From the sequence record NC_014636.1: DNA of 64,000 nt; one strand, 5' to 3'. Position numbers and translations under genes: made by a program. How positions within the stretch are numbered: the first letter of the stretch is position 1; each line of letters opens with the position of its first letter. The notes beneath the pieces were generated by a model that saw only the letters and a program-made list of their open reading frames with translations, ran no database searches and was not told where the DNA came from. Positions 1 through 64,000 of the stretch are shown here, piece after piece.

Positions 1-1326
1 GCGAGTCAACAAAGCTTTCTTAACGATTTCCATACGCTCTTCCAGAATTTCAAAGAAGCGCATTTGATTGCCGTTTGCGTCGAGTGCGATACGCGGCAAG
101 TTCAGAGTAACAACACCGAGATTGTTTCTGCCTTCATGAACTTCATTACCGGTTTCGTCTTCCCAGCGATGCAAGAAACTACGGCATCCCATAGGGAACT
201 TAAAGCTACCAGTCACTTCTACCACTTTATCATAACTCAAGATGTCTGGATACATACGCTTGGCAGCGCACTCCAGTGCCATCTGTTTGATACGATACAG
301 AGGATCAGTTGGTTTCAAGTTGTGTCCGTCTTTCAGCGCGAAAACAAGTTTCGGGAAAACGGGAGTAATACCTTCTTTGCCAAGACCTTTCATCCGAACT
401 TTCAGAATTGCTTCCTGAATGAGTTCGGATTCCCAGCTAGTGCCTAGTCCAAACCCGAAAGTGCAGAATGGAGTTTGACCATTTGCCGAGTGCAGAGTGT
501 TTACCTCATACTCTAGGCTTTGCATTGCATCATACACGGCTTTGCGAGTCTTTTCAATAGCGTATTGCCTTTGATCTGGAATTTTCCAATAACGCGCTTC
601 ATCCAAATGCTTTTCATGTGTCATCTTAACATAAGGTGCCAATGCTTCGTCAATGCGATTAATTGTGTTGCCACCATAAATGTGACTTGCAACCTGTGCA
701 ATGATTTGAGCAGTAACAGCCGCAGCGGTAGCGATGCTCTTAGGAGTTTCGATCTGTGCATTACCCATGCGGAACCCACGCTCTAACATGCCGTTGAGAT
801 CAATCAACATGCAGTTAAACATTGGGAAGAACGGAGAGTAATCAAGATCATGGAAGTGAATAAAACCAGCTTCGTGTGCTTGCAGAACTTCGGTCGGCAG
901 ATAGTGCTTTGCAAAGTGCTTGCTTACTATGCCCGCGACTAAATCGCGTTGTGTCGGAATAACTTTTGCATCTTTGTTTGCATTCTCATTCATGATCCCT
1001 TCGTCTTCTTGCTTCATCAGTCCGACGATTCGCTTGGTCATATCGCTGTTCATATCGCGAGCAACGTCACGATCATAGCGGTATTCGATGTAGGCGCGAG
1101 CCACAGCAGGGTAACGGGAGCGCATTAGGGTATCTTCAACAACGCGCTGGATCTCTTCAATCGTTACGGTGTTGCGTCCAATCAGCTTTCGAACTACTGC
1201 TTCCGTAGCGTGATGCGGGAATGTTGGATCGGTGATATTGATAGACTTGAGGGAGTTGGAGATTGCTGTTTCAATAAAAGACTGGTCGAAATTAACGACT
1301 CGGCCGTCTCGTTTTTGTACTTGCAT
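1..1326 (-). CDS. nrdD: Anaerobic (class III) ribonucleoside-triphosphate reductase large subunit, N-terminal 442 codons (3' end outside window)
   Basis: Not in ORF track because it runs off the edge. Manual translation from ATG at 1326: MQVQKRDGRVVNFD (ATP cone) ... HFHDLDY ... NCML ... YGGNTIN ... GQTPF ... FPKLVF ... PMGCRSFL ... GRNNLGVVTLNLPRIAL; open to position 1. Confidence 0.97.
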   Translation of the reverse strand, partial: MQVQKRDGRVVNFDQSFIETAISNSLKSINITDPTFPHHATEAVVRKLIGRNTVTIEEIQRVVEDTLMRSRYPAVARAYIEYRYDRDVARDMNSDMTKRIVGLMKQEDEGIMNENANKDAKVIPTQRDLVAGIVSKHFAKHYLPTEVLQAHEAGFIHFHDLDYSPFFPMFNCMLIDLNGMLERGFRMGNAQIETPKSIATAAAVTAQIIAQVASHIYGGNTINRIDEALAPYVKMTHEKHLDEARYWKIPDQRQYAIEKTRKAVYDAMQSLEYEVNTLHSANGQTPFCTFGFGLGTSWESELIQEAILKVRMKGLGKEGITPVFPKLVFALKDGHNLKPTDPLYRIKQMALECAAKRMYPDILSYDKVVEVTGSFKFPMGCRSFLHRWEDETGNEVHEGRNNLGVVTLNLPRIALDANGNQMRFFEILEERMEIVKKALLTR

Positions 1327-1360
1327 TTGTGTTTCCGTTGTGAGTGTGAAGGAAAAGAAA

Positions 1361-1380
1361 AACGAGTCTTTCGACTCGTT
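1361..1380 (-). terminator. Intrinsic terminator-like hairpin upstream of nrdD
   Basis: AACGAGTC-GAAA-GACTCGTT followed by TTTCTTTT on minus strand. Confidence 0.7.
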
Positions 1381-1393
1381 TGTATTGTACTGC

Positions 1394-1400
1394 TATTTAG
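1394..1400 (-). promoter_or_regulatory. Possible late promoter (CTAAATA)
   Basis: Same heptamer as upstream of gene 49, the internal-protein operon and the PARP-like gene; but followed directly by a terminator-like hairpin. Confidence 0.4.
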
Positions 1401-1413
1401 AGTGTAGATAAAC

Positions 1414-1806
1414 TTAGCCGAACAAAGAAAGTAGCTTGGTATCTTCTGCTTTCAGATTATCCACGATTGCTTTCAGTTCAGCATAACGAATCGAGCAACG
1501 ACCACTATTCACGTTGATGCCTGCCTCTTTCAGAGCGGACAACGGGATAGATTTCAAGTTGTCGAAATAGATGTCGTTGGTGTTGACTTCTTTGCCGGTT
1601 GCAGTGCCAGAACGAATGCTGGTGATCTCTGCAAAATACGCTTTGTTCCCTTTGTCAACGATGGCGATGTACTTCATCTTGTTGACACGTTCCTCCGCAC
1701 CGATGAAGCCTTTAGCACGTTTCAGAGCAATCATTCGCTCAAAAGTCAGGCAGCCAGCAGCGTCATCTTGGTCACGGCTCGGGATTACTACGATGGTATC
1801 TTGCAT
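1414..1806 (-). CDS. Hypothetical early protein
   Basis: Start moved to MQDTIV (GAGG SD, downstream of early promoter). Confidence 0.8.
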   Translation of the reverse strand: MQDTIVVIPSRDQDDAAGCLTFERMIALKRAKGFIGAEERVNKMKYIAIVDKGNKAYFAEITSIRSGTATGKEVNTNDIYFDNLKSIPLSALKEAGINVNSGRCSIRYAELKAIVDNLKAEDTKLLSLFG

Positions 1807-1838
1807 GATTTCTTCCTCAGTTTTGTTTCGATGTAGAC

Positions 1839-1867
1839 ATATTAACAGGACAGAATCGTGAGTCAAC
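1839..1867 (-). promoter_or_regulatory. Early sigma70-type promoter
   Basis: GTTGAC-N17-TAATAT with TG extension; conserved leader CATCGAAACAAAACTGAGG. Confidence 0.8.
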
Positions 1868-1872
1868 AACTT

Positions 1873-2145
1873 TTATTTATTTTTCGGGAAACCCAGAACA
1901 CTAAAGCCAGCCGACTCACACAACTGAATAACAGATTGAACATCCTGATATTCGTTGTTTGTGCAATACGCTTGGCGATCTTCCAGAACAAGACTCAGAT
2001 ATGGGTCTACCTTGCCTGCATACTTACAATCGCGATCTTTTGCGCGTTTCAACGCATCATCGCAATCCAGCTTGGTATAAGCCACGCGAGTTGTAATCCA
2101 GACGTTGCGAAAGTTAGGGGCAATGAAAACACATACTTTAGTCAT
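1873..2145 (-). CDS. Hypothetical early protein
   Basis: ORF with GAGG SD behind promoter. Confidence 0.8.
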   Translation of the reverse strand: MTKVCVFIAPNFRNVWITTRVAYTKLDCDDALKRAKDRDCKYAGKVDPYLSLVLEDRQAYCTNNEYQDVQSVIQLCESAGFSVLGFPKNK

Positions 2146-2172
2146 GATTTGTTCCTCAGATTTGATGCGACC

Positions 2173-2201
2173 ATCATATCACGGTCGCACATTACGTCAA
2201 C
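2173..2201 (-). promoter_or_regulatory. Early promoter with inverted repeat around -10
   Basis: GTTGAC-N17-TATGAT; TGCGACC/GGTCGCA arms. Confidence 0.8.
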
Positions 2202-2207
2202 AACCTT

Positions 2208-2291
2208 TTAGAAAATTTTCGGCAGAATCGCAGCGACGATGCCAAGAACAGCAATCACCACGATCAGTTCGATAAGAGTAAAACCTTTCAT
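2208..2291 (-). CDS. 27-aa type IV prepilin-like peptide (N-terminal methylation motif only)
   Basis: Manual translation MKGFTLIELIVVIAVLGIVAAILPKIF*; GAGGA SD 7 nt upstream; follows stop of upstream gene by 3 nt; matches G|FTLIE class III signal, hydrophobic helix and Pro22. Confidence 0.9.
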   Translation of the reverse strand: MKGFTLIELIVVIAVLGIVAAILPKIF

Positions 2292-2294
2292 TTT

Positions 2295-2552
2295 TCATTC
2301 CTCACATTGAGATAGAATTTTAAAACCTCTCTGACGCAGAGCTTCCCGCATATCAGAAAATGCTTGAAATTTGGACTCGGAAGTAATCATATACTTATCA
2401 GTTTCGATATCGTTGATATCCAACTCAGGAAACGCTTCATGAAACCGACGCAGTGCCACAGTGGAAGAGTGAGCTGCCATGCCATCGATGTTAGATGATA
2501 CGAAAGCCAGCTTACGTTTGTGATTCACGAAAGTGCGAATTTGATGTTCCAT
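2295..2552 (-). CDS. Hypothetical early protein
   Basis: Start moved to MEHQIR (GAGG SD). Confidence 0.8.
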   Translation of the reverse strand: MEHQIRTFVNHKRKLAFVSSNIDGMAAHSSTVALRRFHEAFPELDINDIETDKYMITSESKFQAFSDMREALRQRGFKILSQCEE

Positions 2553-2587
2553 GATGTGTTCCTCAGTTGTTTTGTTTCGATGTGGAC

Positions 2588-2616
2588 ATCCTATCAGGTC
2601 TAATCCATGTGTCAAC
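2588..2616 (-). promoter_or_regulatory. Early promoter driving 2295-2552 and the mini-pilin
   Basis: GTTGAC-N17-TAGGAT, TG extension, leader CATCGAAACAAAACAACTGAGG. Confidence 0.8.
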
Positions 2617-2633
2617 TACTTTTTGAAAATAAA

Positions 2634-2653
2634 AATCCGCCCGAAGGCGGATT
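2634..2653 (-). terminator. Terminator after nrdB
   Basis: AATCCGCC-TTCG-GGCGGATT + T-run. Confidence 0.9.
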
Positions 2654-2655
2654 AG

Positions 2656-3786
2656 TTAAACTTCTAGTTCTTCGAAGAACTCGGCATCCAGCGTCGGGTC
2701 AACTTGACCAACGAGATAGCTAGACAACTCGGCTTCCTGTGCTGCTACTTGAACACTTTCACTATTCAGCCACTTGCGAATCCACGGCAGAGGATGCTTG
2801 CTTGGAACGTTAAGCTCTTCTGGAATAGGCAGACCAGCTGACTGCATACGGCTCGCAGTCAGATAATCGATATAGTCCAGCATAGATTGCAGACTAAGAC
2901 TAGGGATAGAAACTCGACTCAACAGATCACGCGCCCATTCTTTTTCTTGTTCGGCAGCGTCCAGAAAAATCTGAACAGCCTTTGACTCAAGACGTTTAGC
3001 AATATCAACCATTTCTGGGTCATCTTCGCCGTTTTGCCAAGTGCGAATTTGATACTGGGTGCCTTTGAGGTGCAATTGTTCATCACGCGCAATCAGTTTC
3101 ATGATCTTAGCGTTGCCTTCCATCAAACCGCGTTCGGCAAACGAGAAGGTGCAGGCGAAGCTTACATAAAAACGAATCGCTTCCAAAGCGTTTACCGCGT
3201 GTTTGGCGAGATACAGAGCTTCTTTTACTTTAGTCAGTTGTTGAACTTGCAGACCAGCCGGGAATACTTGACAGCACAACATATCATAGGTGCGTTTCTC
3301 GCGAATCAGATCGTCGTAATACTGAGTCACGGCAGTGGCGCGTTTCATGATCTTTTCATCGAGCATGATCCTATCAAACACTTCGGTCGGATTCACATAC
3401 AGATTCCGCATGATGTGAGTATACGAACGGCTGTGAATCGTTTCACTAAAGCTCCAAGTAGTGATCCAAGTCTCCAGCGCGATGTCTGACACCATTGGCA
3501 AGAAAGTCAAGTTAGGTGCGCGACCCTGAACAGAATCAAGCAGACTTTGATATTTCAAGTTTTGAGTGAACACATATTGTTCGGCTTCTGTCAAGCGACT
3601 GAAATCAATCATGTCCTTAGACAAATCGACTTCTTCGGGGCGCCAGAAAAATGAGAGCTGTTTCTCGGTAAGCTTGTCAATGACAGGATGCTTCACAGTT
3701 TCATAACGAGCGAGACCCATCGCATCACCAAGATACATCGGAGCCTTCATATGGTCAACTACATTTTTGTTAAATACGGTATCCAA
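2656..3786 (-). CDS. nrdB: Class Ia ribonucleotide reductase beta subunit
   Basis: FFWRPEEVDL, ETIHSRSYTHI, EAIRFYVSFAC, RDEQLH, C-terminal QVAAQEAELSSY; no intron. Confidence 0.98.
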   Translation of the reverse strand: MDTVFNKNVVDHMKAPMYLGDAMGLARYETVKHPVIDKLTEKQLSFFWRPEEVDLSKDMIDFSRLTEAEQYVFTQNLKYQSLLDSVQGRAPNLTFLPMVSDIALETWITTWSFSETIHSRSYTHIMRNLYVNPTEVFDRIMLDEKIMKRATAVTQYYDDLIREKRTYDMLCCQVFPAGLQVQQLTKVKEALYLAKHAVNALEAIRFYVSFACTFSFAERGLMEGNAKIMKLIARDEQLHLKGTQYQIRTWQNGEDDPEMVDIAKRLESKAVQIFLDAAEQEKEWARDLLSRVSIPSLSLQSMLDYIDYLTASRMQSAGLPIPEELNVPSKHPLPWIRKWLNSESVQVAAQEAELSSYLVGQVDPTLDAEFFEELEV

Positions 3787-3805
3787 TTTTTTTGTTCCTT
3801 TTGAT

Positions 3806-3823
3806 AAGGGGCCGTAGCCCCTT
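3806..3823 (-). terminator. Hairpin between nrdA and nrdB
   Basis: AAGGGGC-TACG-GCCCCTT; weak T-tail. Confidence 0.55.
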
Positions 3824-3832
3824 TGTTAAACG

Positions 3833-6067
3833 TTAGACTTTGCAAGTGTCACAGGAAGAATCGGTTTCTTCGGTACCATCAGCGCCATCGTGGAGATTAG
3901 AATAGTACAGCGATTTAACGCCATATTTTTGCGCTCTACTCATATCTTTCAGAACGACTTTCATCGGCAGCTTATCACCCGGATAAATCGACGGGACGTA
4001 ATAAGTGTTTGCACTGATCATCTGATCCACAAACTTCTGCATGATAGCGACAATATCGAGGTAACCCTTCATGCCACGTTTAGCCATCGCCCAAGCGGTT
4101 TCATACTCGCTACCAAGCATTTCTACCTCTGGCACTAGCTGATTAAACACACCATCTTTCGATTGCTTGGTGCTCACTAGGCCACGCGGTGGCTCGATAC
4201 CGTTTGTGCTGTTGGTAATTTGGCTAGAACTTTCACACGGCATAAACGCGCTCAGTGTGTCATTGCGCATACCGTACTTTTTAATCTCGCCACGTAGCCA
4301 TTCCCAATCCATTTTCAGATCATTAGGAACGATGCTGTCAACGTTTTTGTTATACCAATCAATCGGCAGAAGACCATCAGCCCACTTAGTCTTGTGATGC
4401 CATTCGCTCGCGCCACGTTCTTTAGCAAGTTCCATACTAGCAACGATGTTAGCAAACTGCATCATTTCCATAGTGCGATGAACAAGTTTGTTCGCGCTGC
4501 CATCAGAATACTTAACAAAGTTCTTGGCAAGGAAATAAGCAAAGTTTGTTACACCGATACCGAGTGCGCGACGCTTCTTGGCAGCTAGTGCTTGAACAAC
4601 TGGATACTCTTGATAATCAAGCAGATTGTCCAACGCTCGAACGGCGGCACGTGCTACGTTCAAGAAGTCGTTATATCCTTCAATCGCTCCCAGATTGTAC
4701 GCTGCTAGGGTGCAAAGTGCAATCTCACCAGTGCCGTCACGATGAACGGGATAGGTAGGTAGTGCGATTTCAATACACAGGTTAGACTGACGAATAGGCT
4801 CTTTGTACGGAGTCGCGCTGTTTACGTTGTCGATGAACATCGGATAGATTCGACCGGTGCCGCTTCGCTCTTGAGCAAACAGGTTGAACAACTCAGAAGC
4901 CTTGATACGTTTCTTGATAAGGAACGGCTCATTCTCCAGCATTTCGTATAGCTCGCGGAACTTCACGGGGTCGCTATAATACAGATCGTAAAGCTCGCCT
5001 TTCTGAACGTCTGGACTGAACAAGGTAATATAGTCGTCGTTTTTCAACCGTTCTAACATCAGCTTATTGATTTGGATACCGTAGTCAAGATGTCGGATTC
5101 GGTTTTCTTCAACGCCCTTGTTATTCTTGAGCACAAGGATTTTTTCAACTTCGAGGTGCCACATTGGGTAATATAGAGTTGCGGCACCGCCGCGAACACC
5201 ACCCTGTGAACAGCTCTTTACCGCAGTCTGGAAGTATTTCCAAAATGGGATAATACCGGTATGTCGCACTTCACCGCTACGAATGCGAGATCCCTCGGCA
5301 CGAATCGCACCGCCGTTGATGCCGATACCAGCGCGTTTGCTGATATAGTCAACGATAGAACTAGCGGTAGCGTTGATGCTATCCAGTTCGTCTCCACATT
5401 CGATCTTGACACAAGAGCTAAACTGCCGAGTCGGGGTGCGAACACCTGCGAGAATCGGAGTTGGCAGACTCAGCTTGCCAAGCGATGTTACGTCATAGAA
5501 GTTTTTGACTTTTTGCAGTCTATCTGTTTTTTCTTCTTGATGCAAGCACATTGCAACAAGCATATACAGCATTTGCGGAGTTTCGAACACTTCTCCAGTG
5601 CTGCGATCTTTCGCTAGGTATTTCTCTTTGAACTGCATTACGCCAGCATAAGCCAGATTGAAATCTCGATCATGCTTGATGTAAGCATTCAGCTCCTCAA
5701 ACTCTTCATCTGTCCATTTGGAGCACAGTTCTGGGTCATATTTCCCGTCCATGACGAGATCCATAACGTGCGGTTTCAGATGAATCGGGTCAAACTGATT
5801 GTAAACTTGCTTGCGCAATGCATACATTTGCAGTCGAGCGGCTACATACTGATAATCAGATTGTTCGATGGAGATACGGTCAGCGGCGAACTTGATAGCG
5901 ATCTCTTGGATTCGCTTAGTGCTCATACCTTCGGTGATAGAAGGCATAATACCGTCTAGAATTTCTTTGGGGCTAATGCGAGTCCCTTCTGTTGCAAAAC
6001 TCAGAATTTTAAACAGCTTGCCTACGGTGAATTCTTCGGTAATTCCGCTTGATTTTCTTACTAACAT
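3833..6067 (-). CDS. nrdA: Class Ia ribonucleotide reductase alpha subunit (intact)
   Basis: ATP cone, PTRQFSSC, SNLCIEI, ALCTL, PCESSS, LYY, C-terminal CDTCKV. Confidence 0.98.
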   Translation of the reverse strand: MLVRKSSGITEEFTVGKLFKILSFATEGTRISPKEILDGIMPSITEGMSTKRIQEIAIKFAADRISIEQSDYQYVAARLQMYALRKQVYNQFDPIHLKPHVMDLVMDGKYDPELCSKWTDEEFEELNAYIKHDRDFNLAYAGVMQFKEKYLAKDRSTGEVFETPQMLYMLVAMCLHQEEKTDRLQKVKNFYDVTSLGKLSLPTPILAGVRTPTRQFSSCVKIECGDELDSINATASSIVDYISKRAGIGINGGAIRAEGSRIRSGEVRHTGIIPFWKYFQTAVKSCSQGGVRGGAATLYYPMWHLEVEKILVLKNNKGVEENRIRHLDYGIQINKLMLERLKNDDYITLFSPDVQKGELYDLYYSDPVKFRELYEMLENEPFLIKKRIKASELFNLFAQERSGTGRIYPMFIDNVNSATPYKEPIRQSNLCIEIALPTYPVHRDGTGEIALCTLAAYNLGAIEGYNDFLNVARAAVRALDNLLDYQEYPVVQALAAKKRRALGIGVTNFAYFLAKNFVKYSDGSANKLVHRTMEMMQFANIVASMELAKERGASEWHHKTKWADGLLPIDWYNKNVDSIVPNDLKMDWEWLRGEIKKYGMRNDTLSAFMPCESSSQITNSTNGIEPPRGLVSTKQSKDGVFNQLVPEVEMLGSEYETAWAMAKRGMKGYLDIVAIMQKFVDQMISANTYYVPSIYPGDKLPMKVVLKDMSRAQKYGVKSLYYSNLHDGADGTEETDSSCDTCKV

Positions 6068-6101
6068 GTTACCTCGTTGTGTTGGTGGAGAGGATGTTGG
6101 T

Positions 6102-6130
6102 ATTATACATTGATCTGAGTCAATGTAAAC
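6102..6130 (-). promoter_or_regulatory. Early promoter of nrdA-nrdB
   Basis: GTTTAC-N17-TATAAT (T4 early consensus); ACATTGA/TCAATGT inverted repeat in spacer. Confidence 0.85.
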
Positions 6131-6157
6131 TGATTACATCTTTAAGAGAAAGAAAAA

Positions 6158-6173
6158 TCCCGCCTTAGCGGGA
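6158..6173 (-). terminator. Terminator
   Basis: TCCCGC-TAAG-GCGGGA + T-run. Confidence 0.85.
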
Positions 6174-6180
6174 CTCTTAT

Positions 6181-6645
6181 TTAGAATTGATCGTATTTGT
6201 TCTTGACAAATGTCATGACGTTAAGCCAATAACGGGCTAGTTCAACGCGAGCCTCGTAATATTCATCCGAACCACGCTGCATGTATTCGCTATGATACTC
6301 GATACCACATAGCCCTTCATTCTTGACGGTAATCACACAAGATTGACTACCGCTCCAGAATTTGTAATCTTTCAGAATGTCCGGATCTCGGAGCGCACCA
6401 CTCAGATCACTGTTGATCATACGACAAAGCCCGGATTTCACTTGCTCGCGAGTGTATTCTTTGTTAGCAACTCGGCACAGTGTCCGCATATCGATTTCAT
6501 ATTTCTTTTTGTTCTCAATCAGAAACATCAGAGTCGGGTAATACTTTACCAGATCCGAGTTATCCAAGAAATGAGCACGAATACGCTTGCTCTTTGGCAT
6601 GAAAACGGTTGAGATTGCTAAACTAACGATTTCACGAACACTCAT
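6181..6645 (-). CDS. Hypothetical protein, paralogue 1 of tandem triplet
   Basis: Shares YK(F/H)WSG and Y(Y/W)EAR(V/L)ELAR(Y/H)W with next two genes. Confidence 0.85.
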   Translation of the reverse strand: MSVREIVSLAISTVFMPKSKRIRAHFLDNSDLVKYYPTLMFLIENKKKYEIDMRTLCRVANKEYTREQVKSGLCRMINSDLSGALRDPDILKDYKFWSGSQSCVITVKNEGLCGIEYHSEYMQRGSDEYYEARVELARYWLNVMTFVKNKYDQF

Positions 6646-6673
6646 GATTATTTCCTCAATAGTTGGTGTGAGT

Positions 6674-6702
6674 ATAATATCACACCAACATTAGATTACA
6701 AC
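6674..6702 (-). promoter_or_regulatory. Early promoter with 10-bp inverted repeat around -10
   Basis: GTTGTA-N17-TATTAT; GTTGGTGTGA/TCACACCAAC arms. Confidence 0.75.
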
Positions 6703-7104
6703 TTATTTCTTGCTAGATTCGATAACGCCGTCGATATAACGGATCCAGTGACGAGCCAGTTCCAGACGCGCTTCCCAGTATTGATCGCGGAATTCTTTAT
6801 CACCAGCGCAACGGGCTTCCAGTTTAAACTGATTGATTGCCTCGTTTACGTAATCCATTTCGGCAATACCAGCTTCGGTAGTTTCACCGATATAGATTGA
6901 ATAGCCTTTCTGACCACTCCAGAACTTGTAGCCGCGAAGGACTTCTTCGCTATTCAAACGCGGACGAATCGGGAGACTGTCAATCTCAATAACAGTACAC
7001 AGACCTTGACTGCAATCCTTGCGGCTGATATTGCCGTCCAGAACATCTTGCAGAGTATCGCGTACAGTGTGATAAGTTTTGGAGTGATCGATGTAGTTAG
7101 TCAT
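6703..7104 (-). CDS. Hypothetical protein, paralogue 2
   Basis: Start moved to MTNYID; shared motifs. Confidence 0.85.
   Translation of the reverse strand: MTNYIDHSKTYHTVRDTLQDVLDGNISRKDCSQGLCTVIEIDSLPIRPRLNSEEVLRGYKFWSGQKGYSIYIGETTEAGIAEMDYVNEAINQFKLEARCAGDKEFRDQYWEARLELARHWIRYIDGVIESSKK
6729..6782. repeat. 54-bp exact direct repeat, copy 1
   Basis: Identical to 7188-7241; encodes YWEARLELARHWIRYID. Confidence 0.95.
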
Positions 7105-7133
7105 AACATTTTCCTCAGTTGTTTGATGTAGCC

Positions 7134-7162
7134 ATATTAGCAGGATGAAATCTGGTGTCAAT
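7134..7162 (-). promoter_or_regulatory. Early promoter
   Basis: ATTGAC-N17-TAATAT. Confidence 0.75.
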
Positions 7163-7575
7163 CACATTTCGCTAAGTTTTTTGGTTTCGTCGATATAACG
7201 GATCCAGTGACGAGCCAGTTCCAGACGCGCTTCCCAGTATTCGTCATTGTCGCCAACATATTGCTCATTTTCGTATTGAGCAACGGCACGACTCAGATAC
7301 ATATGGCGATCTTGTTTCAGTGCTTCGCGGTCGATTTCACCAACATAGATGATATAACCGACTTTACCGCTCCAGTGTTTGTAGCCTTCCAGGACTTTCG
7401 GAGTAGCGAGATCCACGCCAAATTCATTGGTAGCGATAAGATCACACAGACCTTTCTTGCACTCTTCGCGGGTGATTTCACCTTGCAGAACTTTTTGCAG
7501 AGTGAGACGCATTTGATCGTAAACGCCTTTGAATTCGCGATAGCTTTGAATGCGGTTAAACAGATCGATATTCAT
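7162..7575 (-). CDS. Hypothetical protein, paralogue 3
   Basis: Shared motifs; GAGG SD. Confidence 0.85.
   Translation of the reverse strand: MNIDLFNRIQSYREFKGVYDQMRLTLQKVLQGEITREECKKGLCDLIATNEFGVDLATPKVLEGYKHWSGKVGYIIYVGEIDREALKQDRHMYLSRAVAQYENEQYVGDNDEYWEARLELARHWIRYIDETKKLSEM
7188..7241. repeat. 54-bp exact direct repeat, copy 2
   Basis: Identical to 6729-6782. Confidence 0.95.
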
Positions 7576-7619
7576 AACAATTTCCTCTGGTTTTGATTGT
7601 GTTCTAAAACAATAAAGCC

Positions 7620-7649
7620 AGTCTACGTGAGACTGGCTTAGGTGTCAAA
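7620..7649 (-). promoter_or_regulatory. Early promoter overlapping a 10-bp hairpin
   Basis: TTTGAC-N18-TAGACT; AAGCCAGTCT/AGACTGGCTT arms. Confidence 0.65.
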
Positions 7650-8135
7650 TCAATTATGAAGTTTTTTCATAAATTTTGGTAGTTCTTTGTTGAATGCCTT
7701 ACACAGATCAGCTTTGGTCATACCGTCATTGTACGCGAACCCGTATTTTTGCATTTCGGCGATCATGGCTAGCTTGTCTTGACGAGCAAAACGCTTTTTC
7801 AAGTCAGGCACAAGTTTCGGGTGAATGTCGTTTGTGCTGCTATCGCGCTTGAGATACGCTAAGAGCGATTCCAGATAGTCTATGTAATCAATCCCACGAC
7901 TTGCTAGTCCGGAGCGCATAAACTCGTGTCTAGTGCGTCCCTCGGAGCCGTTACATAGATTGCACAGCAGACCACGAACACGCCCGGCATTTGTACCGTC
8001 CAATTCGTGATCGTGGTCTAAGTGATTCTTGTTGATTTCTGGGTCAAGTTCACGCTTGCAGATCGGACAAATCCCGTTTTGCTCATGATAGAGTTTTTCT
8101 TTTGCGGTATCGTAAGTTTTTGGTGTTAGCAGCAT
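7650..8135 (-). CDS. 49: Recombination/packaging endonuclease VII (gp49)
   Basis: CPIC ... HLDHDH ... VRGLLCNLCNGSEG; T4 gp49 architecture. Confidence 0.95.
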   Translation of the reverse strand: MLLTPKTYDTAKEKLYHEQNGICPICKRELDPEINKNHLDHDHELDGTNAGRVRGLLCNLCNGSEGRTRHEFMRSGLASRGIDYIDYLESLLAYLKRDSSTNDIHPKLVPDLKKRFARQDKLAMIAEMQKYGFAYNDGMTKADLCKAFNKELPKFMKKLHN

Positions 8136-8136
8136 G

Positions 8137-8175
8137 ATAGAGTCATTCCATAGTTAATGTCATGACTCTATTTAG
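8137..8175 (-). promoter_or_regulatory. Late promoter CTAAATA (8169-8175) overlapping an RBS-sequestering hairpin of gene 49
   Basis: ATAGAGTCAT...ATGACTCTAT stem ending next to the ATG; same layout as T4 gene 49 control. Confidence 0.8.
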
Positions 8176-8736
8176 TTAGATCTGATATTTCAGTTTTGCC
8201 TGAGATTTAACATTAACTCGTTTAAACCAACCGTTTTCATGTCGATACCAGTCATAGCGTTGATCCATAACGTAAATGCGGCCATAATCGTCGTGAAACA
8301 TCATAGCATTAGCCATGGCATTACTAGCGGTAGAACTGTAGCTCATAACATCTTCCGCGTAAGTGAAACCATAGACAAACGTCATAAATCGAACATCAAC
8401 GCGCTGGGGTTTTTCGTTTTCTTTCAGAACGTGAAGAACGAAAGGTCTACCAACTGCGATCTCACGAACAACAGGTACCTCAGTTCGTTTATACAGCACA
8501 CCGTTTTCGATAGTGATGCCAGTGCCGAATGTATAGTCATCAGTGAACCACTTATCACCAACAACATGATGCATTAAACATTCTACCGTCATGTCTCTAT
8601 AACGGAATTTCAGACGCATAACACCGCGTTCTGGATCGAAGCTTACCAAAGTCATAACTTGACCGCTGATACTTGCTTGTGTACCGACTTCGAATTTTAC
8701 TTTAGCTGGTGTTTCATCTGCTTCTATGACGAACAT
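8176..8736 (-). CDS. Hypothetical protein (tandem family with 8736-10149)
   Basis: Coupled ORF; weak repeats (K.EVG..., HDD.GR.Y). Confidence 0.75.
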   Translation of the reverse strand: MFVIEADETPAKVKFEVGTQASISGQVMTLVSFDPERGVMRLKFRYRDMTVECLMHHVVGDKWFTDDYTFGTGITIENGVLYKRTEVPVVREIAVGRPFVLHVLKENEKPQRVDVRFMTFVYGFTYAEDVMSYSSTASNAMANAMMFHDDYGRIYVMDQRYDWYRHENGWFKRVNVKSQAKLKYQI

Positions 8737-9290
8737 TATTCAAATCTCCAATTCAAGTCTTGTTCCAAACGAACAAATTCACCATTTCGGTTTGTGTAAA
8801 GTTGAGTCGCTTGGTAGTCGTCGTCCTCAACATAAACAGCATAATAGGACCTGCCCAAATCGTCAAGCAAAACCATACACGGATCATCTTGAGTTGAGCT
8901 AAATGTCACATGATCAACATCGATTTCGTTGTTTTTCCAGTGCATGGTGATAGCGGTTTGTGCGATAGCACGTACCCATATCTGTTTACCATCAATTGGA
9001 ATCTGAACTTCGTTGCCAGGCAAAATGGAGCTCGTATCGGCAAAATACAGTTTTCCATTCTCCATGCTGTAATCAGACATCGTACTGAGATACATTCTAG
9101 GCGATTTGCACTTGTCCATAGTGCTGTACCATCTGCCACACTCTGCATATGCCAGCTCGATTCGTGCGATACTGGAAACAGTTATTACGATTCGGTCAGT
9201 CAAGATCTCGGTAAGAGTACCGATCAAACCCTTAACTTTCACAGTGCTGCCAATTTCAACTTCTCGTTTTTCACAATCATAACAAAACAT
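8736..9290 (-). CDS. Hypothetical protein
   Basis: Start/stop coupled ORF. Confidence 0.75.
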   Translation of the reverse strand: MFCYDCEKREVEIGSTVKVKGLIGTLTEILTDRIVITVSSIARIELAYAECGRWYSTMDKCKSPRMYLSTMSDYSMENGKLYFADTSSILPGNEVQIPIDGKQIWVRAIAQTAITMHWKNNEIDVDHVTFSSTQDDPCMVLLDDLGRSYYAVYVEDDDYQATQLYTNRNGEFVRLEQDLNWRFE

Positions 9291-9607
9291 TATGATTCAC
9301 TCCATGCATAGCCGTTAATGGTACAATCGAATGCTATCTGATTCGAAACATTCAAGTCAACAACTTTTATTGTTCCGAATGCTTCGAAAACATAGAACAG
9401 TCGGCGGCTTGTGGTTTCAACAACATAAGCACGATTTCCGCGAGTTGCATCAGGAATAAGAACAAATTCGCCGAATCGTTGCATGATTCCCTCAATCATT
9501 CTTACTGTGCCTTTATAGTACCGATTACCGGTGTCATGGTCGCATACACAGAAATCAATGATTTTATTAAGGCTCAGATAATCCGGCCCACCAATACGCT
9601 TAATCAT
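9290..9607 (-). CDS. Hypothetical protein
   Basis: Start moved to MIKRIG (ATGA overlap). Confidence 0.7.
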   Translation of the reverse strand: MIKRIGGPDYLSLNKIIDFCVCDHDTGNRYYKGTVRMIEGIMQRFGEFVLIPDATRGNRAYVVETTSRRLFYVFEAFGTIKVVDLNVSNQIAFDCTINGYAWSES

Positions 9608-10149
9608 GCTCTGTATCCTTCGATTGTGCAAATGTGGGTATTGTTGATCCACATACGCTGATTTGCGTCCGGCTCTACAAAATAGAGTGTTTGATTGCAA
9701 CCAATGATAACACGTTCAACCGCGTTTGCAATAACCACGATTGCATTTTTCGCGGCTTTGTTGTTGAAAGTGATCTCGCCTTTCTTGATGTCATAAGAGC
9801 CAACAGCAGCAACAACACCTTGGTGATCTTTGCCTTCAACACGGAATTTGATTTGCTCACCGGCTCGAATCGGCTCTCTTACACCGAAGTCATACATGTT
9901 ACCGAAACTGCTACCATAACGAGAGTTCATACCGCTACCACGACAGAATCCCATACCCATATCATAGCGATACCGATACGATTTGCCATGATCTTGGAAG
10001 AATTCCATGTTGATAACTGTGCCGTCTTCGATATCGATAACAACGACTTTCTTGCCTTCGATGCTTTGAATCTGAACAACGCGATCCTTGCAAAACAAGA
10101 ATTTATCGCCGACATTCAGACGTTTTACATCATTTACCTTAACAATCAT
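9604..10149 (-). CDS. Hypothetical protein
   Basis: GAGG SD. Confidence 0.75.
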   Translation of the reverse strand: MIVKVNDVKRLNVGDKFLFCKDRVVQIQSIEGKKVVVIDIEDGTVINMEFFQDHGKSYRYRYDMGMGFCRGSGMNSRYGSSFGNMYDFGVREPIRAGEQIKFRVEGKDHQGVVAAVGSYDIKKGEITFNNKAAKNAIVVIANAVERVIIGCNQTLYFVEPDANQRMWINNTHICTIEGYRA

Positions 10150-10151
10150 AA

Positions 10152-10328
10152 TTAACCTCTATTGATTTTCATTTCACGTTTGAGCCGTTCGATACGCTGC
10201 TTAACAGCAATACCGTCAGGAGTACACACAGAAGCACCAGACGCGGTATGAATCTGCATAGCATACGCATTGATCTTGATCATCGGTTTGTACTTCATGC
10301 GATTCAGTAGACGTTTAAAAATGTTCAT
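10152..10328 (-). CDS. Small hypothetical protein (58 aa)
   Basis: Manual: MNIFKRLLNRMKYK...; AAGGAG SD. Confidence 0.7.
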   Translation of the reverse strand: MNIFKRLLNRMKYKPMIKINAYAMQIHTASGASVCTPDGIAVKQRIERLKREMKINRG

Positions 10329-10350
10329 AGTGTTCTCCTTTAATGTCTCC

Positions 10351-10379
10351 AGTATAGCTATCTGCCAATTGATGTCAAG
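10351..10379 (-). promoter_or_regulatory. Early promoter
   Basis: CTTGAC-N17-TATACT. Confidence 0.75.
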
Positions 10380-10392
10380 TAAAAAGTCGAAG

Positions 10393-10511
10393 ACCGCGAG
10401 CGAAGCGAGCTAGAAAGACAAAATAAAATGTCTTATATATCTTATATGAGAATTTACTTTGTCTTTTTCTTATAATTCAACGAGTTAGCGGCTACGCCGC
10501 AATCTTCGATT
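10393..10511. repeat. 119-bp structured dispersed repeat, copy 1
   Basis: Similar to 50121-50239: GCGAGCGAAGCGAGC, AT-rich imperfect palindrome, terminal GCGGC-TAC-GCCGC hairpin. Confidence 0.9.
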
Positions 10512-10971
10512 AGTAACGAAGTGTGGTAGGTGTCAGTTCGATTGTACCATTTTCAAAATTCAACTCGATACGATACCAGTTACCACGCTCAGTTTTGATA
10601 TGGCTATCTCGGGTAACATCACAGTTCGGACTAGCCCACTGTAGTGTGTTCTTGATGCCTTGTGGTGTTCTATCTGAACTCATTACGATCATAACGGATT
10701 TACCCAAATTGGTAATGCAGCCGCTAGATATAAAATCGGCGTCAAATTTATCCTGTGATACATTAAACGGCATTTGCACAAAACGCGCTGGAATGACTAC
10801 CAAATCGTTTCCTAGATAGACTGATATGTCTCCACTATCTATATCAAGCATCGCGTCCAACTTCGTTCCACACACGTAGGCGTGATATAACTCGATTACT
10901 TGATTTGCAGTCATTTCAGGACGATCTTTGTATGCCCTGAACATAGACATATTAACAATTTTAACTTTCAT
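10510..10971 (-). CDS. Hypothetical protein
   Basis: GGAG SD. Confidence 0.75.
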   Translation of the reverse strand: MKVKIVNMSMFRAYKDRPEMTANQVIELYHAYVCGTKLDAMLDIDSGDISVYLGNDLVVIPARFVQMPFNVSQDKFDADFISSGCITNLGKSVMIVMSSDRTPQGIKNTLQWASPNCDVTRDSHIKTERGNWYRIELNFENGTIELTPTTLRY

Positions 10972-10988
10972 TTTTTCTCCATACGAAA

Positions 10989-11006
10989 AAGGCCCCTAAG
11001 GGCCTT
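10989..11006 (-). terminator. Terminator
   Basis: AAGGCCC-TTAG-GGGCCTT + T-run. Confidence 0.8.
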
Positions 11007-11011
11007 TGGGA

Positions 11012-11227
11012 TTAGCGTACAATCTCAAGATGTAAATCGCTAATTGCATCGATGATTGTGCCGTCTTGCAGCTTGATATCATAGTAGCGATCACAAGCTT
11101 CCTGCAAGATTTCGACTTGTTCACCGTAGATCTGTGCTTGCATCAGCTTGGCAAAACCTTCTTTGCCAAAAGAGAATTCCCACTCAGATGCATCAACGAT
11201 TTGCAGATTTTTGATGATTGCTTTCAT
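11012..11227 (-). CDS. Hypothetical early protein
   Basis: GAGG SD, conserved leader. Confidence 0.8.
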   Translation of the reverse strand: MKAIIKNLQIVDASEWEFSFGKEGFAKLMQAQIYGEQVEILQEACDRYYDIKLQDGTIIDAISDLHLEIVR

Positions 11228-11262
11228 GATATTTTCCTCAGTTGTTTTGTTTCAGTGAGGAC

Positions 11263-11291
11263 ATAATATCATAACCAGATATTAGTGCAAG
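11263..11291 (-). promoter_or_regulatory. Early promoter
   Basis: CTTGCA-N17-TATTAT; TAATATC/GATATTA inverted repeat. Confidence 0.75.
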
Positions 11292-11629
11292 TGCTTTTCG
11301 AAAAACTTACCATACAGATCTGATTTTTGATCTCGAAGAAACCGGATTTTAGCGTCCGCGTTGATCTTGAACTCATGTTTCGGTGATTTGGCGATCACCT
11401 TGACATCGTAACCAGTCAGCACACGTTCAAAATTCACATTAGGAACTTTGATAAAATGAATGTGCTCGACAACGCAACCATAACTCCAAACGTGTTCGGA
11501 GATTGCTTTAGTTACCATCGCGGGAATAGTGTAAATCTCTTTGACCTTAACACCCTCAATATGACCGTCTTTGATCATGTTCATGTAAACAGCCATGGAC
11601 GCTTTCATGTCTTCTTTCTTGATAAACAT
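11282..11629 (-). CDS. Hypothetical protein
   Basis: ORF in co-oriented run. Confidence 0.75.
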   Translation of the reverse strand: MFIKKEDMKASMAVYMNMIKDGHIEGVKVKEIYTIPAMVTKAISEHVWSYGCVVEHIHFIKVPNVNFERVLTGYDVKVIAKSPKHEFKINADAKIRFLRDQKSDLYGKFFEKHLH

Positions 11630-11638
11630 AATATTTCC

Positions 11639-11869
11639 TTAGATAAATTCCAAATATTTGCCTGGGATGTCTTCAAACAGAGTGCCGCGAATTTCGAGCA
11701 CATACCCTGTTTCAGTTTCTTCTACATCAAAAACGGTGCGCTCTCGGCTGTGATAGTGCATCGCATGAATGCCGTGAATACCAACAGCGGTGTAAAGATC
11801 GTCGCTTTCATCTGAACAAATGAATTGCTCGACATTGTTACCCGCAAACTGTTTGATCCGTGCTTTCAT
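11639..11869 (-). CDS. Hypothetical protein
   Basis: Start moved to MKARIK (TAATG overlap). Confidence 0.7.
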   Translation of the reverse strand: MKARIKQFAGNNVEQFICSDESDDLYTAVGIHGIHAMHYHSRERTVFDVEETETGYVLEIRGTLFEDIPGKYLEFI

Positions 11870-12249
11870 TAACGACCACTCCGAATTGCAATGAAACCGT
11901 AATAACCGTTTGCAGATGCTGGATTCATTGCCTTTTTCCAATCGCTAACGTGACCGCGAACATACTTAGAAGCAGCTTTCCAACTAGCGGCTTTCAGAAT
12001 GTCGCCAGTAGTCATATCGACAAACCAGACAACACTTGCCGCGCTACCACTCCAATTGGACATTACGATCCGAGCATTCTTTTTGCCATACTCGACGCTG
12101 TACTTGTTACGGTTCAGGTTGTGTTCGAGGAAGGTTTTAACGTGTTCCTCGTCGTGTTCTTTGCGCATTCTAGGGACAACGATATCCCAATATTGATGCT
12201 CGCCGAATTCGTTCATTTCCTTAACCATTTGCTCGATAGCTGTTTTCAT
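11869..12249 (-). CDS. Conserved hypothetical phage protein
   Basis: Start moved to MKTAIE; TGDILKAASWKA motif typical of a T4-like family. Confidence 0.8.
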   Translation of the reverse strand: MKTAIEQMVKEMNEFGEHQYWDIVVPRMRKEHDEEHVKTFLEHNLNRNKYSVEYGKKNARIVMSNWSGSAASVVWFVDMTTGDILKAASWKAASKYVRGHVSDWKKAMNPASANGYYGFIAIRSGR

Positions 12250-12259
12250 GATTTTATCC

Positions 12260-12400
12260 TCAGAACAGAACACAAACAACGAAGGTGATAACACCAGCAA
12301 CGATAACAGCGGCTTCCAGAGCATGATCTTTGATCATGTTAGCACGACGTTGTTTAGCCATACCTTCCCACAGAGTCATTTCTTTTTTGCTGTTAAACAT
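12260..12400 (-). CDS. Small membrane-anchored protein (46 aa)
   Basis: Manual: MFNSKKEMTLWEG...VIVAGVITFVVCVLF*; GAGG SD. Confidence 0.75.
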   Translation of the reverse strand: MFNSKKEMTLWEGMAKQRRANMIKDHALEAAVIVAGVITFVVCVLF

Positions 12401-12439
12401 GATATTTTCCTCAGTTCGTTGTTTCGTTTCGATGGGGCT

Positions 12440-12468
12440 ATAATATCAGATCCAAACTATCGCGCAAG
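12440..12468 (-). promoter_or_regulatory. Early promoter
   Basis: CTTGCG-N17-TATTAT, leader CATCGAAACGAAAC. Confidence 0.75.
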
Positions 12469-12474
12469 CACTTT

Positions 12475-13056
12475 TTACGGAATTTGATAATCTTTTTCGA
12501 TTTCATCGAATTTAGATTTTACAGCTTCTTTCATTTCTTGATTATGAATCGGACAAGTCCGATCAACATGATAGAACGGATCGCCTTTCGTGTGCTTCGG
12601 ACAGGTGCATCCTGGTACATTGTATTCATGGAAAGATGCATCGAGATCGAAACCCCATAGAGCTTGCAAGCGGAATTCAATATCTTTCAGATCTGCAAGG
12701 ATTTCCGCAATCGTTTCATTGTTGATATCTCGCAGTTTCGCAGCGGTATCCGCATCGTGCTTTGAATAATCTTTCTTTGAGTAGTAAACGAGATTCTCCA
12801 TCGCACGTTTCCGCATGGTATGCAGTTTGCCGATTGCATGAATTGAGTCTTCATTCAGACCGCGATCCGTAGCGACTTTCATGTTTACAGTGGTGCGACT
12901 TTGCTTGAGTGAAAGAATCCATTCATCTTTCATCTTTTTCAAAAGATCCGCAACATGAGGTCGGTCTTTCGCTTCGAGCGCACCTAATCCTTTTATTACA
13001 TCGGCATGGGTACGGGTAATGTGCCAAAGTTCGGCATCGGTAATAAGTCTTTTCAT
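12475..13056 (-). CDS. Hypothetical protein with CTCP...CPIH putative metal site
   Basis: Start moved to MKRLIT (ATGA overlap). Confidence 0.75.
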   Translation of the reverse strand: MKRLITDAELWHITRTHADVIKGLGALEAKDRPHVADLLKKMKDEWILSLKQSRTTVNMKVATDRGLNEDSIHAIGKLHTMRKRAMENLVYYSKKDYSKHDADTAAKLRDINNETIAEILADLKDIEFRLQALWGFDLDASFHEYNVPGCTCPKHTKGDPFYHVDRTCPIHNQEMKEAVKSKFDEIEKDYQIP

Positions 13057-13289
13057 TTCATACACTCCATAAACTCTTTTAACCAATCTTCGTGGCCACG
13101 CTCTCTGGCGTACTCCATGACATCTTCGCCACCGGCGACTATATGCCTATATACCGACTCAAGGAAGTGATCCTCTTCACGAAGGCCGATGCTGGATTGC
13201 ATTTTCAGATGCCAGTGAATACCGTCCCGCAACTCAGTCAAGTCTATATGATTCTGTTTCCAACGAAAAACACGACTTTGATTTTTCAT
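13053..13289 (-). CDS. Hypothetical protein
   Basis: AAGGAG SD. Confidence 0.75.
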   Translation of the reverse strand: MKNQSRVFRWKQNHIDLTELRDGIHWHLKMQSSIGLREEDHFLESVYRHIVAGGEDVMEYARERGHEDWLKEFMECMK

Positions 13290-13311
13290 GATTTCTCCTT
13301 AAGTTGAGGGC

Positions 13312-13341
13312 ATTCTTACATGCCCTCCGTTCGTTGTCAAT
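13312..13341 (-). promoter_or_regulatory. Early promoter with inverted repeat around -10
   Basis: ATTGAC ... TAAGAAT; GAGGGCAT/ATGCCCTC arms. Confidence 0.7.
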
Positions 13342-14249
13342 TACTTACCGATATACCAAGCATAAACACTGTGGAAAGCGGAGCTTGCACTCTTACCGCC
13401 GCGAGCTTCGTATTCGGCGATGAAATCAGCTTTCATCTGAATCCCATCAGCCCAGATTTGATCTGCCAGCTTGGACGGCTTGTGACGTACAATCAGACCA
13501 CTCGGTGCAGTGTGACGCTTGGCAGTGCTGGTAGTGTTAGCAGCAATCGGCATAACAGTAGCGGCAGGCTTAACAACAGCGACCTTAACAGCTTTAGCGA
13601 TTGCAACTTTTTTCTGGGTAGCAACAACACCAGTTTTCACAGTATACGGAGCAACTTCGTTGGCGCGAGTCGGAACGGAAGTCATTGCAGTTTTTTCAAC
13701 AACACCAACAAAGTTAGCTTTGGTCAGCGGACGCATAATGCCGTTTACTTCCACGCGATAGCTCTTGCCTTCTTGGATTTTGTTGTGACGTACTGGACCC
13801 AGCTTAACAACTTTACCGTGGACGTTGTATTCGTATTCAGCACAAGCAACTTCCAGCTGGTGATAAGTCTCGGAAGAGCCGTTCAGCATTGCGTGGATGA
13901 ACTTCCAACGAGAGTCGTGGCCAGATTTGTTGCGCTGAACATAATCAACAATGTGCGCGATTTCGTGGCTAACAGTTTCGTCCAGCAGATGCCACCAAGC
14001 TTTTTCGCTCATGATCATCATGTTTACGTTGAAGCGGATGGTGTATTTGCGAGAATCATAACCACCGAACTTAGAACCTACCATCTTAGCTTGACCAGCA
14101 GCGCGACCTTTCATGTTGAATTCAACTTTCAGGTTTTTGCCAATCACGAGGTCAACGTTGAAACATTCTTTCGCCAGAGCCAGATCATGAGCGATGCGAG
14201 CATTCAGAGCGGCGATGGCGTGTTGTTTCATTTCGATGGTAGTCAGCAT
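13341..14249 (-). CDS. SprT-like zinc metalloprotease
   Basis: FNMKGRAAGQA, TVSHEIAH (HExxH), GH...WK..; A/T/V/K-rich linker and extra C-terminal domain. Confidence 0.85.
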   Translation of the reverse strand: MLTTIEMKQHAIAALNARIAHDLALAKECFNVDLVIGKNLKVEFNMKGRAAGQAKMVGSKFGGYDSRKYTIRFNVNMMIMSEKAWWHLLDETVSHEIAHIVDYVQRNKSGHDSRWKFIHAMLNGSSETYHQLEVACAEYEYNVHGKVVKLGPVRHNKIQEGKSYRVEVNGIMRPLTKANFVGVVEKTAMTSVPTRANEVAPYTVKTGVVATQKKVAIAKAVKVAVVKPAATVMPIAANTTSTAKRHTAPSGLIVRHKPSKLADQIWADGIQMKADFIAEYEARGGKSASSAFHSVYAWYIGK

Positions 14250-14285
14250 GATGTTTTCCTCAGGTTGTTTCGTTTCGATGTGGCT

Positions 14286-14314
14286 ATATTACCATATTCC
14301 AACACCAGTGCAAG
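14286..14314 (-). promoter_or_regulatory. Early promoter
   Basis: CTTGCA-N17-TAATAT. Confidence 0.75.
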
Positions 14315-14340
14315 CACCTTTTCGAAAAAATTAAAAAAAA

Positions 14341-14358
14341 ATCCCGCCGAAGCGGGAT
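14341..14358 (-). terminator. Terminator
   Basis: ATCCCGC-TTCG-GCGGGAT + long T-run. Confidence 0.9.
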
Positions 14359-14654
14359 TACTTATTTTTAGTTGCCATAACTAACAGTTTACGGAGTCTC
14401 GCACTGTCAATATGTGATTTCAACTCGTCGGCGATTTCCTCGGTATTATGTGATTCGCGATTTTTCATATAGGATTCAAAGACATCATTCACACTATCAA
14501 ACCCACGGAATCGCTTGATTCGTCGTTCTGTGATCTTTCTAACCAGATATGATTCAAGACGCTCAAGACGGAAATCCACCTTTTCCATCATCACCGCGAA
14601 TCCATACTTGATAAGAAACAGAATACCGACCAACTTATCATTATGTTTTTTCAT
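14358..14654 (-). CDS. Hypothetical protein
   Basis: AAGGTG SD. Confidence 0.7.
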   Translation of the reverse strand: MKKHNDKLVGILFLIKYGFAVMMEKVDFRLERLESYLVRKITERRIKRFRGFDSVNDVFESYMKNRESHNTEEIADELKSHIDSARLRKLLVMATKNK

Positions 14655-14672
14655 ACATCACCTTATAAGAAA

Positions 14673-14690
14673 AGAGGGCTTTCGCCCTCT
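14673..14690 (-). terminator. Terminator after SPFH gene
   Basis: AGAGGGC-GAAA-GCCCTCT + T-run. Confidence 0.85.
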
Positions 14691-14696
14691 TATTGA

Positions 14697-15644
14697 TTAC
14701 TGCATTTGTTTCAGAAACAGCGGAGCTTGACCTTGACCCATCAGAGTGAAGTTGGCAGGAACTTGACCGTTCCAACCAGCACCAGCTTGTTTCATTTGTA
14801 CCTCAATTCGTTTCAGTTCAACGATTTGCGGAGTCAGAGAAGATGCCAGTTTGTTGTTACCGATCGCGGTCTGTTCAGCCATGTAACGTTCCGCATCAGC
14901 TTTCTGTTTTACACCATCAGCGTAAGCTTTGGCTTCAACGAAAGTTTTGTAAGCATTAGCTTCATACTTGGCTTTATCAGCAGCAGCTTGACCTTTAGCG
15001 GTTTCTTCGGTACGTTTCGCAGTAGTTTGAGCGATTCGCAGTTGAGATTTTTCCGCTTCTTCTTTCTGGATTCGATCTTGAGTTTGCAGAATTTGGTTCT
15101 GGATACGCGGATCGAAAGTTACGTCCTGAATCAACACATCTTGCAGAGTGATACCAGTACCAGTCAATGCTTCTTGCAGACGACGCTTGGTATTCTCTTG
15201 CATTGCGGTTACATTGAAACTGTCAGCCAAGCCGCGAGAGTCGGAGATTTTACGACCTTCGTCTTTGATAATGCTAGTCAGGAATTGAGACATCGCCTTA
15301 TCAACGAACATTTCCATAGTACCGTAGTTCTTTTTGATGTACGGGGTTTTTGCGTTATCTACACGATACAGGACAGTAACATTAGCGGTGCTATTGAAAC
15401 GGTCTTTTGTCGGCAGAAGCAAGTTTTCTTTAACAAACTTGTTGTTTCTGGTGTCGAACACATCAAAGCCCATCATCGGGTTTACGAAGTGCAGGCCTTC
15501 TTCCAACGGTTTGTCTTGAACTTCACCCATGATGGTACCGACTTTGGTAGTACCAGCATCCACGATTGTGTAGCAGTTGAAGCCCAAGATCATGGCGAAC
15601 AGAACACCAACTACCACACCACCCAGTTTAATCAAATCTTTCAC
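14697..15644 (-). CDS. SPFH/band 7/prohibitin-family membrane protein
   Basis: N-terminal TM, LEEGLHFVNP, DVLIQDVTFDP, Ala/Glu-rich coiled coil, SLTPQ. Confidence 0.92.
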   Translation of the reverse strand: MKDLIKLGGVVVGVLFAMILGFNCYTIVDAGTTKVGTIMGEVQDKPLEEGLHFVNPMMGFDVFDTRNNKFVKENLLLPTKDRFNSTANVTVLYRVDNAKTPYIKKNYGTMEMFVDKAMSQFLTSIIKDEGRKISDSRGLADSFNVTAMQENTKRRLQEALTGTGITLQDVLIQDVTFDPRIQNQILQTQDRIQKEEAEKSQLRIAQTTAKRTEETAKGQAAADKAKYEANAYKTFVEAKAYADGVKQKADAERYMAEQTAIGNNKLASSLTPQIVELKRIEVQMKQAGAGWNGQVPANFTLMGQGQAPLFLKQMQ

Positions 15645-15647
15645 TTA

Positions 15648-15989
15648 TCATTCCTTTTTGAATTCCTCCAATACGGCATCAAAGTTTTCAACGTGGAATG
15701 CCGGGAGGCAACAGCTAAAGTTAGGCCGAACGAAATACTCGACCAGTTGATCGATAACCTTGTCGTTAAGACGGAAGTTATCTTTTTCATATGTTTCCCA
15801 TGCATCGCGGATCATTTTCTCGCTTACAGAGAAACACATATTCGTTACACCATACACTCGGGATTCAACAGTTTTACCATCCAGCAGCGCAATAAGATTT
15901 TGCACATTAGGAGAACTTACTTGATTTGCGCTAGTTGCGTTGTAGATTGCGCCAGCACGAATTTTCAGATTCATTGTTACGAAGTGCAT
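15648..15989 (-). CDS. Hypothetical protein
   Basis: GAGG SD. Confidence 0.75.
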   Translation of the reverse strand: MHFVTMNLKIRAGAIYNATSANQVSSPNVQNLIALLDGKTVESRVYGVTNMCFSVSEKMIRDAWETYEKDNFRLNDKVIDQLVEYFVRPNFSCCLPAFHVENFDAVLEEFKKE

Positions 15990-16021
15990 GATGTTTTCCT
16001 CATTCGTTATTTGATAGAGCC

Positions 16022-16051
16022 ATTATCGCATGGCTCCGGGCGTTAGTCAAC
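16022..16051 (-). promoter_or_regulatory. Early promoter with inverted repeat around -10
   Basis: GTTGAC ... GATAAT; GAGCCAT/ATGGCTC arms. Confidence 0.75.
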
Positions 16052-16071
16052 AAACTTTTTGATTTTGTTTA

Positions 16072-16509
16072 TTAACGGTCATCGTCCAGAACCATTTCAT
16101 CTTCATAGTAATCATCCATTTCCAGCGGATAATCCCAATTCAGAGATTCGAAATTATGTTCACGTTTAGCAATGTCGATACCGCATTGCTTGCACAGTTC
16201 ACAATAACGTTCGGCGGCTTTCTTCTTGAAGAACAGACGGTGTTTGTTGTAACTGTTCTTCACACCGACGTTACAATCGGTCAGACTGAATTCGCTATTG
16301 TGTTTGCCGATTTTACCATCACTGAACACATAACCAGCGGGAACAAACAGAGAAATACTTTCGTCCAACGGCTTCGGGATATGTTTCCAGATATGAACTT
16401 GCGGACGATTGCGCACGATATACTTGGTAACAAAAGAGTTTTCGCCAAGAGCGTGAACATAGTAAACAGTTTTACCGGCTTTGATATTCTTTGCATTCAT
16501 TTTTTTCAT
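16072..16509 (-). CDS. Hypothetical early protein
   Basis: GAGG SD. Confidence 0.8.
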   Translation of the reverse strand: MKKMNAKNIKAGKTVYYVHALGENSFVTKYIVRNRPQVHIWKHIPKPLDESISLFVPAGYVFSDGKIGKHNSEFSLTDCNVGVKNSYNKHRLFFKKKAAERYCELCKQCGIDIAKREHNFESLNWDYPLEMDDYYEDEMVLDDDR

Positions 16510-16582
16510 GATTTATTCCTCAGTTATTTGAACAGTGGAGAAAACAGTTGTTTTGTTTGACGTATCTCGTCTTGATGTGGTC

Positions 16583-16611
16583 ATAATAACAGGTACTAGG
16601 ACCACGTCAAG
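16583..16611 (-). promoter_or_regulatory. Early promoter
   Basis: CTTGAC-N17-TATTAT; GTGGTC/GACCAC arms. Confidence 0.75.
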
Positions 16612-16630
16612 AACTTTTTTAATTTTTCGA

Positions 16631-16804
16631 TTATTTCATCGGAATACCAGAGAATCCATTTTCGCGATACAGAATCAGGATGCCGACAATAGTCAGACCC
16701 AGCAGCGCAAATTTAACCAGCGCATCGTACCAAGTATCACGGCCCCAAATCATGCCAAGCAGACCGAAGATAATAGTGGAAACCCAAATTTGAAAAGCGA
16801 TCAT
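16631..16804 (-). CDS. Small two-TM membrane protein (57 aa)
   Basis: Manual: MIAFQIWVSTIIFGLLGMIWG...; GAGG SD. Confidence 0.75.
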   Translation of the reverse strand: MIAFQIWVSTIIFGLLGMIWGRDTWYDALVKFALLGLTIVGILILYRENGFSGIPMK

Positions 16805-16826
16805 GGTTTATACCTCAGTTTAGTTA

Positions 16827-17084
16827 TTAACGAGCCCAACCTGGCTTGTAGCATTCCCAAGTGATTTCGATTCCACAATCATCCGCAATTTGTTTTGCGA
16901 GATCGTGAGCATCAACAATGCTATCCTCGAAATCTTCGAAAATTTCTTGACCAAAAACATCTTCCGCTTCACCAGTAGCTTTTACGCCGTAGTGTTCTTC
17001 AACGACATCCTCGTCGTTTTCATCTTGATCCACTACTGCTTCATATGCGTAAATGATAACTTCGGTTTTGATTTCTTTGGTCAT
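16827..17084 (-). CDS. Acidic hypothetical protein
   Basis: Start moved to MTKEIK. Confidence 0.8.
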   Translation of the reverse strand: MTKEIKTEVIIYAYEAVVDQDENDEDVVEEHYGVKATGEAEDVFGQEIFEDFEDSIVDAHDLAKQIADDCGIEITWECYKPGWAR

Positions 17085-17114
17085 GATACTTTCCTCATTT
17101 GTCTTGATGTGGCC

Positions 17115-17143
17115 ATAATAACACGGCCACACCATGAGTCAAT
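17115..17143 (-). promoter_or_regulatory. Early promoter with inverted repeat
   Basis: ATTGAC-N17-TATTAT; GTGGCC/GGCCAC; 33 bp identical to promoter at 38250. Confidence 0.8.
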
Positions 17144-18084
17144 CACTTTTTGAAGAAATTTTTAATTTTTTCTTTGATGCCTATTTTCAACTGCGCCTCA
17201 AGAACACCATAAGCGGCTTCAATCATCGGCATTTGTTTCTTGTAAACATCAGTGCTATCGGTACCTGTGCCGGTTGCGTCTCGGACACGGGCTTTGAATT
17301 CACCAAGTCCGATTTGTCTTTGGCAACCAACGTTGATTACCACCTTTCGATCCCTGATATACATCGTAATGGTGCGAGATTTACCACCCATGCCAACGAG
17401 TTGATGATAGCTACCGAGTACGATATTATTGCATTCGTGTATGATTGTTTTGTTTGCGAGATTCACCCGCTCACCAATAACACACCGATCACCAATCGTG
17501 CTATTGTTTCCAATCAATACACAATTTTCGATTTTGCTATAAGACCGAATCGTACTAAATTCATGTATCGAAACTTTGTCACCAATGATACAGTCATTGG
17601 AAATGATGCATTGGCTAGAAATACGAGAATCCATACCAATATACGAACGTTGATTTATGATCGTTCTTTCATCAATTCGAACACCGCGACGGATTATTAC
17701 AGATGGACCAATAATAACATATCTGCGAATTCTGGAAGCATAGTATATTTTGGTATTGTTGTGGATTGTAACACATTCGCCGATTTCGACATCATCTTGA
17801 ATATTTACCTTGCTATCAATCTTGGTGCCTCTGCGAATAGTCACACAACCGCCGATAACGGACCCTTTTCCGATATATACATCTTCGCCGAATAGTACAC
17901 TTCCACCAATAACAGCGTCATGATGCACCCAAAAGATCTCAGTTGTCTTCGGCAAATGACAAGACGCTGGAATCACCGCACCAACATCGCCGGCTTTAAC
18001 ATCGATTATTTGAAATCTACACATCGCTGGAAAATCTACAAGTGCTTCCAGTCGACCTTGATCGTTAATCTTCCAATATTCCAT
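17143..18084 (-). CDS. Hexapeptide-repeat (left-handed beta-helix) protein
   Basis: Long run of (I/V)G.....I repeats; N-terminal DVKAGDVG motif. Confidence 0.85.
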   Translation of the reverse strand: MEYWKINDQGRLEALVDFPAMCRFQIIDVKAGDVGAVIPASCHLPKTTEIFWVHHDAVIGGSVLFGEDVYIGKGSVIGGCVTIRRGTKIDSKVNIQDDVEIGECVTIHNNTKIYYASRIRRYVIIGPSVIIRRGVRIDERTIINQRSYIGMDSRISSQCIISNDCIIGDKVSIHEFSTIRSYSKIENCVLIGNNSTIGDRCVIGERVNLANKTIIHECNNIVLGSYHQLVGMGGKSRTITMYIRDRKVVINVGCQRQIGLGEFKARVRDATGTGTDSTDVYKKQMPMIEAAYGVLEAQLKIGIKEKIKNFFKK

Positions 18085-18093
18085 GATATCTCC

Positions 18094-18252
18094 TTATCGA
18101 ATTGCTACGTTATGAATGCCAGTTAGTGCGCAAATAAGCGCAAAACAATTACGGTAGTATTGCGGTTCAGCGAAGAACATAGCACCACAAGCAACAATAG
18201 CAATCAGTACCATGAAGAACTTCGATACCCAAAGCTTATTGATTTCCATCAT
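18094..18252 (-). CDS. Small membrane protein (52 aa)
   Basis: Manual: MMEINKLWVSKFFMVLIAIVACG... Confidence 0.7.
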   Translation of the reverse strand: MMEINKLWVSKFFMVLIAIVACGAMFFAEPQYYRNCFALICALTGIHNVAIR

Positions 18253-18512
18253 AGATCCTTATCAATATCAGACAACATCCGCAGATACTTTAGCACACTA
18301 GACTTTCGCCTGCAAGTGAATTCTACCGTAAATTTCATTTCGATGCTGTAATAAGTGGGCTTAGGGAATATCCAATAAATCAGATGTCCAATTTCAAGCA
18401 CAATACAATCTCGATATTTTTCAAACGTGTAACCAGCGGATTTCAACTCTTTAGCGAGTTCATCGCGGCGACGCTTGATTATTCCATCGCGAATTTCAAA
18501 CAGTGAGCGCAT
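18249..18512 (-). CDS. Hypothetical protein
   Basis: Coupled ORF. Confidence 0.7.
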   Translation of the reverse strand: MRSLFEIRDGIIKRRRDELAKELKSAGYTFEKYRDCIVLEIGHLIYWIFPKPTYYSIEMKFTVEFTCRRKSSVLKYLRMLSDIDKDL

Positions 18513-18786
18513 TTAATTCGTCCATGATGTCCATGATTTGAAGATGCGAGCGAGCGATAAAAGAAACCTTAGTGCAATGATTTCGCTTATAACTGGAAGT
18601 GCTCACGATGTTGTTATCGGCAAGATAGTGGAAGAATCCAGCGATTTCTTGTGCTACCGCTTTATCTTGAACTCGAACAGAAACAACAACACGACCACCG
18701 GCAATCTCCCGAACTTCCGAACAGAGAAACGCAAGTTTGCGACGGGTAAGATTATCGACTACCGCTTCCAACAGTTGGAGTTTCAT
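18496..18786 (-). CDS. Hypothetical protein
   Basis: Start moved to MKLQLL (TAATG overlap). Confidence 0.7.
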   Translation of the reverse strand: MKLQLLEAVVDNLTRRKLAFLCSEVREIAGGRVVVSVRVQDKAVAQEIAGFFHYLADNNIVSTSSYKRNHCTKVSFIARSHLQIMDIMDELNALTV

Positions 18787-18956
18787 TACATAGTCTCCAA
18801 AACTTCGATGGTAGCTTGCAGGCTTTCGATCTCGGTTTCCCACACTGCGCGTTGATCTGCACCTTCCGGTGTCCACTCACCGACATAAGATGCTTCAATT
18901 TTGCCGTTGATAACCATGATCTTTTCTGCCAGTGCTTTGATTGCGGTGCTATGCAT
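18786..18956 (-). CDS. Small hypothetical protein
   Basis: Start moved to MHSTAI (GAGG SD). Confidence 0.75.
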   Translation of the reverse strand: MHSTAIKALAEKIMVINGKIEASYVGEWTPEGADQRAVWETEIESLQATIEVLETM

Positions 18957-19012
18957 GATGATTTCCTCAGTTGTTTTGTTTCGCGATAATTCGCTTTTGT
19001 TTCGATGTGGAC

Positions 19013-19041
19013 ATATTATCAGGTCCATATCAAGCGTCAAC
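19013..19041 (-). promoter_or_regulatory. Early promoter
   Basis: GTTGAC-N17-TAATAT; TGGAC/GTCCA arms. Confidence 0.8.
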
Positions 19042-19052
19042 TACTTTTTGAC

Positions 19053-19280
19053 TTAATCCAAATAAATTTTTGGACCGTAGTGTTCGAATCCTTCGGTAAT
19101 CAGATAGTCAATATGACGACCATCTAACGTCTTTGCAGACCAGGTCCATTGACCTGTTTCGCTACGAGTCGGAATTGTTTCGCAGATGCAAACAATCTCC
19201 TGACCATAACCACATTCAACGAATGTGGTACCGACTTGCAGCTTCTTTACAACGTTTTCAATCCGACTCATTTCAGCCAC
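19053..19280 (-). CDS. Hypothetical protein
   Basis: ORF in run. Confidence 0.7.
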   Translation of the reverse strand: MAEMSRIENVVKKLQVGTTFVECGYGQEIVCICETIPTRSETGQWTWSAKTLDGRHIDYLITEGFEHYGPKIYLD

Positions 19281-19504
19281 CCTTGTTTGTCAAGCAGTTT
19301 TGCGGCATCCCGAACATATTCGATGCTCGGAGCAACACATTCAGGGACACCATATACCATGGCGTGTCGCAAAACCTTGTCCATCGCACCAGGCAAATTG
19401 TTGTTGTAGATAGCAGAAACAGGATCTACCAACGGACGATTTTTGAAAACGGTTGCCAACAGAATCGCGTTTACATGATCTTTCGTGTCTTGCCAATGAC
19501 TCAT
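19268..19504 (-). CDS. Hypothetical protein
   Basis: Coupled ORF. Confidence 0.7.
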   Translation of the reverse strand: MSHWQDTKDHVNAILLATVFKNRPLVDPVSAIYNNNLPGAMDKVLRHAMVYGVPECVAPSIEYVRDAAKLLDKQGWLK

Positions 19505-19692
19505 TAGATTACCTCACAGTAGTTAAGCAGAAAGTAGGACAGAGCAAAGAAAGGAATCATTGCAGTGAGACCAACGATTGCACGTTTAATCGTATCTTGT
19601 TCGTCCCATATTTCCAAGAAAGAAACAACACCAATGCCGTAAATTACATTGACAAGCGTCAGCCCCAGTGCGATTACTTCTTGATTCGTCAT
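19504..19692 (-). CDS. Small two-TM membrane protein
   Basis: Two hydrophobic segments; GAGG SD. Confidence 0.75.
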   Translation of the reverse strand: MTNQEVIALGLTLVNVIYGIGVVSFLEIWDEQDTIKRAIVGLTAMIPFFALSYFLLNYCEVI

Positions 19693-19721
19693 GATTACTT
19701 TCCTCGTTTCGTTATGGCACC

Positions 19722-19750
19722 ATAGTATCAGAATCGGATACTACGTCAAC
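19722..19750 (-). promoter_or_regulatory. Early promoter
   Basis: GTTGAC-N17-TACTAT. Confidence 0.75.
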
Positions 19751-19833
19751 CTCTTTTTCAAAAATTTTGCGTTCTTCTTCGCACATAGTTTCTGGGTCTT
19801 TGTATACAATTTCCATAGTTTTCTCCAAATAAA

Positions 19834-19853
19834 AAGCCCGCCGTAGCGGGCTT
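19834..19853 (-). terminator. Terminator
   Basis: AAGCCCGC-TACG-GCGGGCTT + T-run. Confidence 0.9.
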
Positions 19854-20418
19854 ATCTCATTAAAACGATATCCGTTAGACTTTCGCCCAACGTCAATTCA
19901 GCTTCTTCAATCCAATCAGACGTTTCCGGCATGTCATAGAATTGATCTTTACTTTCGAAAATAGCTTGCTTCTGTCCCATCTCGGTACGCTTCTTAGACT
20001 GAAACCCTTTAGTTCCCTTAGGGTAAACAGTAGCGATCTCGATCTGACGATTCTTAACACGACCAGCAACACTAATGTCCATGCTGTTCGAGTGGAACAT
20101 AAATTGACCAGTTCTGATCTTTGCGTCTTCAACATAATGAGCAATTTTTCGGTAGAATGCTTTCCACTCTTCCGGTGTTACATCATTGCGACGCTGGGCA
20201 GCTCGCGCTTGCGCGTGAATAGAACTCATGAAATCATAAACGCCAACTTTCATCTTGGTAGAAAGCTTAGAACGTTTTGATAACTCGAATTCCTGCTCTT
20301 TCGTCAGTTCGACGACTTGGTTTTTACTCTTTGCATATACAGGCTTTTTCTGGTCTTTCTCCAGTTGTTCATCGCCCGGCATATGACTTTCTGCTAGAAA
20401 CTCAGCCAGCGTTTTCAT
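19852..20418 (-). CDS. Putative capsid internal protein with T4-type capsid-targeting sequence
   Basis: N-terminus MKTLAEFLAE resembles T4 IPII/IPIII MKTYQEFIAE; lies in a CTAAATA late-promoter operon. Confidence 0.7.
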   Translation of the reverse strand: MKTLAEFLAESHMPGDEQLEKDQKKPVYAKSKNQVVELTKEQEFELSKRSKLSTKMKVGVYDFMSSIHAQARAAQRRNDVTPEEWKAFYRKIAHYVEDAKIRTGQFMFHSNSMDISVAGRVKNRQIEIATVYPKGTKGFQSKKRTEMGQKQAIFESKDQFYDMPETSDWIEEAELTLGESLTDIVLMR

Positions 20419-20662
20419 GCTTGCTCTCCCTCTTGATCTGAATTCGCAAAATCAAATCCGCAATTGCAATAACAACAATCACTGCCGCGAAATACATTGC
20501 AAAGGGACCATCCGATTCAACGAACGTGTCGGTAATCCATGCATGTAATGCGCTATATGCCAGGGTACCCAATAGCAGTTGCCATAGAATGGCTAGAAGC
20601 TTTTGAAAGAAACTTTTGTTGAATCCTTCTAATGCTTTTTTGATTTCTTCGTCTTCGCTCAT
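20402..20662 (-). CDS. Late-operon two-TM membrane protein
   Basis: Two hydrophobic helices; AGGAG SD. Confidence 0.75.
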   Translation of the reverse strand: MSEDEEIKKALEGFNKSFFQKLLAILWQLLLGTLAYSALHAWITDTFVESDGPFAMYFAAVIVVIAIADLILRIQIKRESKHENAG

Positions 20663-20680
20663 ATCAATCTCCTAAAACTA

Positions 20681-20687
20681 TATTTAG
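20681..20687 (-). promoter_or_regulatory. Late promoter (CTAAATA)
   Basis: 19 nt upstream of 20662 start. Confidence 0.75.
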
Positions 20688-20690
20688 AGA

Positions 20691-20819
20691 TTATACGAAC
20701 CAATCATGCTCAAGTCCATATACCAAGATTAGGACTATGATTGCGAATGCTCTTAGAAATGTATTACCGTATACTAACGAAATCGCAGTTGCGAAATAAT
20801 ACGCGATATTCAAAATCAT
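20691..20819 (-). CDS. Small membrane protein (42 aa)
   Basis: Manual: MILNIAYYFATAISLVYGNTFLRAF...; ATGA-coupled. Confidence 0.65.
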   Translation of the reverse strand: MILNIAYYFATAISLVYGNTFLRAFAIIVLILVYGLEHDWFV

Positions 20820-20962
20820 ACGAGTCGGATTATCCCATAGTTAATCAGACATCCCATAAACAGGACACCAAGACCAAATCCTCGCATGAATCCGTTACCA
20901 AATAGAATACTTGACCCGATTAAAGCACCGATTGTAAATTCCAAGATCTCTTGATGATTCAT
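20816..20962 (-). CDS. Small membrane protein (48 aa)
   Basis: Manual: MNHQEILEFTIGALIGSSILFGNGFMRGF...; ATGA-coupled. Confidence 0.65.
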   Translation of the reverse strand: MNHQEILEFTIGALIGSSILFGNGFMRGFGLGVLFMGCLINYGIIRLV

Positions 20963-21240
20963 ACTTTCAACTCCACAATTTCGTAATCATTGGCGTGACG
21001 ATTACGAATTGCGTAATCCGTCAGTTCTGGGTTTCGTTCGCTTGAGTTATACCATTCAACCACTTTGATATGATTGATCACGTTCCACAGCAGTTCGACG
21101 CTAGTCGTTATGAACGGAATATCTTCGTTGAACTCAAACTCGGCAGTTACGGAGTTACAAAACTCTTCACCATCGTGCGCTTGAGTAGAGATACCAACCC
21201 ACTTGCTATGATCTGTCTTGTGACGCAATGCATAAAACAT
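20959..21240 (-). CDS. Hypothetical protein
   Basis: Start moved to MFYALR. Confidence 0.75.
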   Translation of the reverse strand: MFYALRHKTDHSKWVGISTQAHDGEEFCNSVTAEFEFNEDIPFITTSVELLWNVINHIKVVEWYNSSERNPELTDYAIRNRHANDYEIVELKV

Positions 21241-21266
21241 GATATTCTCCTCAGTTGATAATGCCC

Positions 21267-21295
21267 ATTCTACATGAACGGGCATTAATGTCAAG
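21267..21295 (-). promoter_or_regulatory. Early promoter with inverted repeat
   Basis: CTTGAC-N17-TAGAAT; TAATGCCC/GGGCATTA arms. Confidence 0.8.
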
Positions 21296-21623
21296 CTAAA
21301 CCCAACGCTTTTCTTTCTGCGGTAGACAGTTTTGCCAACGCTTGCTTTTTGAGCTTTTCTTGCTCGATGCTTTGGAACTGGTCTTTGCTGGTGATCACGT
21401 TGATTCTATCTTTCAGGAGAAAACTGATTTTCTCGCCGTCAACGTCGAAAGTCAGAACATCAACTGGTTGACTGTTAACGTGACCGTTACCGCCCCACCA
21501 TCCTTTACCCTTAGAGATCTCTGTGCCTACAGACGGGATTGTTACATAAGCAAAGACTTTAGATTCGCGCTCGCTGATGTCCACGTGTACGGGATACACT
21601 TGTTCTCGTTTCATAGTAACCAT
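21291..21623 (-). CDS. Hypothetical protein
   Basis: TAATG-coupled start. Confidence 0.7.
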   Translation of the reverse strand: MVTMKREQVYPVHVDISERESKVFAYVTIPSVGTEISKGKGWWGGNGHVNSQPVDVLTFDVDGEKISFLLKDRINVITSKDQFQSIEQEKLKKQALAKLSTAERKALGLA

Positions 21624-21796
21624 TACCAATTATCCTTCTCGTTAAGAATATCGCAAATGTATTCGCTACTGCTTGCGATAATTTCGTCTTCGATTGTGAT
21701 TTCAACAACAATCTGACCTTTATTGGTAGAGACGCTGATATCCAGATTTTCTTTCAGATAAGATTTCAACGCCGCTTTGAGTTCTCCTGATGTCAT
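21623..21796 (-). CDS. Small hypothetical protein (57 aa), paralogue of 21796-21987
   Basis: Manual: MTSGELKAALKSYLKENLDISV... Confidence 0.7.
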   Translation of the reverse strand: MTSGELKAALKSYLKENLDISVSTNKGQIVVEITIEDEIIASSSEYICDILNEKDNW

Positions 21797-21987
21797 CACA
21801 GATACTCGGTAGCATTTGCGATAACTTTGTCGCCGAGTTTAATCTCGATCTCAAGCGTCACATCGTTGTAATAACCATGACGGCGATTCAGATTGATACT
21901 CAGATTTTCGGCCAGATAGTTTTCGATTTGTTCTTCCAACCAGTTACCTTCGCAGCGACATTTCCGCTCTTTCTTTTCATCACACAT
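21796..21987 (-). CDS. Small hypothetical protein
   Basis: Shares YL.ENL.I...I.....IA..EY. Confidence 0.7.
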   Translation of the reverse strand: MCDEKKERKCRCEGNWLEEQIENYLAENLSINLNRRHGYYNDVTLEIEIKLGDKVIANATEYL

Positions 21988-22008
21988 TACATGACCTCAC
22001 AGCAGTTG

Positions 22009-22494
22009 TCAACAGATTTTTCCACGATTTTCGTGCTCTTTGCATTGATTGGTAGAATACCCATCGAATACAGATTTTGCACGATAGTAATCCCTAACGC
22101 TAAATCCGTTCATACTATCAACGTGGATAAAGTTTTGTTTTTGCGATTCCAACATGTCGTCGTCATCGTCGATAATCACATATTGCTTGGTCTCGGGATG
22201 TTTGTCAAGCCATTCCTGAATTAATTCACCACGGTTTTCACCAACAAGATCTCTTGTCTTGAAATCCTCATGAACACAATCAGGAGGAAAGCCAGCCATA
22301 GCAAGATGATCCTTAACCATCTGCATGTCGCATCCCAATCTCCAAGTGCTACTGTAAACCACTTTCAAACCATAGTCAACGATTAGTTTTGATAGGAGCT
22401 TAACAGCCCCTATATCTACCATCTGACCATATTTCAGATAACTACTGTCACAGTGGAATACGCCGTCAACATCAAGGAACATCACACGCTTCAT
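22009..22494 (-). CDS. HAD-superfamily phosphatase, Swiss Army Knife RNA-repair type (HAD_SAK_2-like)
   Basis: FLDVDGV, YSSTWR, RG..I..WL..H, YVIIDDDDDM. Confidence 0.88.
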   Translation of the reverse strand: MKRVMFLDVDGVFHCDSSYLKYGQMVDIGAVKLLSKLIVDYGLKVVYSSTWRLGCDMQMVKDHLAMAGFPPDCVHEDFKTRDLVGENRGELIQEWLDKHPETKQYVIIDDDDDMLESQKQNFIHVDSMNGFSVRDYYRAKSVFDGYSTNQCKEHENRGKIC

Positions 22495-23747
22495 TAGAAA
22501 AACGCCTCTAGTGTGTTAGTTTTAAGCCAGTACGGATAAAATCTGCCGTCGCTAGTATCATCTGGATCTAGTGTGTTGCAATAAGCAATTCTCTCGTTTA
22601 GCTTATCTCGTTGTTTCTCTCCCAGAAGACGCACCAAACGCTCTATGGCAGCTTCCCTATTGTCCCGCATATACTCGCAAGCATAGATTCTGGAAACGAT
22701 GGTATCGCTATCCAGCCGCGTGGCCTGCATACGTTTAACGATGCCTTCTAGTATGTTACCGTCGCCACATGATGGCTCAAAGAAAGTCGATGTCTTAGAC
22801 GTATCGATATCAGTATGATCCAACATCTTGTTTACTACCTCAATCGGCGTGAAAAACTCGGCAGTTTGCTTTTGTCTGTCTCGCTCAATCTTATCAGTAA
22901 ACTCTCTGGTCTCTTTTGTCGTTACCGTCTTATGACGAACACCGCCATAATAATCTTCGATCACAGTTGGAACTAGGTGTCTGATGTCGTTCATGTCGAA
23001 CATATCAAACAGTTCATCATCGTTCCATGTGCGCGTGAAGTCAAGCCACGGGATAGCTGCCAACTCGCCGCTATCAAGATGAACGTTCATCTTATACAGC
23101 GCAAGCCGCAGGCGAGCGAAGTCCGTTTTCAAGTAGCTAACAAAATTATCAGCTTCCTCTTTCGTCTTGAATGCGAAATTCTGTCCTCTGTCTGGCATCG
23201 TCTCGGTTGGCTCATAAGAATCAGGCAGCATAGTAAAGAAATCACTATTAAAACGTTTACCTGGCTCGGGTGGGTGTCCGCGTACTGACGCAATAGTCAC
23301 GTAGTATTTGGCTTCCGCAACCGGGAGTTTGAAAATATGATGCGTCAAATTATCGATTGACATTTTGTTGTAAAGCGGGATAATCCAGTCTCCAATCATG
23401 TTGAGTTCGTTTATGTGAACTCGCTTGTTATAGAATCCAGATACATCAATTTTACCGTCGTTTTGTTCTTTCGTGTCGATTGTGGTAATACTTAACGGGG
23501 TAAGAAACCCAGCACGAAATAAAGCGTTGCCGTCAATCAACTCTACCGACGTCTTGAATTGCTTCATGCTGTCCAGAAACTTTTGAACACGCTTTGTTTG
23601 TCTAGTTGGTTTTCTGTTTACAAACGGACCACTTGGATGAATTGCCACAACTTTTTTACACTTATCAACTCCCAAATTTAGAAAGTCAATGTGTAAACCC
23701 GCACTATATGGCGGGTTTGCGATCATGTAATCAAACAGAATGGACAT
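22494..23747 (-). CDS. N6-adenine DNA methyltransferase (Eco57I/gamma-like motifs in permuted order)
   Basis: N-terminal DYMIANPPYS (motif IV); C-terminal EFFTP...FFEPSCGDGNIL...IYACE (motifs X, I, II); start moved to MSILFDY. Confidence 0.85.
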   Translation of the reverse strand: MSILFDYMIANPPYSAGLHIDFLNLGVDKCKKVVAIHPSGPFVNRKPTRQTKRVQKFLDSMKQFKTSVELIDGNALFRAGFLTPLSITTIDTKEQNDGKIDVSGFYNKRVHINELNMIGDWIIPLYNKMSIDNLTHHIFKLPVAEAKYYVTIASVRGHPPEPGKRFNSDFFTMLPDSYEPTETMPDRGQNFAFKTKEEADNFVSYLKTDFARLRLALYKMNVHLDSGELAAIPWLDFTRTWNDDELFDMFDMNDIRHLVPTVIEDYYGGVRHKTVTTKETREFTDKIERDRQKQTAEFFTPIEVVNKMLDHTDIDTSKTSTFFEPSCGDGNILEGIVKRMQATRLDSDTIVSRIYACEYMRDNREAAIERLVRLLGEKQRDKLNERIAYCNTLDPDDTSDGRFYPYWLKTNTLEAFF

Positions 23748-24435
23748 TGAACTGTCCCGCGTACTTCTCAGACATACCGAACTGTTCGATAGCCGTGCGG
23801 AGTACGTTCCGCTGTTCCAGCAGCCTTGCGCGATCTGCAATATATGCCCTTACCATAGCTTCGGCAGTCTCTGTATTGCGTCGATTGATCTCGGCTTGAA
23901 TGCCCTGAACATGCAAACGAAGCTCTTCCGTGGTCATATTACCGACATCAATTTGTAACACGCGACGATCCGGTTCTACTTTCACCGGAGCTTGAGGCTT
24001 CGCTGGTTTCGGCCACATGGGGATATACCGTTCAGGCAATTTCATGTTGATATGAATCTCGGTATCGGTATGCGAAATTGCCATACCAGAATAGAGAATC
24101 ATATTCTTAGCGAACTCCTCAACCAGTCTAAGTTGACCAAGTTTCGCGAACTGCAAAACAACGGTAGTTGAATCGCTATGAATTGAATAATTCACCTCAT
24201 ATCCAACGAGGCGAGGCCATTTATCATCGAACACATAAGCGCCGAATACTTGACCCATAAGGTAAACCTGTTTTCTACCGCGAGCTTCTACCATTGCTTT
24301 CAGTTCGCGACGCATTGCATTGCGAATATTAGATGGCATGATAGTAGTTTTCGGTTTATCGATATAGGTGGCCGTGCAGCGATTCAGGAACTTAGCCCAT
24401 TGATTATGCGCTACACGTTTTCTTTTTTCACTCAC
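23731..24435 (-). CDS. Hypothetical protein with C-terminal coiled coil
   Basis: GGAG SD. Confidence 0.75.
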   Translation of the reverse strand: MSEKRKRVAHNQWAKFLNRCTATYIDKPKTTIMPSNIRNAMRRELKAMVEARGRKQVYLMGQVFGAYVFDDKWPRLVGYEVNYSIHSDSTTVVLQFAKLGQLRLVEEFAKNMILYSGMAISHTDTEIHINMKLPERYIPMWPKPAKPQAPVKVEPDRRVLQIDVGNMTTEELRLHVQGIQAEINRRNTETAEAMVRAYIADRARLLEQRNVLRTAIEQFGMSEKYAGQFNVHSV

Positions 24436-24447
24436 ATTATCTCCAAA

Positions 24448-24463
24448 GAGGGCCGAAGCCCTC
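24448..24463 (-). terminator. Hairpin/terminator
   Basis: GAGGGC-TTCG-GCCCTC-TTT. Confidence 0.7.
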
Positions 24464-24662
24464 AGATTTCGAATATAGACGCAAGTCCGGGATGTTGTGG
24501 GAATTTAACATGCTTCGTATTCTTGTCGATAGCAAGGCCGGTTTGTGCCACAAAAGCGTCGAACTTTTCTTTTGTTGCAAAGCGGACTTTGATCGTCCGC
24601 TTGCTAGATTTCATTTTCTCGATTACATGCTCTGGAGCTGCATCTGGATTTACATACGCCAT
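24462..24662 (-). CDS. Small protein resembling the N-terminal domain of the adjacent glycosyltransferase
   Basis: IKVRF...FDAF..TGLAIDKNTKHVKFP versus IEFEF...EAF..ADLPLSDKTKSIWWP. Confidence 0.75.
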   Translation of the reverse strand: MAYVNPDAAPEHVIEKMKSSKRTIKVRFATKEKFDAFVAQTGLAIDKNTKHVKFPQHPGLASIFEI

Positions 24663-25861
24663 TATTGATCCTCGTCTTCCGCATCTTGTTCGGATGCTTT
24701 CATAGATGTTAGCACCATCCCGTATTCATTGCAACCATCAGGAATAGGCTTAATCAGTTTTAGACGATTTCCGCGATACGGAGAGTAGTCTACCCAGTGA
24801 TGCCATCTGCCGTTCATCCACTGCAATCTGGCAACGTCTGGATGCATGTCCACGATCATCTGTGACTTCGGCAAAGTGCCTTCATGACCATAGAAAGCTT
24901 CTGTGTTACCACCTGCCATTGCTTGAGTCACAAGCTTACCGGTTAGATATGCGTTGAACTGAATGGTGCAATGACCATCTTTCAGAACTCGCAAGCTCAA
25001 ATCGGTATCTTCGTTGTAACGACCTCTCCAACGATATGGGATGTCGTTTAGAATAAGCAGCGTACTATAAATCCGGGTGTTCTGTACGAACGGTGGCAGA
25101 CTCTCTTTCGGCACAGCGAAGAAACGATAATGCGGACCAGCGATATACACGTTTTCATAACGGTCAACGTGATCTTCCATCGCACGGAAAATTGCACCGC
25201 TGTTCACGATAACCCGCTTATTACCGTCAAGACGGAAAAAGTGCTGTTGATTATCATCCATAACCCAGTGACGCTTGAACCCATTTTTCATCGAGTGTTC
25301 CCACGCGAAGTTACGAGCCGCGCCTGGACCTTTGCTTCGAGTTGCACCGAGATCGTCGAATGTATCGTATTCGTCCAGATATTTTTGATCCAGAATTAGA
25401 ACGGTTACATATTCGTGATCAACTCGGCTGTTATAGTCTTCAAACTGCGAAGCTTCTACCACAATGTAATGTTTGACTTTCATCCGAACAAGACTATCGG
25501 AAGTCAAACGTTTTTCGAATCGAGACTTGGAAACGATATAGATCGGATACTTCGGTTGATTCGAATCTGTATAATCCGAAACATAACGAATCACAGAGTA
25601 ATCGTCTGGTCCCTTCTTAGGCCACCAGATACTCTTTGTCTTGTCGCTCAACGGCAAGTCGGCAAGCTTTGAAAAAGCTTCCACATCTTCGTTGCTATCG
25701 AATTCGAATTCGATTTCGGCATAAGCGTCGATGATATCTTTCGGGACGTAATGAGGCATTTGTTGCCAGTGATCCCATGGGTTATCTTCGTTCGCGTATC
25801 TCTCATTACGATAAATGAGATTGCCGTCTAAGTCAATTGTTTTTTCTGCGTTCTTGTGCAT
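24662..25861 (-). CDS. TAGT/GREB1-like GT-A glycosyltransferase (possible DNA modification)
   Basis: PKYPIYIVSKSR, GPGAARNFAWEH, HWVMDDN, RIYSTLLI, WRGRYNEDTDLSLRVLK, GGNT; start moved to MHKNAE. Confidence 0.8.
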   Translation of the reverse strand: MHKNAEKTIDLDGNLIYRNERYANEDNPWDHWQQMPHYVPKDIIDAYAEIEFEFDSNEDVEAFSKLADLPLSDKTKSIWWPKKGPDDYSVIRYVSDYTDSNQPKYPIYIVSKSRFEKRLTSDSLVRMKVKHYIVVEASQFEDYNSRVDHEYVTVLILDQKYLDEYDTFDDLGATRSKGPGAARNFAWEHSMKNGFKRHWVMDDNQQHFFRLDGNKRVIVNSGAIFRAMEDHVDRYENVYIAGPHYRFFAVPKESLPPFVQNTRIYSTLLILNDIPYRWRGRYNEDTDLSLRVLKDGHCTIQFNAYLTGKLVTQAMAGGNTEAFYGHEGTLPKSQMIVDMHPDVARLQWMNGRWHHWVDYSPYRGNRLKLIKPIPDGCNEYGMVLTSMKASEQDAEDEDQ

Positions 25862-25924
25862 ATTTGTCCCAAATAGAAACGGTGATGTCACATAGGATAT
25901 CACCGTTTTGACTTGTTGTAAACT

Positions 25925-26701
25925 TTAGATCTGACGAATCACCACATCGCGGAGACTAGCCTTCTTTTCCTGTAGCTCTTTGGCTTCTGCCGTCAGTTCG
26001 CGATAATGGTCTTTCAGCGGCTTCATTTGTTGTTCGATCTCTTCGATCTGTCGTTCGATTTCTCGCCGAGATTTCATTACTTCGCGAATCTTTTCTTGAT
26101 ACGGAACACCAAGACGAACTACTTCCTGTTCGATTAACTCGCGAACTCTATCCAGGACAGGCACAACCGGAGTAGCAATTACTTTAGGTTTACCTGTATT
26201 GTCTTTGTTGAAATTCTCTTGCAAAATAACTTTACATTCGGCAGGCCAGCCCTTCACACCGCGCATTGGACGCTTGGCATAATGTGGCATAGCGGGACTC
26301 CGTAACTCGATAATCCGCTGGTCTACATGAAGTTCAACGAACCCCAGCTTAACAATCGGAGCATCTTTCAGCCGATTGAACAACTCCGGGACATAGTTAT
26401 CGTTTGATTTGAACGTGATGCCAAATTTACCGGAAGCGAACATAACACTGGCAGTCTTGAAACTCGGAAGAAAGTCCATAACGGTGCCAAACAACGCTGT
26501 TTTCAGATGTCGTTCAAAACTGGCTTGGCGGAACATCCGTTTCAGGTTTTGTTCAACGATATACCACTCTTGACATTTAACCCGAGCGGTACCGGATTCG
26601 GTTTGACAGTTAACAAAGCACAACTGATTGATCACCGTGTTACACGCCGCTAGTGTGCGGTAATAGTGCTTGATGATCGTCTTCTCTGCACGTACACCCA
26701 T
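25925..26701 (-). CDS. Hypothetical protein with C-terminal coiled coil
   Basis: GAGG SD. Confidence 0.75.
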   Translation of the reverse strand: MGVRAEKTIIKHYYRTLAACNTVINQLCFVNCQTESGTARVKCQEWYIVEQNLKRMFRQASFERHLKTALFGTVMDFLPSFKTASVMFASGKFGITFKSNDNYVPELFNRLKDAPIVKLGFVELHVDQRIIELRSPAMPHYAKRPMRGVKGWPAECKVILQENFNKDNTGKPKVIATPVVPVLDRVRELIEQEVVRLGVPYQEKIREVMKSRREIERQIEEIEQQMKPLKDHYRELTAEAKELQEKKASLRDVVIRQI

Positions 26702-26702
26702 T

Positions 26703-27518
26703 TTATACCTCAGTCAGCTTGAGCAATGCTTTCAAGCTATTGATTTGTTCAGTTACACCACCGCATTCTTGTTCGATGGAAGCCCAGTAATTATCGCATT
26801 CCCGACTGGCATCCGCAAGTTGTTTTCGATAATATTCAACAGTTCTTTGCAGTTCCCGGAACTTTGTCATCTTCGCGTTATAATCAATGAAGCCAGGGAT
26901 CAGATTGTCCATGTCTTCCATAACAATAAGACGACGCGCTTGTTTCGGCTCCGGTTTACTGAGATCGTCGATTGCCTTCATGTCCAGATCACGTTTGGAC
27001 ATCAGCAAATGATTAGGATTGAAACTAACGCTTTTCTGGGTAGTCTCGTCATACGGAGAATTCGGTACCAGATTACCAGGCAACTCAACAATAGCACGAC
27101 TATTGTATTCCGACATACGATTCGGCCAGCTACCGATATTCGAGTTCCGGTTTTCGATGTGGAAATGACGTCCCAGACGACTACAAACTATGTGTGCCGG
27201 GCAAGTATCTTTGAAATAAATGCTCACGCAGGTAGCGTCAATATTGACAACCGAATAATCCAGGCCTCGACGATTTGAAATTTTCGGCCATGACGGCAGT
27301 TTGTCGGTACATTGATATCCGATATTGGTAATGCCTTTGAAAACGCCAAGTGCATAATCAAACATCGAGGTGAACTTGTAACCGATGTTATGGAACGGAT
27401 CTTGGAGAACCATATAGCGACTCGCGCCGACTTCATGACAGAACAGATGGCGATTCATACGAATTACCAGATTGTCAAACTTTACCTTTTTTACTTGTTC
27501 GCGTTTTGCACTTTTCAT
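26703..27518 (-). CDS. Hypothetical protein with C-terminal coiled coil
   Basis: Coupled ORF. Confidence 0.75.
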   Translation of the reverse strand: MKSAKREQVKKVKFDNLVIRMNRHLFCHEVGASRYMVLQDPFHNIGYKFTSMFDYALGVFKGITNIGYQCTDKLPSWPKISNRRGLDYSVVNIDATCVSIYFKDTCPAHIVCSRLGRHFHIENRNSNIGSWPNRMSEYNSRAIVELPGNLVPNSPYDETTQKSVSFNPNHLLMSKRDLDMKAIDDLSKPEPKQARRLIVMEDMDNLIPGFIDYNAKMTKFRELQRTVEYYRKQLADASRECDNYWASIEQECGGVTEQINSLKALLKLTEV

Positions 27519-27520
27519 GA

Positions 27521-27742
27521 TTATTCCATCCCTTTGATGTATTTCACGATATCAGATTTGTCGAAACTTTCGATGCCGACGCCGATTTCATCAAAAACAG
27601 TCCAGCAAGTTGCATCGAACTCTTGATTATGATAGTGAGAGATTTCATGGTAGTTATTGCTTTTTGTCACAACTACCATGTGATCCTCATTACCGTTTTT
27701 GAACGAAATAATGTGTTCGATTTGTTCGATGATTGTCAGCAT
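27521..27742 (-). CDS. Hypothetical early protein
   Basis: GAGG SD. Confidence 0.75.
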   Translation of the reverse strand: MLTIIEQIEHIISFKNGNEDHMVVVTKSNNYHEISHYHNQEFDATCWTVFDEIGVGIESFDKSDIVKYIKGME

Positions 27743-27770
27743 GATTTGTTCCTCATTAGAAAGTGAAGCC

Positions 27771-27799
27771 AGTATAGCAAACTGGCTCCTAGTGTCAAT
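27771..27799 (-). promoter_or_regulatory. Early promoter with inverted repeat
   Basis: ATTGAC-N17-TATACT; AGCCAGT/ACTGGCT arms. Confidence 0.8.
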
Positions 27800-28355
27800 A
27801 GTCTATCCAAACTTTTTTCATCGCACCGTCAATTTGTTTTAGACAGTAAGTGATATCATTCATTTGGCTATGTGGTACAACAAACGTGGCGAATGCACCA
27901 TCGCTGTTCATGTCAAAGACAACGTTACCATCAAACGTTCTTATGCCGATGTTATACGTTATCCTGTTGAGTCTACCGACGTATATCTGTTTAGAACGAA
28001 AAACGCTATGATCAATTATAGATGTAGAACGATTCATGAAATTAATGAATCTTTCGTGTTCGTCTCGTCCGTGAATCTGAAACAAAACTTTCTCATATCC
28101 ATCCAACACTTCAATGACGGTAGAGTATTCAGTTCCTCGACGATATATGCCGATGTTGTAAAATTTATCAACACCAACCCCACCACAAGCGATAACTTCC
28201 TTGTCACCGCTTTGTTCTAATTGATTATAGATTTGACTTGCATCTATTACTTCCGCGTTAACGGAAAACGATAGAAGACTAGCGATTATCCACGTTTTCG
28301 GCTTCTTCGCACTCTTCTGGAGTAACGGATTCATCGCACAATACCTCATCCTCAT
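27795..28355 (-). CDS. Putative exported protein
   Basis: Signal-peptide-like KKPKTWIIASLLSFSVNA; exact start uncertain. Confidence 0.65.
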   Translation of the reverse strand: MRMRYCAMNPLLQKSAKKPKTWIIASLLSFSVNAEVIDASQIYNQLEQSGDKEVIACGGVGVDKFYNIGIYRRGTEYSTVIEVLDGYEKVLFQIHGRDEHERFINFMNRSTSIIDHSVFRSKQIYVGRLNRITYNIGIRTFDGNVVFDMNSDGAFATFVVPHSQMNDITYCLKQIDGAMKKVWIDY

Positions 28356-28602
28356 AGGTACCTTCTTCGTGATTGCTGTCGTTAGAACCAGCGTTGCTAC
28401 TGTTCATCATGCTATTCATGATGATCATGGTAGTTGCTGCATTCATCGCGTGATTCGGAGTGACGCTCGGATGTGAGACAGTCACTGGACGCGATACGGT
28501 GATAGGCCGAGAAATTGTGACAGGACGAGCCATTACTACCGCAGCTTGTGCAGCACTCATACCAGCGATCAGAATCAGACCAGCAAAAGCAAACTTTTTC
28601 AT
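28279..28602 (-). CDS. Putative exported low-complexity protein
   Basis: MKKFAFAGLILIAGMSAAQA signal; (RP.TVS)n repeats; acidic tail. Confidence 0.75.
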   Translation of the reverse strand: MKKFAFAGLILIAGMSAAQAAVVMARPVTISRPITVSRPVTVSHPSVTPNHAMNAATTMIIMNSMMNSSNAGSNDSNHEEGTYEDEVLCDESVTPEECEEAENVDNR

Positions 28603-28652
28603 TTGAACCCCATTGATAATAGGCACAATGCCATAATTATGATGTCAACCAT
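28599..28652 (-). CDS. Possible 17-aa hydrophobic micro-ORF
   Basis: MVDIIIMALCLLSMGFK*; GGAG SD; ATGA overlap with next gene. Confidence 0.4.
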   Translation of the reverse strand: MVDIIIMALCLLSMGFK

Positions 28653-28697
28653 TGACTCCACTTTCTTAATCCTCTTTTGTTAGAAGTCTAAGAAAGT

Positions 28698-28711
28698 GGG
28701 GCCGAAGCCCC
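28698..28711 (-). terminator. Hairpin/terminator
   Basis: GGGGC-TTCG-GCCCC then ACTTTCTT. Confidence 0.65.
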
Positions 28712-28717
28712 AGCTTG

Positions 28718-28951
28718 TTATACTTTCCGAATTGCGTATTGATAACCCATCAATCTGATTTTATCCTCAACACGACAAGCTTTCTTGAAATCACCATCGA
28801 TTGTCAATGTAGCATTGTAACCGATAACATGTCCAACTGGAGAGCGAATCGCTACAACATCCATGATTTCGTTGCCAATCTTGATTTTGAAATCGGCAGT
28901 AATTTCGATGAAACGCTTAGACGGTACGCTTACAGTGAAAACATATTTCAT
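28718..28951 (-). CDS. Hypothetical protein
   Basis: Start moved to MKYVFT (AAGGAG SD). Confidence 0.75.
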   Translation of the reverse strand: MKYVFTVSVPSKRFIEITADFKIKIGNEIMDVVAIRSPVGHVIGYNATLTIDGDFKKACRVEDKIRLMGYQYAIRKV

Positions 28952-28979
28952 GACTCGCTCCTTCTGTGAAAGTGGAGTC

Positions 28980-29009
28980 ATTATGTCATGGTCAGTGATC
29001 AACGTCAAT
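28980..29009 (-). promoter_or_regulatory. Early promoter
   Basis: ATTGAC-N18-CATAAT. Confidence 0.6.
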
Positions 29010-29015
29010 CACTTT

Positions 29016-29564
29016 TTATTGAAAATCTGAAACTTTTGAATGTCCAGCACTATGAGCCATGTTATAAGCAGCATTCATTTGATTACAACGCTGAATGAAT
29101 GCGAATGGCTGACTATGCATCATGATTACACCGAGTTGGACACCGGATTCGAATCCAGCTTGAACTTTAGCCGCGTTATAGTTAGGATTTTCTTTGCCAC
29201 CAGCGATTGCTTGTGCTTTGAACCAGTTGTAAACAACGTGATTGCTATACCGGGTATCGGCACACTTGCTCAGAAGACCGAGACCATTTCCGAGGTCATG
29301 GGAGAAACTAGCGGCTTCTTGTTTCGCGATTTTCTCTTGCAGTTCTCGATCTCGCTGTTCCATTTCAGCGTTGATCTTTGATTCGTAGGCTTCTCGAACT
29401 TCGCGTTCCGCATCGTTTGCCGCGAGTTGTCGATCCGCCTCTTCCATCTTCTGGACTTCGTAATACTGAGTTTGCATCGCTTGCTTGTCATATCCATCAA
29501 ACAATGCAGTGGATGTGCAGCCAGAGAGCTGGAGAGCGATTGCACACATAATCAAACGTTTCAT
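29016..29564 (-). CDS. Putative lipoprotein
   Basis: Lipobox LSGC; coiled coil. Confidence 0.8.
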   Translation of the reverse strand: MKRLIMCAIALQLSGCTSTALFDGYDKQAMQTQYYEVQKMEEADRQLAANDAEREVREAYESKINAEMEQRDRELQEKIAKQEAASFSHDLGNGLGLLSKCADTRYSNHVVYNWFKAQAIAGGKENPNYNAAKVQAGFESGVQLGVIMMHSQPFAFIQRCNQMNAAYNMAHSAGHSKVSDFQ

Positions 29565-29941
29565 TTCAGTTCCTTAACACAGCCAACGAAGCGGATATAA
29601 TCCAGAGAATCAATTTCAACGCGCATGAATTTGTTTTCGATCTGAACATCACCAGTTTTACTCTCGATCTCCTGCTTGCTCATTTTGAAGAAGCTAGTCG
29701 GTTGAGAATGATCACCAAAAGGCGATACGCTGTAAGATGTTACCATGATTCCCTCATCATTGCTAGTCTTGGCATAAGAAATCATCATTCGATTTTCTTT
29801 GTCGATTTTGCTAACAACGTGACAGGTATTTACAAATGCATTAGCTTGGGAAGACAACGCAAGCAGAACAACAGGAATAAATTTCAGTTTCATTTTAATT
29901 CGCGGCCCACTAAGGATAGCTCTAAGAATGCCCCCATTCAC
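29561..29941 (-). CDS. Putative exported protein
   Basis: MKLKFIPVVLLALSSQANA signal; start may be 29893. Confidence 0.7.
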   Translation of the reverse strand: MNGGILRAILSGPRIKMKLKFIPVVLLALSSQANAFVNTCHVVSKIDKENRMMISYAKTSNDEGIMVTSYSVSPFGDHSQPTSFFKMSKQEIESKTGDVQIENKFMRVEIDSLDYIRFVGCVKELK

Positions 29942-30011
29942 CTAGCACAAACGTTTAATAAGTTAAAAGTTAGTGTAAGAAAAGAGCTATCGTTGGTGGG
30001 CCTCGCCTCAA

Positions 30012-30542
30012 TTACAGATAGCTGGCTGCGGTGCTAACACAATCCGCAATCATTTGTTCATTGCCCTTGATGTCTACATAGTAGCCACCTACCAGAGAAT
30101 CTTCGTCACCAACACCGAACATAACTTCGTTGGTATTGTATTTTTCGATAACGAGAGTTTTGGTACCCTTCGTTACGTTAGCTTGAATAGAAGATTCATC
30201 ATCGACGCCAGAAGCATCCGATTTGGCGATATCCGGAATCATGTTAGCCAGCTCAACAGCTTGACTTTTGTTAAGTGTATACATGATCGGAGAAAGTGCT
30301 TGGTTGCCTTCCAGCATGTAACCGAAGATCGCAACGGTATTACTGTTCTTGTTGATGCCGATACTCAGTTGCTCTGGACCAACTTCACCACTGAATTCGA
30401 TGTTACAAACTTCACCGGAGTTCTTTGCGGCGATCTTGGCTTGAACTTCATCCATGGTGTGCTGAGTGAAGTTTTCAACGACCGCGGCATTAGCAGTGCC
30501 AGCAATCAGACCAAGTGCGATGATAATAGATTTCAGTTTCAT
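30012..30542 (-). CDS. Putative exported protein
   Basis: MKLKSIIIALGLIAGTANA signal. Confidence 0.8.
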   Translation of the reverse strand: MKLKSIIIALGLIAGTANAAVVENFTQHTMDEVQAKIAAKNSGEVCNIEFSGEVGPEQLSIGINKNSNTVAIFGYMLEGNQALSPIMYTLNKSQAVELANMIPDIAKSDASGVDDESSIQANVTKGTKTLVIEKYNTNEVMFGVGDEDSLVGGYYVDIKGNEQMIADCVSTAASYL

Positions 30543-30567
30543 GATAATTCCTTAGTTTGTCTAACTT

Positions 30568-30867
30568 TTAACGTATGGTAAAATGTTCTTTGATAGAAGT
30601 CAACTGGTTTTTGAATTTAATAGCTTCTTCCATGGTATGGAAATGATTAACGACTTCCCATTTAAAAATGTCGTCGCAATCGTGTGTTTCATGAGAATAA
30701 ACACTCATTAACACCATCCAGCACGGTTCTCGAATTTCATCCCGAATAAAACTACCAGTTCGATAAGTTCGAGTACCATACGCAACCGCATACGCGCCTT
30801 TTGGAACTAAACCGTGAAATGTGCTATCTTTTACCTCATACCAGCTCCTGTTATTATAACACTTCAT
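30568..30867 (-). CDS. Hypothetical protein
   Basis: Coupled ORF. Confidence 0.7.
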   Translation of the reverse strand: MKCYNNRSWYEVKDSTFHGLVPKGAYAVAYGTRTYRTGSFIRDEIREPCWMVLMSVYSHETHDCDDIFKWEVVNHFHTMEEAIKFKNQLTSIKEHFTIR

Positions 30868-31331
30868 GACTGATCCTCAAATGTAAGAAGCGTGATTACT
30901 CGATCTTCCTGTCTAATGATGCGAACATCAGCAGGGGGATTCTTCACGTATTCCCTGATTTCGTTCTGTAGTTTCTCGGTGAACAAGCCATGGCGATTTG
31001 CCCATCTGATCTTCATCATATCAGAATCAGTTACTGGATACAAGCCATATTCTAGCTTTATTTGTTCTTCGTTGAACTTATAATTCCGAACTCGCTCCAT
31101 ATATCGAACCAAGAAGTGGTCAGACAGATTCAGACATCCTACGGTTCGCCATGTGTTATAACAGAAATTGTCGTGAATTCGACCGTTCATCCAATCACCC
31201 GGCAAAACAGTTCTTTCAACAGCATTCAATATGCGGTTTGCTTCGGCAATGCTGTCATTGATCAACTGGAGTTGTTGATTCATTTTCAGAACTTTTGACG
31301 GGCGTACTCTTCTAACTCTACGCCCATTCAT
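30864..31331 (-). CDS. Hypothetical protein
   Basis: LSDHFLVRYMERV motif. Confidence 0.7.
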   Translation of the reverse strand: MNGRRVRRVRPSKVLKMNQQLQLINDSIAEANRILNAVERTVLPGDWMNGRIHDNFCYNTWRTVGCLNLSDHFLVRYMERVRNYKFNEEQIKLEYGLYPVTDSDMMKIRWANRHGLFTEKLQNEIREYVKNPPADVRIIRQEDRVITLLTFEDQS

Positions 31332-31332
31332 A

Positions 31333-31917
31333 TCAGAACTTCCCTACACAGAAATCCATTGCTTCTTTCAGATCTTCGAAAACTTTAACCAGATTCGAGT
31401 TGATGCTGGTTTTGGCAGATTCGTCAATGTAACGAATGTGATGGATCGTATCCACTTCTTCGCAGTACCATTTCTTGCCTTCAATCACGCGAGTTTCGCG
31501 GCGCTGTTCAGTTTCGATCAGTTCACAAGCTCGGGGAAGTTCTCGGAACATACCACGATAACGGACAGCATAATGGATTTTGTTTGCTACTTTCAACACC
31601 CGAGATTCGAAATCATGCAGCAAACGCGATTGAATACGATTGGCATATTGTTGAGCTTCTTCTCTGGTAGTGAAAACAAAGTTAAGAGCAGTGACTTCCG
31701 ATTGTTTAACTTCCGATTCATCACCGATATTAAATTCGCAATAACTAACATTGAAATTATGATGTTCAACTGCGGCTTTCACAGTGAAATTGAATTTACC
31801 AACAGCAATAGGAGTGCATTCTCGAATGACACAAGTAATATCACTACCACGAGTTTCGCATTTAACGAGATAAACGGGTTTATCGTACTTGATTTGTGAT
31901 TTCAGTGTAATCAACAT
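31333..31917 (-). CDS. Hypothetical protein
   Basis: GAGG SD. Confidence 0.75.
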   Translation of the reverse strand: MLITLKSQIKYDKPVYLVKCETRGSDITCVIRECTPIAVGKFNFTVKAAVEHHNFNVSYCEFNIGDESEVKQSEVTALNFVFTTREEAQQYANRIQSRLLHDFESRVLKVANKIHYAVRYRGMFRELPRACELIETEQRRETRVIEGKKWYCEEVDTIHHIRYIDESAKTSINSNLVKVFEDLKEAMDFCVGKF

Positions 31918-31972
31918 AATAATTTCCTCTTATGATATCGACAATGTGCGCTCGAAAGCGCACATTAGCAAA

Positions 31973-32617
31973 TCACAGCAGGTCGAACACGCTAACCTTT
32001 TTCATTGCATATACCGGAACTTCGGTAACTTTGTGAGTCTTCATGATCTCACGGATGGTGTCTTCGGTAGCTTTCACCATCTTGCCATCACTCTCGATGT
32101 AGAACTCGGAAGCATCGAAACCAGAAGCTTGTGCGATCTTGGTTTCAATCTTGACCGGCTCCGGTTTAACTTCAACAACCGGACCCATTTTCATGTTCTT
32201 GACCGGGAATTCATAACCCATGTACGGGAAAGATGTTACAAACTGAACAGCGCCACCGGTAAACACATTGATATCAGGAACGAAACCGCGCATGGTGATG
32301 ATATTCATGTCCAGCACTTCGGTAATTTGGGTTTCTCCCAGATTGTTCAGTGAGTTTGCGATTGCGTAACCACACGCGACGGTGTTGTTGGCACGCTTGA
32401 TAGTCAGACGACGGAAGTTACCGGTGTCATCCATATACCACATTGCGTCGATTGCATAAGTCGGATATACTTTGCCCTTGGTACCAACGGTATAGCCTAC
32501 CGATTTGCCATGAGATTTGATTTTGCCGAACACACCCTTGTACTTACCAGAAGTTACCATTACCAGAGTGCCAACTTTGTGCTTGTGATTTACGTTTTGC
32601 ATTTTATATTCTCTCAT
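31973..32617 (-). CDS. Hypothetical protein with KOW-like N-terminus
   Basis: KVGTLVMVTSGKYKGVFGKI; start may be 32602. Confidence 0.75.
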   Translation of the reverse strand: MREYKMQNVNHKHKVGTLVMVTSGKYKGVFGKIKSHGKSVGYTVGTKGKVYPTYAIDAMWYMDDTGNFRRLTIKRANNTVACGYAIANSLNNLGETQITEVLDMNIITMRGFVPDINVFTGGAVQFVTSFPYMGYEFPVKNMKMGPVVEVKPEPVKIETKIAQASGFDASEFYIESDGKMVKATEDTIREIMKTHKVTEVPVYAMKKVSVFDLL

Positions 32618-32660
32618 TACAGTTTAAGTTTGAACTTTCGTTCGTCGTTTCGATGTGGAC

Positions 32661-32689
32661 ATTCTAACAGGTAGCGTTTTATTGTCAAC
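32661..32689 (-). promoter_or_regulatory. Early promoter
   Basis: GTTGAC-N17-TAGAAT. Confidence 0.8.
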
Positions 32690-32734
32690 TACTTTTTTCG
32701 ACAATGGGCACTATTTCTAGAGCCCATTAGCAAA

Positions 32735-33139
32735 TCAGGCAGAGATAAAATCGGTGATCACACGCGGGTTAGAGATATGACCACTCAGACGCCAGATGGA
32801 AACTCGATCAGTCGGGTTTTCGATCTTGTGCTTGCGAGCTGCTTCCATAGCGGCAGCATTGGTAGCTGGGCTCATGAAATTTTCTTTGCCATCGGTAGTC
32901 ACGATCTGGACGATTGTATCGATCTTGGTTTTCATGCTACCAGCTTCCTTTTTCGCGACTTCATCGCTAACAGCTTCGAGGCTATTCAGAGACAGATAGG
33001 TAGTTTTACCATCAATATCAAGTCGAGCACTGCGAATACCGTCGCGCCAGTCCCAACTGGTCATCTTAACAACACGACCGAAATGCTTGGAGCGTTCGGT
33101 AGTAACACGGACATAACCACGATAAGATTCTTTAACCAT
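32735..33139 (-). CDS. Hypothetical protein
   Basis: ORF in run. Confidence 0.75.
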   Translation of the reverse strand: MVKESYRGYVRVTTERSKHFGRVVKMTSWDWRDGIRSARLDIDGKTTYLSLNSLEAVSDEVAKKEAGSMKTKIDTIVQIVTTDGKENFMSPATNAAAMEAARKHKIENPTDRVSIWRLSGHISNPRVITDFISA

Positions 33140-33144
33140 TTTTA

Positions 33145-33714
33145 TTACCCTTTGAAATTGAAAGTCTTTTCATCTACCCGAGCGATTGTGTCGAGTTCGA
33201 TGCAGTGTTTTGAGTACGGGTCTAGCTTATCAGCTTTCACCAGGATGTCAACGATTTTATCAAACTTTTCTTTTGCTGCCCAATCGTCATTAGCAACAAT
33301 AGTAAACTCGGCACGTTCCAAGCAGATCTCGCCGATGGCGAAAGCTTTGGTCACTTGATACGCATAGTTATCAAACGAAAGGTGACTCTTTACTGAACAG
33401 TATTGGATGATCTCTTCCAGAGACTCGCGAACGGCGAACATTGGGAACATGGTACGGAATCGATATACCCACTTGTCCTTAACAATTCTTGCTCCGCAAT
33501 AAGCTTGCAGATCGATGAACAAGTTTTCCTTAGAACTCATGAACATCGGCAAGTTTTCTTTGTGATTCCAACCACAGTGATTGTGACCAAACAAACCAGC
33601 ATTCTGGCAGTTGCAACGCTCCAGATCGTCTTGTTCGTCAGCTCGGCCAACGAATTTCAGATACATTTCAGGAGTGATTTCGGTTTTAGCTCGCATGAGT
33701 GATATCCCATACAC
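33145..33714 (-). CDS. Hypothetical protein with DDLERCNC...GH..CGW motif
   Basis: Putative metal-binding motif; start approximate. Confidence 0.75.
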   Translation of the reverse strand: MYGISLMRAKTEITPEMYLKFVGRADEQDDLERCNCQNAGLFGHNHCGWNHKENLPMFMSSKENLFIDLQAYCGARIVKDKWVYRFRTMFPMFAVRESLEEIIQYCSVKSHLSFDNYAYQVTKAFAIGEICLERAEFTIVANDDWAAKEKFDKIVDILVKADKLDPYSKHCIELDTIARVDEKTFNFKG

Positions 33715-33862
33715 CTAACATGAAAATAATCAAAAGTCCCAACACACCATAAAATCCTGTTTTGAACATGTCATGGACACCGGACTTTTTATCTGTCATC
33801 TGCCACAAAATTCGGCAGATAACGATGATTGACCAACCAAGCAAGATGAAATATTTGATCAT
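33686..33862 (-). CDS. Small two-TM membrane protein
   Basis: Start moved to MIKYFILL. Confidence 0.65.
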   Translation of the reverse strand: MIKYFILLGWSIIVICRILWQMTDKKSGVHDMFKTGFYGVLGLLIIFMLGVWDITHAS

Positions 33863-33863
33863 C

Positions 33864-34127
33864 TTAGATATCCTGCAACAGAACGATTTCGCGATCTTTC
33901 GGATTAGCTTCGATGTCAAAGAAAGACATCACACCATCTTTGCGAACGGTGATATAACCCAAATGGCGATCACACTGTTCAATGGTGTATCCTTGTTGTT
34001 CGAGGAACATGATCGCTTCGCTGCTTGCGTGAGTACGACCGCAACCGGTCCAGTCGATCACAGCGGCCAGAGCGCCTTCGTTAGTAGAAACAAACAGATT
34101 GTTACGGATATTATGCGGGTTAAACAT
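33864..34127 (-). CDS. Hypothetical early protein
   Basis: GAGG SD. Confidence 0.75.
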   Translation of the reverse strand: MFNPHNIRNNLFVSTNEGALAAVIDWTGCGRTHASSEAIMFLEQQGYTIEQCDRHLGYITVRKDGVMSFFDIEANPKDREIVLLQDI

Positions 34128-34162
34128 GATTATTTCCTCAGTTCGTTGTCTTGATGTGGCTC

Positions 34163-34191
34163 ATTCTACATGGAAGAGCCACATCGTCAAG
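34163..34191 (-). promoter_or_regulatory. Early promoter with 10-bp inverted repeat
   Basis: CTTGAC-N17-TAGAAT; GATGTGGCTC/GAGCCACATC arms. Confidence 0.8.
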
Positions 34192-34193
34192 CT

Positions 34194-34520
34194 TTATTTT
34201 ACTTCGAAAACCCAATAACGGCAGGTTTTTGTTCCATGCTTGTATCGCTGGAATCCGATACCATGTTTCTCCATCATGTGCTCGATGTTTTCGGCACTCT
34301 GCTTGAAGACAAGACGAACACCACGCTCCCAAGTCTCGATCCAACGATTCTTACTTAGCTCGTTGTTCTTATCATCCTTGCGATTATACATCGAGAGGAA
34401 TTTGTTGAACTGATGATTCTCCCGAAGCATGTCCACGATGTCGTTAGTTGTGAATCGAGCACCAGGACAAGCCTGAATTCCCGGGATTGCATGTTCTATT
34501 ACCGCGTTGCGAATGCTCAT
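34194..34520 (-). CDS. Hypothetical protein
   Basis: Coupled ORF. Confidence 0.7.
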   Translation of the reverse strand: MSIRNAVIEHAIPGIQACPGARFTTNDIVDMLRENHQFNKFLSMYNRKDDKNNELSKNRWIETWERGVRLVFKQSAENIEHMMEKHGIGFQRYKHGTKTCRYWVFEVK

Positions 34521-34996
34521 TTTTGCTCTACCAGAAGCTTAATATGTTTAGGAACGATGATATGAACAACATTATCCTTGATATCGGACGGAATGTCAAT
34601 GCGCATAATGCTATTCAATTTCTTCGCCGGTTTTTGTTCAAGAACGTCCAGATTTTGTACCGGTTCCCGTGCAATTTCAGTCCAAGTTCCACGCTTATCC
34701 GATACAACTTTGTATCCCAGTTTCGTCATGAGTGCAACCGCTCGGGTATCCGATGTTTTCATCAGATCACGAACAATACTCCTCCAGCGAGGTCGAGAAT
34801 CTAAACCACCAGTCGGAACTCCCAGATAATCTCGATATCGATCAACAAGTTCTATAAAATTCTTGTTGCCCAACATGTGATCTCCAACGATAGTTGGAGT
34901 TATGTCCTTTGCACCGAGTAATGCGCGGATGCTAGATTTCGCGTATTCTTTAACGCGGAGACGAATGTTGTCTGGAATGTCAGGATGTTTACTCAT
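34517..34996 (-). CDS. Hypothetical protein
   Basis: GGGG SD. Confidence 0.7.
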   Translation of the reverse strand: MSKHPDIPDNIRLRVKEYAKSSIRALLGAKDITPTIVGDHMLGNKNFIELVDRYRDYLGVPTGGLDSRPRWRSIVRDLMKTSDTRAVALMTKLGYKVVSDKRGTWTEIAREPVQNLDVLEQKPAKKLNSIMRIDIPSDIKDNVVHIIVPKHIKLLVEQK

Positions 34997-34999
34997 TGT

Positions 35000-35146
35000 T
35001 TACCCCTTTAGGTTTTTGAATACGGATAATGTGATGTCCGCAAAAGTCGTAATAATAGAAAACAACAGTCCGATTACCACTACCGCGATACCGAGCAACG
35101 TAAACGCAACGGCAGTCCAGTTGATACTCATGAAGAAATCAAGCAT
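35000..35146 (-). CDS. Small single-TM protein (48 aa)
   Basis: Manual: MLDFFMSINWTAVAFTLLGIAVVVIGLLFSII... Confidence 0.65.
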   Translation of the reverse strand: MLDFFMSINWTAVAFTLLGIAVVVIGLLFSIITTFADITLSVFKNLKG

Positions 35147-35495
35147 TCAGATGTTCCTTCAACGCTTTCAGTTGTGCAGCATTCAGATTACGGACTGCGG
35201 ATTGTGCGATTCGCAGATCTTGAGCTTGTTGATTCTTCTCTTTGTTGATAGTGACGCGAGTCGAATAGCTATTGTGTTTGATTTCGAGTCCACCCGCATC
35301 AACGTAGAACTTTCCAACTTCAACAGGAGTAATCTCTTTGAAGTCATATCCGTAATACGGATTTTTCCCCTCGGACAACATATGAGTTACGATCTTAGGA
35401 ATCTCACCCTTGTAATATCCGAGAAGTCGAACGGAGCGACCTTCGCAATCACCTTCGGTTGTTACTGCATACAGCTTTTCCATGATACACCTCAC
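35139..35495 (-). CDS. Hypothetical protein
   Basis: YAVTTEGDCEGRS...LGYY motif. Confidence 0.75.
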   Translation of the reverse strand: MRCIMEKLYAVTTEGDCEGRSVRLLGYYKGEIPKIVTHMLSEGKNPYYGYDFKEITPVEVGKFYVDAGGLEIKHNSYSTRVTINKEKNQQAQDLRIAQSAVRNLNAAQLKALKEHLNA

Positions 35496-35683
35496 GCTTT
35501 GAACTTTATGATTTCGGAATTATGAACAACGATCACAGTTTGACGTTTGCGCCAGAATTGATACCACTTGACAGGCTTGTAATCAGCCATTTCCATTACT
35601 TGCTCAACGGAAGCAGTTGTTACGGAAATCTGACCGTTGGGAAGAGTCATCATAACTTGGTCATTGACGATTTGCAGATTCAT
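35492..35683 (-). CDS. Hypothetical early protein
   Basis: GAGG SD. Confidence 0.75.
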   Translation of the reverse strand: MNLQIVNDQVMMTLPNGQISVTTASVEQVMEMADYKPVKWYQFWRKRQTVIVVHNSEIIKFKA

Positions 35684-35717
35684 AATTTATTCCTCAGTTG
35701 TTTGTGTTGATGTGGAC

Positions 35718-35746
35718 ATCCTATCATGTCCACATCTTGAGTCAAT
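35718..35746 (-). promoter_or_regulatory. Early promoter with 11-bp inverted repeat
   Basis: ATTGAC-N17-TAGGAT; GATGTGGACAT/ATGTCCACATC arms. Confidence 0.8.
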
Positions 35747-35851
35747 CAATTTTTTAAAGTTTTTCCATCAATTCTGATAGGGAAGATGCATAAAAATATG
35801 CAAACAACAGATTGCTGCCGACAATTATGACTTTACACAGTGTATCGGACA

Positions 35852-36304
35852 TCACAGCTCCGAATGATAACGAACAACGTAGTCCTCAAGCTCACGATAG
35901 AACTCTTGGTACTCGATTGTCCGAATGATATCTTTCGGGCTAGTCCCTTTCAAGCGGCGAATGTCACTATTATGGTGAAGATCACTCATTTTGATGTAAA
36001 CGGATCGAATGTCAGACTTTACCCGTGCCTTATATTCGGACATAGGCTCGCCAGGACGTTTGCTCACGTTGTCAACGAGTTGAACGGCATCGATACTCAT
36101 ACCCGCAGCCAGAAGCATATCGCGACCGCCTTCGATATCTTCGATTACATCGTGAGCCAGTGCTGCTTGGCGAGTTGCTTCATCGGCACATTGAGGAAGT
36201 CCTTTCAGAACTGCCAGACAATGTTCGAAGTAGGGACGACCGCCTTTGTCGTTGGTGTCGGCGAAAGCAGTTGCTACCAGTGCATACAGTTTAGACATTT
36301 TCAT
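35852..36304 (-). CDS. HD-domain hydrolase (RelA/SpoT-hydrolase/Mesh1-like)
   Basis: DKGGRPYFEH, ALAHDVIED, VKMSDLHHNSD pattern. Confidence 0.85.
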   Translation of the reverse strand: MKMSKLYALVATAFADTNDKGGRPYFEHCLAVLKGLPQCADEATRQAALAHDVIEDIEGGRDMLLAAGMSIDAVQLVDNVSKRPGEPMSEYKARVKSDIRSVYIKMSDLHHNSDIRRLKGTSPKDIIRTIEYQEFYRELEDYVVRYHSEL

Positions 36305-36563
36305 AATCTTTCTCCAGCTCTTTGAGTTCTTGAGTTAACATCTTATCACGTTCGGAATGATATGCAACTCTTTCCTTTGAATGTTTGATGTCGCTTTCTA
36401 AACCTTTCCGGTAATCACGAATGGCAGTTTCTAAAGTAGGACATTCCTTAGTACCATATCCAAATTTTCGATGTCCGTCAATACAAAAATACCAAGCAAT
36501 CACGTTTTGATGTTCACCGGCAGATACCATCGAATATCTGCCGTGTTCATGAATGATGTTCAT
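36291..36563 (-). CDS. Hypothetical protein
   Basis: ORF in run. Confidence 0.7.
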   Translation of the reverse strand: MNIIHEHGRYSMVSAGEHQNVIAWYFCIDGHRKFGYGTKECPTLETAIRDYRKGLESDIKHSKERVAYHSERDKMLTQELKELEKDYENV

Positions 36564-36571
36564 TCCACGCC

Positions 36572-37495
36572 TTATAAGTAACTGGCAAGAATACGACTTG
36601 CCACGTTCTTGTGTTTTGCTTCGACCATAATATCGAAATGACGATGGAATGTCAACGCCGCATCGATAACTTTTTTGTCGTCGATGATATCGCTATGTGC
36701 GCAAATATCACGGAAATTATCAGTACCACGAGATTGCGAAACGTGAATCTTTGGACGACGCATACGAGATTTCCAAGTCGCGTGAACACGTTGTACCAAA
36801 GGATCGTCAGCAGTCAACAACACGCCGCCATCAGTACGATTGCAGAAATGATGGTGAATGTCTAGCAGCACAGGGAATCCGTAACGCTCACAGATCTCCA
36901 GTGTTCGGGTCAAAGTACCAGTCTTTTCGTCATTCTCAAATGTGATATATGATTTGAGGTGTTCGCTCATACGGTCAACAGGAAGAACGTCAGTCTTACC
37001 ATTGAGGTGAATGTTAATGATACCCTCATACTTGGGAACAAGTAGATTTCTGAGGATAAATGTATGCATTTCCAAGTCCAGCAAAGCGTTATCGACTACT
37101 TCTGGACGATCACTATTGAGAATAGTATACTGGGACGGATGCATGGACAGTCTGATATTAGACTGATATGCCTTATTGCCAATCATGTTAAGAACAAGAA
37201 TGACACGATCACGGAAACTGTCATAATAAGACGCATATTTCGGATGCGCGTACAGCGGCAGCAAATCGGAGGTAATGCGCAGCAAACGCTGGCTTTCGTG
37301 AAGTTTAGACACTCGATTTACCATGTTACTGAGTGCGGTAAGATTAGCCATGACTTTATCACACAGCTTGGCGATACCAGCTTTCTCGTTAAGCTTTTCC
37401 ATATCGCACACGCGAACAGTGCCGAACTTGGTATCGTTATACTGCTTGAATTCACCGTTAACAACTTCACCCATTTGACACGCAAAACCAATCAT
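36572..37495 (-). CDS. uvsE: UV-damage endonuclease (UvsE/UVDE family)
   Basis: IGFAC, RITSDLLP, RLSMHPSQY, INIH, FENDE, LDIHHH, KIHVS, AHSD, IMVEAKHK. Confidence 0.93.
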   Translation of the reverse strand: MIGFACQMGEVVNGEFKQYNDTKFGTVRVCDMEKLNEKAGIAKLCDKVMANLTALSNMVNRVSKLHESQRLLRITSDLLPLYAHPKYASYYDSFRDRVILVLNMIGNKAYQSNIRLSMHPSQYTILNSDRPEVVDNALLDLEMHTFILRNLLVPKYEGIINIHLNGKTDVLPVDRMSEHLKSYITFENDEKTGTLTRTLEICERYGFPVLLDIHHHFCNRTDGGVLLTADDPLVQRVHATWKSRMRRPKIHVSQSRGTDNFRDICAHSDIIDDKKVIDAALTFHRHFDIMVEAKHKNVASRILASYL

Positions 37496-37502
37496 ATATT
37501 CC

Positions 37503-37778
37503 TCACACTTTAAGATTTTCGAAATCAGAGATCAATTTCTTCAACTGTTCTTTCTGACTACCAGTTAACCCTGACATGGTATACCGATTTACCAATGATG
37601 TCAACGTGGATTGCACAAGAATTTGTGCTTGTGCTCTTGCGACAACTCTTTCCTCAGTGGGAAGATTTCGATCTTTGTTTTTAACACGGAGTGCCTTGCA
37701 CTCCGCATAGATGTTTTCGTATGCTTTGATTCGATGTTGGAACAAAGCAATCATTGGACTCAAACTAAAACCGTACAT
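37503..37778 (-). CDS. Hypothetical protein
   Basis: Start moved to MYGFSL (TAATG overlap, GGAG SD). Confidence 0.65.
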   Translation of the reverse strand: MYGFSLSPMIALFQHRIKAYENIYAECKALRVKNKDRNLPTEERVVARAQAQILVQSTLTSLVNRYTMSGLTGSQKEQLKKLISDFENLKV

Positions 37779-38200
37779 TAGAACTCCGGATTCCATTTGT
37801 TGTGATGGCCTTGTACCAGACCCCACATTTTGGAGTACAGCCAAGTGCCGGTCTTTTTGCGACGGTAGAAAGTCTTTCCAGTCGAGGTAGTGATTTGCAG
37901 AGATTTGGAAATCTTAACGATAGTCCCCTCTGGATAGTAATCACCGTTAAAGGAACGGCTCACTTCGTCACCAACTTGCGGCATACGAACAACATCAAAA
38001 CGAGGAGAAACCCACTCACCACGGTCAACAGCCAACAGAGATTCTTTCTCGGAAAACAGCTCAACAACTTGTTCGGCTTGCTCCAGAGATTTCCAGTCCC
38101 AGCGAGAAACAACGATGTCGCCAGCTTCTTTAGCTGCTTTATAAGCATCAGAGCTAACAGATTCGATGATTTCTAGTTTGGTGATGTTGAAGTGTTTCAT
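37778..38200 (-). CDS. Conserved hypothetical phage protein
   Basis: Start moved to MKHFNI; P.VGD.VS..FNGD.YP.G.I motif. Confidence 0.8.
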   Translation of the reverse strand: MKHFNITKLEIIESVSSDAYKAAKEAGDIVVSRWDWKSLEQAEQVVELFSEKESLLAVDRGEWVSPRFDVVRMPQVGDEVSRSFNGDYYPEGTIVKISKSLQITTSTGKTFYRRKKTGTWLYSKMWGLVQGHHNKWNPEF

Positions 38201-38249
38201 GATGTTTTCCTCAGTTTGTTGATAAGACGTCTCTCGTCTTGATGTGGCC

Positions 38250-38278
38250 ATAATAACACGGCCACACCTAGCGTCAAC
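38250..38278 (-). promoter_or_regulatory. Early promoter with inverted repeat
   Basis: GTTGAC-N17-TATTAT; GTGGCC/GGCCAC arms. Confidence 0.8.
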
Positions 38279-38660
38279 TACTTTTTGAAAAAAATTTCAC
38301 TAGAACGGTTCGACCACCGCTCAATACTAATTCACGATACAGTTTGAAACTTTCCTCATATGGATCAATAGGATAGACAAACTGACGTCCAAGATCCGCG
38401 ATCTGTTTACGTTCGACAATATGCTGGAGCTGACAACTCAAACCACGAAGATATGCCTTCATAGTAGAAGTTTCGAGTTCAATGCCGCTAATTGTCCGTA
38501 GAAGCTTCGCGATTCCATCGAAATCAGTAAACGCTTGATCGTAATACTCGGAAAACTCAGCATATGAAGCAACATCAAGCCGAGCTCGGTTCATAAGATA
38601 CAGAGATTCAGCTAGTCGTTCAGTGAGTTTCATAAACTCTAGATTAAAATCATTTGTCAT
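38274..38660 (-). CDS. Hypothetical protein
   Basis: Coupled ORF. Confidence 0.7.
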   Translation of the reverse strand: MTNDFNLEFMKLTERLAESLYLMNRARLDVASYAEFSEYYDQAFTDFDGIAKLLRTISGIELETSTMKAYLRGLSCQLQHIVERKQIADLGRQFVYPIDPYEESFKLYRELVLSGGRTVLVKFFSKSS

Positions 38661-38932
38661 AAAATCTCGTTTCCTTTAATAAGAGAGTTAGCGTAATGGC
38701 GATGCGCCGACTCCGTGAATGCTCGTTCGGCTCGAACGACTTCTGGAACAATCTGAGTCATACGATGTTCATACATCGCGTTGATTCTACTCAACAGTTT
38801 AACGCCTTCGCGTGACAACTTCGAGCCAACACGCTCGGCAGAATACAGTTCTTCCAGCTCTCGAATCTGTCTAAGTTGCTCTTTGCTAACGGCACTTGCT
38901 GCCATGTAAGCGATCATTTCATCATTGATCAT
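38657..38932 (-). CDS. Hypothetical protein
   Basis: Coupled ORF. Confidence 0.7.
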   Translation of the reverse strand: MINDEMIAYMAASAVSKEQLRQIRELEELYSAERVGSKLSREGVKLLSRINAMYEHRMTQIVPEVVRAERAFTESAHRHYANSLIKGNEIL

Positions 38933-39203
38933 TTCTAAGTCCTATATACCAGATTTTACCAACGCTCGTTTGTTGGTATTTTTCACTATTCCACATGCGG
39001 CGACGTACCGCAGATGCATGAGGACTGTTATGTCCCATCTTATCTACCCAGCGCAGCATTTTGCGGCAGCATAGTCCGATATCGATTCGACATTGACAAG
39101 CCATTTCGTCGTATAGTTTTCCATCAACGAACAAACGGATGTGGTAACGATTTTTGATTCTCGTTACCTTAGTCTCCGTCTTTACGGGTTTGAAATCATA
39201 CAT
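38922..39203 (-). CDS. Conserved hypothetical phage protein
   Basis: DEMAC...DIG.CCR.MLRW.DK motif. Confidence 0.75.
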   Translation of the reverse strand: MYDFKPVKTETKVTRIKNRYHIRLFVDGKLYDEMACQCRIDIGLCCRKMLRWVDKMGHNSPHASAVRRRMWNSEKYQQTSVGKIWYIGLRNDQ

Positions 39204-39388
39204 TAGATCAAACGCTCTCCCATAACAACAGTCTTACCAGAGGAATAATATCCGTAGTTCTTCCACTTACGCATATTGCCAATCATGATGTTACGACCGG
39301 CGTTAGTTGCTTCTTCGGCAGTAGCATAAGAAACGGTGTAGTCAACGCGAGAAACACCAGCAGCAGATACGAACGGATAGAATTTCAT
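39203..39388 (-). CDS. Small hypothetical protein
   Basis: Start moved to MKFYPF. Confidence 0.7.
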   Translation of the reverse strand: MKFYPFVSAAGVSRVDYTVSYATAEEATNAGRNIMIGNMRKWKNYGYYSSGKTVVMGERLI

Positions 39389-39451
39389 GATTACTTCCTC
39401 TTGATTTGATAAAGCTATCTTAGCAGGTTTGATTTCGCGATTCAAGCATTA

Positions 39452-39769
39452 TTAGCGTTTAACACAAGTCCAGTGGTTGATATCGATTTCGCCTTTCGCA
39501 AGAATCTTTTCCATGAAAACAGTTGCAACTGAATGCGCGTTCATGTAATAGCTATCATCTTCGGCATGAACAATCTTACCAACGAAACGATGATTCAGTC
39601 TGAATTCGTCAGCCATGAAACCACTGAACAACATGATGCTACACTCGAAATCGTCGCTCGGGCCTTCTGGTGTCATACATGCAACAATGTCGCCACGCTC
39701 AACACGCAGATCCCACAGCTTGATAGTCATGCCGTCGTTTGTCTTGATAGTTTCGTTGATGTTGATCAT
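39452..39769 (-). CDS. Hypothetical early protein
   Basis: GAGG SD. Confidence 0.8.
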   Translation of the reverse strand: MININETIKTNDGMTIKLWDLRVERGDIVACMTPEGPSDDFECSIMLFSGFMADEFRLNHRFVGKIVHAEDDSYYMNAHSVATVFMEKILAKGEIDINHWTCVKR

Positions 39770-39799
39770 GATGTTTTCCTCAGTTCGTTTGATGTGTGT

Positions 39800-39852
39800 A
39801 AAATATCAGGTCCAAAAACGATGTCAACAAAAAAGGCACCCGAAGGTGCCTT
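39800..39852 (-). promoter_or_regulatory. Terminator-promoter cassette
   Basis: AAGGCACC-TTCG-GGTGCCTT (39833-39852), T-run, then GTTGAC-N17-TATTTT. Confidence 0.85.
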
Positions 39853-39858
39853 TTATTT

Positions 39859-41301
39859 TTAAGCTTGTTCGTCGCTGCGGAGTCGGGCTTCTTCAAACAC
39901 ACTCATGTTATAAACATGGGTGCAAGTGCCTTCACGCAGATACTGGACATATTCGTTGTCGTTCTCATATTTCGCATATTGCGGGTCGAGAATATCAACA
40001 GTCTTGTATTCACCGTCAATTTTCACCAGACGCAGACGACCGGCTTTGGAAGCTTTCCACGCTGCATCTTTCGGGTTCTTACGCACACGACGCCAGACAC
40101 CGTTAACGCGAATCGCAGAGCATTTGTAAGCCCATTTCTGAGTGTCACGGTCGCATTTCTGCAACAGACCACCACCCATACCGAAAGCGACGTTTTCGAT
40201 ACTGTAACCCAGCACTTTGATGAACTGGAGACAGGCTTCAACATCTTTGTCGGAACTCAGGCCGTCGCCCTGAATAACACGGTAGCTACCATGCAGGACT
40301 TTGTAACCCTTACTGTTCACAGTGAAACCGACGTTCTTCGCGATAGTTTCAAGAGCATATCCGATATTATCAAACATGTCACCAGAGTCAGGACGAATCA
40401 CGCAAGTACCGCCGCGAGCCAGAATTTCGCGCTTGAACTCACCAGTGGTCAGACGATCTACCGCTGATTTGTAGTCGATAGAGTCAGCCACAATCGCGTA
40501 AACACCGTCACCCCAGTTACGAATGCTGTTCCAGAATGCTTCATCTTCCTGTTCAGGAGTCAGCAAACCTTCATCACCGTAGCAAATGGTAGTGGTGTGT
40601 TCGCGAGCCGGAATACTGATACCAACAGCGATATCATGTGCCAGATCGTACAGGTCTTGTGCCATAATCAGAGCTTCGACGGTATCGGTACCGATGAAGT
40701 TGATCAGATGTGCCAGACCACCCAGCTTTGCCGCTTGTTCACAAGTCGCACCACGAGCACCGAAGTCATGCAGACGGGTTTTCAGTACGAAATCGAAATC
40801 GGCACCAGTCAGATCGGAGGTTTCTTTCAGATACTTTTTAACGAGTTTCTTGATCTTGAAGCTGATAGAAGCAACGGTACTGGGATACCAGTGACCACGC
40901 AACAGGAAAGTTTCAAGGTGACCACCGAGACTGTAGTTCGGTCCGAAGATTTCAACTACCATAGTCGCGTTACGACCAGGGATTACTTGACCTTCTTTCG
41001 CACCATACAGGTTAACCGGAAGTTTGCCGCCGTTGGTTGCAATATTCATCCACATTTCATATGCGAACATGTCGCGACCGAAGTGGGATTTGAACAACAT
41101 GTTAGCGCGGTTGACGTCAGCGACGGTCACACCCTGCTCCAGAGTACGCGCAACAAAATGCAAACCGGAGATCATTACATCATCGTCCACACGCGGCTCA
41201 GCGTAAAGACTGATTGCATCGGTCCCAGCTGGGAACTGATACGGATGGCTGATTTTGTAAGAGTCGGTAGTTACTGCCAGGTTGGTTTTAAATACGTTCA
41301 T
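39859..41301 (-). CDS. nadV: Nicotinamide phosphoribosyltransferase (NAMPT/NadV)
   Basis: TDSYKISH, RLHDFGARG, FIGTDT, SIPAREH, IVADSID, VIRPDSG, VIQGDG, AFGMGGGLLQ, KASKAGRL. Confidence 0.95.
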   Translation of the reverse strand: MNVFKTNLAVTTDSYKISHPYQFPAGTDAISLYAEPRVDDDVMISGLHFVARTLEQGVTVADVNRANMLFKSHFGRDMFAYEMWMNIATNGGKLPVNLYGAKEGQVIPGRNATMVVEIFGPNYSLGGHLETFLLRGHWYPSTVASISFKIKKLVKKYLKETSDLTGADFDFVLKTRLHDFGARGATCEQAAKLGGLAHLINFIGTDTVEALIMAQDLYDLAHDIAVGISIPAREHTTTICYGDEGLLTPEQEDEAFWNSIRNWGDGVYAIVADSIDYKSAVDRLTTGEFKREILARGGTCVIRPDSGDMFDNIGYALETIAKNVGFTVNSKGYKVLHGSYRVIQGDGLSSDKDVEACLQFIKVLGYSIENVAFGMGGGLLQKCDRDTQKWAYKCSAIRVNGVWRRVRKNPKDAAWKASKAGRLRLVKIDGEYKTVDILDPQYAKYENDNEYVQYLREGTCTHVYNMSVFEEARLRSDEQA

Positions 41302-41424
41302 TTTTGAAGGCTCCCTTCATGATTGATATTTTGGTTTAGTGAGTCTTTCTCACAAAAAGATTGTCTCATACTTTTCAACACAAGACAAGCTTTTTATGAG
41401 GGGTATTTCTACCCCTTCACGTTA

Positions 41425-42096
41425 TTAGAATACCAGAGCGGCACCCAGTACGGCAGAGTTATCATAGCCAACACCGGTGGTAACAGTGTGGCGCATCTTG
41501 ACATACGGCTGAATCATGTGATCGGTAAAGGTCAGAGCGATTTCATGTTCGTTCTCGGTAGCCAGACCCAGGTCAAAATCGGTACGCTCGTGGAAGCCCT
41601 TGCGAGTGTAGTTATAAGCAATGGTCATTTCAGGATGCAGCTCATAACTAACGCCAGCTTTGATCTTGCTGTAATCTTGACCCTCGTTCATGAAGCTGTA
41701 ACCGGCACCAGCATAAGCCAGGAACTTAGCGACCGGCATATATTCGACGATACCTTGTACGTAGGTTTCGTGATCGGTGTTGTCGCCTTCGAAGATGCCG
41801 TATTCTACGCTCGGAACAAAGGTGAAGTCGTCGCTAACTTGCAGACTCTTACCCAGCACACCAGCAGTGTGTTTGTTGGTTTCGTGCTTCACTTCCATGA
41901 AGTAGTTAGCCGGAAGAGCTACGCCCATGCCATACTCGGTAACGTCGGTATTGGTGTTGCGCTCAATGTAAATCTTTTCCAGTTGTACTTGAGCCACGGT
42001 TTCGGTCAGATCGGATGCCTTAGCTTGTTGGCAACCAAAAGCAGAAGCAGCGATAGCCAGACCGACGATTACAGAGTGAATGAAATTCTTAGACAT
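41425..42096 (-). CDS. Outer-membrane beta-barrel protein (KdgM/porin-like)
   Basis: Signal peptide, alternating amphipathic strands, QPYV motif, C-terminal Phe. Confidence 0.7.
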   Translation of the reverse strand: MSKNFIHSVIVGLAIAASAFGCQQAKASDLTETVAQVQLEKIYIERNTNTDVTEYGMGVALPANYFMEVKHETNKHTAGVLGKSLQVSDDFTFVPSVEYGIFEGDNTDHETYVQGIVEYMPVAKFLAYAGAGYSFMNEGQDYSKIKAGVSYELHPEMTIAYNYTRKGFHERTDFDLGLATENEHEIALTFTDHMIQPYVKMRHTVTTGVGYDNSAVLGAALVF

Positions 42097-42110
42097 CAAA
42101 ATGATACCTC

Positions 42111-42329
42111 TTAGTTTGTTGAGAGTAAAGCGATAACCAGCACAAGTAATATGAGTAGGCTTTTGTTATCGCCAAGTTTGTTTAACGTTTCCAGTATACG
42201 ATTCTCTATTGCGAGTGTCAACAACTTTTTCATTATTGCTAACGGTATTACCAGAAACGTTAGTGCTAGAAACTGATATTGATTATACATCAGCCCCAGA
42301 AGATTGCAAACAATATCGTAAAAATCCAT
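42111..42329 (-). CDS. Small membrane protein
   Basis: Two hydrophobic segments. Confidence 0.65.
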   Translation of the reverse strand: MDFYDIVCNLLGLMYNQYQFLALTFLVIPLAIMKKLLTLAIENRILETLNKLGDNKSLLILLVLVIALLSTN

Positions 42330-42377
42330 ATGATTACAATCGTTGACGGTCGGTGTAAAAAATCAAACCAATCGTCC

Positions 42378-42608
42378 TTACAGACGCTCCATATATCGAC
42401 TATACGCGATAGTGTAATCGGAGCCAAAACCAGTAATGTCTTCCCATCCTTGGGCGGGATCTACCAGAATGATAAATCCATACCCCAAGAACGGAATTTC
42501 GTTGTTTGTAGCCACGCCGACAACCGACGCGGTACACTCAATCACATTTCCTTCTTTTTGGGAAACGAGTTCTACCTTGACTCGTTCCCCGCGTTTAAAC
42601 GGGTACAT
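42378..42608 (-). CDS. Hypothetical protein
   Basis: ORF in run. Confidence 0.7.
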   Translation of the reverse strand: MYPFKRGERVKVELVSQKEGNVIECTASVVGVATNNEIPFLGYGFIILVDPAQGWEDITGFGSDYTIAYSRYMERL

Positions 42609-42834
42609 CTATAAGTCCTTGTTTCACAGCTTGATTGAATAGAGGATGTGTATCTGTGATGCTCACATCCCACATACGCAGAATAAGCGAAACATCCTCT
42701 AGTGTCAAGTTTTCTTTTGTGATTTTATACGTTTTCGGGATTCGAAGATGTCCGGATATAAAATCCGGACTATAATATCTGAGATTTCGACTATCGAATC
42801 CAATTTCGTCTTGATGAAGCGCGTCCATACTCAT
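42595..42834 (-). CDS. Hypothetical protein
   Basis: Coupled ORF. Confidence 0.7.
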   Translation of the reverse strand: MSMDALHQDEIGFDSRNLRYYSPDFISGHLRIPKTYKITKENLTLEDVSLILRMWDVSITDTHPLFNQAVKQGLIDVPV

Positions 42835-43784
42835 GACAGCAGCTCCGCGAGATAAACCTCATAGACAAAATCGTCCCAGTATTCACGATTCACAGTTTCG
42901 CGCATACCGTTTTTGCGAGCGATCACAACCTCTTTCTCAACATCGTTCATAAGTTGTTCGAGATAGGGATTAACTTCGTCTACCAGACTACGCTTTCCTA
43001 GCTTAACGTCAAGAATAAATTCACGATGTTTCAGCGGGAATTTCAGATCACCGGTCCGATAGATCTCAAGCAGTTGTTCACCGCCTCGGATAGCATGACT
43101 CAACGCTTTCCAGTCTACACCGACTTCCTCTTTCGCACGTTTAGCGCGATCACCATATTCTTCCCAAATCTTCTGGACTTGCTGGATAAACTCGGTGATC
43201 TTGATTCCATACAGATACTTGCGACCCAGCACCTCATAGAACTCGACAGTTTCACCGGTTCGGGATACTTCGGTACCAGAGAATGTGAATTCATCAGTTG
43301 GCAGACGATCAACAAAATAACGGAGACGATAGTTCATGTCCGACTGAGGAATGTTAGAGATAACGGTCATCACTCGTTCGAGTGCAGCTAGTCGAGTACC
43401 CTTAACACCGTACTTGGTAGCTTGTTTTCGGCAGTAGCCCAAGAATGCATCCATACGAGTCGTGTAAAACATAGACCGATTTTGCTGAATGACTTCCCAA
43501 TAAGGAGAAGTTTCCAGCAGCTGGTTACTGTGCAACATATCGATACACATAGTTTCGCCTTTGCTCGCCAGCTTGATGAACTGACGCAAAGACATCATTT
43601 CGGTATCGATATCATCGGCGCCGTTTTTACCTTTACCACCAGTGCTTTCGTTGTAGACTTCGCGACCACCCAGAATGATCTCCCGCTTAGTGGGAATAAA
43701 GATCCCTTTGTAGTCCCGATCGGAAGTCGGGGTACTCAGCCCGTACAGATGCGAGCCGAATACGGTTTTCATCATTGTTTTCAT
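42831..43784 (-). CDS. Pol-beta-superfamily nucleotidyltransferase (T4 NrdC.11-like)
   Basis: VFGSHLYGLSTPTSDRDYKGIF (GS..DxD), GVDWKALSHAIR. Confidence 0.9.
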   Translation of the reverse strand: MKTMMKTVFGSHLYGLSTPTSDRDYKGIFIPTKREIILGGREVYNESTGGKGKNGADDIDTEMMSLRQFIKLASKGETMCIDMLHSNQLLETSPYWEVIQQNRSMFYTTRMDAFLGYCRKQATKYGVKGTRLAALERVMTVISNIPQSDMNYRLRYFVDRLPTDEFTFSGTEVSRTGETVEFYEVLGRKYLYGIKITEFIQQVQKIWEEYGDRAKRAKEEVGVDWKALSHAIRGGEQLLEIYRTGDLKFPLKHREFILDVKLGKRSLVDEVNPYLEQLMNDVEKEVVIARKNGMRETVNREYWDDFVYEVYLAELLS

Positions 43785-44131
43785 TAGTCACCTTTTCTCA
43801 TAAAGTTAACAGGACTTGGAATAACGCTAGAGTGAATCCTAAAGCAATCCATTACCTGTGTTCTTTCTTCGCCTAGCTGTTTCAGAAAATATTCAGTATC
43901 ATATGCATTCATAGGACGGGTGATTCGGTTTCCATCTGTAATCACATACTTTCGTTTGTCGATCTTGATAGACAGGCCAAATTCTGCCAAATTAGCATTG
44001 ATATAAACCAGACTTTTTGCCATTGAGTCACGCGCCAACGCATGTTTAGTAACATTGCAGATCAACGCAACCGTGCCAGCGACGACCATTATACCAACCG
44101 ATAACTCAAACGGATCAACTGTGATAATCAT
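43784..44131 (-). CDS. Membrane-anchored hypothetical protein
   Basis: N-terminal TM. Confidence 0.7.
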   Translation of the reverse strand: MIITVDPFELSVGIMVVAGTVALICNVTKHALARDSMAKSLVYINANLAEFGLSIKIDKRKYVITDGNRITRPMNAYDTEYFLKQLGEERTQVMDCFRIHSSVIPSPVNFMRKGD

Positions 44132-44601
44132 TGCATAGCCTTTTGCTTGTAGAGTTCAGCCAGATTGGTGTTCAGACGTTCGATTGCTTGTTCCAGAGTT
44201 TCGGCATTAGGATCATAGTTGTCGGCAGTCGAGTCATAATGCGAGGTACTCTTACCGTTTGATATGTCCCAGTGAGTTGAAGTAGTTGTCGGACAACGAG
44301 TCACATACAGATTTTGTTCGGTTTTAGACCGAAGATGAAACACCTTACAGCCATCAAGGCCAGGCACCATCTGATACCCATTGGTTGTTTCTTGTGTGAT
44401 AGTATCACATCCAGTCAGCAACAGAGCAATTGCTAGAATTCCAAACTTTTTCATATTTGCATCCACATTAAAATTGGGTAAATCGCCTTTAAGACCATGA
44501 TCATGAAGTCGTTGCTCCCGATCATGGCCCATATTACGATGTTCAGAATAATGAGCAAACACCAGATTGCGTTTAGTCCTTTCTCCACCATTTGTCATCA
44601 C
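44128..44601 (-). CDS. Putative lipoprotein
   Basis: MKKFGILAIALLLTGC lipobox (likely start 44454); GLDGCKVF..L...VTRCP. Confidence 0.75.
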   Translation of the reverse strand: MMTNGGERTKRNLVFAHYSEHRNMGHDREQRLHDHGLKGDLPNFNVDANMKKFGILAIALLLTGCDTITQETTNGYQMVPGLDGCKVFHLRSKTEQNLYVTRCPTTTSTHWDISNGKSTSHYDSTADNYDPNAETLEQAIERLNTNLAELYKQKAMQ

Positions 44602-44803
44602 TCCTCATATCATTTGAATCTGAGAGAGATTTTATCACAACTGGTCTAGGAACTACAAGTGGTTTGTCCATTATTTTTGTGACATTTGTCACATATACCG
44701 GAATATATTTTTCATCAAAGCGTTGTCCGTCTATCAACTTCTGGAAATTTTGCAGGACTATTTCTTTCGAAGCCCCGCTAATGTCCTGATAGTTATTTGA
44801 CAT
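44573..44803 (-). CDS. Hypothetical protein
   Basis: Start moved to MSNNYQ. Confidence 0.6.
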   Translation of the reverse strand: MSNNYQDISGASKEIVLQNFQKLIDGQRFDEKYIPVYVTNVTKIMDKPLVVPRPVVIKSLSDSNDMRSDDKWWRKD

Positions 44804-45167
44804 TAAAACGCCTGTAGATGTAACGTTGCGCAAATAGATATTTGCGAATGTTATTTGTTCCCTGAACTTGCATCATGAGATCATAGAATTCATGAATGGT
44901 AAGATTGCGAGTTTGCGCACCCTCAACGTTATCAATGAATCGAAACCAAGACGCGGCACCCGCGAAATCGGTAATAATTCCATTGTTATACATTTCGAGC
45001 CGAATGCCTTTCTCTTGCAGAACTTCGCGAACTTCGCGATAGTGCTCCAATACCCAGTTAACTCGACGTTTACGCTTCTTGGTACGATATTGATCGATGC
45101 CGATAAACAAACCAACCACTACCGCGATACAAGACAAGATACTAAGGGAGATAATGAACAGTGCCAT
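44793..45167 (-). CDS. Single-TM membrane protein
   Basis: N-terminal TM then basic cluster; paralogue-like to 43784 and 45169 genes. Confidence 0.75.
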   Translation of the reverse strand: MALFIISLSILSCIAVVVGLFIGIDQYRTKKRKRRVNWVLEHYREVREVLQEKGIRLEMYNNGIITDFAGAASWFRFIDNVEGAQTRNLTIHEFYDLMMQVQGTNNIRKYLFAQRYIYRRFNVK

Positions 45168-45168
45168 T

Positions 45169-45519
45169 TTATTCCTCTATTGGTGTTGAGTGTTGTTCGA
45201 AGTTCGCGCCCTTATCACACGCTTTCCAAAAGCTATAAACTTCGGAAGCAAGTAACGGGCGACTCGTTCGAGTGCTAGACTTGAAAACAAACTGAACGAC
45301 ATTTACCCGTTCTAGTTGTATACCAGTTCTAGTGATTACCATGTTAATCGAATGCATATCTCGGCTTACGCGAATAAACTTTGGCAGTTCTTCGATTATC
45401 ATGATTGCGATCATCGCCATCAATATCCCACAGGCAGAGATGGCGATTACATCAAAAACATTTAAGTTAGATCCCATAACACTCCTTGAAAATCTCGACG
45501 TTAGCGTTAACAAAGGCAA
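45169..45519 (-). CDS. Single-TM membrane protein
   Basis: TM segment; start approximate. Confidence 0.65.
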   Translation of the reverse strand: MPLLTLTSRFSRSVMGSNLNVFDVIAISACGILMAMIAIMIIEELPKFIRVSRDMHSINMVITRTGIQLERVNVVQFVFKSSTRTSRPLLASEVYSFWKACDKGANFEQHSTPIEE

Positions 45520-45829
45520 TCACTTTATCACATGCCAGTTCCAAGGATTTCTGCTTGCGAAGAACTGGGAATTTCACACCGGATTTCCACTTGCAGTCAC
45601 CACACAGCGCGGTAAATTTGTCGTCACCGTCGTGAAGCATGAAATGCGCCCAACGAGCGTTGAAGTATTCAACATCAGAACAACCTTGCTTTGCACCGAC
45701 CATGATGATCTCTACGGTATATTCACCGACAGATTTCAGACTGCGAACACGGACATATTCTGCAACTCGGGAGTCGATACGCGGCTTGATGTATTCTACC
45801 AGAGCTTGCATCTTTTCTTGATTAGTCAT
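45467..45829 (-). CDS. Hypothetical protein
   Basis: Start moved to MTNQEK (GAGGAG SD). Confidence 0.75.
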   Translation of the reverse strand: MTNQEKMQALVEYIKPRIDSRVAEYVRVRSLKSVGEYTVEIIMVGAKQGCSDVEYFNARWAHFMLHDGDDKFTALCGDCKWKSGVKFPVLRKQKSLELACDKVIAFVNANVEIFKECYGI

Positions 45830-45839
45830 GACTATCTCC

Positions 45840-46067
45840 TCATGCAGCTTTCTTCGGGTTGTTGTAAACGTAGACTTTACGACGCTGAACTTTGCCAGCG
45901 AACTGTGCTTCCAGCTTCGCGGAAACTTGCTCACGCACCATGTCAACGGTCTTGTCAATCCAGCGACCGATAGTACGCGGAGAAACATTCAGTTCACGGG
46001 CGACTTGAGCTTTGGTCTTTTTAGAAGCAGTTACAGCGAAGTAGGCTTTGATTTCGACGTTGTTCAT
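45840..46067 (-). CDS. Helix-turn-helix DNA-binding protein
   Basis: TKAQVARELNVSPRTIGRWI; start moved to MNNVEI. Confidence 0.85.
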   Translation of the reverse strand: MNNVEIKAYFAVTASKKTKAQVARELNVSPRTIGRWIDKTVDMVREQVSAKLEAQFAGKVQRRKVYVYNNPKKAA

Positions 46068-46114
46068 GATGTATTCCTCAGTTTCGTTAGAAGTTGTTTT
46101 GTTTCGATGTGGAC

Positions 46115-46143
46115 ATATTATCATGTCCACACATTGAGTCAAG
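46115..46143 (-). promoter_or_regulatory. Early promoter with 9-bp inverted repeat
   Basis: CTTGAC-N17-TAATAT; TGTGGACAT/ATGTCCACA arms. Confidence 0.8.
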
Positions 46144-46145
46144 CA

Positions 46146-46436
46146 TTATTTTTGAGATTTTTTGATTTCGTTCCAAACTTCTTTTTGCAGACGATCACGA
46201 CAACCATTGCGATTCATCAGATAGTCATTGGTCAACTTTTGTTGAGCGTTGAACCAGTGAATCACGGCTTCATGCAAAACGGCACGCTGTTCTTCTGAAC
46301 TCAGGGCAACGAAACGCTCTTTGCCGAAGTATTCAATGCGACTCAGAACACCGTCAGTCATACGCTTGACAGCTTCGGCGTTTACGTTGAATTGTTTTGC
46401 GAGTTCGTCAAACTTAGCTTGGATTTCCATGTTCAT
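46146..46436 (-). CDS. Hypothetical early protein
   Basis: Start moved to MNMEIQ. Confidence 0.75.
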   Translation of the reverse strand: MNMEIQAKFDELAKQFNVNAEAVKRMTDGVLSRIEYFGKERFVALSSEEQRAVLHEAVIHWFNAQQKLTNDYLMNRNGCRDRLQKEVWNEIKKSQK

Positions 46437-46468
46437 GATGTAGTTCTCTTGTTTGTTTCGATGTGGAC

Positions 46469-46521
46469 ATCTTATCAGGTTGAAATGCGTTGTCAACAAA
46501 AAAGGCACCCGAAGGTGCCTT
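46469..46521 (-). promoter_or_regulatory. Terminator-promoter cassette
   Basis: AAGGCACC-TTCG-GGTGCCTT (46502-46521), T-run, then GTTGAC-N17-TAAGAT. Confidence 0.85.
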
Positions 46522-46524
46522 TTA

Positions 46525-49500
46525 TTACTTACAAGCGATGGACAAGAATTTCTCCAAGTCTTTACCCTTGATTTTCTTACACATAGAATACCGATTGTAC
46601 TCGGTACGAGTAGCCGGCACGTAAACGGTAACGTGTGAATCGTCGCCGTATTCAAGCTCAACGCCAGTTGCTGGATTGAACTCTTTTGGATCAACATACT
46701 CAATCACACCGTTTTTACGCATCGGGATCATACCGTCATAGAAAGTATAAATCGCGTAGTCTTTGACGCTTGCGCGTTTTGCTTCTGTCAGCATTTCTCC
46801 AAACTTCATCCGGTTACTTTCAACCAGACTACCTTTCATTTTTGATTGATGCTCTTTGTACTTGCTGAACGTGTTAAGCTCAACCTCATAGCATTTCAGC
46901 ACCTTGATTTGTTTCTTAGGATCGAACACCGCCCATTCCGGAGATCTAACGCCGTGATGATCAGTTGGGTTCGGAACACCAGCAGAACGATAGTCCTTAC
47001 GACGCTCGCCAAGAATAGATTCCATTTCGAATACATAGCCACGTGTGCCAGAATGACGGCCATAACCTTCGTTACTCACGTATTGTAGGATCTTGTCAAT
47101 CTTGTTACTGAAATACAATCCATCACCAAGCATACGACCAACAACAGATTTATCCTTACTTGGAATAATCTTGAATCCATAGCGAAGAACCATGTTAGCA
47201 GCAATACCGCCTGTTCCGTGGAAACATGGCACAATTTGCTCCAGTTTTCCTTCCGCTTCTTGTTGCTTCAAGAACTCGTTATACTCTGGATAAGTCATAT
47301 TAACAGTAAATGATTTATGAATCAACGGATAAGTGTTACCGTGTTTACCAGCGTAATAATTATCAACCAGATGCTTGCCAATCAAATATTTCTGTTCATC
47401 GGTGATGTTATCATCGACAACAGCAGGAGGAGGAACAACAACGTTTGTATCCGCAGCGGCTTCAACGCGAGCGATATAATCACTGAACGTTTCGCCTTTC
47501 TTGGCGCGTATTTTTGCCGATTTAACCAGTTCATCTGGATCAATCTCGTTAAACTCAAACATCTTTTTAACGCGAGCCATATTTGGCGTATCAAACATGT
47601 TGATTGGACCGCCGTGAACTTGCTTGTAAATGAAGTTAATACCAGTCAAAGTAGTCCGAACTTTACCCTTGTAATAGTCGTCCATGTTTTCATAGAAAGC
47701 ATTGGCAACCGCTGGATTAGCTTTCATACCGTTAAACATGATATCAACCAATGTTTGCTGTGCTTTCGCTTTATCATCACGACGACGAATGCCCATCAGA
47801 TTTTCTTTGTTCATGAACTTAAAGCCGTGTGCAACTTCAAGACGCATAAACTCAGCCGCGGATTCATCGTCAAAATCAATCTTGTTGACGAAATCATAAG
47901 CGAAATCACCAATATAACTGGATTCCATATCATTGCCCAACTTAGCATAAGACATCAGCAACAGCGGAACTCTAACGTGTGGATCGCATTGTCCAGAACG
48001 ACTAACAAATCGTCTCAGTCCGTCTTTAGTCTTGATGTTAGTCAGCAAATAAGAAATGCGATTCTTCAATTCATTTCCGGTTGCGGATTCAAGATAAGCT
48101 GGCATAAGCTGCATTGCCTGATAAACTTCGGCAGGATTATCGATCTTCTGAATAATCATGTCTCGAACTTCATTTGCAACTTCCGGGAACTTTTCCATTG
48201 AACGTTTCAGAGCTTCAATCGGCAAATTATCACCAACCAACTTAGCATAGCGAATCATTGCTTTAGCAAGGGTAGCAATCGCAATAGAAGGCAGAATACG
48301 CAATGGAGTATAAACCATCTGCGCCGGACTAGAATTCATAACTTGTTTAACTTCGTAAACGAATTCTTTATCCTCAAGATAATTCTTCTTGGTCCAATAT
48401 TCTTCGATGAAACTGAAATTGGCGTTGGTGATATAATCACGTGCCATATAACGGATCATATTCATATATTGATGAACCGGCTTTGTTCCAGCTCCCCATG
48501 TCGGTAGACTAGGGATCGTCGGATAAATGCTCGCACATTCTTTATTGAAGATATTCACCATAGTAGTAATGGCTTTTGTTCCAATAAACACGTCCGATTC
48601 GGAGCCAAACAGAGGATTTAACTTCATATCCACACCTTGCTGAGACATCAGAGAAGTTGTGGCGGAAATAAAAGTAACTTCCAATCCGTCTACCATTGCA
48701 ATTCGGCGCTCGTCTGGTGCGTTGTCCAGTCTAATCGCTAGTGTGATAACCATGTCAGTTGTCATGCCAAAAGACAACGCTTCCATTTTGCTACCAAGTG
48801 CCGATCCGAACAACTCATACATGATATCATCGGCACTAAAGCCAAACAACCAGGATTTGTTATCTACTTTGCTACCAGCGATAGCATATAGGACGGTATA
48901 TAGTTCAATTGCGCCAGTAAACGGATTATTCTCTCCGTATACGCCATAACGCTTATACAGATTAATGAAATCGGAACGATTCTTAATGAAGAATGTGTCC
49001 TCGTTCATCTTGTAATTGGTTACATCGAAACTGATATTGTCAATTGAACTTGAATGCAACTTAAATTGACGACCGTATCCAGCTAGTTTTGTGATAACGT
49101 CGGTGAAGCGTTCGCGATATCGGATAAACATTTCTTCCTGTACTGGGTCTACCAATTCGAATTCGAATCCGGTTGGCCAGAAGTCGGAGCCGGAAGTGTA
49201 TGTGTTCGGGTCAAGTGTATTCATTCCAGAAATACCGGATTTATTCTCCGCAATATGCTGACCAACGATAGACAATACAGCATCAGCAAAACCACCTTCG
49301 TGATCATAAGTCAGATAACCGGGCTTGACAGGTTCAGCAACGGGCTCTGGCGCAACAGGAGCATCACCAACAACGTCGATAACAGCGTTGGTATCATCAC
49401 CAGTTGTAGTTTGTGGAATCGCGGTATCGTTATCCTGTGAGTCACCAGCACCAGTACCGGTAGTAACAGTGTCCATATTCTTGAATCGAATGCGGCGACT

Positions 49501-50076
49501 GACATCCCAATAATCTGTAGAGATCTCGGTATGTTTGTTGCGTTGACGGCGCATTTCCTTTGACGCATCAATCATGGAAATTGCACTGTTTTTGAATTTT
49601 AGTAGAACGTCACGCAGTTTTGGATCTGCTTTCATGATTGCGCTGTTTTTGATGTTCGCAACCCAGGCACGGACAATATCGTCATCAACTGTATTAACCA
49701 CGCCTGATTTACACAGAACAAGGAAACGGGTCATTTCGTTTACCTTGGCAGAGTTGATAAACATATCTTTATCATGCATCAGCTTAACGATCAGTGAAAT
49801 ATTGTGATTTCGGTCATCGATGTTACTGATTCTCAACTGGGCATCAGTCTTGAAATAACGCTGGATGAATTTGATAGTGGTCTGATCGTTGATCTGTCTA
49901 GCAGCATTGAAGCTACCCAGGATACCAAGGAAGTTAAATGCAAATGCATTAATGATAGAAGTTTCATCATTAACGAATGTAACTTTGGTATCTTTGTCGT
50001 ATAAAGTATTTTCAGTCAGAAAACGATTATACGCATGATCGTTTTGACTTTCGAATAATTGTTTAGTTGTTAACAT
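46525..50076 (-). CDS. Large PARP-like (H-Y-E) ADP-ribosyltransferase, probably late-expressed and virion-associated
   Basis: C-terminal CFHGTG ... GRMLGDGLYFS ... SPEWAVFD; start moved to MLTTKQ (GAGG SD); CTAAATA upstream. Confidence 0.85.
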   Translation of the reverse strand: MLTTKQLFESQNDHAYNRFLTENTLYDKDTKVTFVNDETSIINAFAFNFLGILGSFNAARQINDQTTIKFIQRYFKTDAQLRISNIDDRNHNISLIVKLMHDKDMFINSAKVNEMTRFLVLCKSGVVNTVDDDIVRAWVANIKNSAIMKADPKLRDVLLKFKNSAISMIDASKEMRRQRNKHTEISTDYWDVSRRIRFKNMDTVTTGTGAGDSQDNDTAIPQTTTGDDTNAVIDVVGDAPVAPEPVAEPVKPGYLTYDHEGGFADAVLSIVGQHIAENKSGISGMNTLDPNTYTSGSDFWPTGFEFELVDPVQEEMFIRYRERFTDVITKLAGYGRQFKLHSSSIDNISFDVTNYKMNEDTFFIKNRSDFINLYKRYGVYGENNPFTGAIELYTVLYAIAGSKVDNKSWLFGFSADDIMYELFGSALGSKMEALSFGMTTDMVITLAIRLDNAPDERRIAMVDGLEVTFISATTSLMSQQGVDMKLNPLFGSESDVFIGTKAITTMVNIFNKECASIYPTIPSLPTWGAGTKPVHQYMNMIRYMARDYITNANFSFIEEYWTKKNYLEDKEFVYEVKQVMNSSPAQMVYTPLRILPSIAIATLAKAMIRYAKLVGDNLPIEALKRSMEKFPEVANEVRDMIIQKIDNPAEVYQAMQLMPAYLESATGNELKNRISYLLTNIKTKDGLRRFVSRSGQCDPHVRVPLLLMSYAKLGNDMESSYIGDFAYDFVNKIDFDDESAAEFMRLEVAHGFKFMNKENLMGIRRRDDKAKAQQTLVDIMFNGMKANPAVANAFYENMDDYYKGKVRTTLTGINFIYKQVHGGPINMFDTPNMARVKKMFEFNEIDPDELVKSAKIRAKKGETFSDYIARVEAAADTNVVVPPPAVVDDNITDEQKYLIGKHLVDNYYAGKHGNTYPLIHKSFTVNMTYPEYNEFLKQQEAEGKLEQIVPCFHGTGGIAANMVLRYGFKIIPSKDKSVVGRMLGDGLYFSNKIDKILQYVSNEGYGRHSGTRGYVFEMESILGERRKDYRSAGVPNPTDHHGVRSPEWAVFDPKKQIKVLKCYEVELNTFSKYKEHQSKMKGSLVESNRMKFGEMLTEAKRASVKDYAIYTFYDGMIPMRKNGVIEYVDPKEFNPATGVELEYGDDSHVTVYVPATRTEYNRYSMCKKIKGKDLEKFLSIACK

Positions 50077-50107
50077 TTTGTTCCTCATTAGTGAACTGAT
50101 ATACGAT

Positions 50108-50114
50108 TATTTAG
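50108..50114 (-). promoter_or_regulatory. Late promoter (CTAAATA)
   Basis: 32 nt upstream of PARP-like start. Confidence 0.75.
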
Positions 50115-50120
50115 TGGAAC

Positions 50121-50239
50121 ACCGCGAGCGAAGCGAGCTAGAAAGACAAAATAAAATCTCTTATAATACTTTAATGAGAATCTACTTTGTCTTTTCGTTA
50201 GATATCAATGAGTTAGCGCCTACGGCGCTATCTTCGATT
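50121..50239. repeat. 119-bp structured dispersed repeat, copy 2
   Basis: Similar to 10393-10511; terminal hairpin GCGCC-TAC-GGCGC (compensatory change). Confidence 0.9.
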
Positions 50240-51119
50240 CGCTAGATTGTTCATTATTTATACCGAGTACCTGTTCCATGAACTTATCCGATATGCTATT
50301 GATCAGATCTGGTCGCTTGATGTTCTCATGAAGCCAAGGATCAAAATCGCCGCTATGGTGTAACACTGAATAAGCACCAATCATTGAGCCATAGATACTC
50401 GCAACGGTATCGCTATCATAGCCGAGATTCGCTATGTAAAAGATCCCGTTCTGCTTCTTATCAAAGAGCATAAACGTTCTCCAAGCGATGGTGAGCGAAT
50501 CCTTGACATACCCCGTAGGCTTGCAGTCTGCATTATCAAAGAACAAGCCAAACTCATTCTGGAGCTGTTCCTTGCTCGCTCCGTCGATGATTCGATGCAT
50601 GATACGAACATACAGCAGAGAATACTCCACGACGAACTCGATAGGATGCGTAATCTCGGTCAGTTCTCGCACAACACTTTCGATCTCTTCTTTGCTTTTC
50701 CCATACGTCGCAAACGCAACAGGATAGAATCGCATAAGTGCACCATTACCGCAACCTTTGCTCGCGTCTGTGATTGGCTTGTCCCGCATTATAGCGTTGT
50801 ATGTGCTAGTACCAATATCGAAGCATTCACCAGTTGACGAAAACGCACCACGATTGACCCAGCGACGGATATCACGCTTAATTCCAGCGATGTCGAATTT
50901 GCCATCCTGATAATTGTTCATCGTGATTAGTGCGCAAGTCGTATCATCGGTAAAGTAACCGTAATCGTGATCAAAGCTGTTTTTCTCTGCTTTCAGCGTC
51001 TCGATGTCAATTCGGCGAATCTTCTTGCCGGTATTGAACTCGTTGAAGCTACCAACACAATCACCTATGATTGCTGCACTAGATGATTGAATCATCATAA
51101 GATTTAAGATAAAGTTCAT
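50220..51119 (-). CDS. ADP-ribosylglycohydrolase (DraG/ARH family)
   Basis: IIGDCVG, TDDT, CFDIGTST, GNGALMR, TH, DSDTVASIYGSMIGA; start moved to MNFILN (GGAG SD). Confidence 0.93.
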   Translation of the reverse strand: MNFILNLMMIQSSSAAIIGDCVGSFNEFNTGKKIRRIDIETLKAEKNSFDHDYGYFTDDTTCALITMNNYQDGKFDIAGIKRDIRRWVNRGAFSSTGECFDIGTSTYNAIMRDKPITDASKGCGNGALMRFYPVAFATYGKSKEEIESVVRELTEITHPIEFVVEYSLLYVRIMHRIIDGASKEQLQNEFGLFFDNADCKPTGYVKDSLTIAWRTFMLFDKKQNGIFYIANLGYDSDTVASIYGSMIGAYSVLHHSGDFDPWLHENIKRPDLINSISDKFMEQVLGINNEQSSESKIAP

Positions 51120-51133
51120 ATTTCTCCAATAAA

Positions 51134-51156
51134 AAAGCCACTCATTGAGTGGCTTT
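51134..51156 (-). terminator. Terminator
   Basis: AAAGCCACTC-AAT-GAGTGGCTTT + T-run. Confidence 0.8.
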
Positions 51157-51180
51157 AGTTTACTATATATCACTTTTATG

Positions 51181-51795
51181 TCAAGCGATATGTTTCAGAT
51201 TTTGTTCCATGTAGTTGTTCACATACACGATATCACCACAAACTTTCTGGAGTTGATAGTTGTTCTGTTCAGTTTTTACACTGTGGAACATAGTCTCAAC
51301 GAACGGCTTTCCATCACGCGGGCTGTTGAAGCTGACCAGGATGAATTCACGCTTGGTTTCGTCAGGATCGCCGCTAGTGGCGACAACGTTACCAAATCGA
51401 CCGCTGTTTTTGTGGATCTCGAAGATATCACCATCCAGCAGCGGACGACCACGAATGTAACCTTCTTCCAGCACAACGCGACGACGATAGGAATAGAAAC
51501 CACCACGCTTGACCCAGCCCAGTTGACCAGCTTCGATGCTATCGTTTTTGATCTCGAAAGTAACTTTATTTACAGTCGTGATCAGTACGCGACCATTTAC
51601 GATTCGCATGGAAGCGCGAAGATCGCTGGTTTCCAGATTGTAAACGGGCTCAACTGCGGTACCGTTGCGCTCGATATTCAGCAGAACATAAGACTTATCG
51701 CCGATCGGCAGTGTATCACCAGGGCGCATGTCGACCAGACGTTGATATTCTTCGCTAACACGAGGCAGTTTGATTTGACTTACATTGTAGTACAT
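51181..51795 (-). CDS. Hypothetical protein
   Basis: AAGGA SD. Confidence 0.75.
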   Translation of the reverse strand: MYYNVSQIKLPRVSEEYQRLVDMRPGDTLPIGDKSYVLLNIERNGTAVEPVYNLETSDLRASMRIVNGRVLITTVNKVTFEIKNDSIEAGQLGWVKRGGFYSYRRRVVLEEGYIRGRPLLDGDIFEIHKNSGRFGNVVATSGDPDETKREFILVSFNSPRDGKPFVETMFHSVKTEQNNYQLQKVCGDIVYVNNYMEQNLKHIA

Positions 51796-51804
51796 AATTT
51801 ATCC

Positions 51805-52002
51805 TTACAGAGTGATTTGTTGAATACGGTCTTCGTATACTTTGATCTTGCTGCGGAACAAATCCATGTTTTCATCATGTTCCATGATTACTGCTTGTGC
51901 CAGTGCGCGTTGTGCGAAAGCGTGAGACTCGATCAAAACGTCTTTTTCGTCTTTGAATCCACGTTTAGCTCGCATTGCTTTCAGTTCGGCAGTAGTTTTC
52001 AT
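51805..52002 (-). CDS. Hypothetical early protein
   Basis: GAGG SD. Confidence 0.8.
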   Translation of the reverse strand: MKTTAELKAMRAKRGFKDEKDVLIESHAFAQRALAQAVIMEHDENMDLFRSKIKVYEDRIQQITL

Positions 52003-52030
52003 GATTTGTTCCTCAGTTCGTTTGATGAGG

Positions 52031-52339
52031 CTATACTAACAGGTCAGTTTTTGATGTCAACTCTTTTTTCGGAATTATTTTCACGAAAATTTTCATTGAA
52101 AGTTGGGACCCTTCATAACTGAACTCTTCTACCATACCGGACTCTTGTGTTTGCGTGAGTTCTGGACATAGCTTAGTGAATAGCCAATAAGTATCTCGCT
52201 TGAACTGCTTGAACCCTTCGGTTTCGCGAATTTTGGCAGACTTGTTCTTTCCGTAGAAGTCGTTCAACACCCGCAGAATGTAAGCGAATCGATTTACCAA
52301 AACTGGATGTTTTAGATAGTGCTTAGTTTCAAAATGCAT
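52031..52339 (-). CDS. Hypothetical protein
   Basis: GGAG SD. Confidence 0.7.
   Translation of the reverse strand: MHFETKHYLKHPVLVNRFAYILRVLNDFYGKNKSAKIRETEGFKQFKRDTYWLFTKLCPELTQTQESGMVEEFSYEGSQLSMKIFVKIIPKKELTSKTDLLV
52033..52061 (-). promoter_or_regulatory. Early promoter
   Basis: GTTGAC-N17-TAGTAT. Confidence 0.8.
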
Positions 52340-52350
52340 AGTTGCTCCAA

Positions 52351-52368
52351 AGAGGGCCGAAGCCCTCT
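52351..52368 (-). terminator. Hairpin/terminator
   Basis: AGAGGGC-TTCG-GCCCTCT-TT; same core as 24448. Confidence 0.7.
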
Positions 52369-52370
52369 TG

Positions 52371-52892
52371 TTATTCTTCCAGCCAGTCGAAGCTGTGCGC
52401 GTTCATTGCACCCTTGTCGTTCTTACGAACAAGAATGGTTTTGTTCTTGTCGTCTTTCAGAATCACGCTATCATCGGTGATCAACAGAACTTCACAAACA
52501 CCGTTTCGGTTATTCACTTGATCTCCGACTTGCAGAGGAGCACCAACACCGATACGATATGCGTTTTTCTCAACAAACAGACCGTTAGAGTTGTGCTTGG
52601 TAGTGAAACCGAGACGCTTGACATTGTTGGTGTGGATACTATAACGACCATCATCATAAATCATGGTAGCTTCAACGTCAGACATACCGCGCAGTTTCAT
52701 GGTCAGTTTCACTTTACCGCAATTGCTTTCAGCGATATACAGCGGCGCGTAACCAGACCCACCAATCGGAGCATAACGACGGAAGTTTTTGAACGTCAGA
52801 TCTTGATCCGGCAGTTCGTAAGGTTTATCGAAGTTGTTGATCTCGATTAGTTCAACCGGTATGTCCTTAATATTGCCTTCACGATAAAACAT
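52371..52892 (-). CDS. Hypothetical protein
   Basis: GGAG SD. Confidence 0.75.
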   Translation of the reverse strand: MFYREGNIKDIPVELIEINNFDKPYELPDQDLTFKNFRRYAPIGGSGYAPLYIAESNCGKVKLTMKLRGMSDVEATMIYDDGRYSIHTNNVKRLGFTTKHNSNGLFVEKNAYRIGVGAPLQVGDQVNNRNGVCEVLLITDDSVILKDDKNKTILVRKNDKGAMNAHSFDWLEE

Positions 52893-53283
52893 TTTTCAGA
52901 TTCTCCAATTTGTAATAACCAGAATTTACACGTTCTTTATACTCGGCGCGTTGTTCGCGTGTGAGTCCTTTATTCATAACGGTAACGAGTTTGTAAGGTT
53001 TCGGTTGATCTTGCATAATCAGATACTTATTCGGCTCGTTTTCCATTGGCGGGCGTCGTTCTGATTGATACAGAAACGCTTTACCAAGAATCTCACAATC
53101 AGGATCTTTCATATCGTGACTGTAAAGATACTCAATGGGAGGCGAACACAGACAAGTAATGTCGTGATCTTTCGCCATCGCCTTTACTTTTTCATAGACT
53201 TCTTTCGTTACCTCTGCATAGTCGCGAGTTACTTCACCAACTTTACAAAGATAATCTACTGGTCGAAAATTTTCAACTATCAT
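52879..53283 (-). CDS. Hypothetical protein
   Basis: GAGG SD. Confidence 0.75.
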   Translation of the reverse strand: MIVENFRPVDYLCKVGEVTRDYAEVTKEVYEKVKAMAKDHDITCLCSPPIEYLYSHDMKDPDCEILGKAFLYQSERRPPMENEPNKYLIMQDQPKPYKLVTVMNKGLTREQRAEYKERVNSGYYKLENLKNVLS

Positions 53284-53290
53284 TTGCGCC

Positions 53291-53656
53291 TCAACTGTTT
53301 ACCCAACAAGCAAAATTATCAGGGGTAAACTCCTCTGTTTTGTAGAACCATTTGATTGCCGCATCCTTACTGCGGAAACGCTTCAAATAGCTGATGTTGT
53401 CATTACCCTTTAAGTATAAAACAACATGATTCCCACTGTCAATCAGTTTTCTTTCTTTTTGTTCATCGTCAGAACGTGGAAAGTTGGATTGTTCATCCGA
53501 TAAATGACAAGCGGCGAACTTTCGATCACCGCTCTTGATTCCCCAATATTCGTCTTTTCCTAATGGGACAAATCCCAGAAATACATAGCCTTTTAACGGG
53601 GAACTCATGTAATTTATCAGATTCATCATAGGATCCGATAAACCTTTATGAATCAC
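53291..53656 (-). CDS. Conserved hypothetical phage protein
   Basis: SGDRKFAACH...L...GNDN.SY..RF. Confidence 0.75.
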   Translation of the reverse strand: MIHKGLSDPMMNLINYMSSPLKGYVFLGFVPLGKDEYWGIKSGDRKFAACHLSDEQSNFPRSDDEQKERKLIDSGNHVVLYLKGNDNISYLKRFRSKDAAIKWFYKTEEFTPDNFACWVNS

Positions 53657-54267
53657 TTTTCGTATCCGTAGAACTCAAATCCCAACAGCTTACCGACATA
53701 ATCACCAGTCAAAGACTGATACAAATGGCGCGGGGTATCGTCAGTGAACTTGCTGGCGTTAGTAACGTCGATTGACATCAGTCCTTCAAACGGCAGCGGA
53801 GATTGTTGAGTATTACCCAATGGAATATCTTTCCACACTTCATCGACGACTACGTTGATCGCTTCCTGGCCGTCTTTGCGCATAACATCGATGGTAAACG
53901 CAATATCCAGCGAATGGACGTGTTCCATCTTTTTCAGATAGGATTGTAGTGGCTCGACGCCTTTATCGAGGCAAGCGACTCCTACAACGTCCAGAACCAT
54001 GACGTTAAACATTTCACGGCCGAGATAATTGTGAATCTCGGATTGGATATCAGTCAATCGGAAATTATCACTCTCAACAACGGTAATATCACCACCATCG
54101 AGTGGAACATCACCGATTGTCTCCAAGATTTTGGCTACCAGAGTTTCTTGGGTTTCTTCGTTGTTGATGAAAAGAACGTTTTTGCCTTCTCTGGCTCGTT
54201 CTACCGCAATTTCGATAGCTTTGGTAGTCTTACCGGATGCGGCAGATCCTTTAATGCAATGAATCAC
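53653..54267 (-). CDS. P-loop NTPase (RecA-like fold)
   Basis: Walker A GSAASGKTT; VLFINNEE; MVLD Walker B-like. Confidence 0.8.
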   Translation of the reverse strand: MIHCIKGSAASGKTTKAIEIAVERAREGKNVLFINNEETQETLVAKILETIGDVPLDGGDITVVESDNFRLTDIQSEIHNYLGREMFNVMVLDVVGVACLDKGVEPLQSYLKKMEHVHSLDIAFTIDVMRKDGQEAINVVVDEVWKDIPLGNTQQSPLPFEGLMSIDVTNASKFTDDTPRHLYQSLTGDYVGKLLGFEFYGYEK

Positions 54268-54605
54268 TTTCTTTCTCCTAAGATTTCTACATCGATTCTA
54301 AACGTTTGTTTACCGTTGTTGATTCGATTTGCTTCTTTCTGCATTGAGTTGGAAACGATAGCATGATTTTTGATCACACCAGCGTCAAGCTCCGAAACGT
54401 CATGTGCTTTTACAGGCATATTGATCGTCTCAACGTGTATGGGACATTGTAGTTGATCAAATCTGGATATGTCAACCTTTATGTCGTATGTTTTTGGTTT
54501 CTTTTGCCAAAATTTCCAGTTCATAGAAAAACGGGGATTACTCCCCGCCCTCAAGAGCTTTAACACGCTTTTCAAGCTCGATGTATTTGGCATGAACAAC
54601 ATCAA
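54264..54605 (-). CDS. Hypothetical protein
   Basis: Start uncertain (possibly MNWKFW). Confidence 0.6.
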   Translation of the reverse strand: MMLFMPNTSSLKSVLKLLRAGSNPRFSMNWKFWQKKPKTYDIKVDISRFDQLQCPIHVETINMPVKAHDVSELDAGVIKNHAIVSNSMQKEANRINNGKQTFRIDVEILGERK

Positions 54606-54816
54606 TCACGCGACGCTGAATCACAATCATGATGTAAGCTACCGTGAACAGGAACAGCGGGGTGATTACCCAGGTATTGGATTGTTTATAGTAGTCATAT
54701 GCTACCGAGATTTCGGCAACACACCAACTACCGAGTACGATCATCAGCAACAGGAACCAAACGTTGTCCATTTTGAAATTCCACTTGCCATCTACTTTCA
54801 TTCGAGTATCAATCAT
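54538..54816 (-). CDS. Two-TM membrane protein
   Basis: Two hydrophobic helices + coiled tail. Confidence 0.7.
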   Translation of the reverse strand: MIDTRMKVDGKWNFKMDNVWFLLLMIVLGSWCVAEISVAYDYYKQSNTWVITPLFLFTVAYIMIVIQRRVIDVVHAKYIELEKRVKALEGGE

Positions 54817-54825
54817 TTCATTTCC

Positions 54826-55017
54826 TTATTTCACTATCAATTCAAACGGGCATGATGTAAAAACAAAATACCATGCTGCGATTGCGGCCGCTAATGGAAT
54901 TAGCATTTCGCCGCCAACTTTACCGGTAAACCCGTGTTCGACATATGAGCCCATTACGACAACAAATGACAGATACAACGAGATCAGAACGGTAATAATC
55001 CATCCGAAAACTTCCAT
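54826..55017 (-). CDS. Small two-TM membrane protein
   Basis: Hydrophobic. Confidence 0.7.
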   Translation of the reverse strand: MEVFGWIITVLISLYLSFVVVMGSYVEHGFTGKVGGEMLIPLAAAIAAWYFVFTSCPFELIVK

Positions 55018-55244
55018 TACAGAGACAGATCCTTATGAATCTGACCGAGTGCGGCCATTTCGTTGTCGTCTTTACAGTCAAACGCTGCATCCTCGATCAG
55101 TCGCATGATAACATCGTGGTGTTTTACCAGATTCATCATAACACGGCGAGCATTTTTGAATTCAGCGTCGCTCATTGCTTTCGGTTTACCTTGAATGCGC
55201 AGACCGTTACGAGCGTTGTCCGGAAGTAGTTCATTCAGAAACAT
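55017..55244 (-). CDS. Hypothetical protein
   Basis: Coupled ORF. Confidence 0.7.
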   Translation of the reverse strand: MFLNELLPDNARNGLRIQGKPKAMSDAEFKNARRVMMNLVKHHDVIMRLIEDAAFDCKDDNEMAALGQIHKDLSL

Positions 55245-55248
55245 TTTC

Positions 55249-55800
55249 TTAGTCCATTTTGAGTTTAATTTTCAGAACAGCGAGACGATCTTTTGTTTCT
55301 TGTTCCAGCTCTTTACAAACGCGATCATAATATGCATTGGCTGCCATGTCAACCACTTTTTGTATGTGTTTTGATTCTTCACCAGCTTCTACAGTTACAG
55401 CAGCAACGGTAACAACCAAACTATGAGAAATGGTAATATCGAGCGTTCGACGATTTTCAACTTTGGTAGTTTCGACTTTTACACCAGAGCTTGACGCGAT
55501 TGCGCGAATATGAACATACGGATAAACTTTGGTATCAAGTTCCGCATAATCAACGAGGATTGTATTTTCACTTTCAAGAACTTTCATGAATCGAAGCGGA
55601 ACCCTACCCAGATAATTCCCATTGTGGATTCCACTCAGATCGTAATAACGAACATCACATAGATCGGAATCTTCATCTTTGCGATGGATTAGATAGATGT
55701 TTTTCGGTTCACCGACACCGCGCATAATGTCATCAACTCGGAACACATAACCTTTCTCGGTTAGCAGCTCAACGAGATAGTTAGTCGCTTTTGTAATCAT
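55249..55800 (-). CDS. Hypothetical protein
   Basis: GGAG SD. Confidence 0.75.
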   Translation of the reverse strand: MITKATNYLVELLTEKGYVFRVDDIMRGVGEPKNIYLIHRKDEDSDLCDVRYYDLSGIHNGNYLGRVPLRFMKVLESENTILVDYAELDTKVYPYVHIRAIASSSGVKVETTKVENRRTLDITISHSLVVTVAAVTVEAGEESKHIQKVVDMAANAYYDRVCKELEQETKDRLAVLKIKLKMD

Positions 55801-56189
55801 CGTTTATTCTCCAGTTTTTCAATAAGTGCATTATACAGTGAGATCGCTTCGGCTTCAACAAAATCTGGTAGATCTAGCATGTCGAAGCACAGACAACGAC
55901 CGTAGTCCCAACCCAGATTGTAAGCGATGGACTGCCACTTTGCTTTACTGCCAAACGGACGCTTGTTTGTTTTCAGAAACTCAAGCATGTCAACGGGAAC
56001 AAAGCTTTCATCGGTTTCACTGAAATCGGCATAGTAGCCTTTCAGGATCATCATGAGTCGATCAAGCTCGAAAGCTCGTGGCATACGACGATTCATGATT
56101 TGCGACCAGTAGGTTATCCGTTTAAGACCAACCGTTTTGGTGTATTCCGCATCCATTTGATTGACAAGCTTTTTCTTTCTTGCGTCCAT
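55797..56189 (-). CDS. Hypothetical protein
   Basis: Coupled ORF. Confidence 0.75.
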   Translation of the reverse strand: MDARKKKLVNQMDAEYTKTVGLKRITYWSQIMNRRMPRAFELDRLMMILKGYYADFSETDESFVPVDMLEFLKTNKRPFGSKAKWQSIAYNLGWDYGRCLCFDMLDLPDFVEAEAISLYNALIEKLENKR

Positions 56190-56443
56190 TATTCACCCTT
56201 CATTTTGGTTTCGTACTCTTCGATTTGTTCCATAGTCAGCCACTCTGGCTTAGTATCAAAACTGTTCCACAGTGCTTTCATGCCTTCGATCTGTTCGGCT
56301 ACGTTACCCGCCCATAGAGCGCGAGTGGAGCGATTGCCGAATCCAAGGAAGTATTCACAATCCGATTTCATACGACTCAGCAGCATGTATTTGAATTCCG
56401 CATCAGCCTCGCGAGTTTCGATTACTTCTTGAATATAGCACAT
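56189..56443 (-). CDS. LPD11 (large polyvalent protein-associated domain 11) stand-alone protein
   Basis: FKYMLLSRMKSDCEYFLG.GNR...LWAG....QI..MK.LWNSF..KPEWLT.E.I..YE..M. Confidence 0.8.
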   Translation of the reverse strand: MCYIQEVIETREADAEFKYMLLSRMKSDCEYFLGFGNRSTRALWAGNVAEQIEGMKALWNSFDTKPEWLTMEQIEEYETKMKGE

Positions 56444-56471
56444 GATTAAGTCCTCTCGTTTCTATGTGACC

Positions 56472-56524
56472 ACTATAGCAGGCTGAAAATCGATGTCAAT
56501 AAAAAAGGCACCCGAAGGTGCCTT
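56472..56524 (-). promoter_or_regulatory. Terminator-promoter cassette
   Basis: AAGGCACC-TTCG-GGTGCCTT (56505-56524), T-run, then ATTGAC-N17-TATAGT. Confidence 0.85.
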
Positions 56525-56705
56525 ATAGTTTAGCTCGAACAAAACAATCCTTCGCTTCGATTAGCTTTTGTAAGCCGATCTTACGTTGTTCGTTGTCCGG
56601 TAATTCCGCAATCATCTTCTCGGCTAAGTCATGAAACGGCTTAGAGAATGGTTGCAGATGTTCCGGTAGGTGTTGATAACGAAAGTATTTTAACTGATCA
56701 ATCAT
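56523..56705 (-). CDS. Small helical-hairpin protein, possibly Acb2/Tad1-like
   Basis: YF.Y.HLP.HLQ..SKPF..LA......LP.N.....GL.KL.EAKDCFVRA; start moved to MIDQLK. Confidence 0.55.
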   Translation of the reverse strand: MIDQLKYFRYQHLPEHLQPFSKPFHDLAEKMIAELPDNEQRKIGLQKLIEAKDCFVRAKL

Positions 56706-56976
56706 CTTCCCATGATCGTTTTGCATTTCGACCATCACGACGAGGACGAGATTTGTCTTTCGCCGGGCGCTCGATGTGTTCCCGTTCTTCCATGACAGAT
56801 TTGATCAGATCGTAATACTCAGCCAGAGTAGCAGCGCGTTCCGTGTCAGCTTGGGAGCTAGAATCATGTTCAGCGTGATATTCAGCAGCAGCCCGAGATT
56901 TCAGAACTACTTTACGCAGTGCATTCAGACGCTCGGTAGTGAGATTACGCAGTTTCTTTTCGCTAAGAATTTCCAT
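56698..56976 (-). CDS. Hypothetical protein
   Basis: AGGA SD. Confidence 0.75.
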   Translation of the reverse strand: MEILSEKKLRNLTTERLNALRKVVLKSRAAAEYHAEHDSSSQADTERAATLAEYYDLIKSVMEEREHIERPAKDKSRPRRDGRNAKRSWEDD

Positions 56977-57032
56977 CTTTATTTCCTACAGGTGGTTTAA
57001 CTCTATCTCTCGATAGCTTGACTTAACAAGAT

Positions 57033-57153
57033 TGGAGGGGAAGGTGGGACTCGAACCCACATACGACAGTTTGATTTCGATTTAGTTGCCGTAAAGATTC
57101 TTGACAGAATCCGCTTTTTCGACTATTGCCTATACCGATTCGGCTACTTCCCC
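57033..57153 (-). ncRNA. tRNA-like RNA 1 (121 nt) with about 50-nt insert replacing the anticodon loop; encoded CCA
   Basis: Acceptor GGGAAG/CTTCCC, D arm GCCGAATCGGTATAGGC, stem ATAGT/ACTGT, T arm GTGGG-TTCGAGT-CCCAC, 3' TCCA. Confidence 0.8.
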
Positions 57154-57170
57154 AAATTTTTAACAACACT

Positions 57171-57290
57171 ATGCTGGCGGTCTGGGATTCGAACCCAGGT
57201 TACAGGCTTAACAGGCGAGTATTTGTTGCGGAATACATTCTTATCAGAATGAATTTTACAGTGTCCTACCACTAGACGAACCGCCAGCAT
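57171..57290 (-). ncRNA. tRNA-like RNA 2 (120 nt), tRNA-Glu-like scaffold with insert replacing the anticodon arm
   Basis: 11-bp terminal stem ATGCTGGCGGT/ACCGCCAGCAT, D arm GTCTAGTGGTAGGAC, T arm CTGGG-TTCGAAT-CCCAG; no encoded CCA. Confidence 0.8.
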
Positions 57291-57300
57291 AATGCTGTTT

Positions 57301-57425
57301 GTTGACGCGATGCTGGATTCGAACCAGCGACGTTTCTCGGTGTGCCCACACTATACCGGATTCGAACCGGTCCCGATACTTCTCTGCGATCAGAGGCGCT
57401 CTCCCACTGAGCTAATCGCGTCAAC
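57301..57425 (-). ncRNA. tRNA-like RNA 3 (125 nt) with two T-arms
   Basis: 11-bp terminal stem GTTGACGCGAT/ATCGCGTCAAC, D arm GCTCAGTGGGAGAGC, CTCTG-ATCG-CAGAG, CCGG-TTCGAAT-CCGG and GCTGG-TTCGAAT-CCAGC. Confidence 0.8.
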
Positions 57426-57444
57426 AAAACAATCTTCTCATAGT

Positions 57445-57903
57445 TTACTTAGTTTGTAAACCTTTTTCTTTAAACTTTTTCACAGCAAGCATGAGGCTAC
57501 AAATAGTTGACTGTATTTCGCCACTGTCTTTCAGAATCTTGCCGTTACCTCTGGTAATCAGAGTATAAACGTCTTTGATATCGTTCTGCATGATCGTTTT
57601 GATCATTTCATCACTATATCGAAGTTGCATGGTAAAGTCTATCATTTCTTTACCGGAAATGAGGTCTACCGATAGTGTCACACCATGAACATAATCAGTG
57701 TTAACAACAACACGAACGATGCCATTGCCGTCGATTGAGATCATCGGAACACCAAGCGGACGTTCGTAATTGCGACGACACTCGGAATCTTTCTTTGCGA
57801 GATCGTCGCGACGTTTCGACTCGGCACTGACGCCAGTCAGTTTACCCTCTTCCACAATATCAGCATAGCTTTGCGGAAACAGAAACTTGATTAAAGATTT
57901 CAT
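57445..57903 (-). CDS. Hypothetical early protein
   Basis: Start moved to MKSLIK (GAGG SD). Confidence 0.8.
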   Translation of the reverse strand: MKSLIKFLFPQSYADIVEEGKLTGVSAESKRRDDLAKKDSECRRNYERPLGVPMISIDGNGIVRVVVNTDYVHGVTLSVDLISGKEMIDFTMQLRYSDEMIKTIMQNDIKDVYTLITRGNGKILKDSGEIQSTICSLMLAVKKFKEKGLQTK

Positions 57904-57931
57904 GATAACTTCCTCTCGTTTAGATGTCGCC

Positions 57932-57960
57932 ATTATAGCGACATCGGATTATCTGTCAAG
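57932..57960 (-). promoter_or_regulatory. Early promoter with inverted repeat; likely drives the tRNA-like cluster
   Basis: CTTGAC-N17-TATAAT; GATGTCGC/GCGACATC arms. Confidence 0.8.
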
Positions 57961-58298
57961 TAGAAATACGCGATAACGATAAAAACTTTACAGACAATGT
58001 GCAGCATTTGATCCGCGAACAAGTTGATCTTGTTCTTGCACTTCATGAGATCGATAATCCAGTGGCTAATAAGCTCTGCCAAACTTAGCCAGACGCTCTG
58101 GGTTACGACATATACCACGACTGCATGAGTAGATGCGTGGGCAGTGAGCCAGTAAATCCAATGCACTCCATAGAGTGGAGAGTTGACTGGATGCTTCCCC
58201 CTTGCGACGCTATCCGGTTGTAACGTGTAATCGGCAACAAAGTGGCCAATCATCAGCAGATATAAGATCTCAAACAATTTTGTCCATTTCTCCCACAA
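57933..58298 (-). CDS. DUF3307-family membrane protein
   Basis: GHFVADYTLQ, L.AH...H, SHWIID..K, DQ.LH. Confidence 0.85.
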   Translation of the reverse strand: MWEKWTKLFEILYLLMIGHFVADYTLQPDSVARGKHPVNSPLYGVHWIYWLTAHASTHAVVVYVVTQSVWLSLAELISHWIIDLMKCKNKINLFADQMLHIVCKVFIVIAYFYLTDNPMSL

Positions 58299-58530
58299 CG
58301 ACCCGATACAGGTCTTCCGGTTCTTTCAGAACATCAGCGCCGATTGTGATGCTGAATGCTGCTTTCATTGTAAAAGCGTCCGAAATGATCTCGAATCGAT
58401 AATCACCTTGTTCCAGATCTGTCCACAATTCATATCCAGCGAACGTTTCCGTCGGATGTTTGTCTTGCCAATGATGGAGCAGCATAGATGCGGCTTCGCA
58501 CATTTCCCGCATTTCTTTACAAGTCAGCAT
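58270..58530 (-). CDS. Hypothetical protein
   Basis: ORF in run. Confidence 0.7.
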   Translation of the reverse strand: MLTCKEMREMCEAASMLLHHWQDKHPTETFAGYELWTDLEQGDYRFEIISDAFTMKAAFSITIGADVLKEPEDLYRVVVGEMDKIV

Positions 58531-58792
58531 CTTTGCCCTTAACGATTAAGTAAACGTAATGACCATTTTGTGTTTGTTGCCGAGGATGAAATTCATATCC
58601 CAACTCCAACATATGACCATGATCGTTTGGACTTAGATAGTCATGTTGGTGGCAGTTGTCTTTGTCTGTGGTTACCAGTTTGTATCCAATCAATTCGATT
58701 GCGCGACTGAACTTGGTAATTTCAAGTGAATAATCAAAGGCCACTGTTCTTTCCTTGCATACGAGCGCGACAGTTCGCAAGATGATTTTCAA
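58517..58792 (-). CDS. Hypothetical protein
   Basis: ORF in run; start approximate. Confidence 0.6.
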   Translation of the reverse strand: MKIILRTVALVCKERTVAFDYSLEITKFSRAIELIGYKLVTTDKDNCHQHDYLSPNDHGHMLELGYEFHPRQQTQNGHYVYLIVKGKDADL

Positions 58793-59018
58793 TCACGCGA
58801 TCATCAGAAAACAGCTTCATATTCAGCGTGGTATAGAAGAAATCTCCTTCGCCCGCGCGAGAATGCAGCTTGAATTCCAGATCGCCATTGTCCGACATAG
58901 TTACATCATCAGCTTCCCAATTTTGATCGTCGTTCAGCTTGATTGAATCGGCATAGTTTACCAACGCCTTCTTGAATTCGTTGATGTTGTATATGAGTAA
59001 GTTGATATTAGTTGGCAT
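58734..59018 (-). CDS. Hypothetical protein
   Basis: Weakly paralogous to 59008-59259. Confidence 0.7.
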   Translation of the reverse strand: MPTNINLLIYNINEFKKALVNYADSIKLNDDQNWEADDVTMSDNGDLEFKLHSRAGEGDFFYTTLNMKLFSDDRVIENHLANCRARMQGKNSGL

Positions 59019-59259
59019 TTGCTTCTACCATTTCTTTTACGCGCTCGATATGAGACGCGATTGATTGTTGACTACGAAACAGATCGATATGCATACGATG
59101 CACCAGATCTTTACCATCATGTTCGAATCGAATCAAGAAGTTATTCTTGGTCATATCGAATCCGATATCATCTTTGATGAATCGAATGCCATGGATTTTC
59201 TCCATCGCTTCGCCGTACATTTTCACATTTGCGAAAATAAATTCAATGATGGAACTCAT
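59008..59259 (-). CDS. Hypothetical protein
   Basis: Coupled ORF. Confidence 0.7.
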   Translation of the reverse strand: MSSIIEFIFANVKMYGEAMEKIHGIRFIKDDIGFDMTKNNFLIRFEHDGKDLVHRMHIDLFRSQQSIASHIERVKEMVEANAN

Positions 59260-59260
59260 T

Positions 59261-59662
59261 TCATTCTCCGAATTCAGCTTTCAGTTGCTTGTATTGCTCA
59301 AACCGTTGTTTCTTCTCGATTTCTTTGGCGCGATTCATTCGCTCAACGTATTCCGCATCGCGTTTTACGTGGTGTTCCAAATGCTTGGCGATCTCGGTTT
59401 CGATGTCTTTGATGATATCGCTTACTTCAACACCATCGATATTAACGTCGATGCAACAAACCGCGAAGTCATCATTCCAACCAGTTTCGAACTTGACTTC
59501 CATGGTCATGTCTTCGATATCCACTTTAACAAAAGTCCACTTGACAGTCAAAGCGCGTTTGTTGCTTTTATTCTCGAACTTGTCAACGATACCGTTCCAG
59601 TTGTTTTTCAGACCTTCAACGGTATTCAGGATAAGTTGGGAGTCTTCTTTTTTGATGAACAT
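59261..59662 (-). CDS. Hypothetical early protein
   Basis: AAGGAG SD. Confidence 0.8.
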   Translation of the reverse strand: MFIKKEDSQLILNTVEGLKNNWNGIVDKFENKSNKRALTVKWTFVKVDIEDMTMEVKFETGWNDDFAVCCIDVNIDGVEVSDIIKDIETEIAKHLEHHVKRDAEYVERMNRAKEIEKKQRFEQYKQLKAEFGE

Positions 59663-59688
59663 AATGTTCTCCTTGTTTAGATATTGGC

Positions 59689-59743
59689 ATTATTACATGA
59701 CTCATACCAGTTGTCAAACAAAAAAGGCACCCGAAGGTGCCTT
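59689..59743 (-). promoter_or_regulatory. Terminator-promoter cassette
   Basis: AAGGCACC-TTCG-GGTGCCTT (59724-59743), T-run, then TTTGAC...TAATAAT. Confidence 0.8.
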
Positions 59744-59746
59744 TTC

Positions 59747-61180
59747 TTAGTAGTCGATACCGACGTATCGGTCACTCATGATCTTGTCGAGCATGATTTG
59801 CAGCGGGTTGAAGTCCTTCGCACTCAGGATTGTCTCCATGATAGAAGGGCTGAAACCGGACACAAGCGCGGTACCGTTGTCATCCTTAGTCACCGGATTA
59901 TTAGTCGGGCGCGGACACAGGTTCCAGAACACCAGCTTGGGCATTTCGTAACCAGCTTTGCGGTACTTCGCTTTGATCGATTCGAAGTTGGTTTGTTCAC
60001 CAACACCGTAACGACGACGGCTGTAACCACCATCAGCCATGTTAAATTCCATGTCAGACAGAACAACCATCATAGTCGGCATATCAGACTGGGGAACACG
60101 GTTGCGAACAGCGCGATCCAGAATGATATCGAATGCACCAGTGAAGTTGGTAGAACCACCCCACGGAGCACGACTCAGATGCTCGACCATCGCTTTCAGA
60201 TTGTCACCTTTCTGCTTGATGTTGTAGAAGCACGGATTATCATCGAATGTAATAATCTCATTCTGGAACACACCACGGGAACGTTCGCCGATATACAGAC
60301 CCAGAGAGATCGCGATATCCATAGCAGACAGACCAGCAACAGCGGTCGGACAGCTCATGGAGCCAGAAACGTCGACCATTGCGATCACGTTCTCAGTAGA
60401 ACCAGCCATCCAGTCGCGTTGTGCTTTCCATTGTGCGTCAGCAGCAACAGAAGAACCATTACGCAGAGACTTGATCATGTCGTACGGATATACCGCACTA
60501 GCGTTGATCTTGGCATCACCCTTTTTCAGAGATTCCAGATAAGCGACATAACGAGAGTTAGCGTTTTTCAGGAATGCTTTCTGATAACGAGCAGAAGCAA
60601 CAGACGGCAGCTTACCGAAGTCGATGCCATCCCATTGACGAGCACACATCTTTTGTTCAACGGTATTCGACAGACCAACGACCAGTTGACGATACTCTTT
60701 GGCAGTCAGGCTCATTGCCTTAGCCAGAATACCAGCTTCTTTGCCCTTACGAGGTGCCCACTTTGCAGCAAGACCATTACCTTTGATCGCGATAGCGTCA
60801 ACCATGATCGCAACAGCAGCCTCGCCAATCGGAGAGTCAATCATTGCTACCACGTCTTTGAAGCGACCGATTTCCGGAGTGTTCATCAAAACAACGGTCG
60901 CGTCAACTTCGTGGCGATTAGCCAGGAATTTCAGCAGACGGATGAATTGCTCACGCTCACCAGCGCCACCGCGAATATCGCGAGCCCATTGCAGAATGCG
61001 CACAGCCCAATCCGGAGATTCGGTATAAGCTTCCTGGAACATGCTAGTCAGATCTTTCCCGCGAGAGGAACCAATCTGAGAAAACAGATTCAGACACTTA
61101 TCACCGGTGGTGTAGTTAGTAACAGCACCGTTAGCAGTGCGGGCTTGAGCTTGCACCATTGCGTTCATAAAAGCAGACAT
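59747..61180 (-). CDS. DUF2828-type TROVE-like + vWA protein (Ro60/Rsr-like architecture)
   Basis: TANGA, WARDIRGGAGER, AAKWAPR, LPSVA..RY..AF, INAS.VYPYD, MIDAS DVSGSM, PWGGSTNF, LSDMEF, VFWNL, VSGFSP. Confidence 0.88.
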   Translation of the reverse strand: MSAFMNAMVQAQARTANGAVTNYTTGDKCLNLFSQIGSSRGKDLTSMFQEAYTESPDWAVRILQWARDIRGGAGEREQFIRLLKFLANRHEVDATVVLMNTPEIGRFKDVVAMIDSPIGEAAVAIMVDAIAIKGNGLAAKWAPRKGKEAGILAKAMSLTAKEYRQLVVGLSNTVEQKMCARQWDGIDFGKLPSVASARYQKAFLKNANSRYVAYLESLKKGDAKINASAVYPYDMIKSLRNGSSVAADAQWKAQRDWMAGSTENVIAMVDVSGSMSCPTAVAGLSAMDIAISLGLYIGERSRGVFQNEIITFDDNPCFYNIKQKGDNLKAMVEHLSRAPWGGSTNFTGAFDIILDRAVRNRVPQSDMPTMMVVLSDMEFNMADGGYSRRRYGVGEQTNFESIKAKYRKAGYEMPKLVFWNLCPRPTNNPVTKDDNGTALVSGFSPSIMETILSAKDFNPLQIMLDKIMSDRYVGIDY

Positions 61181-61196
61181 TCAGAAATTACCTCTT

Positions 61197-61796
61197 TCAG
61201 GTTTGTTTGAATTGATCCCAGTTATAGGACAGTTTTTCTTTCCAGCACTTGCGACAGAACGAAACATAACGTTGTTCAGCGCCAATGCAAATTTGTTCAC
61301 CACGACGAATAACGTTTCCATTATCATCAGTTCTAGCGACCATGCAGGTCTTACGTCCGCAGTCACATATGCCAGGGAGCTGGCGAGTTTCATCGGCTAT
61401 TGCCAACAACGCTCTTGAGCCAGGGAATAGATTTCCTAGAAAATCCGTTCTGAGACCATAACACATGACTGGGATTCCGAGCTTATCAACGATATCAGAC
61501 AATTCCCAGATCTGTTTTTCAGTCAGAAATTGAACTTCATCGACAAGCACACAATCAATTTTCTGTAGTTTACTCTCAGTTTCTACCAAAGTAAACATAT
61601 TTTCGTGAACGTGAACACACCGACATTCTCTTTGAATCCCAATTCTGGAACCGATTGTGTCTTTTGTTCTTGTATCAAACGCTGGCTTATAAAGCAAGAC
61701 ATTTTGACCACGTTCGTTGTAGTTATACGCAACTTGAAGCAATTGGGTACTCTTGCCAACATTCATTGAAGCGTATGTAAAGAAAAGTTTAGCCAT
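61197..61796 (-). CDS. tk: Thymidine kinase (type II)
   Basis: YASMNVGKST, VLVDEVQF, YGLRTDF.G.LF.GS, CDCGRK, Y.SFCRKC; start moved to MAKLFF. Confidence 0.97.
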   Translation of the reverse strand: MAKLFFTYASMNVGKSTQLLQVAYNYNERGQNVLLYKPAFDTRTKDTIGSRIGIQRECRCVHVHENMFTLVETESKLQKIDCVLVDEVQFLTEKQIWELSDIVDKLGIPVMCYGLRTDFLGNLFPGSRALLAIADETRQLPGICDCGRKTCMVARTDDNGNVIRRGEQICIGAEQRYVSFCRKCWKEKLSYNWDQFKQT

Positions 61797-61846
61797 TAAT
61801 CCCTCGTTTTTCGTTACTTTAACTCGCCTTCCGTGGCAAGTAAACA

Positions 61847-62191
61847 TCAGTAACAATATTTCGCTAAGAACTCAGCCTTAGGGCTAGGCATCACGTACTT
61901 AGAGTGATTTTTAGGTAGCCGATATTTCACGCCGTTGCTATAAACCAACTTCTCTAGTGTCACAGTTTCTTTGCTGTAATCACCAATCAATTTACAGCTA
62001 CCGACGTCTATGCTATACAGAGTTTCGCCTTGATACAAGAATGAAACATGAGCATTTCTATGATACCGGATTCGATTTTCTTCTGGTACGTATCGAACGG
62101 AATCGGTAGTCACTTTGCGAACTGCGAGCGGCGGTCCGTCATCACAACCGATTAACAGAAGCGAGATTAATACTACCGAGATCCGTTTCAT
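61847..62191 (-). CDS. Putative lipoprotein
   Basis: Lipobox LLIGC. Confidence 0.75.
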   Translation of the reverse strand: MKRISVVLISLLLIGCDDGPPLAVRKVTTDSVRYVPEENRIRYHRNAHVSFLYQGETLYSIDVGSCKLIGDYSKETVTLEKLVYSNGVKYRLPKNHSKYVMPSPKAEFLAKYCY

Positions 62192-62616
62192 TACAGCACC
62201 GGAACAACAGTGATCGCAGAGCTGGCGTTATCGCCGTCCATTTTCTTGGTATAGCTGACATAGACCATATTCATGTGCTCTTTGTCGTATACGCGGTCGA
62301 TCACCATAGATTTGAAGAACAGACCCTTTTTCTGAGAAAAGATGTTCTTACGGGAAGTCAGTTCAACGCCGGATTCGAATGGTGCAGACACGCATTGCAT
62401 AGCGACATCTGTCTGATCTTCGAAACTCAGAGAGCGAGACGGCAGATTCACATAACAGGTAACATTCGGATAATCCGGGTCAGTGAACACTTCCACACTC
62501 AGGGTATCTTTGAATACCAGACCAGAAGTCTCGACTTCATACAGAGTGTCGGCTTTAACTGCACCGATAGTCAGCATAGCACATACGAACATCAGACCTT
62601 GACAAAACTTTTTCAT
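62191..62616 (-). CDS. creA: CreA-family exported protein
   Basis: Signal peptide; EV.TS...D...VE.F.DPD...VTCY ... IF.Q......K...I.R.YD.....LVY.SY..K..G....SAI..VP; start moved to MKKFCQ. Confidence 0.8.
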   Translation of the reverse strand: MKKFCQGLMFVCAMLTIGAVKADTLYEVETSGLVFKDTLSVEVFTDPDYPNVTCYVNLPSRSLSFEDQTDVAMQCVSAPFESGVELTSRKNIFSQKKGLFFKSMVIDRVYDKEHMNMVYVSYTKKMDGDNASSAITVVPVL

Positions 62617-62617
62617 C

Positions 62618-62821
62618 TTAAATTTCCTTAGCAATAAGATTGCAACCAACAACATAACACGATTTGCCATTGTATTTGAATGAGACAAAATCGCGGGTTA
62701 TAGATAGATCATCAACTACCAGATTTTTAGCTGATGTCGTATGACCATTTTCATCCGGAATCCGATAATAGATATCGGAACGTTGATCTTGATAAAAGAT
62801 CGAAATAACATGTTGAGTCAT
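62618..62821 (-). CDS. Hypothetical protein
   Basis: ORF in run. Confidence 0.7.
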   Translation of the reverse strand: MTQHVISIFYQDQRSDIYYRIPDENGHTTSAKNLVVDDLSITRDFVSFKYNGKSCYVVGCNLIAKEI

Positions 62822-62823
62822 TG

Positions 62824-63066
62824 TTAGTTACCTATCGCAATAGAACAAACCGCACCGGTAACATAATGCTTTACACCGTTCAGGACAAAATACCAGCCAG
62901 TATTATACCGCTCAATATCTTGAACGCGAAGATTGTTTACAGTGACACCACTTGGTGTCTTGACGTAGTTAACACCGTTCTGATACCAGCATGTGATAAC
63001 ACCGTCTCTGGCAAACACGCTGCTATTAAACATCATCAGCGCAACAAATGCAAGAACTTTTTTCAT
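62824..63066 (-). CDS. Small exported protein
   Basis: Signal peptide; weakly similar to 62618-62821. Confidence 0.75.
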   Translation of the reverse strand: MKKVLAFVALMMFNSSVFARDGVITCWYQNGVNYVKTPSGVTVNNLRVQDIERYNTGWYFVLNGVKHYVTGAVCSIAIGN

Positions 63067-63287
63067 TTTTCACCACATTTTTGTTTAAGACGTTCGATTT
63101 CTTTTACCAGAGCTTCTACGATATCGTGAGTATGTCGATAACCCTCGCCGCCTTGTGACCAACATGTGGTACAGCAGTATTGATCATCAAAACCCATGCC
63201 ACGACAATCAGGACAAGCTACCGTACCGTCGAACTCATTTTCTTCCAGCATACGATTGATCATATGCAGCTCATTTCGGTCCATCAT
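63063..63287 (-). CDS. Small zinc-finger protein
   Basis: CPDC.G.G.....CCTTC. Confidence 0.75.
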   Translation of the reverse strand: MMDRNELHMINRMLEENEFDGTVACPDCRGMGFDDQYCCTTCWSQGGEGYRHTHDIVEALVKEIERLKQKCGEK

Positions 63288-63565
63288 TGACCTTGTACGT
63301 CCATGAAAATATTGTCGCCGCCGTTCATCTTGATCATTCGTGTACCAACGTATACCAGCATGGTACCATGCTCGGACACGATGTCGCCACAGTCATGATA
63401 CATGTTATTGGTAAACACAGCGGGACGAACACCAAACACGTTTTGGAACAATTGTTCAGCGTCGATATTGCGGTCATATCGAGTTTGACCAGCGACAATA
63501 GAAGTTACATTGTCCATCTTCTCGCCAATAGTTTTGTCCAGGTGATCTACTTGAATTGTATACAT
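63284..63565 (-). CDS. Hypothetical protein
   Basis: GAGG SD. Confidence 0.75.
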   Translation of the reverse strand: MYTIQVDHLDKTIGEKMDNVTSIVAGQTRYDRNIDAEQLFQNVFGVRPAVFTNNMYHDCGDIVSEHGTMLVYVGTRMIKMNGGDNIFMDVQGQ

Positions 63566-63566
63566 A

Positions 63567-63800
63567 TTAAACCTCTTTGATTAGTTTGTCGCCAACTCGG
63601 ACGACTGTTTCAAACTCAGAGCTAAAAGCAACAGAGTTGGAATACTTGGTGATTTTATAATGCAGCTCATAACCGCGGTCACGGATATAAACTGTGCTTT
63701 CTTCCCCGAAGCTAACAGTAACATACTCGAATTTTTTCAATTCGTCAATGCTAAAGTCCTCTAGTTCGTCGATAGAGTTCACAGCAAAATTAAGTCTCAT
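63567..63800 (-). CDS. Hypothetical early protein
   Basis: Start moved to MRLNFA. Confidence 0.7.
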   Translation of the reverse strand: MRLNFAVNSIDELEDFSIDELKKFEYVTVSFGEESTVYIRDRGYELHYKITKYSNSVAFSSEFETVVRVGDKLIKEV

Positions 63801-63827
63801 AATTAACCTCACTTGGTTGATGTAGCC

Positions 63828-63856
63828 ATCATAACAGGATCAAAATAAAGATCAAC
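63828..63856 (-). promoter_or_regulatory. Early promoter
   Basis: GTTGAT-N17-TATGAT. Confidence 0.7.
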
Positions 63857-63874
63857 CACTTTTGGAAATAAAAA

Positions 63875-63892
63875 ATCCCGCCGAAGCGGGAT
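63875..63892 (-). terminator. Terminator
   Basis: ATCCCGC-TTCG-GCGGGAT + T-run; identical to 14341. Confidence 0.9.
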
Positions 63893-63896
63893 CATT

Positions 63897-64000
63897 TTAC
63901 CACAATACGAACCATCGATATGCACACGTACGGTACTTTCTATCGCACATGATGTCAGCATCTTCCGCCGACTCAAGACATATCGCCTTTAGTTGATCGC
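63897..64000 (-). CDS. 3' end of a gene starting outside the window
   Basis: Open frame ...DQLKAICLESAED...WFVLW* ending just before terminator. Confidence 0.55.
   Translation of the reverse strand, partial: DQLKAICLESAEDADIMCDRKYRTCAYRWFVLW

Follow-up and report, generated by a model that had tools for sequence, protein, structure and literature searches.

Phage phiAS5 (NC_014636; Straboviridae, Chrysonvirus), a phage of A. salmonicida with a genome of 225 kb, carries a 27-codon ORF for a peptide that resembles the bare N-terminal helix of a type IV pilin. This ORF, which we refer to as the mini-pilin gene, is a genuine gene and not an accident, as indicated by its conservation and by the purifying selection acting on it. 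Within the pattern-defined samples that we analyzed, the pilin-like genes of phages are systematically miniaturized, and the phiAS5 gene is the headless end of this series. Judging from its sequence and from analogy with known systems, the mini-pilin would be a mimic of the pilin segment alpha1-N that jams the type IV filament machines of the host, a working proposal that we hold at a little short of even confidence.

The window, i.e. the whole stretch of 64,000 nucleotides that was analyzed, has its position 1 at position 124001 of NC_014636. The neighbourhood of the mini-pilin gene is an early block that is read leftward and comprises nrdA, nrdB, three small ORFs and nrdD. Within this block, the mini-pilin CDS occupies positions 2208..2291 of the minus strand (27 codons followed by TAA) and translates as MKGFTLIELIVVIAVLGIVAAILPKIF; the GenBank record of phiAS5 contains no annotation for it. 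The upstream, co-transcribed early gene is phiAS5_ORF0170 (2295..2552, minus strand; 85 aa; phrog_23306), the stop codon of which (TGA at 2297..2295) is separated from the ATG of the mini-pilin by a gap of 3 nt. The Shine-Dalgarno sequence GAGGA (2299..2303, minus strand) lies 7 nt before this ATG, within the last codons of ORF0170. When the minus strand was read again, a 27-aa ORF preceded by GAGGA at 7 nt and starting 3 nt past the stop of an early gene was found exactly as a preliminary description of this DNA had reported.

Consensus scans predict an intrinsic terminator after nrdB (2634..2653, minus strand), where a new transcription unit would start, and a TG-extended early-type sigma-70 promoter (TTGACA-16 nt-TAGGAT; 2588..2615, minus strand) that matches the consensus at 10 of 12 positions. 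This predicted promoter, running from 2615 to 2588, agrees with the earlier placement of the mini-pilin under an early promoter at 2588-2616, and the predicted transcription unit is made up of the promoter, ORF0170 and the mini-pilin gene. The next early-type promoter predicted by the scan (TTGACG-16 nt-TATGAT; 2173..2200, minus strand) is located only a few bases past the mini-pilin stop codon, which leaves no room for a pilin head or the remnant of one. A block of about 83 nt at window positions 2549-2631 (minus strand), consisting of the tail of the nrdB terminator, the early promoter and the leader, is about 76% identical to 132 records of Klebsiella T4-like phages. This match is confined to the promoter block and the flanking coding sequence is without a match, which points to an early promoter cassette that is either conserved or mobile.

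The likeness of the peptide to type IV pilins is recognized by two curated profiles, PF07963 (Pfam N_methyl; E = 2.5e-9, 36.7 bits, cutoff 21.2) and TIGR02532 (E = 3.8e-9, 36 bits, cutoff 16.3). Since both scores are above the curated cutoffs, the class III signal and alpha1-N segment noted in the preliminary description are confirmed. A basic leader that ends in Gly(-1) is followed by Phe(+1) and Glu(+5), an arrangement (M-K-G, then F-T-L-I-E) that is identical in all seven phages compared below. The phiAS5 precursor is accordingly laid out as the leader M-K-G and, after the predicted cleavage site, FTLIELIVVIAVLGIVAAILPKIF. Cleavage at this site would leave a mature peptide of 24 aa with E5, G14 and P21 (mature numbering, Phe = 1), a GRAVY value of 2.5 and a computed helix length of about 36 Å. 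A proline at position 22, as originally described, is present in the Aeh1 and PX29 versions of the peptide (P22) but not in that of phiAS5, which is one residue shorter and has P21 instead; G14 is kept in phiAS5 and in the mini-pilins of all the relatives. The globular alpha-beta domain of pilins is absent: the stop codon comes 24 residues past the predicted cleavage site, and the full-length models of GspG, GspH, PilA and PpdD aligned to residues 2-26 only, far under their cutoffs. Both the stop position and the failure of these models confirm the initial observation that the protein has no globular head.

A six-frame scan of the whole 225-kb phiAS5 genome for a GFTLIE-like motif joined to a hydrophobic stretch returned the mini-pilin as its sole match. 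The finding of a single class III signal in the entire genome means that chance is no viable explanation. The 225-kb genome contains no annotated pilus, T2SS or prepilin peptidase gene and no second pilin-like ORF, so that any partner of the mini-pilin must be supplied by the host. The gene is not associated with genes for type IV filament assembly, being situated between nrdB and nrdD. Judged by its sequence, the peptide resembles pilin alpha1-N and yet falls short of full membership in the pilin family, as it has neither a globular domain nor a linkage to assembly genes. Like bacterial type IV pilins and T2SS pseudopilins it has G(-1), F(+1), E(+5) and a hydrophobic alpha1-N with G14 and proline helix breakers; it differs from them in the absence of the globular domain, in the lack of a link to assembly genes, in being encoded by a lytic phage, and in its size (24 aa when mature, compared to a median of 161 aa for the bacterial ORFs with the same start, among the matches listed).

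To place the phiAS5 gene among its relatives, the gap between nrdB and nrdD was translated for seven Aeromonas T4-like phages, namely phiAS5, phiWae14, Aeh1, Ah1, avDM12, AsFcp_4 and PX29. All seven, with the genera Chrysonvirus, Cinqassovirus and Angelvirus among them, keep a mini-pilin of 27-29 codons (31 in one annotated form) in this gap. Common to 7/7 are the start M-K-G-F-T-L-I-E-L, G14, and a stop one or two residues past P-x-[IL]-F. The sequence of phiAS5 (Chrysonvirus) and of phiWae14 (no genus in the record; 97% identical to phiAS5) reads ..VLGIVAAILPKIF up to the stop, and that of Aeh1 and Ah1 (both Cinqassovirus) reads ..ILGILFSVVAPAIF, with one substitution in Ah1. The avDM12 sequence (Chrysonvirus) is the same as that of Aeh1, AsFcp_4 (Angelvirus) has the Aeh1 sequence with one substitution, and PX29 (Angelvirus) has MKGFTLIELLVVVAIIGILASVSIPALFH. 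Among the first 14 residues, 13 are identical between phiAS5 and Aeh1. The Shine-Dalgarno sequence is conserved as well, GAGGA being found with a 6-nt spacer in Aeh1, Ah1, AsFcp_4, avDM12 and phiWae14, and also before the second ATG of PX29.

The mini-pilin gene carries no annotation in phiAS5, phiWae14, Ah1, AsFcp_4 and avDM12, five of the seven phages. The other two versions are annotated: the GenBank note of Aeh1p044 (NP_943922, 28 aa) reads 'similar to N-terminal sequence of bacterial secretion protein pilin', that of PX29 gp038 (YP_009011467, annotated with 31 aa) reads 'similar to N-terminal part of fimbrial protein (pilin)', and in UniProt both bear the name of a prepilin-type N-terminal cleavage/methylation domain protein. 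The statement in the preliminary description that no headless mini-pilin was known in a lytic T4-type phage therefore does not hold, as Aeh1p044 and PX29 gp038 had already been flagged in GenBank and UniProt. By its sequence the phiAS5 peptide is a clear member of this Aeh1p044-type phage family: it shares with Aeh1p044 and PX29 gp038 the nrdB-nrdD slot, the M-K-G-F-T-L-I-E-L start, G14, the P-x-[IL]-F end and the context of a Shine-Dalgarno sequence and an early promoter. It differs from them in being one residue shorter (P21) and in its C-terminal half, which is ..GIVAAILPKIF as compared to ..GILFSVVAPAIF.

Two annotated starts in PX29 deserve a comment. The annotated start of gp038 (L006:1206-1301, plus strand; MKMKG..., 31 aa) directly abuts the GAGGA with zero spacer, while a second ATG 6 nt further on gives the usual M-K-G leader and a product of 29 aa. 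The spacing of the Shine-Dalgarno sequence favours the second ATG as the true start, and the 29-aa form is the representative of the database cluster to which the PX29 mini-pilin belongs. The annotated start of PX29 gp037, which overlaps as TAATG, likewise looks too early when it is compared to phiAS5 ORF0169 and to its own GAGGA.

The relatives were also inspected for a full-length pilin interrupted by a recent nonsense mutation and for loss of the ORF, and neither was seen; what they keep is the short ORF and the position of its stop. A recent nonsense mutation of a full-length pilin can be ruled out because the stop is kept across three genera and is directly followed by a promoter. A split pilin, with its head encoded downstream or reached via a frameshift, can also be ruled out, because the gene downstream differs between the phages: after the mini-pilin follows phrog_31756 in phiAS5 and PX29, phrog_23814 in Aeh1, and nrdD itself in Ah1 and AsFcp_4.

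The substitution pattern between phiAS5 and Aeh1 (Nei-Gojobori) gives a more quantitative view. Over the full mini-pilin, pS is 0.72 and thus saturated, while pN is 0.20; for the first 14 codons the values are 0.66 (pS) and 0.03 (pN), and the second half evolves fast with a pN of 0.38. Synonymous saturation combined with low pN implies purifying selection, which constrains the signal and the N-terminal half of the helix the most. Moreover, the pN of 0.03 in the first 14 codons implies that selection acts on the GFTLIE signal and the helix itself, beyond mere hydrophobicity. These values bear on the possibility that the ORF is a non-functional relic, i.e. a stub left from the 5' end of a host pilin gene that the phage captured, neither translated nor under selection. 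Its very short length and the missing annotation in phiAS5, phiWae14, Ah1, AsFcp_4 and avDM12 would fit such a stub. However, the ORF and its stop position are kept across three genera at a pS of 0.72 and a pN of 0.20, a Shine-Dalgarno sequence and translational coupling are present, the mini-pilin is kept while flanking genes vanish, and the promoter a few bases past the stop leaves no head remnant. From the sequences, an untranslated relic is largely refuted, and we regard it as highly improbable.

The content of the nrdB-nrdD gap varies, and the mini-pilin gene is the only gap gene that is present in all seven phages. PX29 is without phrog_23306, Ah1 and AsFcp_4 are without phrog_31756 and phrog_23814, and Aeh1 has an extra gene. 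For phrog_23306, phrog_31756 and phrog_23814 there was no Pfam match and no function has been assigned. The phiAS5 region at window positions 1414-2660 (minus strand) and the corresponding gaps of the relatives are a cassette region, in which the small ORFs of phiAS5 each have an early-type promoter (at 2615, 2200 and 1866). With respect to the adjacent ribonucleotide reductase genes, the record of Aeh1 (L003:1-2462) annotates a mobE homing endonuclease gene that interrupts nrdA and separates nrdA-A from nrdA-B, unlike in phiAS5, where nrdA is intact and encodes 744 aa.

The variable neighbourhood is relevant for the view that the mini-pilin is a generic small membrane peptide whose likeness to pilins reflects ancestry only, and which might block DNA entry in the manner of Imm, modulate a transporter or the membrane potential, or act as a partner of ORF0170. 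Tiny membrane proteins are indeed common among phage early genes, and the mini-pilin is translationally coupled to phrog_23306 in 6/7 phages, the upstream gene and the mini-pilin gene overlapping as ATGA in five relatives. A 28-aa variant without a proline on a viral contig (L031, see below), which is set among other small hydrophobic ORFs, also fits with this view. On the other hand, PX29 has the mini-pilin without phrog_23306, which rules out an obligate two-gene module of ORF0170 and the mini-pilin, and the near-invariant M-K-G-F-T-L-I-E-L amid synonymous saturation is hard to explain if nothing reads the class III signal. On balance, we consider a generic membrane peptide rather unlikely.

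The mini-pilins of the Aeromonas T4-like phages are not isolated among phages. A blastn search with three DNA versions of the mini-pilin gene gave matches in 129 phage records. Pilin-like proteins of other large lytic phages include KVP40.0030 of the Vibrio schizoT4 phages (66 aa, phrog_13280), ORF097c of 44RR2.8t in the Aeromonas 44RR2.8t/31 group (72 aa, phrog_11263), the annotated gp018 of the T5-like Aeromonas phage AhSzw-1 (37 aa), a protein of the Xanthomonas phage BUDD (82 aa), and the 'pilin' of the cyanophages S-CAM7 and ACG-2014f (phrog_3433), which is annotated with 100-123 aa and has 117-128 aa when counted from the nearest upstream ATG. The T5-like phage AhSzq-1 contains an unannotated pilin-like ORF of 41 aa, MFKKSKGFTLIELIIVVAIIIIIVSIVLHMFTGGGVLTTCP, between gp023 and gp022 (L010:1010-1135, plus strand; NC_047949, approximately 9513-9388), and when the 41-aa version from T5-like Aeromonas phages was used as a query against protein databases, 2 proteins only were found. 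Like the phiAS5 gene, KVP40.0030, ORF097c, AhSzw-1 gp018, the BUDD gene and the cyanophage pilin genes encode the N-terminal domain, and their neighbours in these large lytic phages are small genes of the early or auxiliary kind. These other short pilins keep a C-terminal part of 10-100 residues, often with a pair of cysteines, whereas phiAS5 keeps none. At least six phage pilin-like families are represented in PHROGs, one of them labelled 'pilin' in the category moron, auxiliary metabolic gene and host takeover; the class of 27-31 aa is covered by none of the pilin-like families of PHROGs.

To compare the lengths of phage and cellular ORFs with this start, one degenerate DNA pattern for M-K-G-F-T-L-I-E-L was run on IMG/VR and on bacterial and archaeal genomes, which gives samples that are defined by the pattern and do not amount to a full census. 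In IMG/VR there were 17 loci, and the distinct ORFs have lengths of 27, 28, 28, 28, 29, 37, 49, 57, 61, 65, 70, 72, 82, 87 and 181 aa, so 14 of the 15 are shorter than 100 aa. The bacterial and archaeal genomes gave at least 120 loci, with 112 complete ORFs among the matches listed that have a minimum of 64 aa and a median of 161 aa. Only one of these 112 listed ORFs is shorter than 100 aa, and the difference between the viral (14/15) and the bacterial samples (1/112 among the matches listed) corresponds to a p-value of 1.4e-16 in Fisher's exact test. In metagenomes, where a 12-residue version of the pattern was used, 70 of the 74 complete ORFs were 125-200 aa long.

Several of the short ORFs found in this way were inspected individually. 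Two ORFs from human-gut metagenomes (L198:994, plus strand, and L169:951, minus strand) start with MKGFTLIELIVVIAIIGVLAAI.. and end after 28 and 63 aa, respectively, with unrelated tails; by their sequences they seem to be ordinary gut pilins cut short by a frameshift or a contig end, and not true mini-pilins. An independent headless variant of 28 aa, MKGFTLIELVVNIATTGFVAACLYILFT, was found at positions 12502-12588 (plus strand) of the IMG/VR contig 3300045974_000102 (L031, 115.9 kb). It has no proline, is preceded by a strong Shine-Dalgarno sequence (GAGGAG) and is directly followed by another small hydrophobic ORF; its neighbour genes gave no informative PHROG match. Some short viral pilins with 61-82 aa (L032:725-973, plus strand; L034:8582-8397, minus strand; L039:2321-2136, minus strand; L040:13239-13027, minus strand; L199:7148, plus strand) form a subfamily in which alpha1-N is followed by only about 35 residues between two cysteines (C-x-GG[YF]-x-F ... 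G-x-x-C), a segment that looks like a minimal disulfide-bonded head.

In its broadest form, our proposal would be that large lytic phages (T4-like, T5-like and jumbo) repeatedly captured host pilins and cut them down to 27-90 residues, which would turn them into dominant-negative 'poison subunits' of the type IV filament machines in the host, with the bare alpha1-N of the Aeromonas T4-like phages as the minimal natural inhibitor of pili and the T2SS, one that acts on the substrate side and not on the motor. In this general form the idea is possible but doubtful. The phage-wide miniaturization of pilins itself does not appear to have been described before.

For the phiAS5 mini-pilin, we infer translation, membrane insertion, processing, target and benefit as follows. 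The peptide would be made early in infection from a promoter used by the host RNA polymerase, and once translated it would enter the inner membrane, its N terminus staying on the cytoplasmic side. The prepilin peptidase of the host, TapD in Aeromonas, would recognize it and probably cleave and N-methylate it. The result would be a subunit complete in its intramembrane contact surfaces (F1, E5, G14 and P22-x-aromatic) but lacking the globular domain. Such a subunit could dock at the sites of pilins or pseudopilins, i.e. at the platform, the alignment proteins or the base of the fibre, where the next subunit could then not be added. As there are few machines per cell, a small peptide could in this way jam the Tap/MSHA pili and/or the pseudopilus of the Exe T2SS within minutes. 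The likely payoff would be that competing phages are deprived of pili as receptors and/or that pilus- and T2SS-dependent activities are shut down. The host type IV filament machinery is suggested as the target because selection is strongest on the element read by the peptidase (the leader, G/F at the cleavage site, and E5), and because G14 and P22-x-aromatic are kept by a phage that has no partner of its own.

Four considerations weigh against the jamming model. A product of 27 aa is shorter than the ribosome exit tunnel, so the co-translational SRP/Sec route of normal pilins is closed to it. The topology of the phiAS5 mini-pilin is uncertain, because its sequence has Lys near both ends. The C-terminal half of the peptide evolves fast, as its pN of 0.38 shows. 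Finally, the machine might just pass over a subunit without a head, since assembly also needs head-head contacts.

The pili of Aeromonas comprise the Tap, Bfp/MSHA and Flp types, and the T2SS depends on TapD as well (PMC3658858). This shared dependence is one argument for a different mechanism, in which the peptide is a decoy that acts on TapD as a competitive substrate or slow-release inhibitor, so that new prepilins and pseudopilins stay unprocessed and both type IV pili and the T2SS run down. The decoy mechanism is also in line with the finding that the recognition element of the peptidase (leader, G/F-x-x-x-E) is the best conserved part of the mini-pilin. However, T4-type phages are generally known to shut off host expression early, which leaves little new prepilin to be blocked, and the pool of mature pilin is already large. 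In addition, G14 and P22-x-aromatic are kept although no need of the peptidase for them is known, which suggests a role after cleavage. The preliminary description had offered two mechanisms, and peptidase titration seems the weaker of them for a lytic T4-type phage, because host expression is shut off anyway while the mature pilin pool persists; we judge it improbable.

The best precedent for activity of a bare pilin helix comes from Caulobacter. The peptide CIP, made up of residues 1-17 of mature PilA, binds TM1 of PleC (its first transmembrane segment), either as an expressed truncation or as a synthetic peptide, and lowers infection by PhiCbK by 77% and attachment by 71% (PMC7196804). It is the closest functional analogue of the mini-pilin, in that a bare transmembrane helix of a pilin is active, pilus function is abolished and infection by a pilus-specific phage is lowered (PMC7196804). 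There are differences as well: CIP is a laboratory truncation or synthetic peptide of a host pilin of type IVc (Flp-type) and its target PleC is specific to Caulobacter, whereas the mini-pilin is a natural phage gene of the type IVa/T2SS type. In P. aeruginosa, PilS is an intramembrane target of PilA (PMC5979040). Intramembrane contacts between minor pilins and FimS have been reported too, and twitching is blocked when any one of the minor pilins is over-expressed (PMC5979040).

These precedents point to a further alternative, namely that the mini-pilin is a signal mimic, which would imitate a full pool of inner-membrane pilin through the transmembrane segments of a PilS-, FimS- or PleC-like kinase and so switch pilus production, c-di-GMP or surface behaviour. 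The transmembrane helix of a pilin alone does signal in this manner and thereby reduces phage susceptibility (PMC7196804), and the reported PilA-PilS and minor pilin-FimS contacts (PMC5979040) are in agreement with it. A transcriptional output is nevertheless of doubtful use when infection shuts off host transcription, and we think that a signal mimic is also quite improbable.

Compared to other phage proteins directed against type IV filament machines, a mini-pilin that jams these machines would stand apart. The small proteins Aqs1 (DMS3) and Tip (D3112) of Pseudomonas phages have been proposed or shown to disable such machines, including the T2SS, and to confer superinfection exclusion (PMC13436744). 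They are described as soluble cytoplasmic binders of the N2 domain of PilB/GspE (PMC13436744), and by this description they are set apart from the mini-pilin, which is a substrate-like membrane helix. We searched the literature on the pilins of Aeh1 and KVP40, on phage pilins, on mini-pilins or decoys and on the envelope proteins of huge phages, and found no functional study; the sole mention of a phage pilin-like gene that we found is that ORF231 of ValKK3 resembles PilE (PMC13142089).

What is new here is the phage-wide miniaturization of pilins, while the gene family itself has had its note in GenBank from the Aeh1 record onwards. The comparison of truncated phage pilins makes a testable general hypothesis out of what had been a curiosity of annotation for 20 years, and the missing annotation in five of the seven phages makes clear that gene callers miss mini-pilins. 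If it is true that the mini-pilin jams or mis-signals the machines of the host, then among the natural inhibitors of pili and type II secretion it would be the smallest, and it would represent a phage strategy that has not yet been described, namely substrate mimicry inside the membrane as opposed to binding of the PilB motor. It would also define by experiment the alpha1-N contacts that suffice for an interaction with the peptidase, with the platform or with sensor kinases, and it would provide a template for peptide anti-virulence agents, as has been proposed for the Caulobacter CIP.

What the first reader, a model, noticed from the sequence alone, without database searches (positions are those of the whole stretch)
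57033..57290. Two tRNA-scaffold RNAs whose anticodon arm is replaced by a shared structured insert
Seen in sequence: both have proper acceptor, D and T arms, but the anticodon region holds about 50-60 nt with a common motif: A-run, hairpin (G/C)ATTCT-G(TC/AT)A-AGAAT(C/G) with a covarying G-C versus C-G closing pair, then T.T.C(G/C)GCAAC..AAT. The scaffolds differ (RNA1 Gln/Leu-like with encoded CCA; RNA2 Glu-like, 11-bp terminal stem, no CCA), so the insert was kept or acquired in two different tRNA backgrounds. Removing the insert does not restore a canonical 7-nt loop, and it is far too short for a group I intron. Inference: tRNA-mimic RNAs displaying a protein-binding module, for example decoys for anticodon nucleases or Y-RNA-like partners of the nearby TROVE/vWA protein. 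They may be functional analogues of the uncharacterised T4 band C/D RNAs (about 120-140 nt).
Basis: partly seen in the sequence, partly recalled or inferred. Interest (0 to 1): 0.78.

Follow-up and report, generated by a model that had tools for sequence, protein, structure and literature searches.

The report
Ro-partner RNAs shaped like tRNAs
Aeromonas phage phiAS5 has tandem tRNA-shaped RNA genes that carry, where the anticodon arm should be, the same short hairpin-plus-motif that sits beside Ro60-like protein genes in many phages, so they are most likely Y-RNA-type partners of the phage's own Ro-like protein, built in normal tRNA topology instead of the permuted topology known from bacterial YrlA.

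Summary
The window is Aeromonas phage phiAS5. Its minus strand holds three tandem tRNA-like RNAs, not two: RNA1 57033-57153, RNA2 57171-57290 and RNA3 57301-57425. RNA1 and RNA2 share a module made of an A-run, a 6-bp hairpin (..CUG-loop-AG..) and YNGCAA. Covariation supports the acceptor, D and T stems and the hairpin.

The 477-aa gene 2.3 kb upstream (59747-61180, DUF2828+DUF7788) is predicted to fold like Ro60 (TROVE ring plus vWA). The same module, usually in an "open" form whose stem is made by the RNA's 5' and 3' ends, lies next to homologues of this gene in at least 41 of 80 phage contigs. The interior of the open form is often a permuted tRNA-like domain, as in YrlA. Cutting RNA1 and RNA2 in their hairpin loops makes them collinear with those RNAs, including a mycobacteriophage RNA that the Rfam YrlA model hits below its threshold.

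So RNA1 and RNA2 are circular permutants of YrlA-class Y RNAs. The Ro-binding stem is capped and the acceptor end is free, often with an encoded CCA. About 30 further capped copies exist, mostly inside phage tRNA clusters.

Binding and function are inferred, not shown. I found no detectable homology to T4 rnaC/rnaD. Verdict: a new variant of a known kind.

The parts
57033..57153 (-). RNA1 ('type 1'). It is a tRNA-like RNA with a 7-bp acceptor stem, discriminator U, an encoded CCA, a T arm and a degenerate D arm. A 5-bp anticodon-like stem (AUAGU/ACUGU) encloses a ~50-nt insert.
   Evidence: Rfam tRNA 46.3 bits with a 50-nt insertion. Own model R1 92.6 bits. Covariation.
57085..57119 (-). Ro-type module of RNA1: A-run, capped hairpin GAUUCU-GUCA-AGAAUC (57096-57111), spacer, CGGCAA (57086-57091).
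   Evidence: Coordinates verified. The hairpin is 96-100% paired, with changes on both sides at 3-4 of 6 pairs. The same motif lies beside Ro-like genes elsewhere.
57171..57290 (-). RNA2 ('type 2'). It is a tRNA-like RNA with an 11-bp terminal stem, no CCA, a Glu-like D arm and a T arm. The module is inserted directly after the D arm.
   Evidence: Fold. Model R1 108.3 bits (this sequence was in the training set). Homologues in Ci1, Ahp1, L010 and L017.
57225..57257 (-). Ro-type module of RNA2: A-run, capped hairpin CAUUCU-GAUA-AGAAUG (57236-57251), spacer, CCGCAA (57226-57231).
   Evidence: The stem covaries across relatives: CAAACU/AGUUUG in Ci1 and CAUCCU/AGGAUG in Ahp1.
57201..57221 (-). 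Weak side hairpin of RNA2 (UAC-UC-GC / GC-CU-GUA) with the 7-nt anticodon-like loop CUGUUAA. It corresponds to the 'V' stem-loop of YrlA.
   Evidence: MFE fold. The loop is invariant in 5 Aeromonas phages and Ahp1. Analogous loops in other capped RNAs are listed.
57301..57425 (-). RNA3, a third tRNA-like RNA. It has an 11-bp terminal stem, a D arm, a 5-bp hairpin with a tetraloop, and a 3-way junction holding a second T-like hairpin, followed by the true T arm. It has no clear module, and its role is unresolved.
   Evidence: Rfam tRNA 40.4 bits with a 56-nt insertion. Fold. Compensatory changes occur in the terminal stem (A-U to U-A) and in the UCGG/CCGA stem. The ARAGORN 'tRNA-Ala(cgc)' at 57347-57421 uses the inner T-like hairpin.
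59747..61180 (-). Ro60-like protein gene, 477 aa. It has DUF2828 (a TROVE-like helical ring) and DUF7788 (vWA with a DxSxS MIDAS motif). It is the proposed protein partner.
   Evidence: Pfam DUF7788 at 4.8e-50 and DUF2828 at 4.1e-28. AlphaFold2 pLDDT 83.9. The top 11 Foldseek PDB hits are all Ro60/Rsr/TROVE (E 1e-9 to 1e-6, TM 0.42-0.61, whole length). D270, S272 and S274 are invariant.
57932..57959 (-). Consensus sigma-70-like promoter (TTGACA-16-TATAAT) upstream of ORF 57445-57933 and the RNA trio.
   Evidence: 12 of 12 matches. This is a pattern match only.
56505..56524 (-). The first terminator-like hairpin downstream of the trio. This implies the RNAs are cut out of a longer transcript.
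   Evidence: This is a pattern match only.

Best explanation
RNA1 and RNA2 are phage Y RNAs of the YrlA class, written in the native tRNA topology.

In ordinary YrlA-like RNAs the 5' and 3' ends pair to form the Ro-binding stem, and the acceptor stem of the tRNA-like domain is closed by a loop. Here the same stem, with its flanking A-run and YNGCAA motif, is closed by a 4-nt loop. The acceptor stem is open instead, and in RNA1 it carries an encoded CCA.

The most likely mechanism has four steps.
1. The trio is transcribed with the flanking ORFs from the promoter at 57959-57932. Host tRNA-processing enzymes then cut the RNAs out, which the tRNA topology allows.
2. The Ro-like protein encoded 2.3 kb upstream binds the capped stem/YNGCAA module on the outside of its ring.
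3. The tRNA-shaped half, with its elbow and free acceptor end, serves as the effector or recruitment domain. It would bring a tRNA-recognising enzyme or substrate to the Ro-like ring, or gate the ring.
4. The complex acts in RNA quality control or repair, probably of tRNAs, during infection.

What is shown here, computationally, is the anatomy, the covariation, the Ro-like fold, and the co-occurrence and collinearity with YrlA-like RNAs. What is inferred is the processing route, the binding, the effector role and the biological function.
For: **Protein.** The 477-aa neighbour is DUF2828+DUF7788. Its predicted structure matches Ro60/Rsr over the whole length.

**Module beside the gene.**
- A strict descriptor (AG-X5-N3-YNGCA ... 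rcX5-CUG) gives 90 hits on the gene strand of 80 phage loci. The opposite strand gives 10, and shuffles give about 0.1 per strand.
- 41 of 80 loci have a hit within 1.5 kb of the gene.
- Model R2 finds full-length matches in 16 of 80 loci.

**Link to YrlA.**
- Open forms enclose T arm -> closed acceptor -> D arm, for example L014, L021, L022 and L086.
- L086:5527-5611 matches Rfam YrlA at 43.5 bits.
- In mycobacteriophage MsGreen, whose gene is annotated 'Ro-like RNA binding protein', Rfam YrlA (39.3 bits) and R2 (33.3 bits) hit the same RNA just downstream of the gene. That RNA has the stem+CAGCAA module.
- Felix O1 has two such modules in its tRNA cluster next to the gene.
- Permuting RNA1 and RNA2 at the hairpin loop makes them collinear with these RNAs.

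**Capped forms lie by the gene in independent lineages.**
- phiAS5 group, 2.3-2.7 kb.
- Ci1, 0.5 kb, protein 48% identical.
- L010 and L017.
- Ahp1, 2.95 kb.
- APT65, three copies flanking a 45%-identical gene.
- L208 lineage, 6 of 80 loci.

**Minimal hairpin in the leader.** A minimal copy of the module sits directly in front of the ribosome-binding site of the gene in several phages (L012, L013, L014, L015, L018, L084). This is what a binding site of the encoded protein would look like.

**Topology fits tRNA-type maturation.** 24 of 29 further capped RNAs lie inside tRNA gene clusters on the same strand, and 25 of 42 encode CCA.

**Literature.** YrlA RNAs lie within 4 kb of Ro60 genes on the same strand, also in phages, and mimic tRNA (PMC4201824). 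YrlA is described as a circularly permuted tRNA without a free CCA end (bioRxiv 10.1101/312249).
Against: - No binding, expression or processing data exist. Everything rests on sequence comparison.
- The Rfam YrlA model does not recognise RNA1 or RNA2. Its only hit in the window (17.2 bits) spans the T arm of RNA3 and the D arm of RNA2, which is the known dimeric-tRNA artefact.
- The conserved motif is YNGCAA, not the GNCGAA(N)G reported for bacterial YrlA.
- Of 29 capped RNAs found by a pattern scan of IMG/VR, only 1 has the Ro-like gene in the 1-14 kb fetched. The large ORFs next to some of them gave no Ro-like or RNA-related family. Adjacency is therefore not general, and I could not test whether the gene lies elsewhere in those genomes.
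- Several capped RNAs keep a canonical-looking 7-nt anticodon-like loop and a CCA end. That would also fit a tRNA-like activity of their own.
- RNA3 has no clear module, and this account does not explain it.
Confidence: 0.75

Rival explanations
1. They are working tRNAs that carry an extra arm, or an intron that is removed. They would be charged and used in translation, and the module would be incidental or regulatory.
For: - RNA1 has a 7-bp acceptor stem, a discriminator and an encoded CCA.
- 25 of 42 capped relatives encode CCA.
- Many relatives sit in tRNA clusters.
- Several have a 4-5-bp arm with a 7-nt N-U-NNN-A-N loop, such as AUUCCAA, AUGUCAA and CUGUAAA.
- Annotators called the orthologues tRNA-Leu with intron, tRNA-Val or tRNA-OTHER.
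Against: - In phiAS5 neither RNA gives a canonical anticodon arm, with or without the insert. The last 7 nt before RNA1's 3' stem strand are AAAUCAA, with no U33. RNA2's side arm has only 2+3 pairs around two mismatches, an 11-bp terminal stem and no CCA.
- ARAGORN assigns a different anticodon to orthologues of the same RNA, which is a sign of no real anticodon.
- The discriminator varies between U and G among close orthologues.
- At 33-50 nt the insert is far too short for a group I intron, and no ribozyme family matches.
- The same module occurs in RNAs with no tRNA shape at all.
Confidence: 0.08
2. They are decoys or baits for host anticodon nucleases or other tRNA-targeting defences, and they act on their own without the Ro-like protein.
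For: - They have a tRNA shape with an intact elbow.
- The side-arm loops resemble the anticodon loops of tRNAs that known nucleases target. GUN-type examples are CUGUUAA, AUGUCAA and CUGUAAA. UUC-type examples are CUUUCAC and AUUUCAA.
- That colicin E5-type and PrrC-type enzymes recognise such loops is my own knowledge.
Against: - This does not explain why the conserved part is the hairpin/YNGCAA module rather than the anticodon-like loop. RNA1 lacks such a loop, and it varies between lineages.
- It does not explain why that module tracks the Ro-like gene.
- It is not exclusive of the main explanation. A Ro-bound bait is possible.
Confidence: 0.07
3. They are decaying tRNA pseudogenes, or scars of a small mobile insertion, with no function.
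For: PX29, Ci1 and Ahp1 annotate them as pseudo or 'OTHER' tRNAs. The D arm of RNA1 is degenerate in phiAS5.
Against: - They are conserved at 85-89% identity across Aeromonas phages whose flanks are about 76-80% identical.
- Compensatory changes occur in all four helices.
- Strong matches exist in distant viral contigs.
Confidence: 0.03
4. They are homologues or direct functional equivalents of T4 species 1 and 2 RNAs (rnaC, rnaD).
For: They are similar in size (about 120 nt against 119 and 139 nt) and in tandem arrangement. T4 rnaC ends in an acceptor-like stem plus a T arm, and it lies beside tRNA genes.
Against: - Neither model R1 nor R2 hits rnaC or rnaD above noise. The best is 19.9 bits, E 0.2, from the T arm alone.
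- The descriptor finds no module in them.
- None of the roughly 65 tblastn hits that were listed out of about 700 is a T-even phage.
- I did not scan the whole T4 genome for a Ro-like gene.
Confidence: 0.04

Closest known systems
YrlA (Y RNA-like A; Rfam RF02553), the tRNA-mimicking Y RNA of bacteria and some phages that partners Ro60/Rsr
   Same: - It is encoded near a Ro60-family gene on the same strand.
- It has a tRNA-like domain with conserved T and D arms and an acceptor-type stem.
- It has a separate stem plus a short conserved motif thought to bind the protein, and a 'V' side hairpin.
- After circular permutation the order of all elements is the same.
- Phage relatives that carry the same module are partly recognised by the Rfam model.
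   Different: - The topology differs. Here the chain ends are at the acceptor stem, with CCA encoded in RNA1, and the protein-binding stem is capped by a loop. YrlA has a closed acceptor and no free CCA.
- The motif is YNGCAA, not GNCGAA(N)G.
- The partner is a DUF2828-type Ro-like protein, not a Pfam-TROVE Rsr.
- The Rfam model does not score these RNAs.
Deinococcus radiodurans Yrn1 (Y RNA)
   Same: According to PMC4201824, Yrn1 has T-arm-like and partial D-loop features, and a closed 'anticodon-like' arm lies between them. Its orientation relative to the chain ends therefore differs from YrlA, as it does here.
   Different: In Yrn1 the terminal stem itself is the Rsr-binding site and there is no CCA end. 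Here the binding module is internal. I did not test sequence similarity.
[quoted passage not shown]
   Same: [quoted passage not shown] That gives a free acceptor end together with a Ro-binding stem.
   Different: There the state is produced by cutting a closed acceptor loop, which gives two pieces. Here it is encoded as a single chain.
T4 species 1 and 2 RNAs (rnaC, rnaD)
   Same: They are small stable phage RNAs of 119-139 nt, encoded in tandem beside tRNA genes. rnaC has a T arm and an acceptor-like stem.
   Different: They have no module, they do not match either model, and no Ro-like partner is known.
Engineered 'tRNA scaffold' for expressing recombinant RNAs (Ponchon and Dardel; own knowledge)
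   Same: The design principle is the same. A foreign structured RNA replaces the anticodon arm, so that the tRNA body provides folding, processing and stability.
   Different: It is man-made and has no relation by descent.

Membership tests
YrlA / Y RNA (Rfam RF02553) | Encoded within a few kb of a Ro60-family gene, on the same strand | tested here: met
   The RNAs at 57033-57425 and the Ro-like gene at 59747-61180 are both on the minus strand, 2.3 kb apart. The arrangement is the same in Aeh1, PX29, Ah1 and avDM12, and in Ci1, Ahp1 and APT65.
YrlA / Y RNA (Rfam RF02553) | tRNA-like domain with conserved T arm, D arm and acceptor-type stem | tested here: met
   Rfam tRNA aligns these arms in RNA1. 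All three helices covary.
YrlA / Y RNA (Rfam RF02553) | Chain ends form the Ro-binding stem and the acceptor stem is closed by a loop (permuted tRNA, no free CCA) | tested here: not met
   The ends are at the acceptor stem, RNA1 encodes CCA, and the putative binding stem is capped by GUCA or GAUA.
YrlA / Y RNA (Rfam RF02553) | Reaches the Rfam gathering score (69 bits) | tested here: not met
   The only YrlA hit in the region scores 17.2 bits and bridges RNA3 and RNA2. Open-form relatives reach 39-44 bits.
YrlA / Y RNA (Rfam RF02553) | GNCGAA(N)G motif next to the binding stem | tested here: not met
   The conserved motif is YNGCAA, placed 3 nt after the stem strand. The same YNGCAA is present in the mycobacteriophage RNA that the YrlA model hits.
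YrlA / Y RNA (Rfam RF02553) | Physically bound by the Ro60-family protein | not testable with these tools
   This needs immunoprecipitation or in vitro binding.
tRNA (Rfam RF00005) | Cloverleaf with a 5-bp anticodon stem and a 7-nt loop (U33, purine 37) | tested here: not met
   RNA1 has a loop of about 50 nt. RNA2 is not detected by Rfam or ARAGORN. ARAGORN in intron mode gives inconsistent anticodons between orthologues.
Intron-containing tRNA (group I or bulge-helix-bulge) | Removing the insert restores a canonical anticodon arm, and the insert has an intron core | tested here: not met
   No excision restores a 7-nt loop in phiAS5. No ribozyme or intron family matches at E up to 10. The module also occurs outside tRNA-like RNAs.
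Ro60 / TROVE-vWA proteins (for the neighbouring gene) | Helical-repeat ring followed by a vWA domain with a MIDAS motif | tested here: met
   Foldseek gives Ro60/Rsr/TROVE entries as the top 11 hits over about 510-580 aligned columns. DxSxS is invariant. There is a weak VWA_2 hit.
Ro60 / TROVE-vWA proteins (for the neighbouring gene) | Sequence match to Pfam TROVE or to solved Ro60 chains | tested here: not met
   Pfam gives only DUF2828 and DUF7788. phmmer against PDB sequences finds nothing at E up to 1.
T4 rnaC/rnaD | Detectable sequence or structure similarity | tested here: not met
   Models R1 and R2 and the descriptor find nothing beyond the T arm.

The most novel reading that the evidence does not exclude
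The capped RNAs may be more than passive Y RNAs. In this reading they are Ro-tagged tRNA look-alikes with a live acceptor end. They would be processed, given CCA, and perhaps charged or modified like tRNAs. The anticodon-like side loops (GUN and UUC types) would make them baits. They would carry host tRNA-targeting enzymes, such as anticodon nucleases or modification enzymes, or damaged tRNA partners, onto the phage Ro-like ring for sequestration, degradation or repair. This would be a counter-defence RNP assembled on a tRNA scaffold.
Probability: 0.12. Interest if true: 0.85.

Novelty: new variant of a known kind. Interest (0 to 1): 0.62.

Why it matters
Y RNAs and Ro60 are conserved from bacteria to humans, yet nobody knows what the tRNA-like half of bacterial Y RNAs does. 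The published view is that YrlA is a permuted tRNA with a closed acceptor stem and no CCA end. That view argues against any acceptor-end chemistry.

These phage RNAs show that the same module-plus-tRNA design also exists in the un-permuted form. It has a free, often CCA-ended, acceptor stem and is embedded in tRNA operons. Three consequences follow.

1. **A natural test system.** The capped and open forms carry the same module, so the role of the acceptor end can be compared directly.
2. **A compact binding motif.** The consensus is A-run / N5-CUG ... AG-N5-N3-YNGCAA. It offers a candidate site for the large DUF2828 Ro-like family, which tblastn found in about 700 of the 50,697 GenBank phage records searched, including Felix O1, A511 and KVP40-like phages. 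It also yields a candidate autoregulatory leader hairpin.
3. **Better annotation.** It explains a class of 'pseudo', 'OTHER' and 'intron-containing' tRNA calls in phage annotations.

Tried and rejected
- **Rfam on the window.** At gathering and at E up to 10 it gives only tRNA for RNA1 and RNA3. There is a spurious 17-bit YrlA hit across two units, and no ribozyme or intron family.
- **ARAGORN with introns allowed.** It gives different anticodons for orthologues, so it is no use as a decoder.
- **Local secondary pairings inside the insert.** CGC-AAAAA-GCG, GCAA..UUGC and ACGGCA/UGUCGU are not conserved across relatives. I inspected them by eye and dropped them.
- **The tRNA-Ala(cgc) call inside RNA3.** Its 3' acceptor strand is lost by a 1-nt deletion in relatives, while the outer 11-bp stem covaries.
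- **A leader module in phiAS5.** I looked for one upstream of the phiAS5 Ro-like gene and found none.
- **Close relatives of the L010 protein.** Searching their loci for more capped RNAs found none.
- **ORFs beside capped RNAs.** Pfam on large ORFs next to capped RNAs that lack an adjacent Ro-like gene was uninformative.
- **PDB sequence search with the protein.** It gave no hits. Only the fold search worked.
- **Literature.** A search for 'DUF2828' found nothing relevant. Burroughs and Aravind 2016 and Sim et al. 2020 are not held. The supplement of PMC4201824, which lists its 22 phages, is not held. I therefore could not check whether any capped form was already listed.
- **T4 rnaC/rnaD.** They have no module and match neither model.
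Full report
**Where we are.** The window is Aeromonas phage phiAS5 (HM452126), a 225-kb T4-like phage. Window position equals record position minus 124000. All features discussed here lie on the minus strand.

**Checking the observation.** Reading 57460->57000 on the minus strand shows three tandem tRNA-like units, not two.
- RNA1 (57153->57033) is aligned by Rfam's tRNA model end to end at 46.3 bits, with 50 nt inserted in the anticodon loop. It ends CUUCCCC-U-CCA.
- RNA2 (57290->57171) has an 11-bp terminal stem, a Glu-like D arm and a T arm. Neither Rfam nor ARAGORN sees it as a tRNA.
- RNA3 (57425->57301) has an 11-bp terminal stem, a D arm, a 5-bp hairpin with a tetraloop and a junction holding a second T-like hairpin, followed by the real T arm. 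ARAGORN reports its 5' part as tRNA-Ala(cgc), and phiWae14 is annotated that way.
In RNA1 it is AAAAA / GAUUCU-GUCA-AGAAUC / UUUA / CGGCAA. In RNA2 it is AAAA / CAUUCU-GAUA-AGAAUG / UAUU / CCGCAA.
- Each RNA folds better than all 200 shuffles.

**Conservation.** The 400-nt trio is 85-89% identical in avDM12, Ah1, PX29 and Aeh1, while the surrounding DNA is about 76-80% identical. Annotators called the same genes 'tRNA-Leu with intron', 'tRNA-OTHER', 'tRNA-Val (CAC)' or nothing at all. RNA2-like and RNA1-like genes also occur in:
- Citrobacter phage Ci1 (two in tandem);
- Aeromonas phage Ahp1;
- two IMG/VR contigs, L010 and L017.

On a 13-sequence alignment, 95.4% of cells form pairs and 17 of 22 pairs change on both sides. 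The hairpin is 100% paired, with three of its six pairs changing on both sides.

**The neighbouring protein.** ORF 59747-61180 (477 aa) is DUF2828 plus DUF7788, with a weak vWA hit. It has no sequence match in the PDB. An AlphaFold2 model built from 36 homologues (pLDDT 83.9) returns Ro60, Rsr and a TROVE-domain structure as its eleven best Foldseek matches. These cover essentially the whole length (E 1e-9 to 1e-6, TM 0.42-0.61). vWA domains follow further down the list. The MIDAS DxSxS motif is invariant. The family is large:
- at least 7,900 clusters in the protein collection;
- 699 GenBank phage records, including Felix O1, Listeria A511, KVP40-like vibriophages and mycobacteriophages. In the last group it is annotated 'Ro-like RNA binding protein'.

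**The decisive comparison.** I fetched 80 viral contigs that carry a homologue of the protein and searched them with two models. One covers the whole capped RNA (R1). The other covers the contiguous 3' half, that is the stem strand, the motif and the T arm (R2).
- R2 gives full-length matches at E<1e-3 in 16 of the 80 contigs.
- Reading those matches showed that most are not tRNA-topology RNAs. They start AAAG-X5-NNN-YNGCAA and run through a side hairpin, a T arm, an acceptor stem closed by a short loop, a D arm and an A-run. They end rc(X5)-CUG(A). Examples are L014, L021, L022 and L086.
- That is the published topology of YrlA. The Rfam YrlA model matches L086:5527-5611 at 43.5 bits, below its 69-bit threshold.
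- Still shorter versions keep only the stem, the motif and an A-rich loop.

**Statistics and collinearity.**
- A strict descriptor for the module gives 90 hits on the gene strand. The opposite strand gives 10, and shuffles give about 0.1 per strand. 41 of 80 contigs have a hit within 1.5 kb of the gene.
- In mycobacteriophage MsGreen three such modules follow the Ro-like gene. The middle one is hit by both Rfam YrlA (39.3 bits) and R2 (33.3 bits).
- Felix O1 has two modules inside the tRNA cluster that starts right after its gene.
- When phiAS5 RNA1 and RNA2 are cut in the hairpin loop and rejoined at the acceptor ends, they align collinearly with all of these RNAs.
- The hairpin loop of the capped form (CUG-AUA-AG) reads like the 3' end (..CUGAUAA) of an open form joined to its 5' end (AAAG..). 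This is what a permutation by tandem duplication would leave. It is an inference.

**How common is the capped form?**
- Near the gene it is the minority: 3 of 80, 0 of 78 and 6 of 80 loci in three sets.
- A pattern scan of IMG/VR followed by R1 found about 30 more copies at 50-89 bits, against 41 bits or less for ordinary tRNAs.
- In the 42-sequence alignment, 97.3% of cells pair and 19 of 22 pairs change on both sides. No shuffle out of 500 reaches this. The alignment was fitted to the model, so it leans towards the structure.
- 25 of the 42 encode CCA.
- Only one of those 29 loci shows the Ro-like gene in the 1-14 kb fetched, and neighbouring ORFs gave no clue.
- On the other hand, 24 of the 29 lie inside tRNA gene clusters on the same strand, often a few bases from the next tRNA.
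- In the GenBank phage genomes where I found a capped RNA, the gene is close by: 2.3 kb in phiAS5 and a similar distance across its group (2.7 kb in Aeh1), 0.5 kb in Ci1, 2.95 kb in Ahp1, and three copies flanking it in APT65.

**Mechanism.**
- Shown here by computation: the anatomy, the covariation, the Ro-like fold, the co-occurrence, and the collinearity with YrlA-like RNAs.
- Inferred:
  1. The trio is transcribed with its flanking ORFs. There is a perfect sigma-70-like promoter at 57959-57932 and no terminator-like site until 56524-56505. The RNAs would be released by tRNA-processing enzymes, which the native topology permits.
  2. The Ro-like protein binds the stem/YNGCAA module. This follows by analogy with Ro60, which binds a conserved Y-RNA stem mainly through its 5' strand (as summarised in PMC4201824). 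It is also suggested by minimal copies of the module directly in front of the ribosome-binding site of the gene in six other phages, which look like autoregulatory sites.
  3. The tRNA-shaped half is the effector domain.
  4. The complex serves RNA quality control or repair. This is the role proposed for Rsr/YrlA next to RtcB (bioRxiv 10.1101/312249; PMC7824862). A511 has an RtcB-type ligase about 1.3 kb downstream of its gene, and phiAS5 has an RlaP-family nucleotidyltransferase 14 kb away.

**Rivals.**
- *Working tRNAs or intron-bearing tRNAs.* This is unlikely for phiAS5. Neither RNA has a canonical anticodon arm with or without the insert, anticodon calls are inconsistent, and the discriminator varies. 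Some relatives do have neat 7-nt anticodon-like loops and CCA ends, so an acceptor-end activity cannot be excluded.
- *Anticodon-nuclease decoy.* This is untested and is compatible with the main account.
- *Pseudogenes.* Covariation rules this out.
- *Homology with T4 rnaC/rnaD.* I found none. I did not scan the whole T4 genome for a Ro-like gene.

**Comparison with what is known.**
- Phage Y RNAs next to Ro-like genes, and their tRNA mimicry, were reported in 2014 (PMC4201824: 254 bacterial species and 22 phages).
- YrlA is described as a circularly permuted tRNA lacking a free CCA end (10.1101/312249).
- These RNAs meet the contextual and tRNA-domain criteria. They fail the topology, the Rfam score and the published motif.
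- I therefore file them as a new variant, a native-topology or 'capped' YrlA-class RNA, and not as members of RF02553.
- I found no description of this form in the papers I could search. Two key papers and one supplement are not held.

**Verdict.** Novelty: new variant of a known kind. Interest 0.62.

Noticed in passing
window 57301-57425 (-): There is a third tandem tRNA-like RNA (RNA3), with an 11-bp terminal stem and two T-arm-like hairpins. Its inner part is reported as tRNA-Ala(cgc) by ARAGORN and in the phiWae14 record. The outer stem and an internal 4-bp stem covary, whereas the 'Ala' acceptor does not survive in relatives. It has no clear Ro-type module. A sequence CUCU-GAUCGC-AGAG followed at the right spacing by CGGGAC may be a degenerate one.
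   Followed up: partly
L012:5929-5970, L013:2855-2895, L014:5927-5970, L015:1760-1800, L018:5946-5990, L084:1737-1779: Minimal 41-45-nt copies of the module (AAAG-stem-NNN-CAGCAA-loop-stem-CUG) end directly at the ribosome-binding site of the Ro-like gene. They look like autoregulatory leader hairpins. phiAS5 itself has none.
   Followed up: partly
window 57201-57221 (-); A8 alignment rows: The side ('V') hairpin of capped RNAs usually has a 7-nt loop of anticodon-loop form, N-U-NNN-A-N. Examples are CUGUUAA, AUGUCAA, CUGUAAA, CUUUCAC, AUUUCAA and AUUCCAA. GUN and UUC types recur.
   Followed up: partly
L033:9357-9480, 9798-9946; L038:9357-9468, 9748-9868; L054:9259-9404; L055:8267-8382: Other long tRNA-like RNAs lie 2-4 kb downstream of Ro-like genes. 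They have an acceptor stem AGUCCUG.., a class-II-like D arm, a tail ACAAAA and inserts of 40-80 nt. They do not carry the YNGCAA module and may be a separate family.
   Followed up: no
L047:8605-9054 (and L048): A phage contig has a tmRNA match (Rfam RF00023, 75.4 bits) about 2.8 kb downstream of its Ro-like gene, followed by a tRNA cluster.
   Followed up: no
window 42831-43784 (-): A 317-aa ORF matches RlaP, the 'RNA repair pathway DNA polymerase beta family' nucleotidyltransferase (PF10127, 4.7e-13). It lies 14 kb from the RNAs.
   Followed up: no
window 39859-51173 (-): This cluster holds a NAMPT-type nicotinamide phosphoribosyltransferase (39859-41301), a 1187-aa ORF with a weak PARP-catalytic hit (46525-50088) and an ADP-ribosylglycohydrolase (50220-51173). 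Together they suggest an NAD/ADP-ribose module.
   Followed up: no
L170 (Listeria phage A511) 2501-4021 and 5351-6509: The A511 Ro-like gene lies about 1.3 kb upstream of a gene annotated 'tRNA splicing ligase' (RtcB-type). This echoes the bacterial rsr-yrlBA-rtcBA arrangement.
   Followed up: no
window 57933-58298 (-) and 57445-57933 (-): The two ORFs between the promoter region and the RNA trio are a DUF3307 protein and a 162-aa protein with no family match. The 162-aa ORF is conserved directly upstream of the trio in all Aeromonas relatives.
   Followed up: no
L086:5440-5860; L087:7630-8110; L168:3975-4240: Ro-like genes are often flanked by three or four modules in tandem, mixing minimal and tRNA-containing forms. 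In L086 they are preceded by a consensus TTGACT-17-TATAAT promoter.
   Followed up: partly
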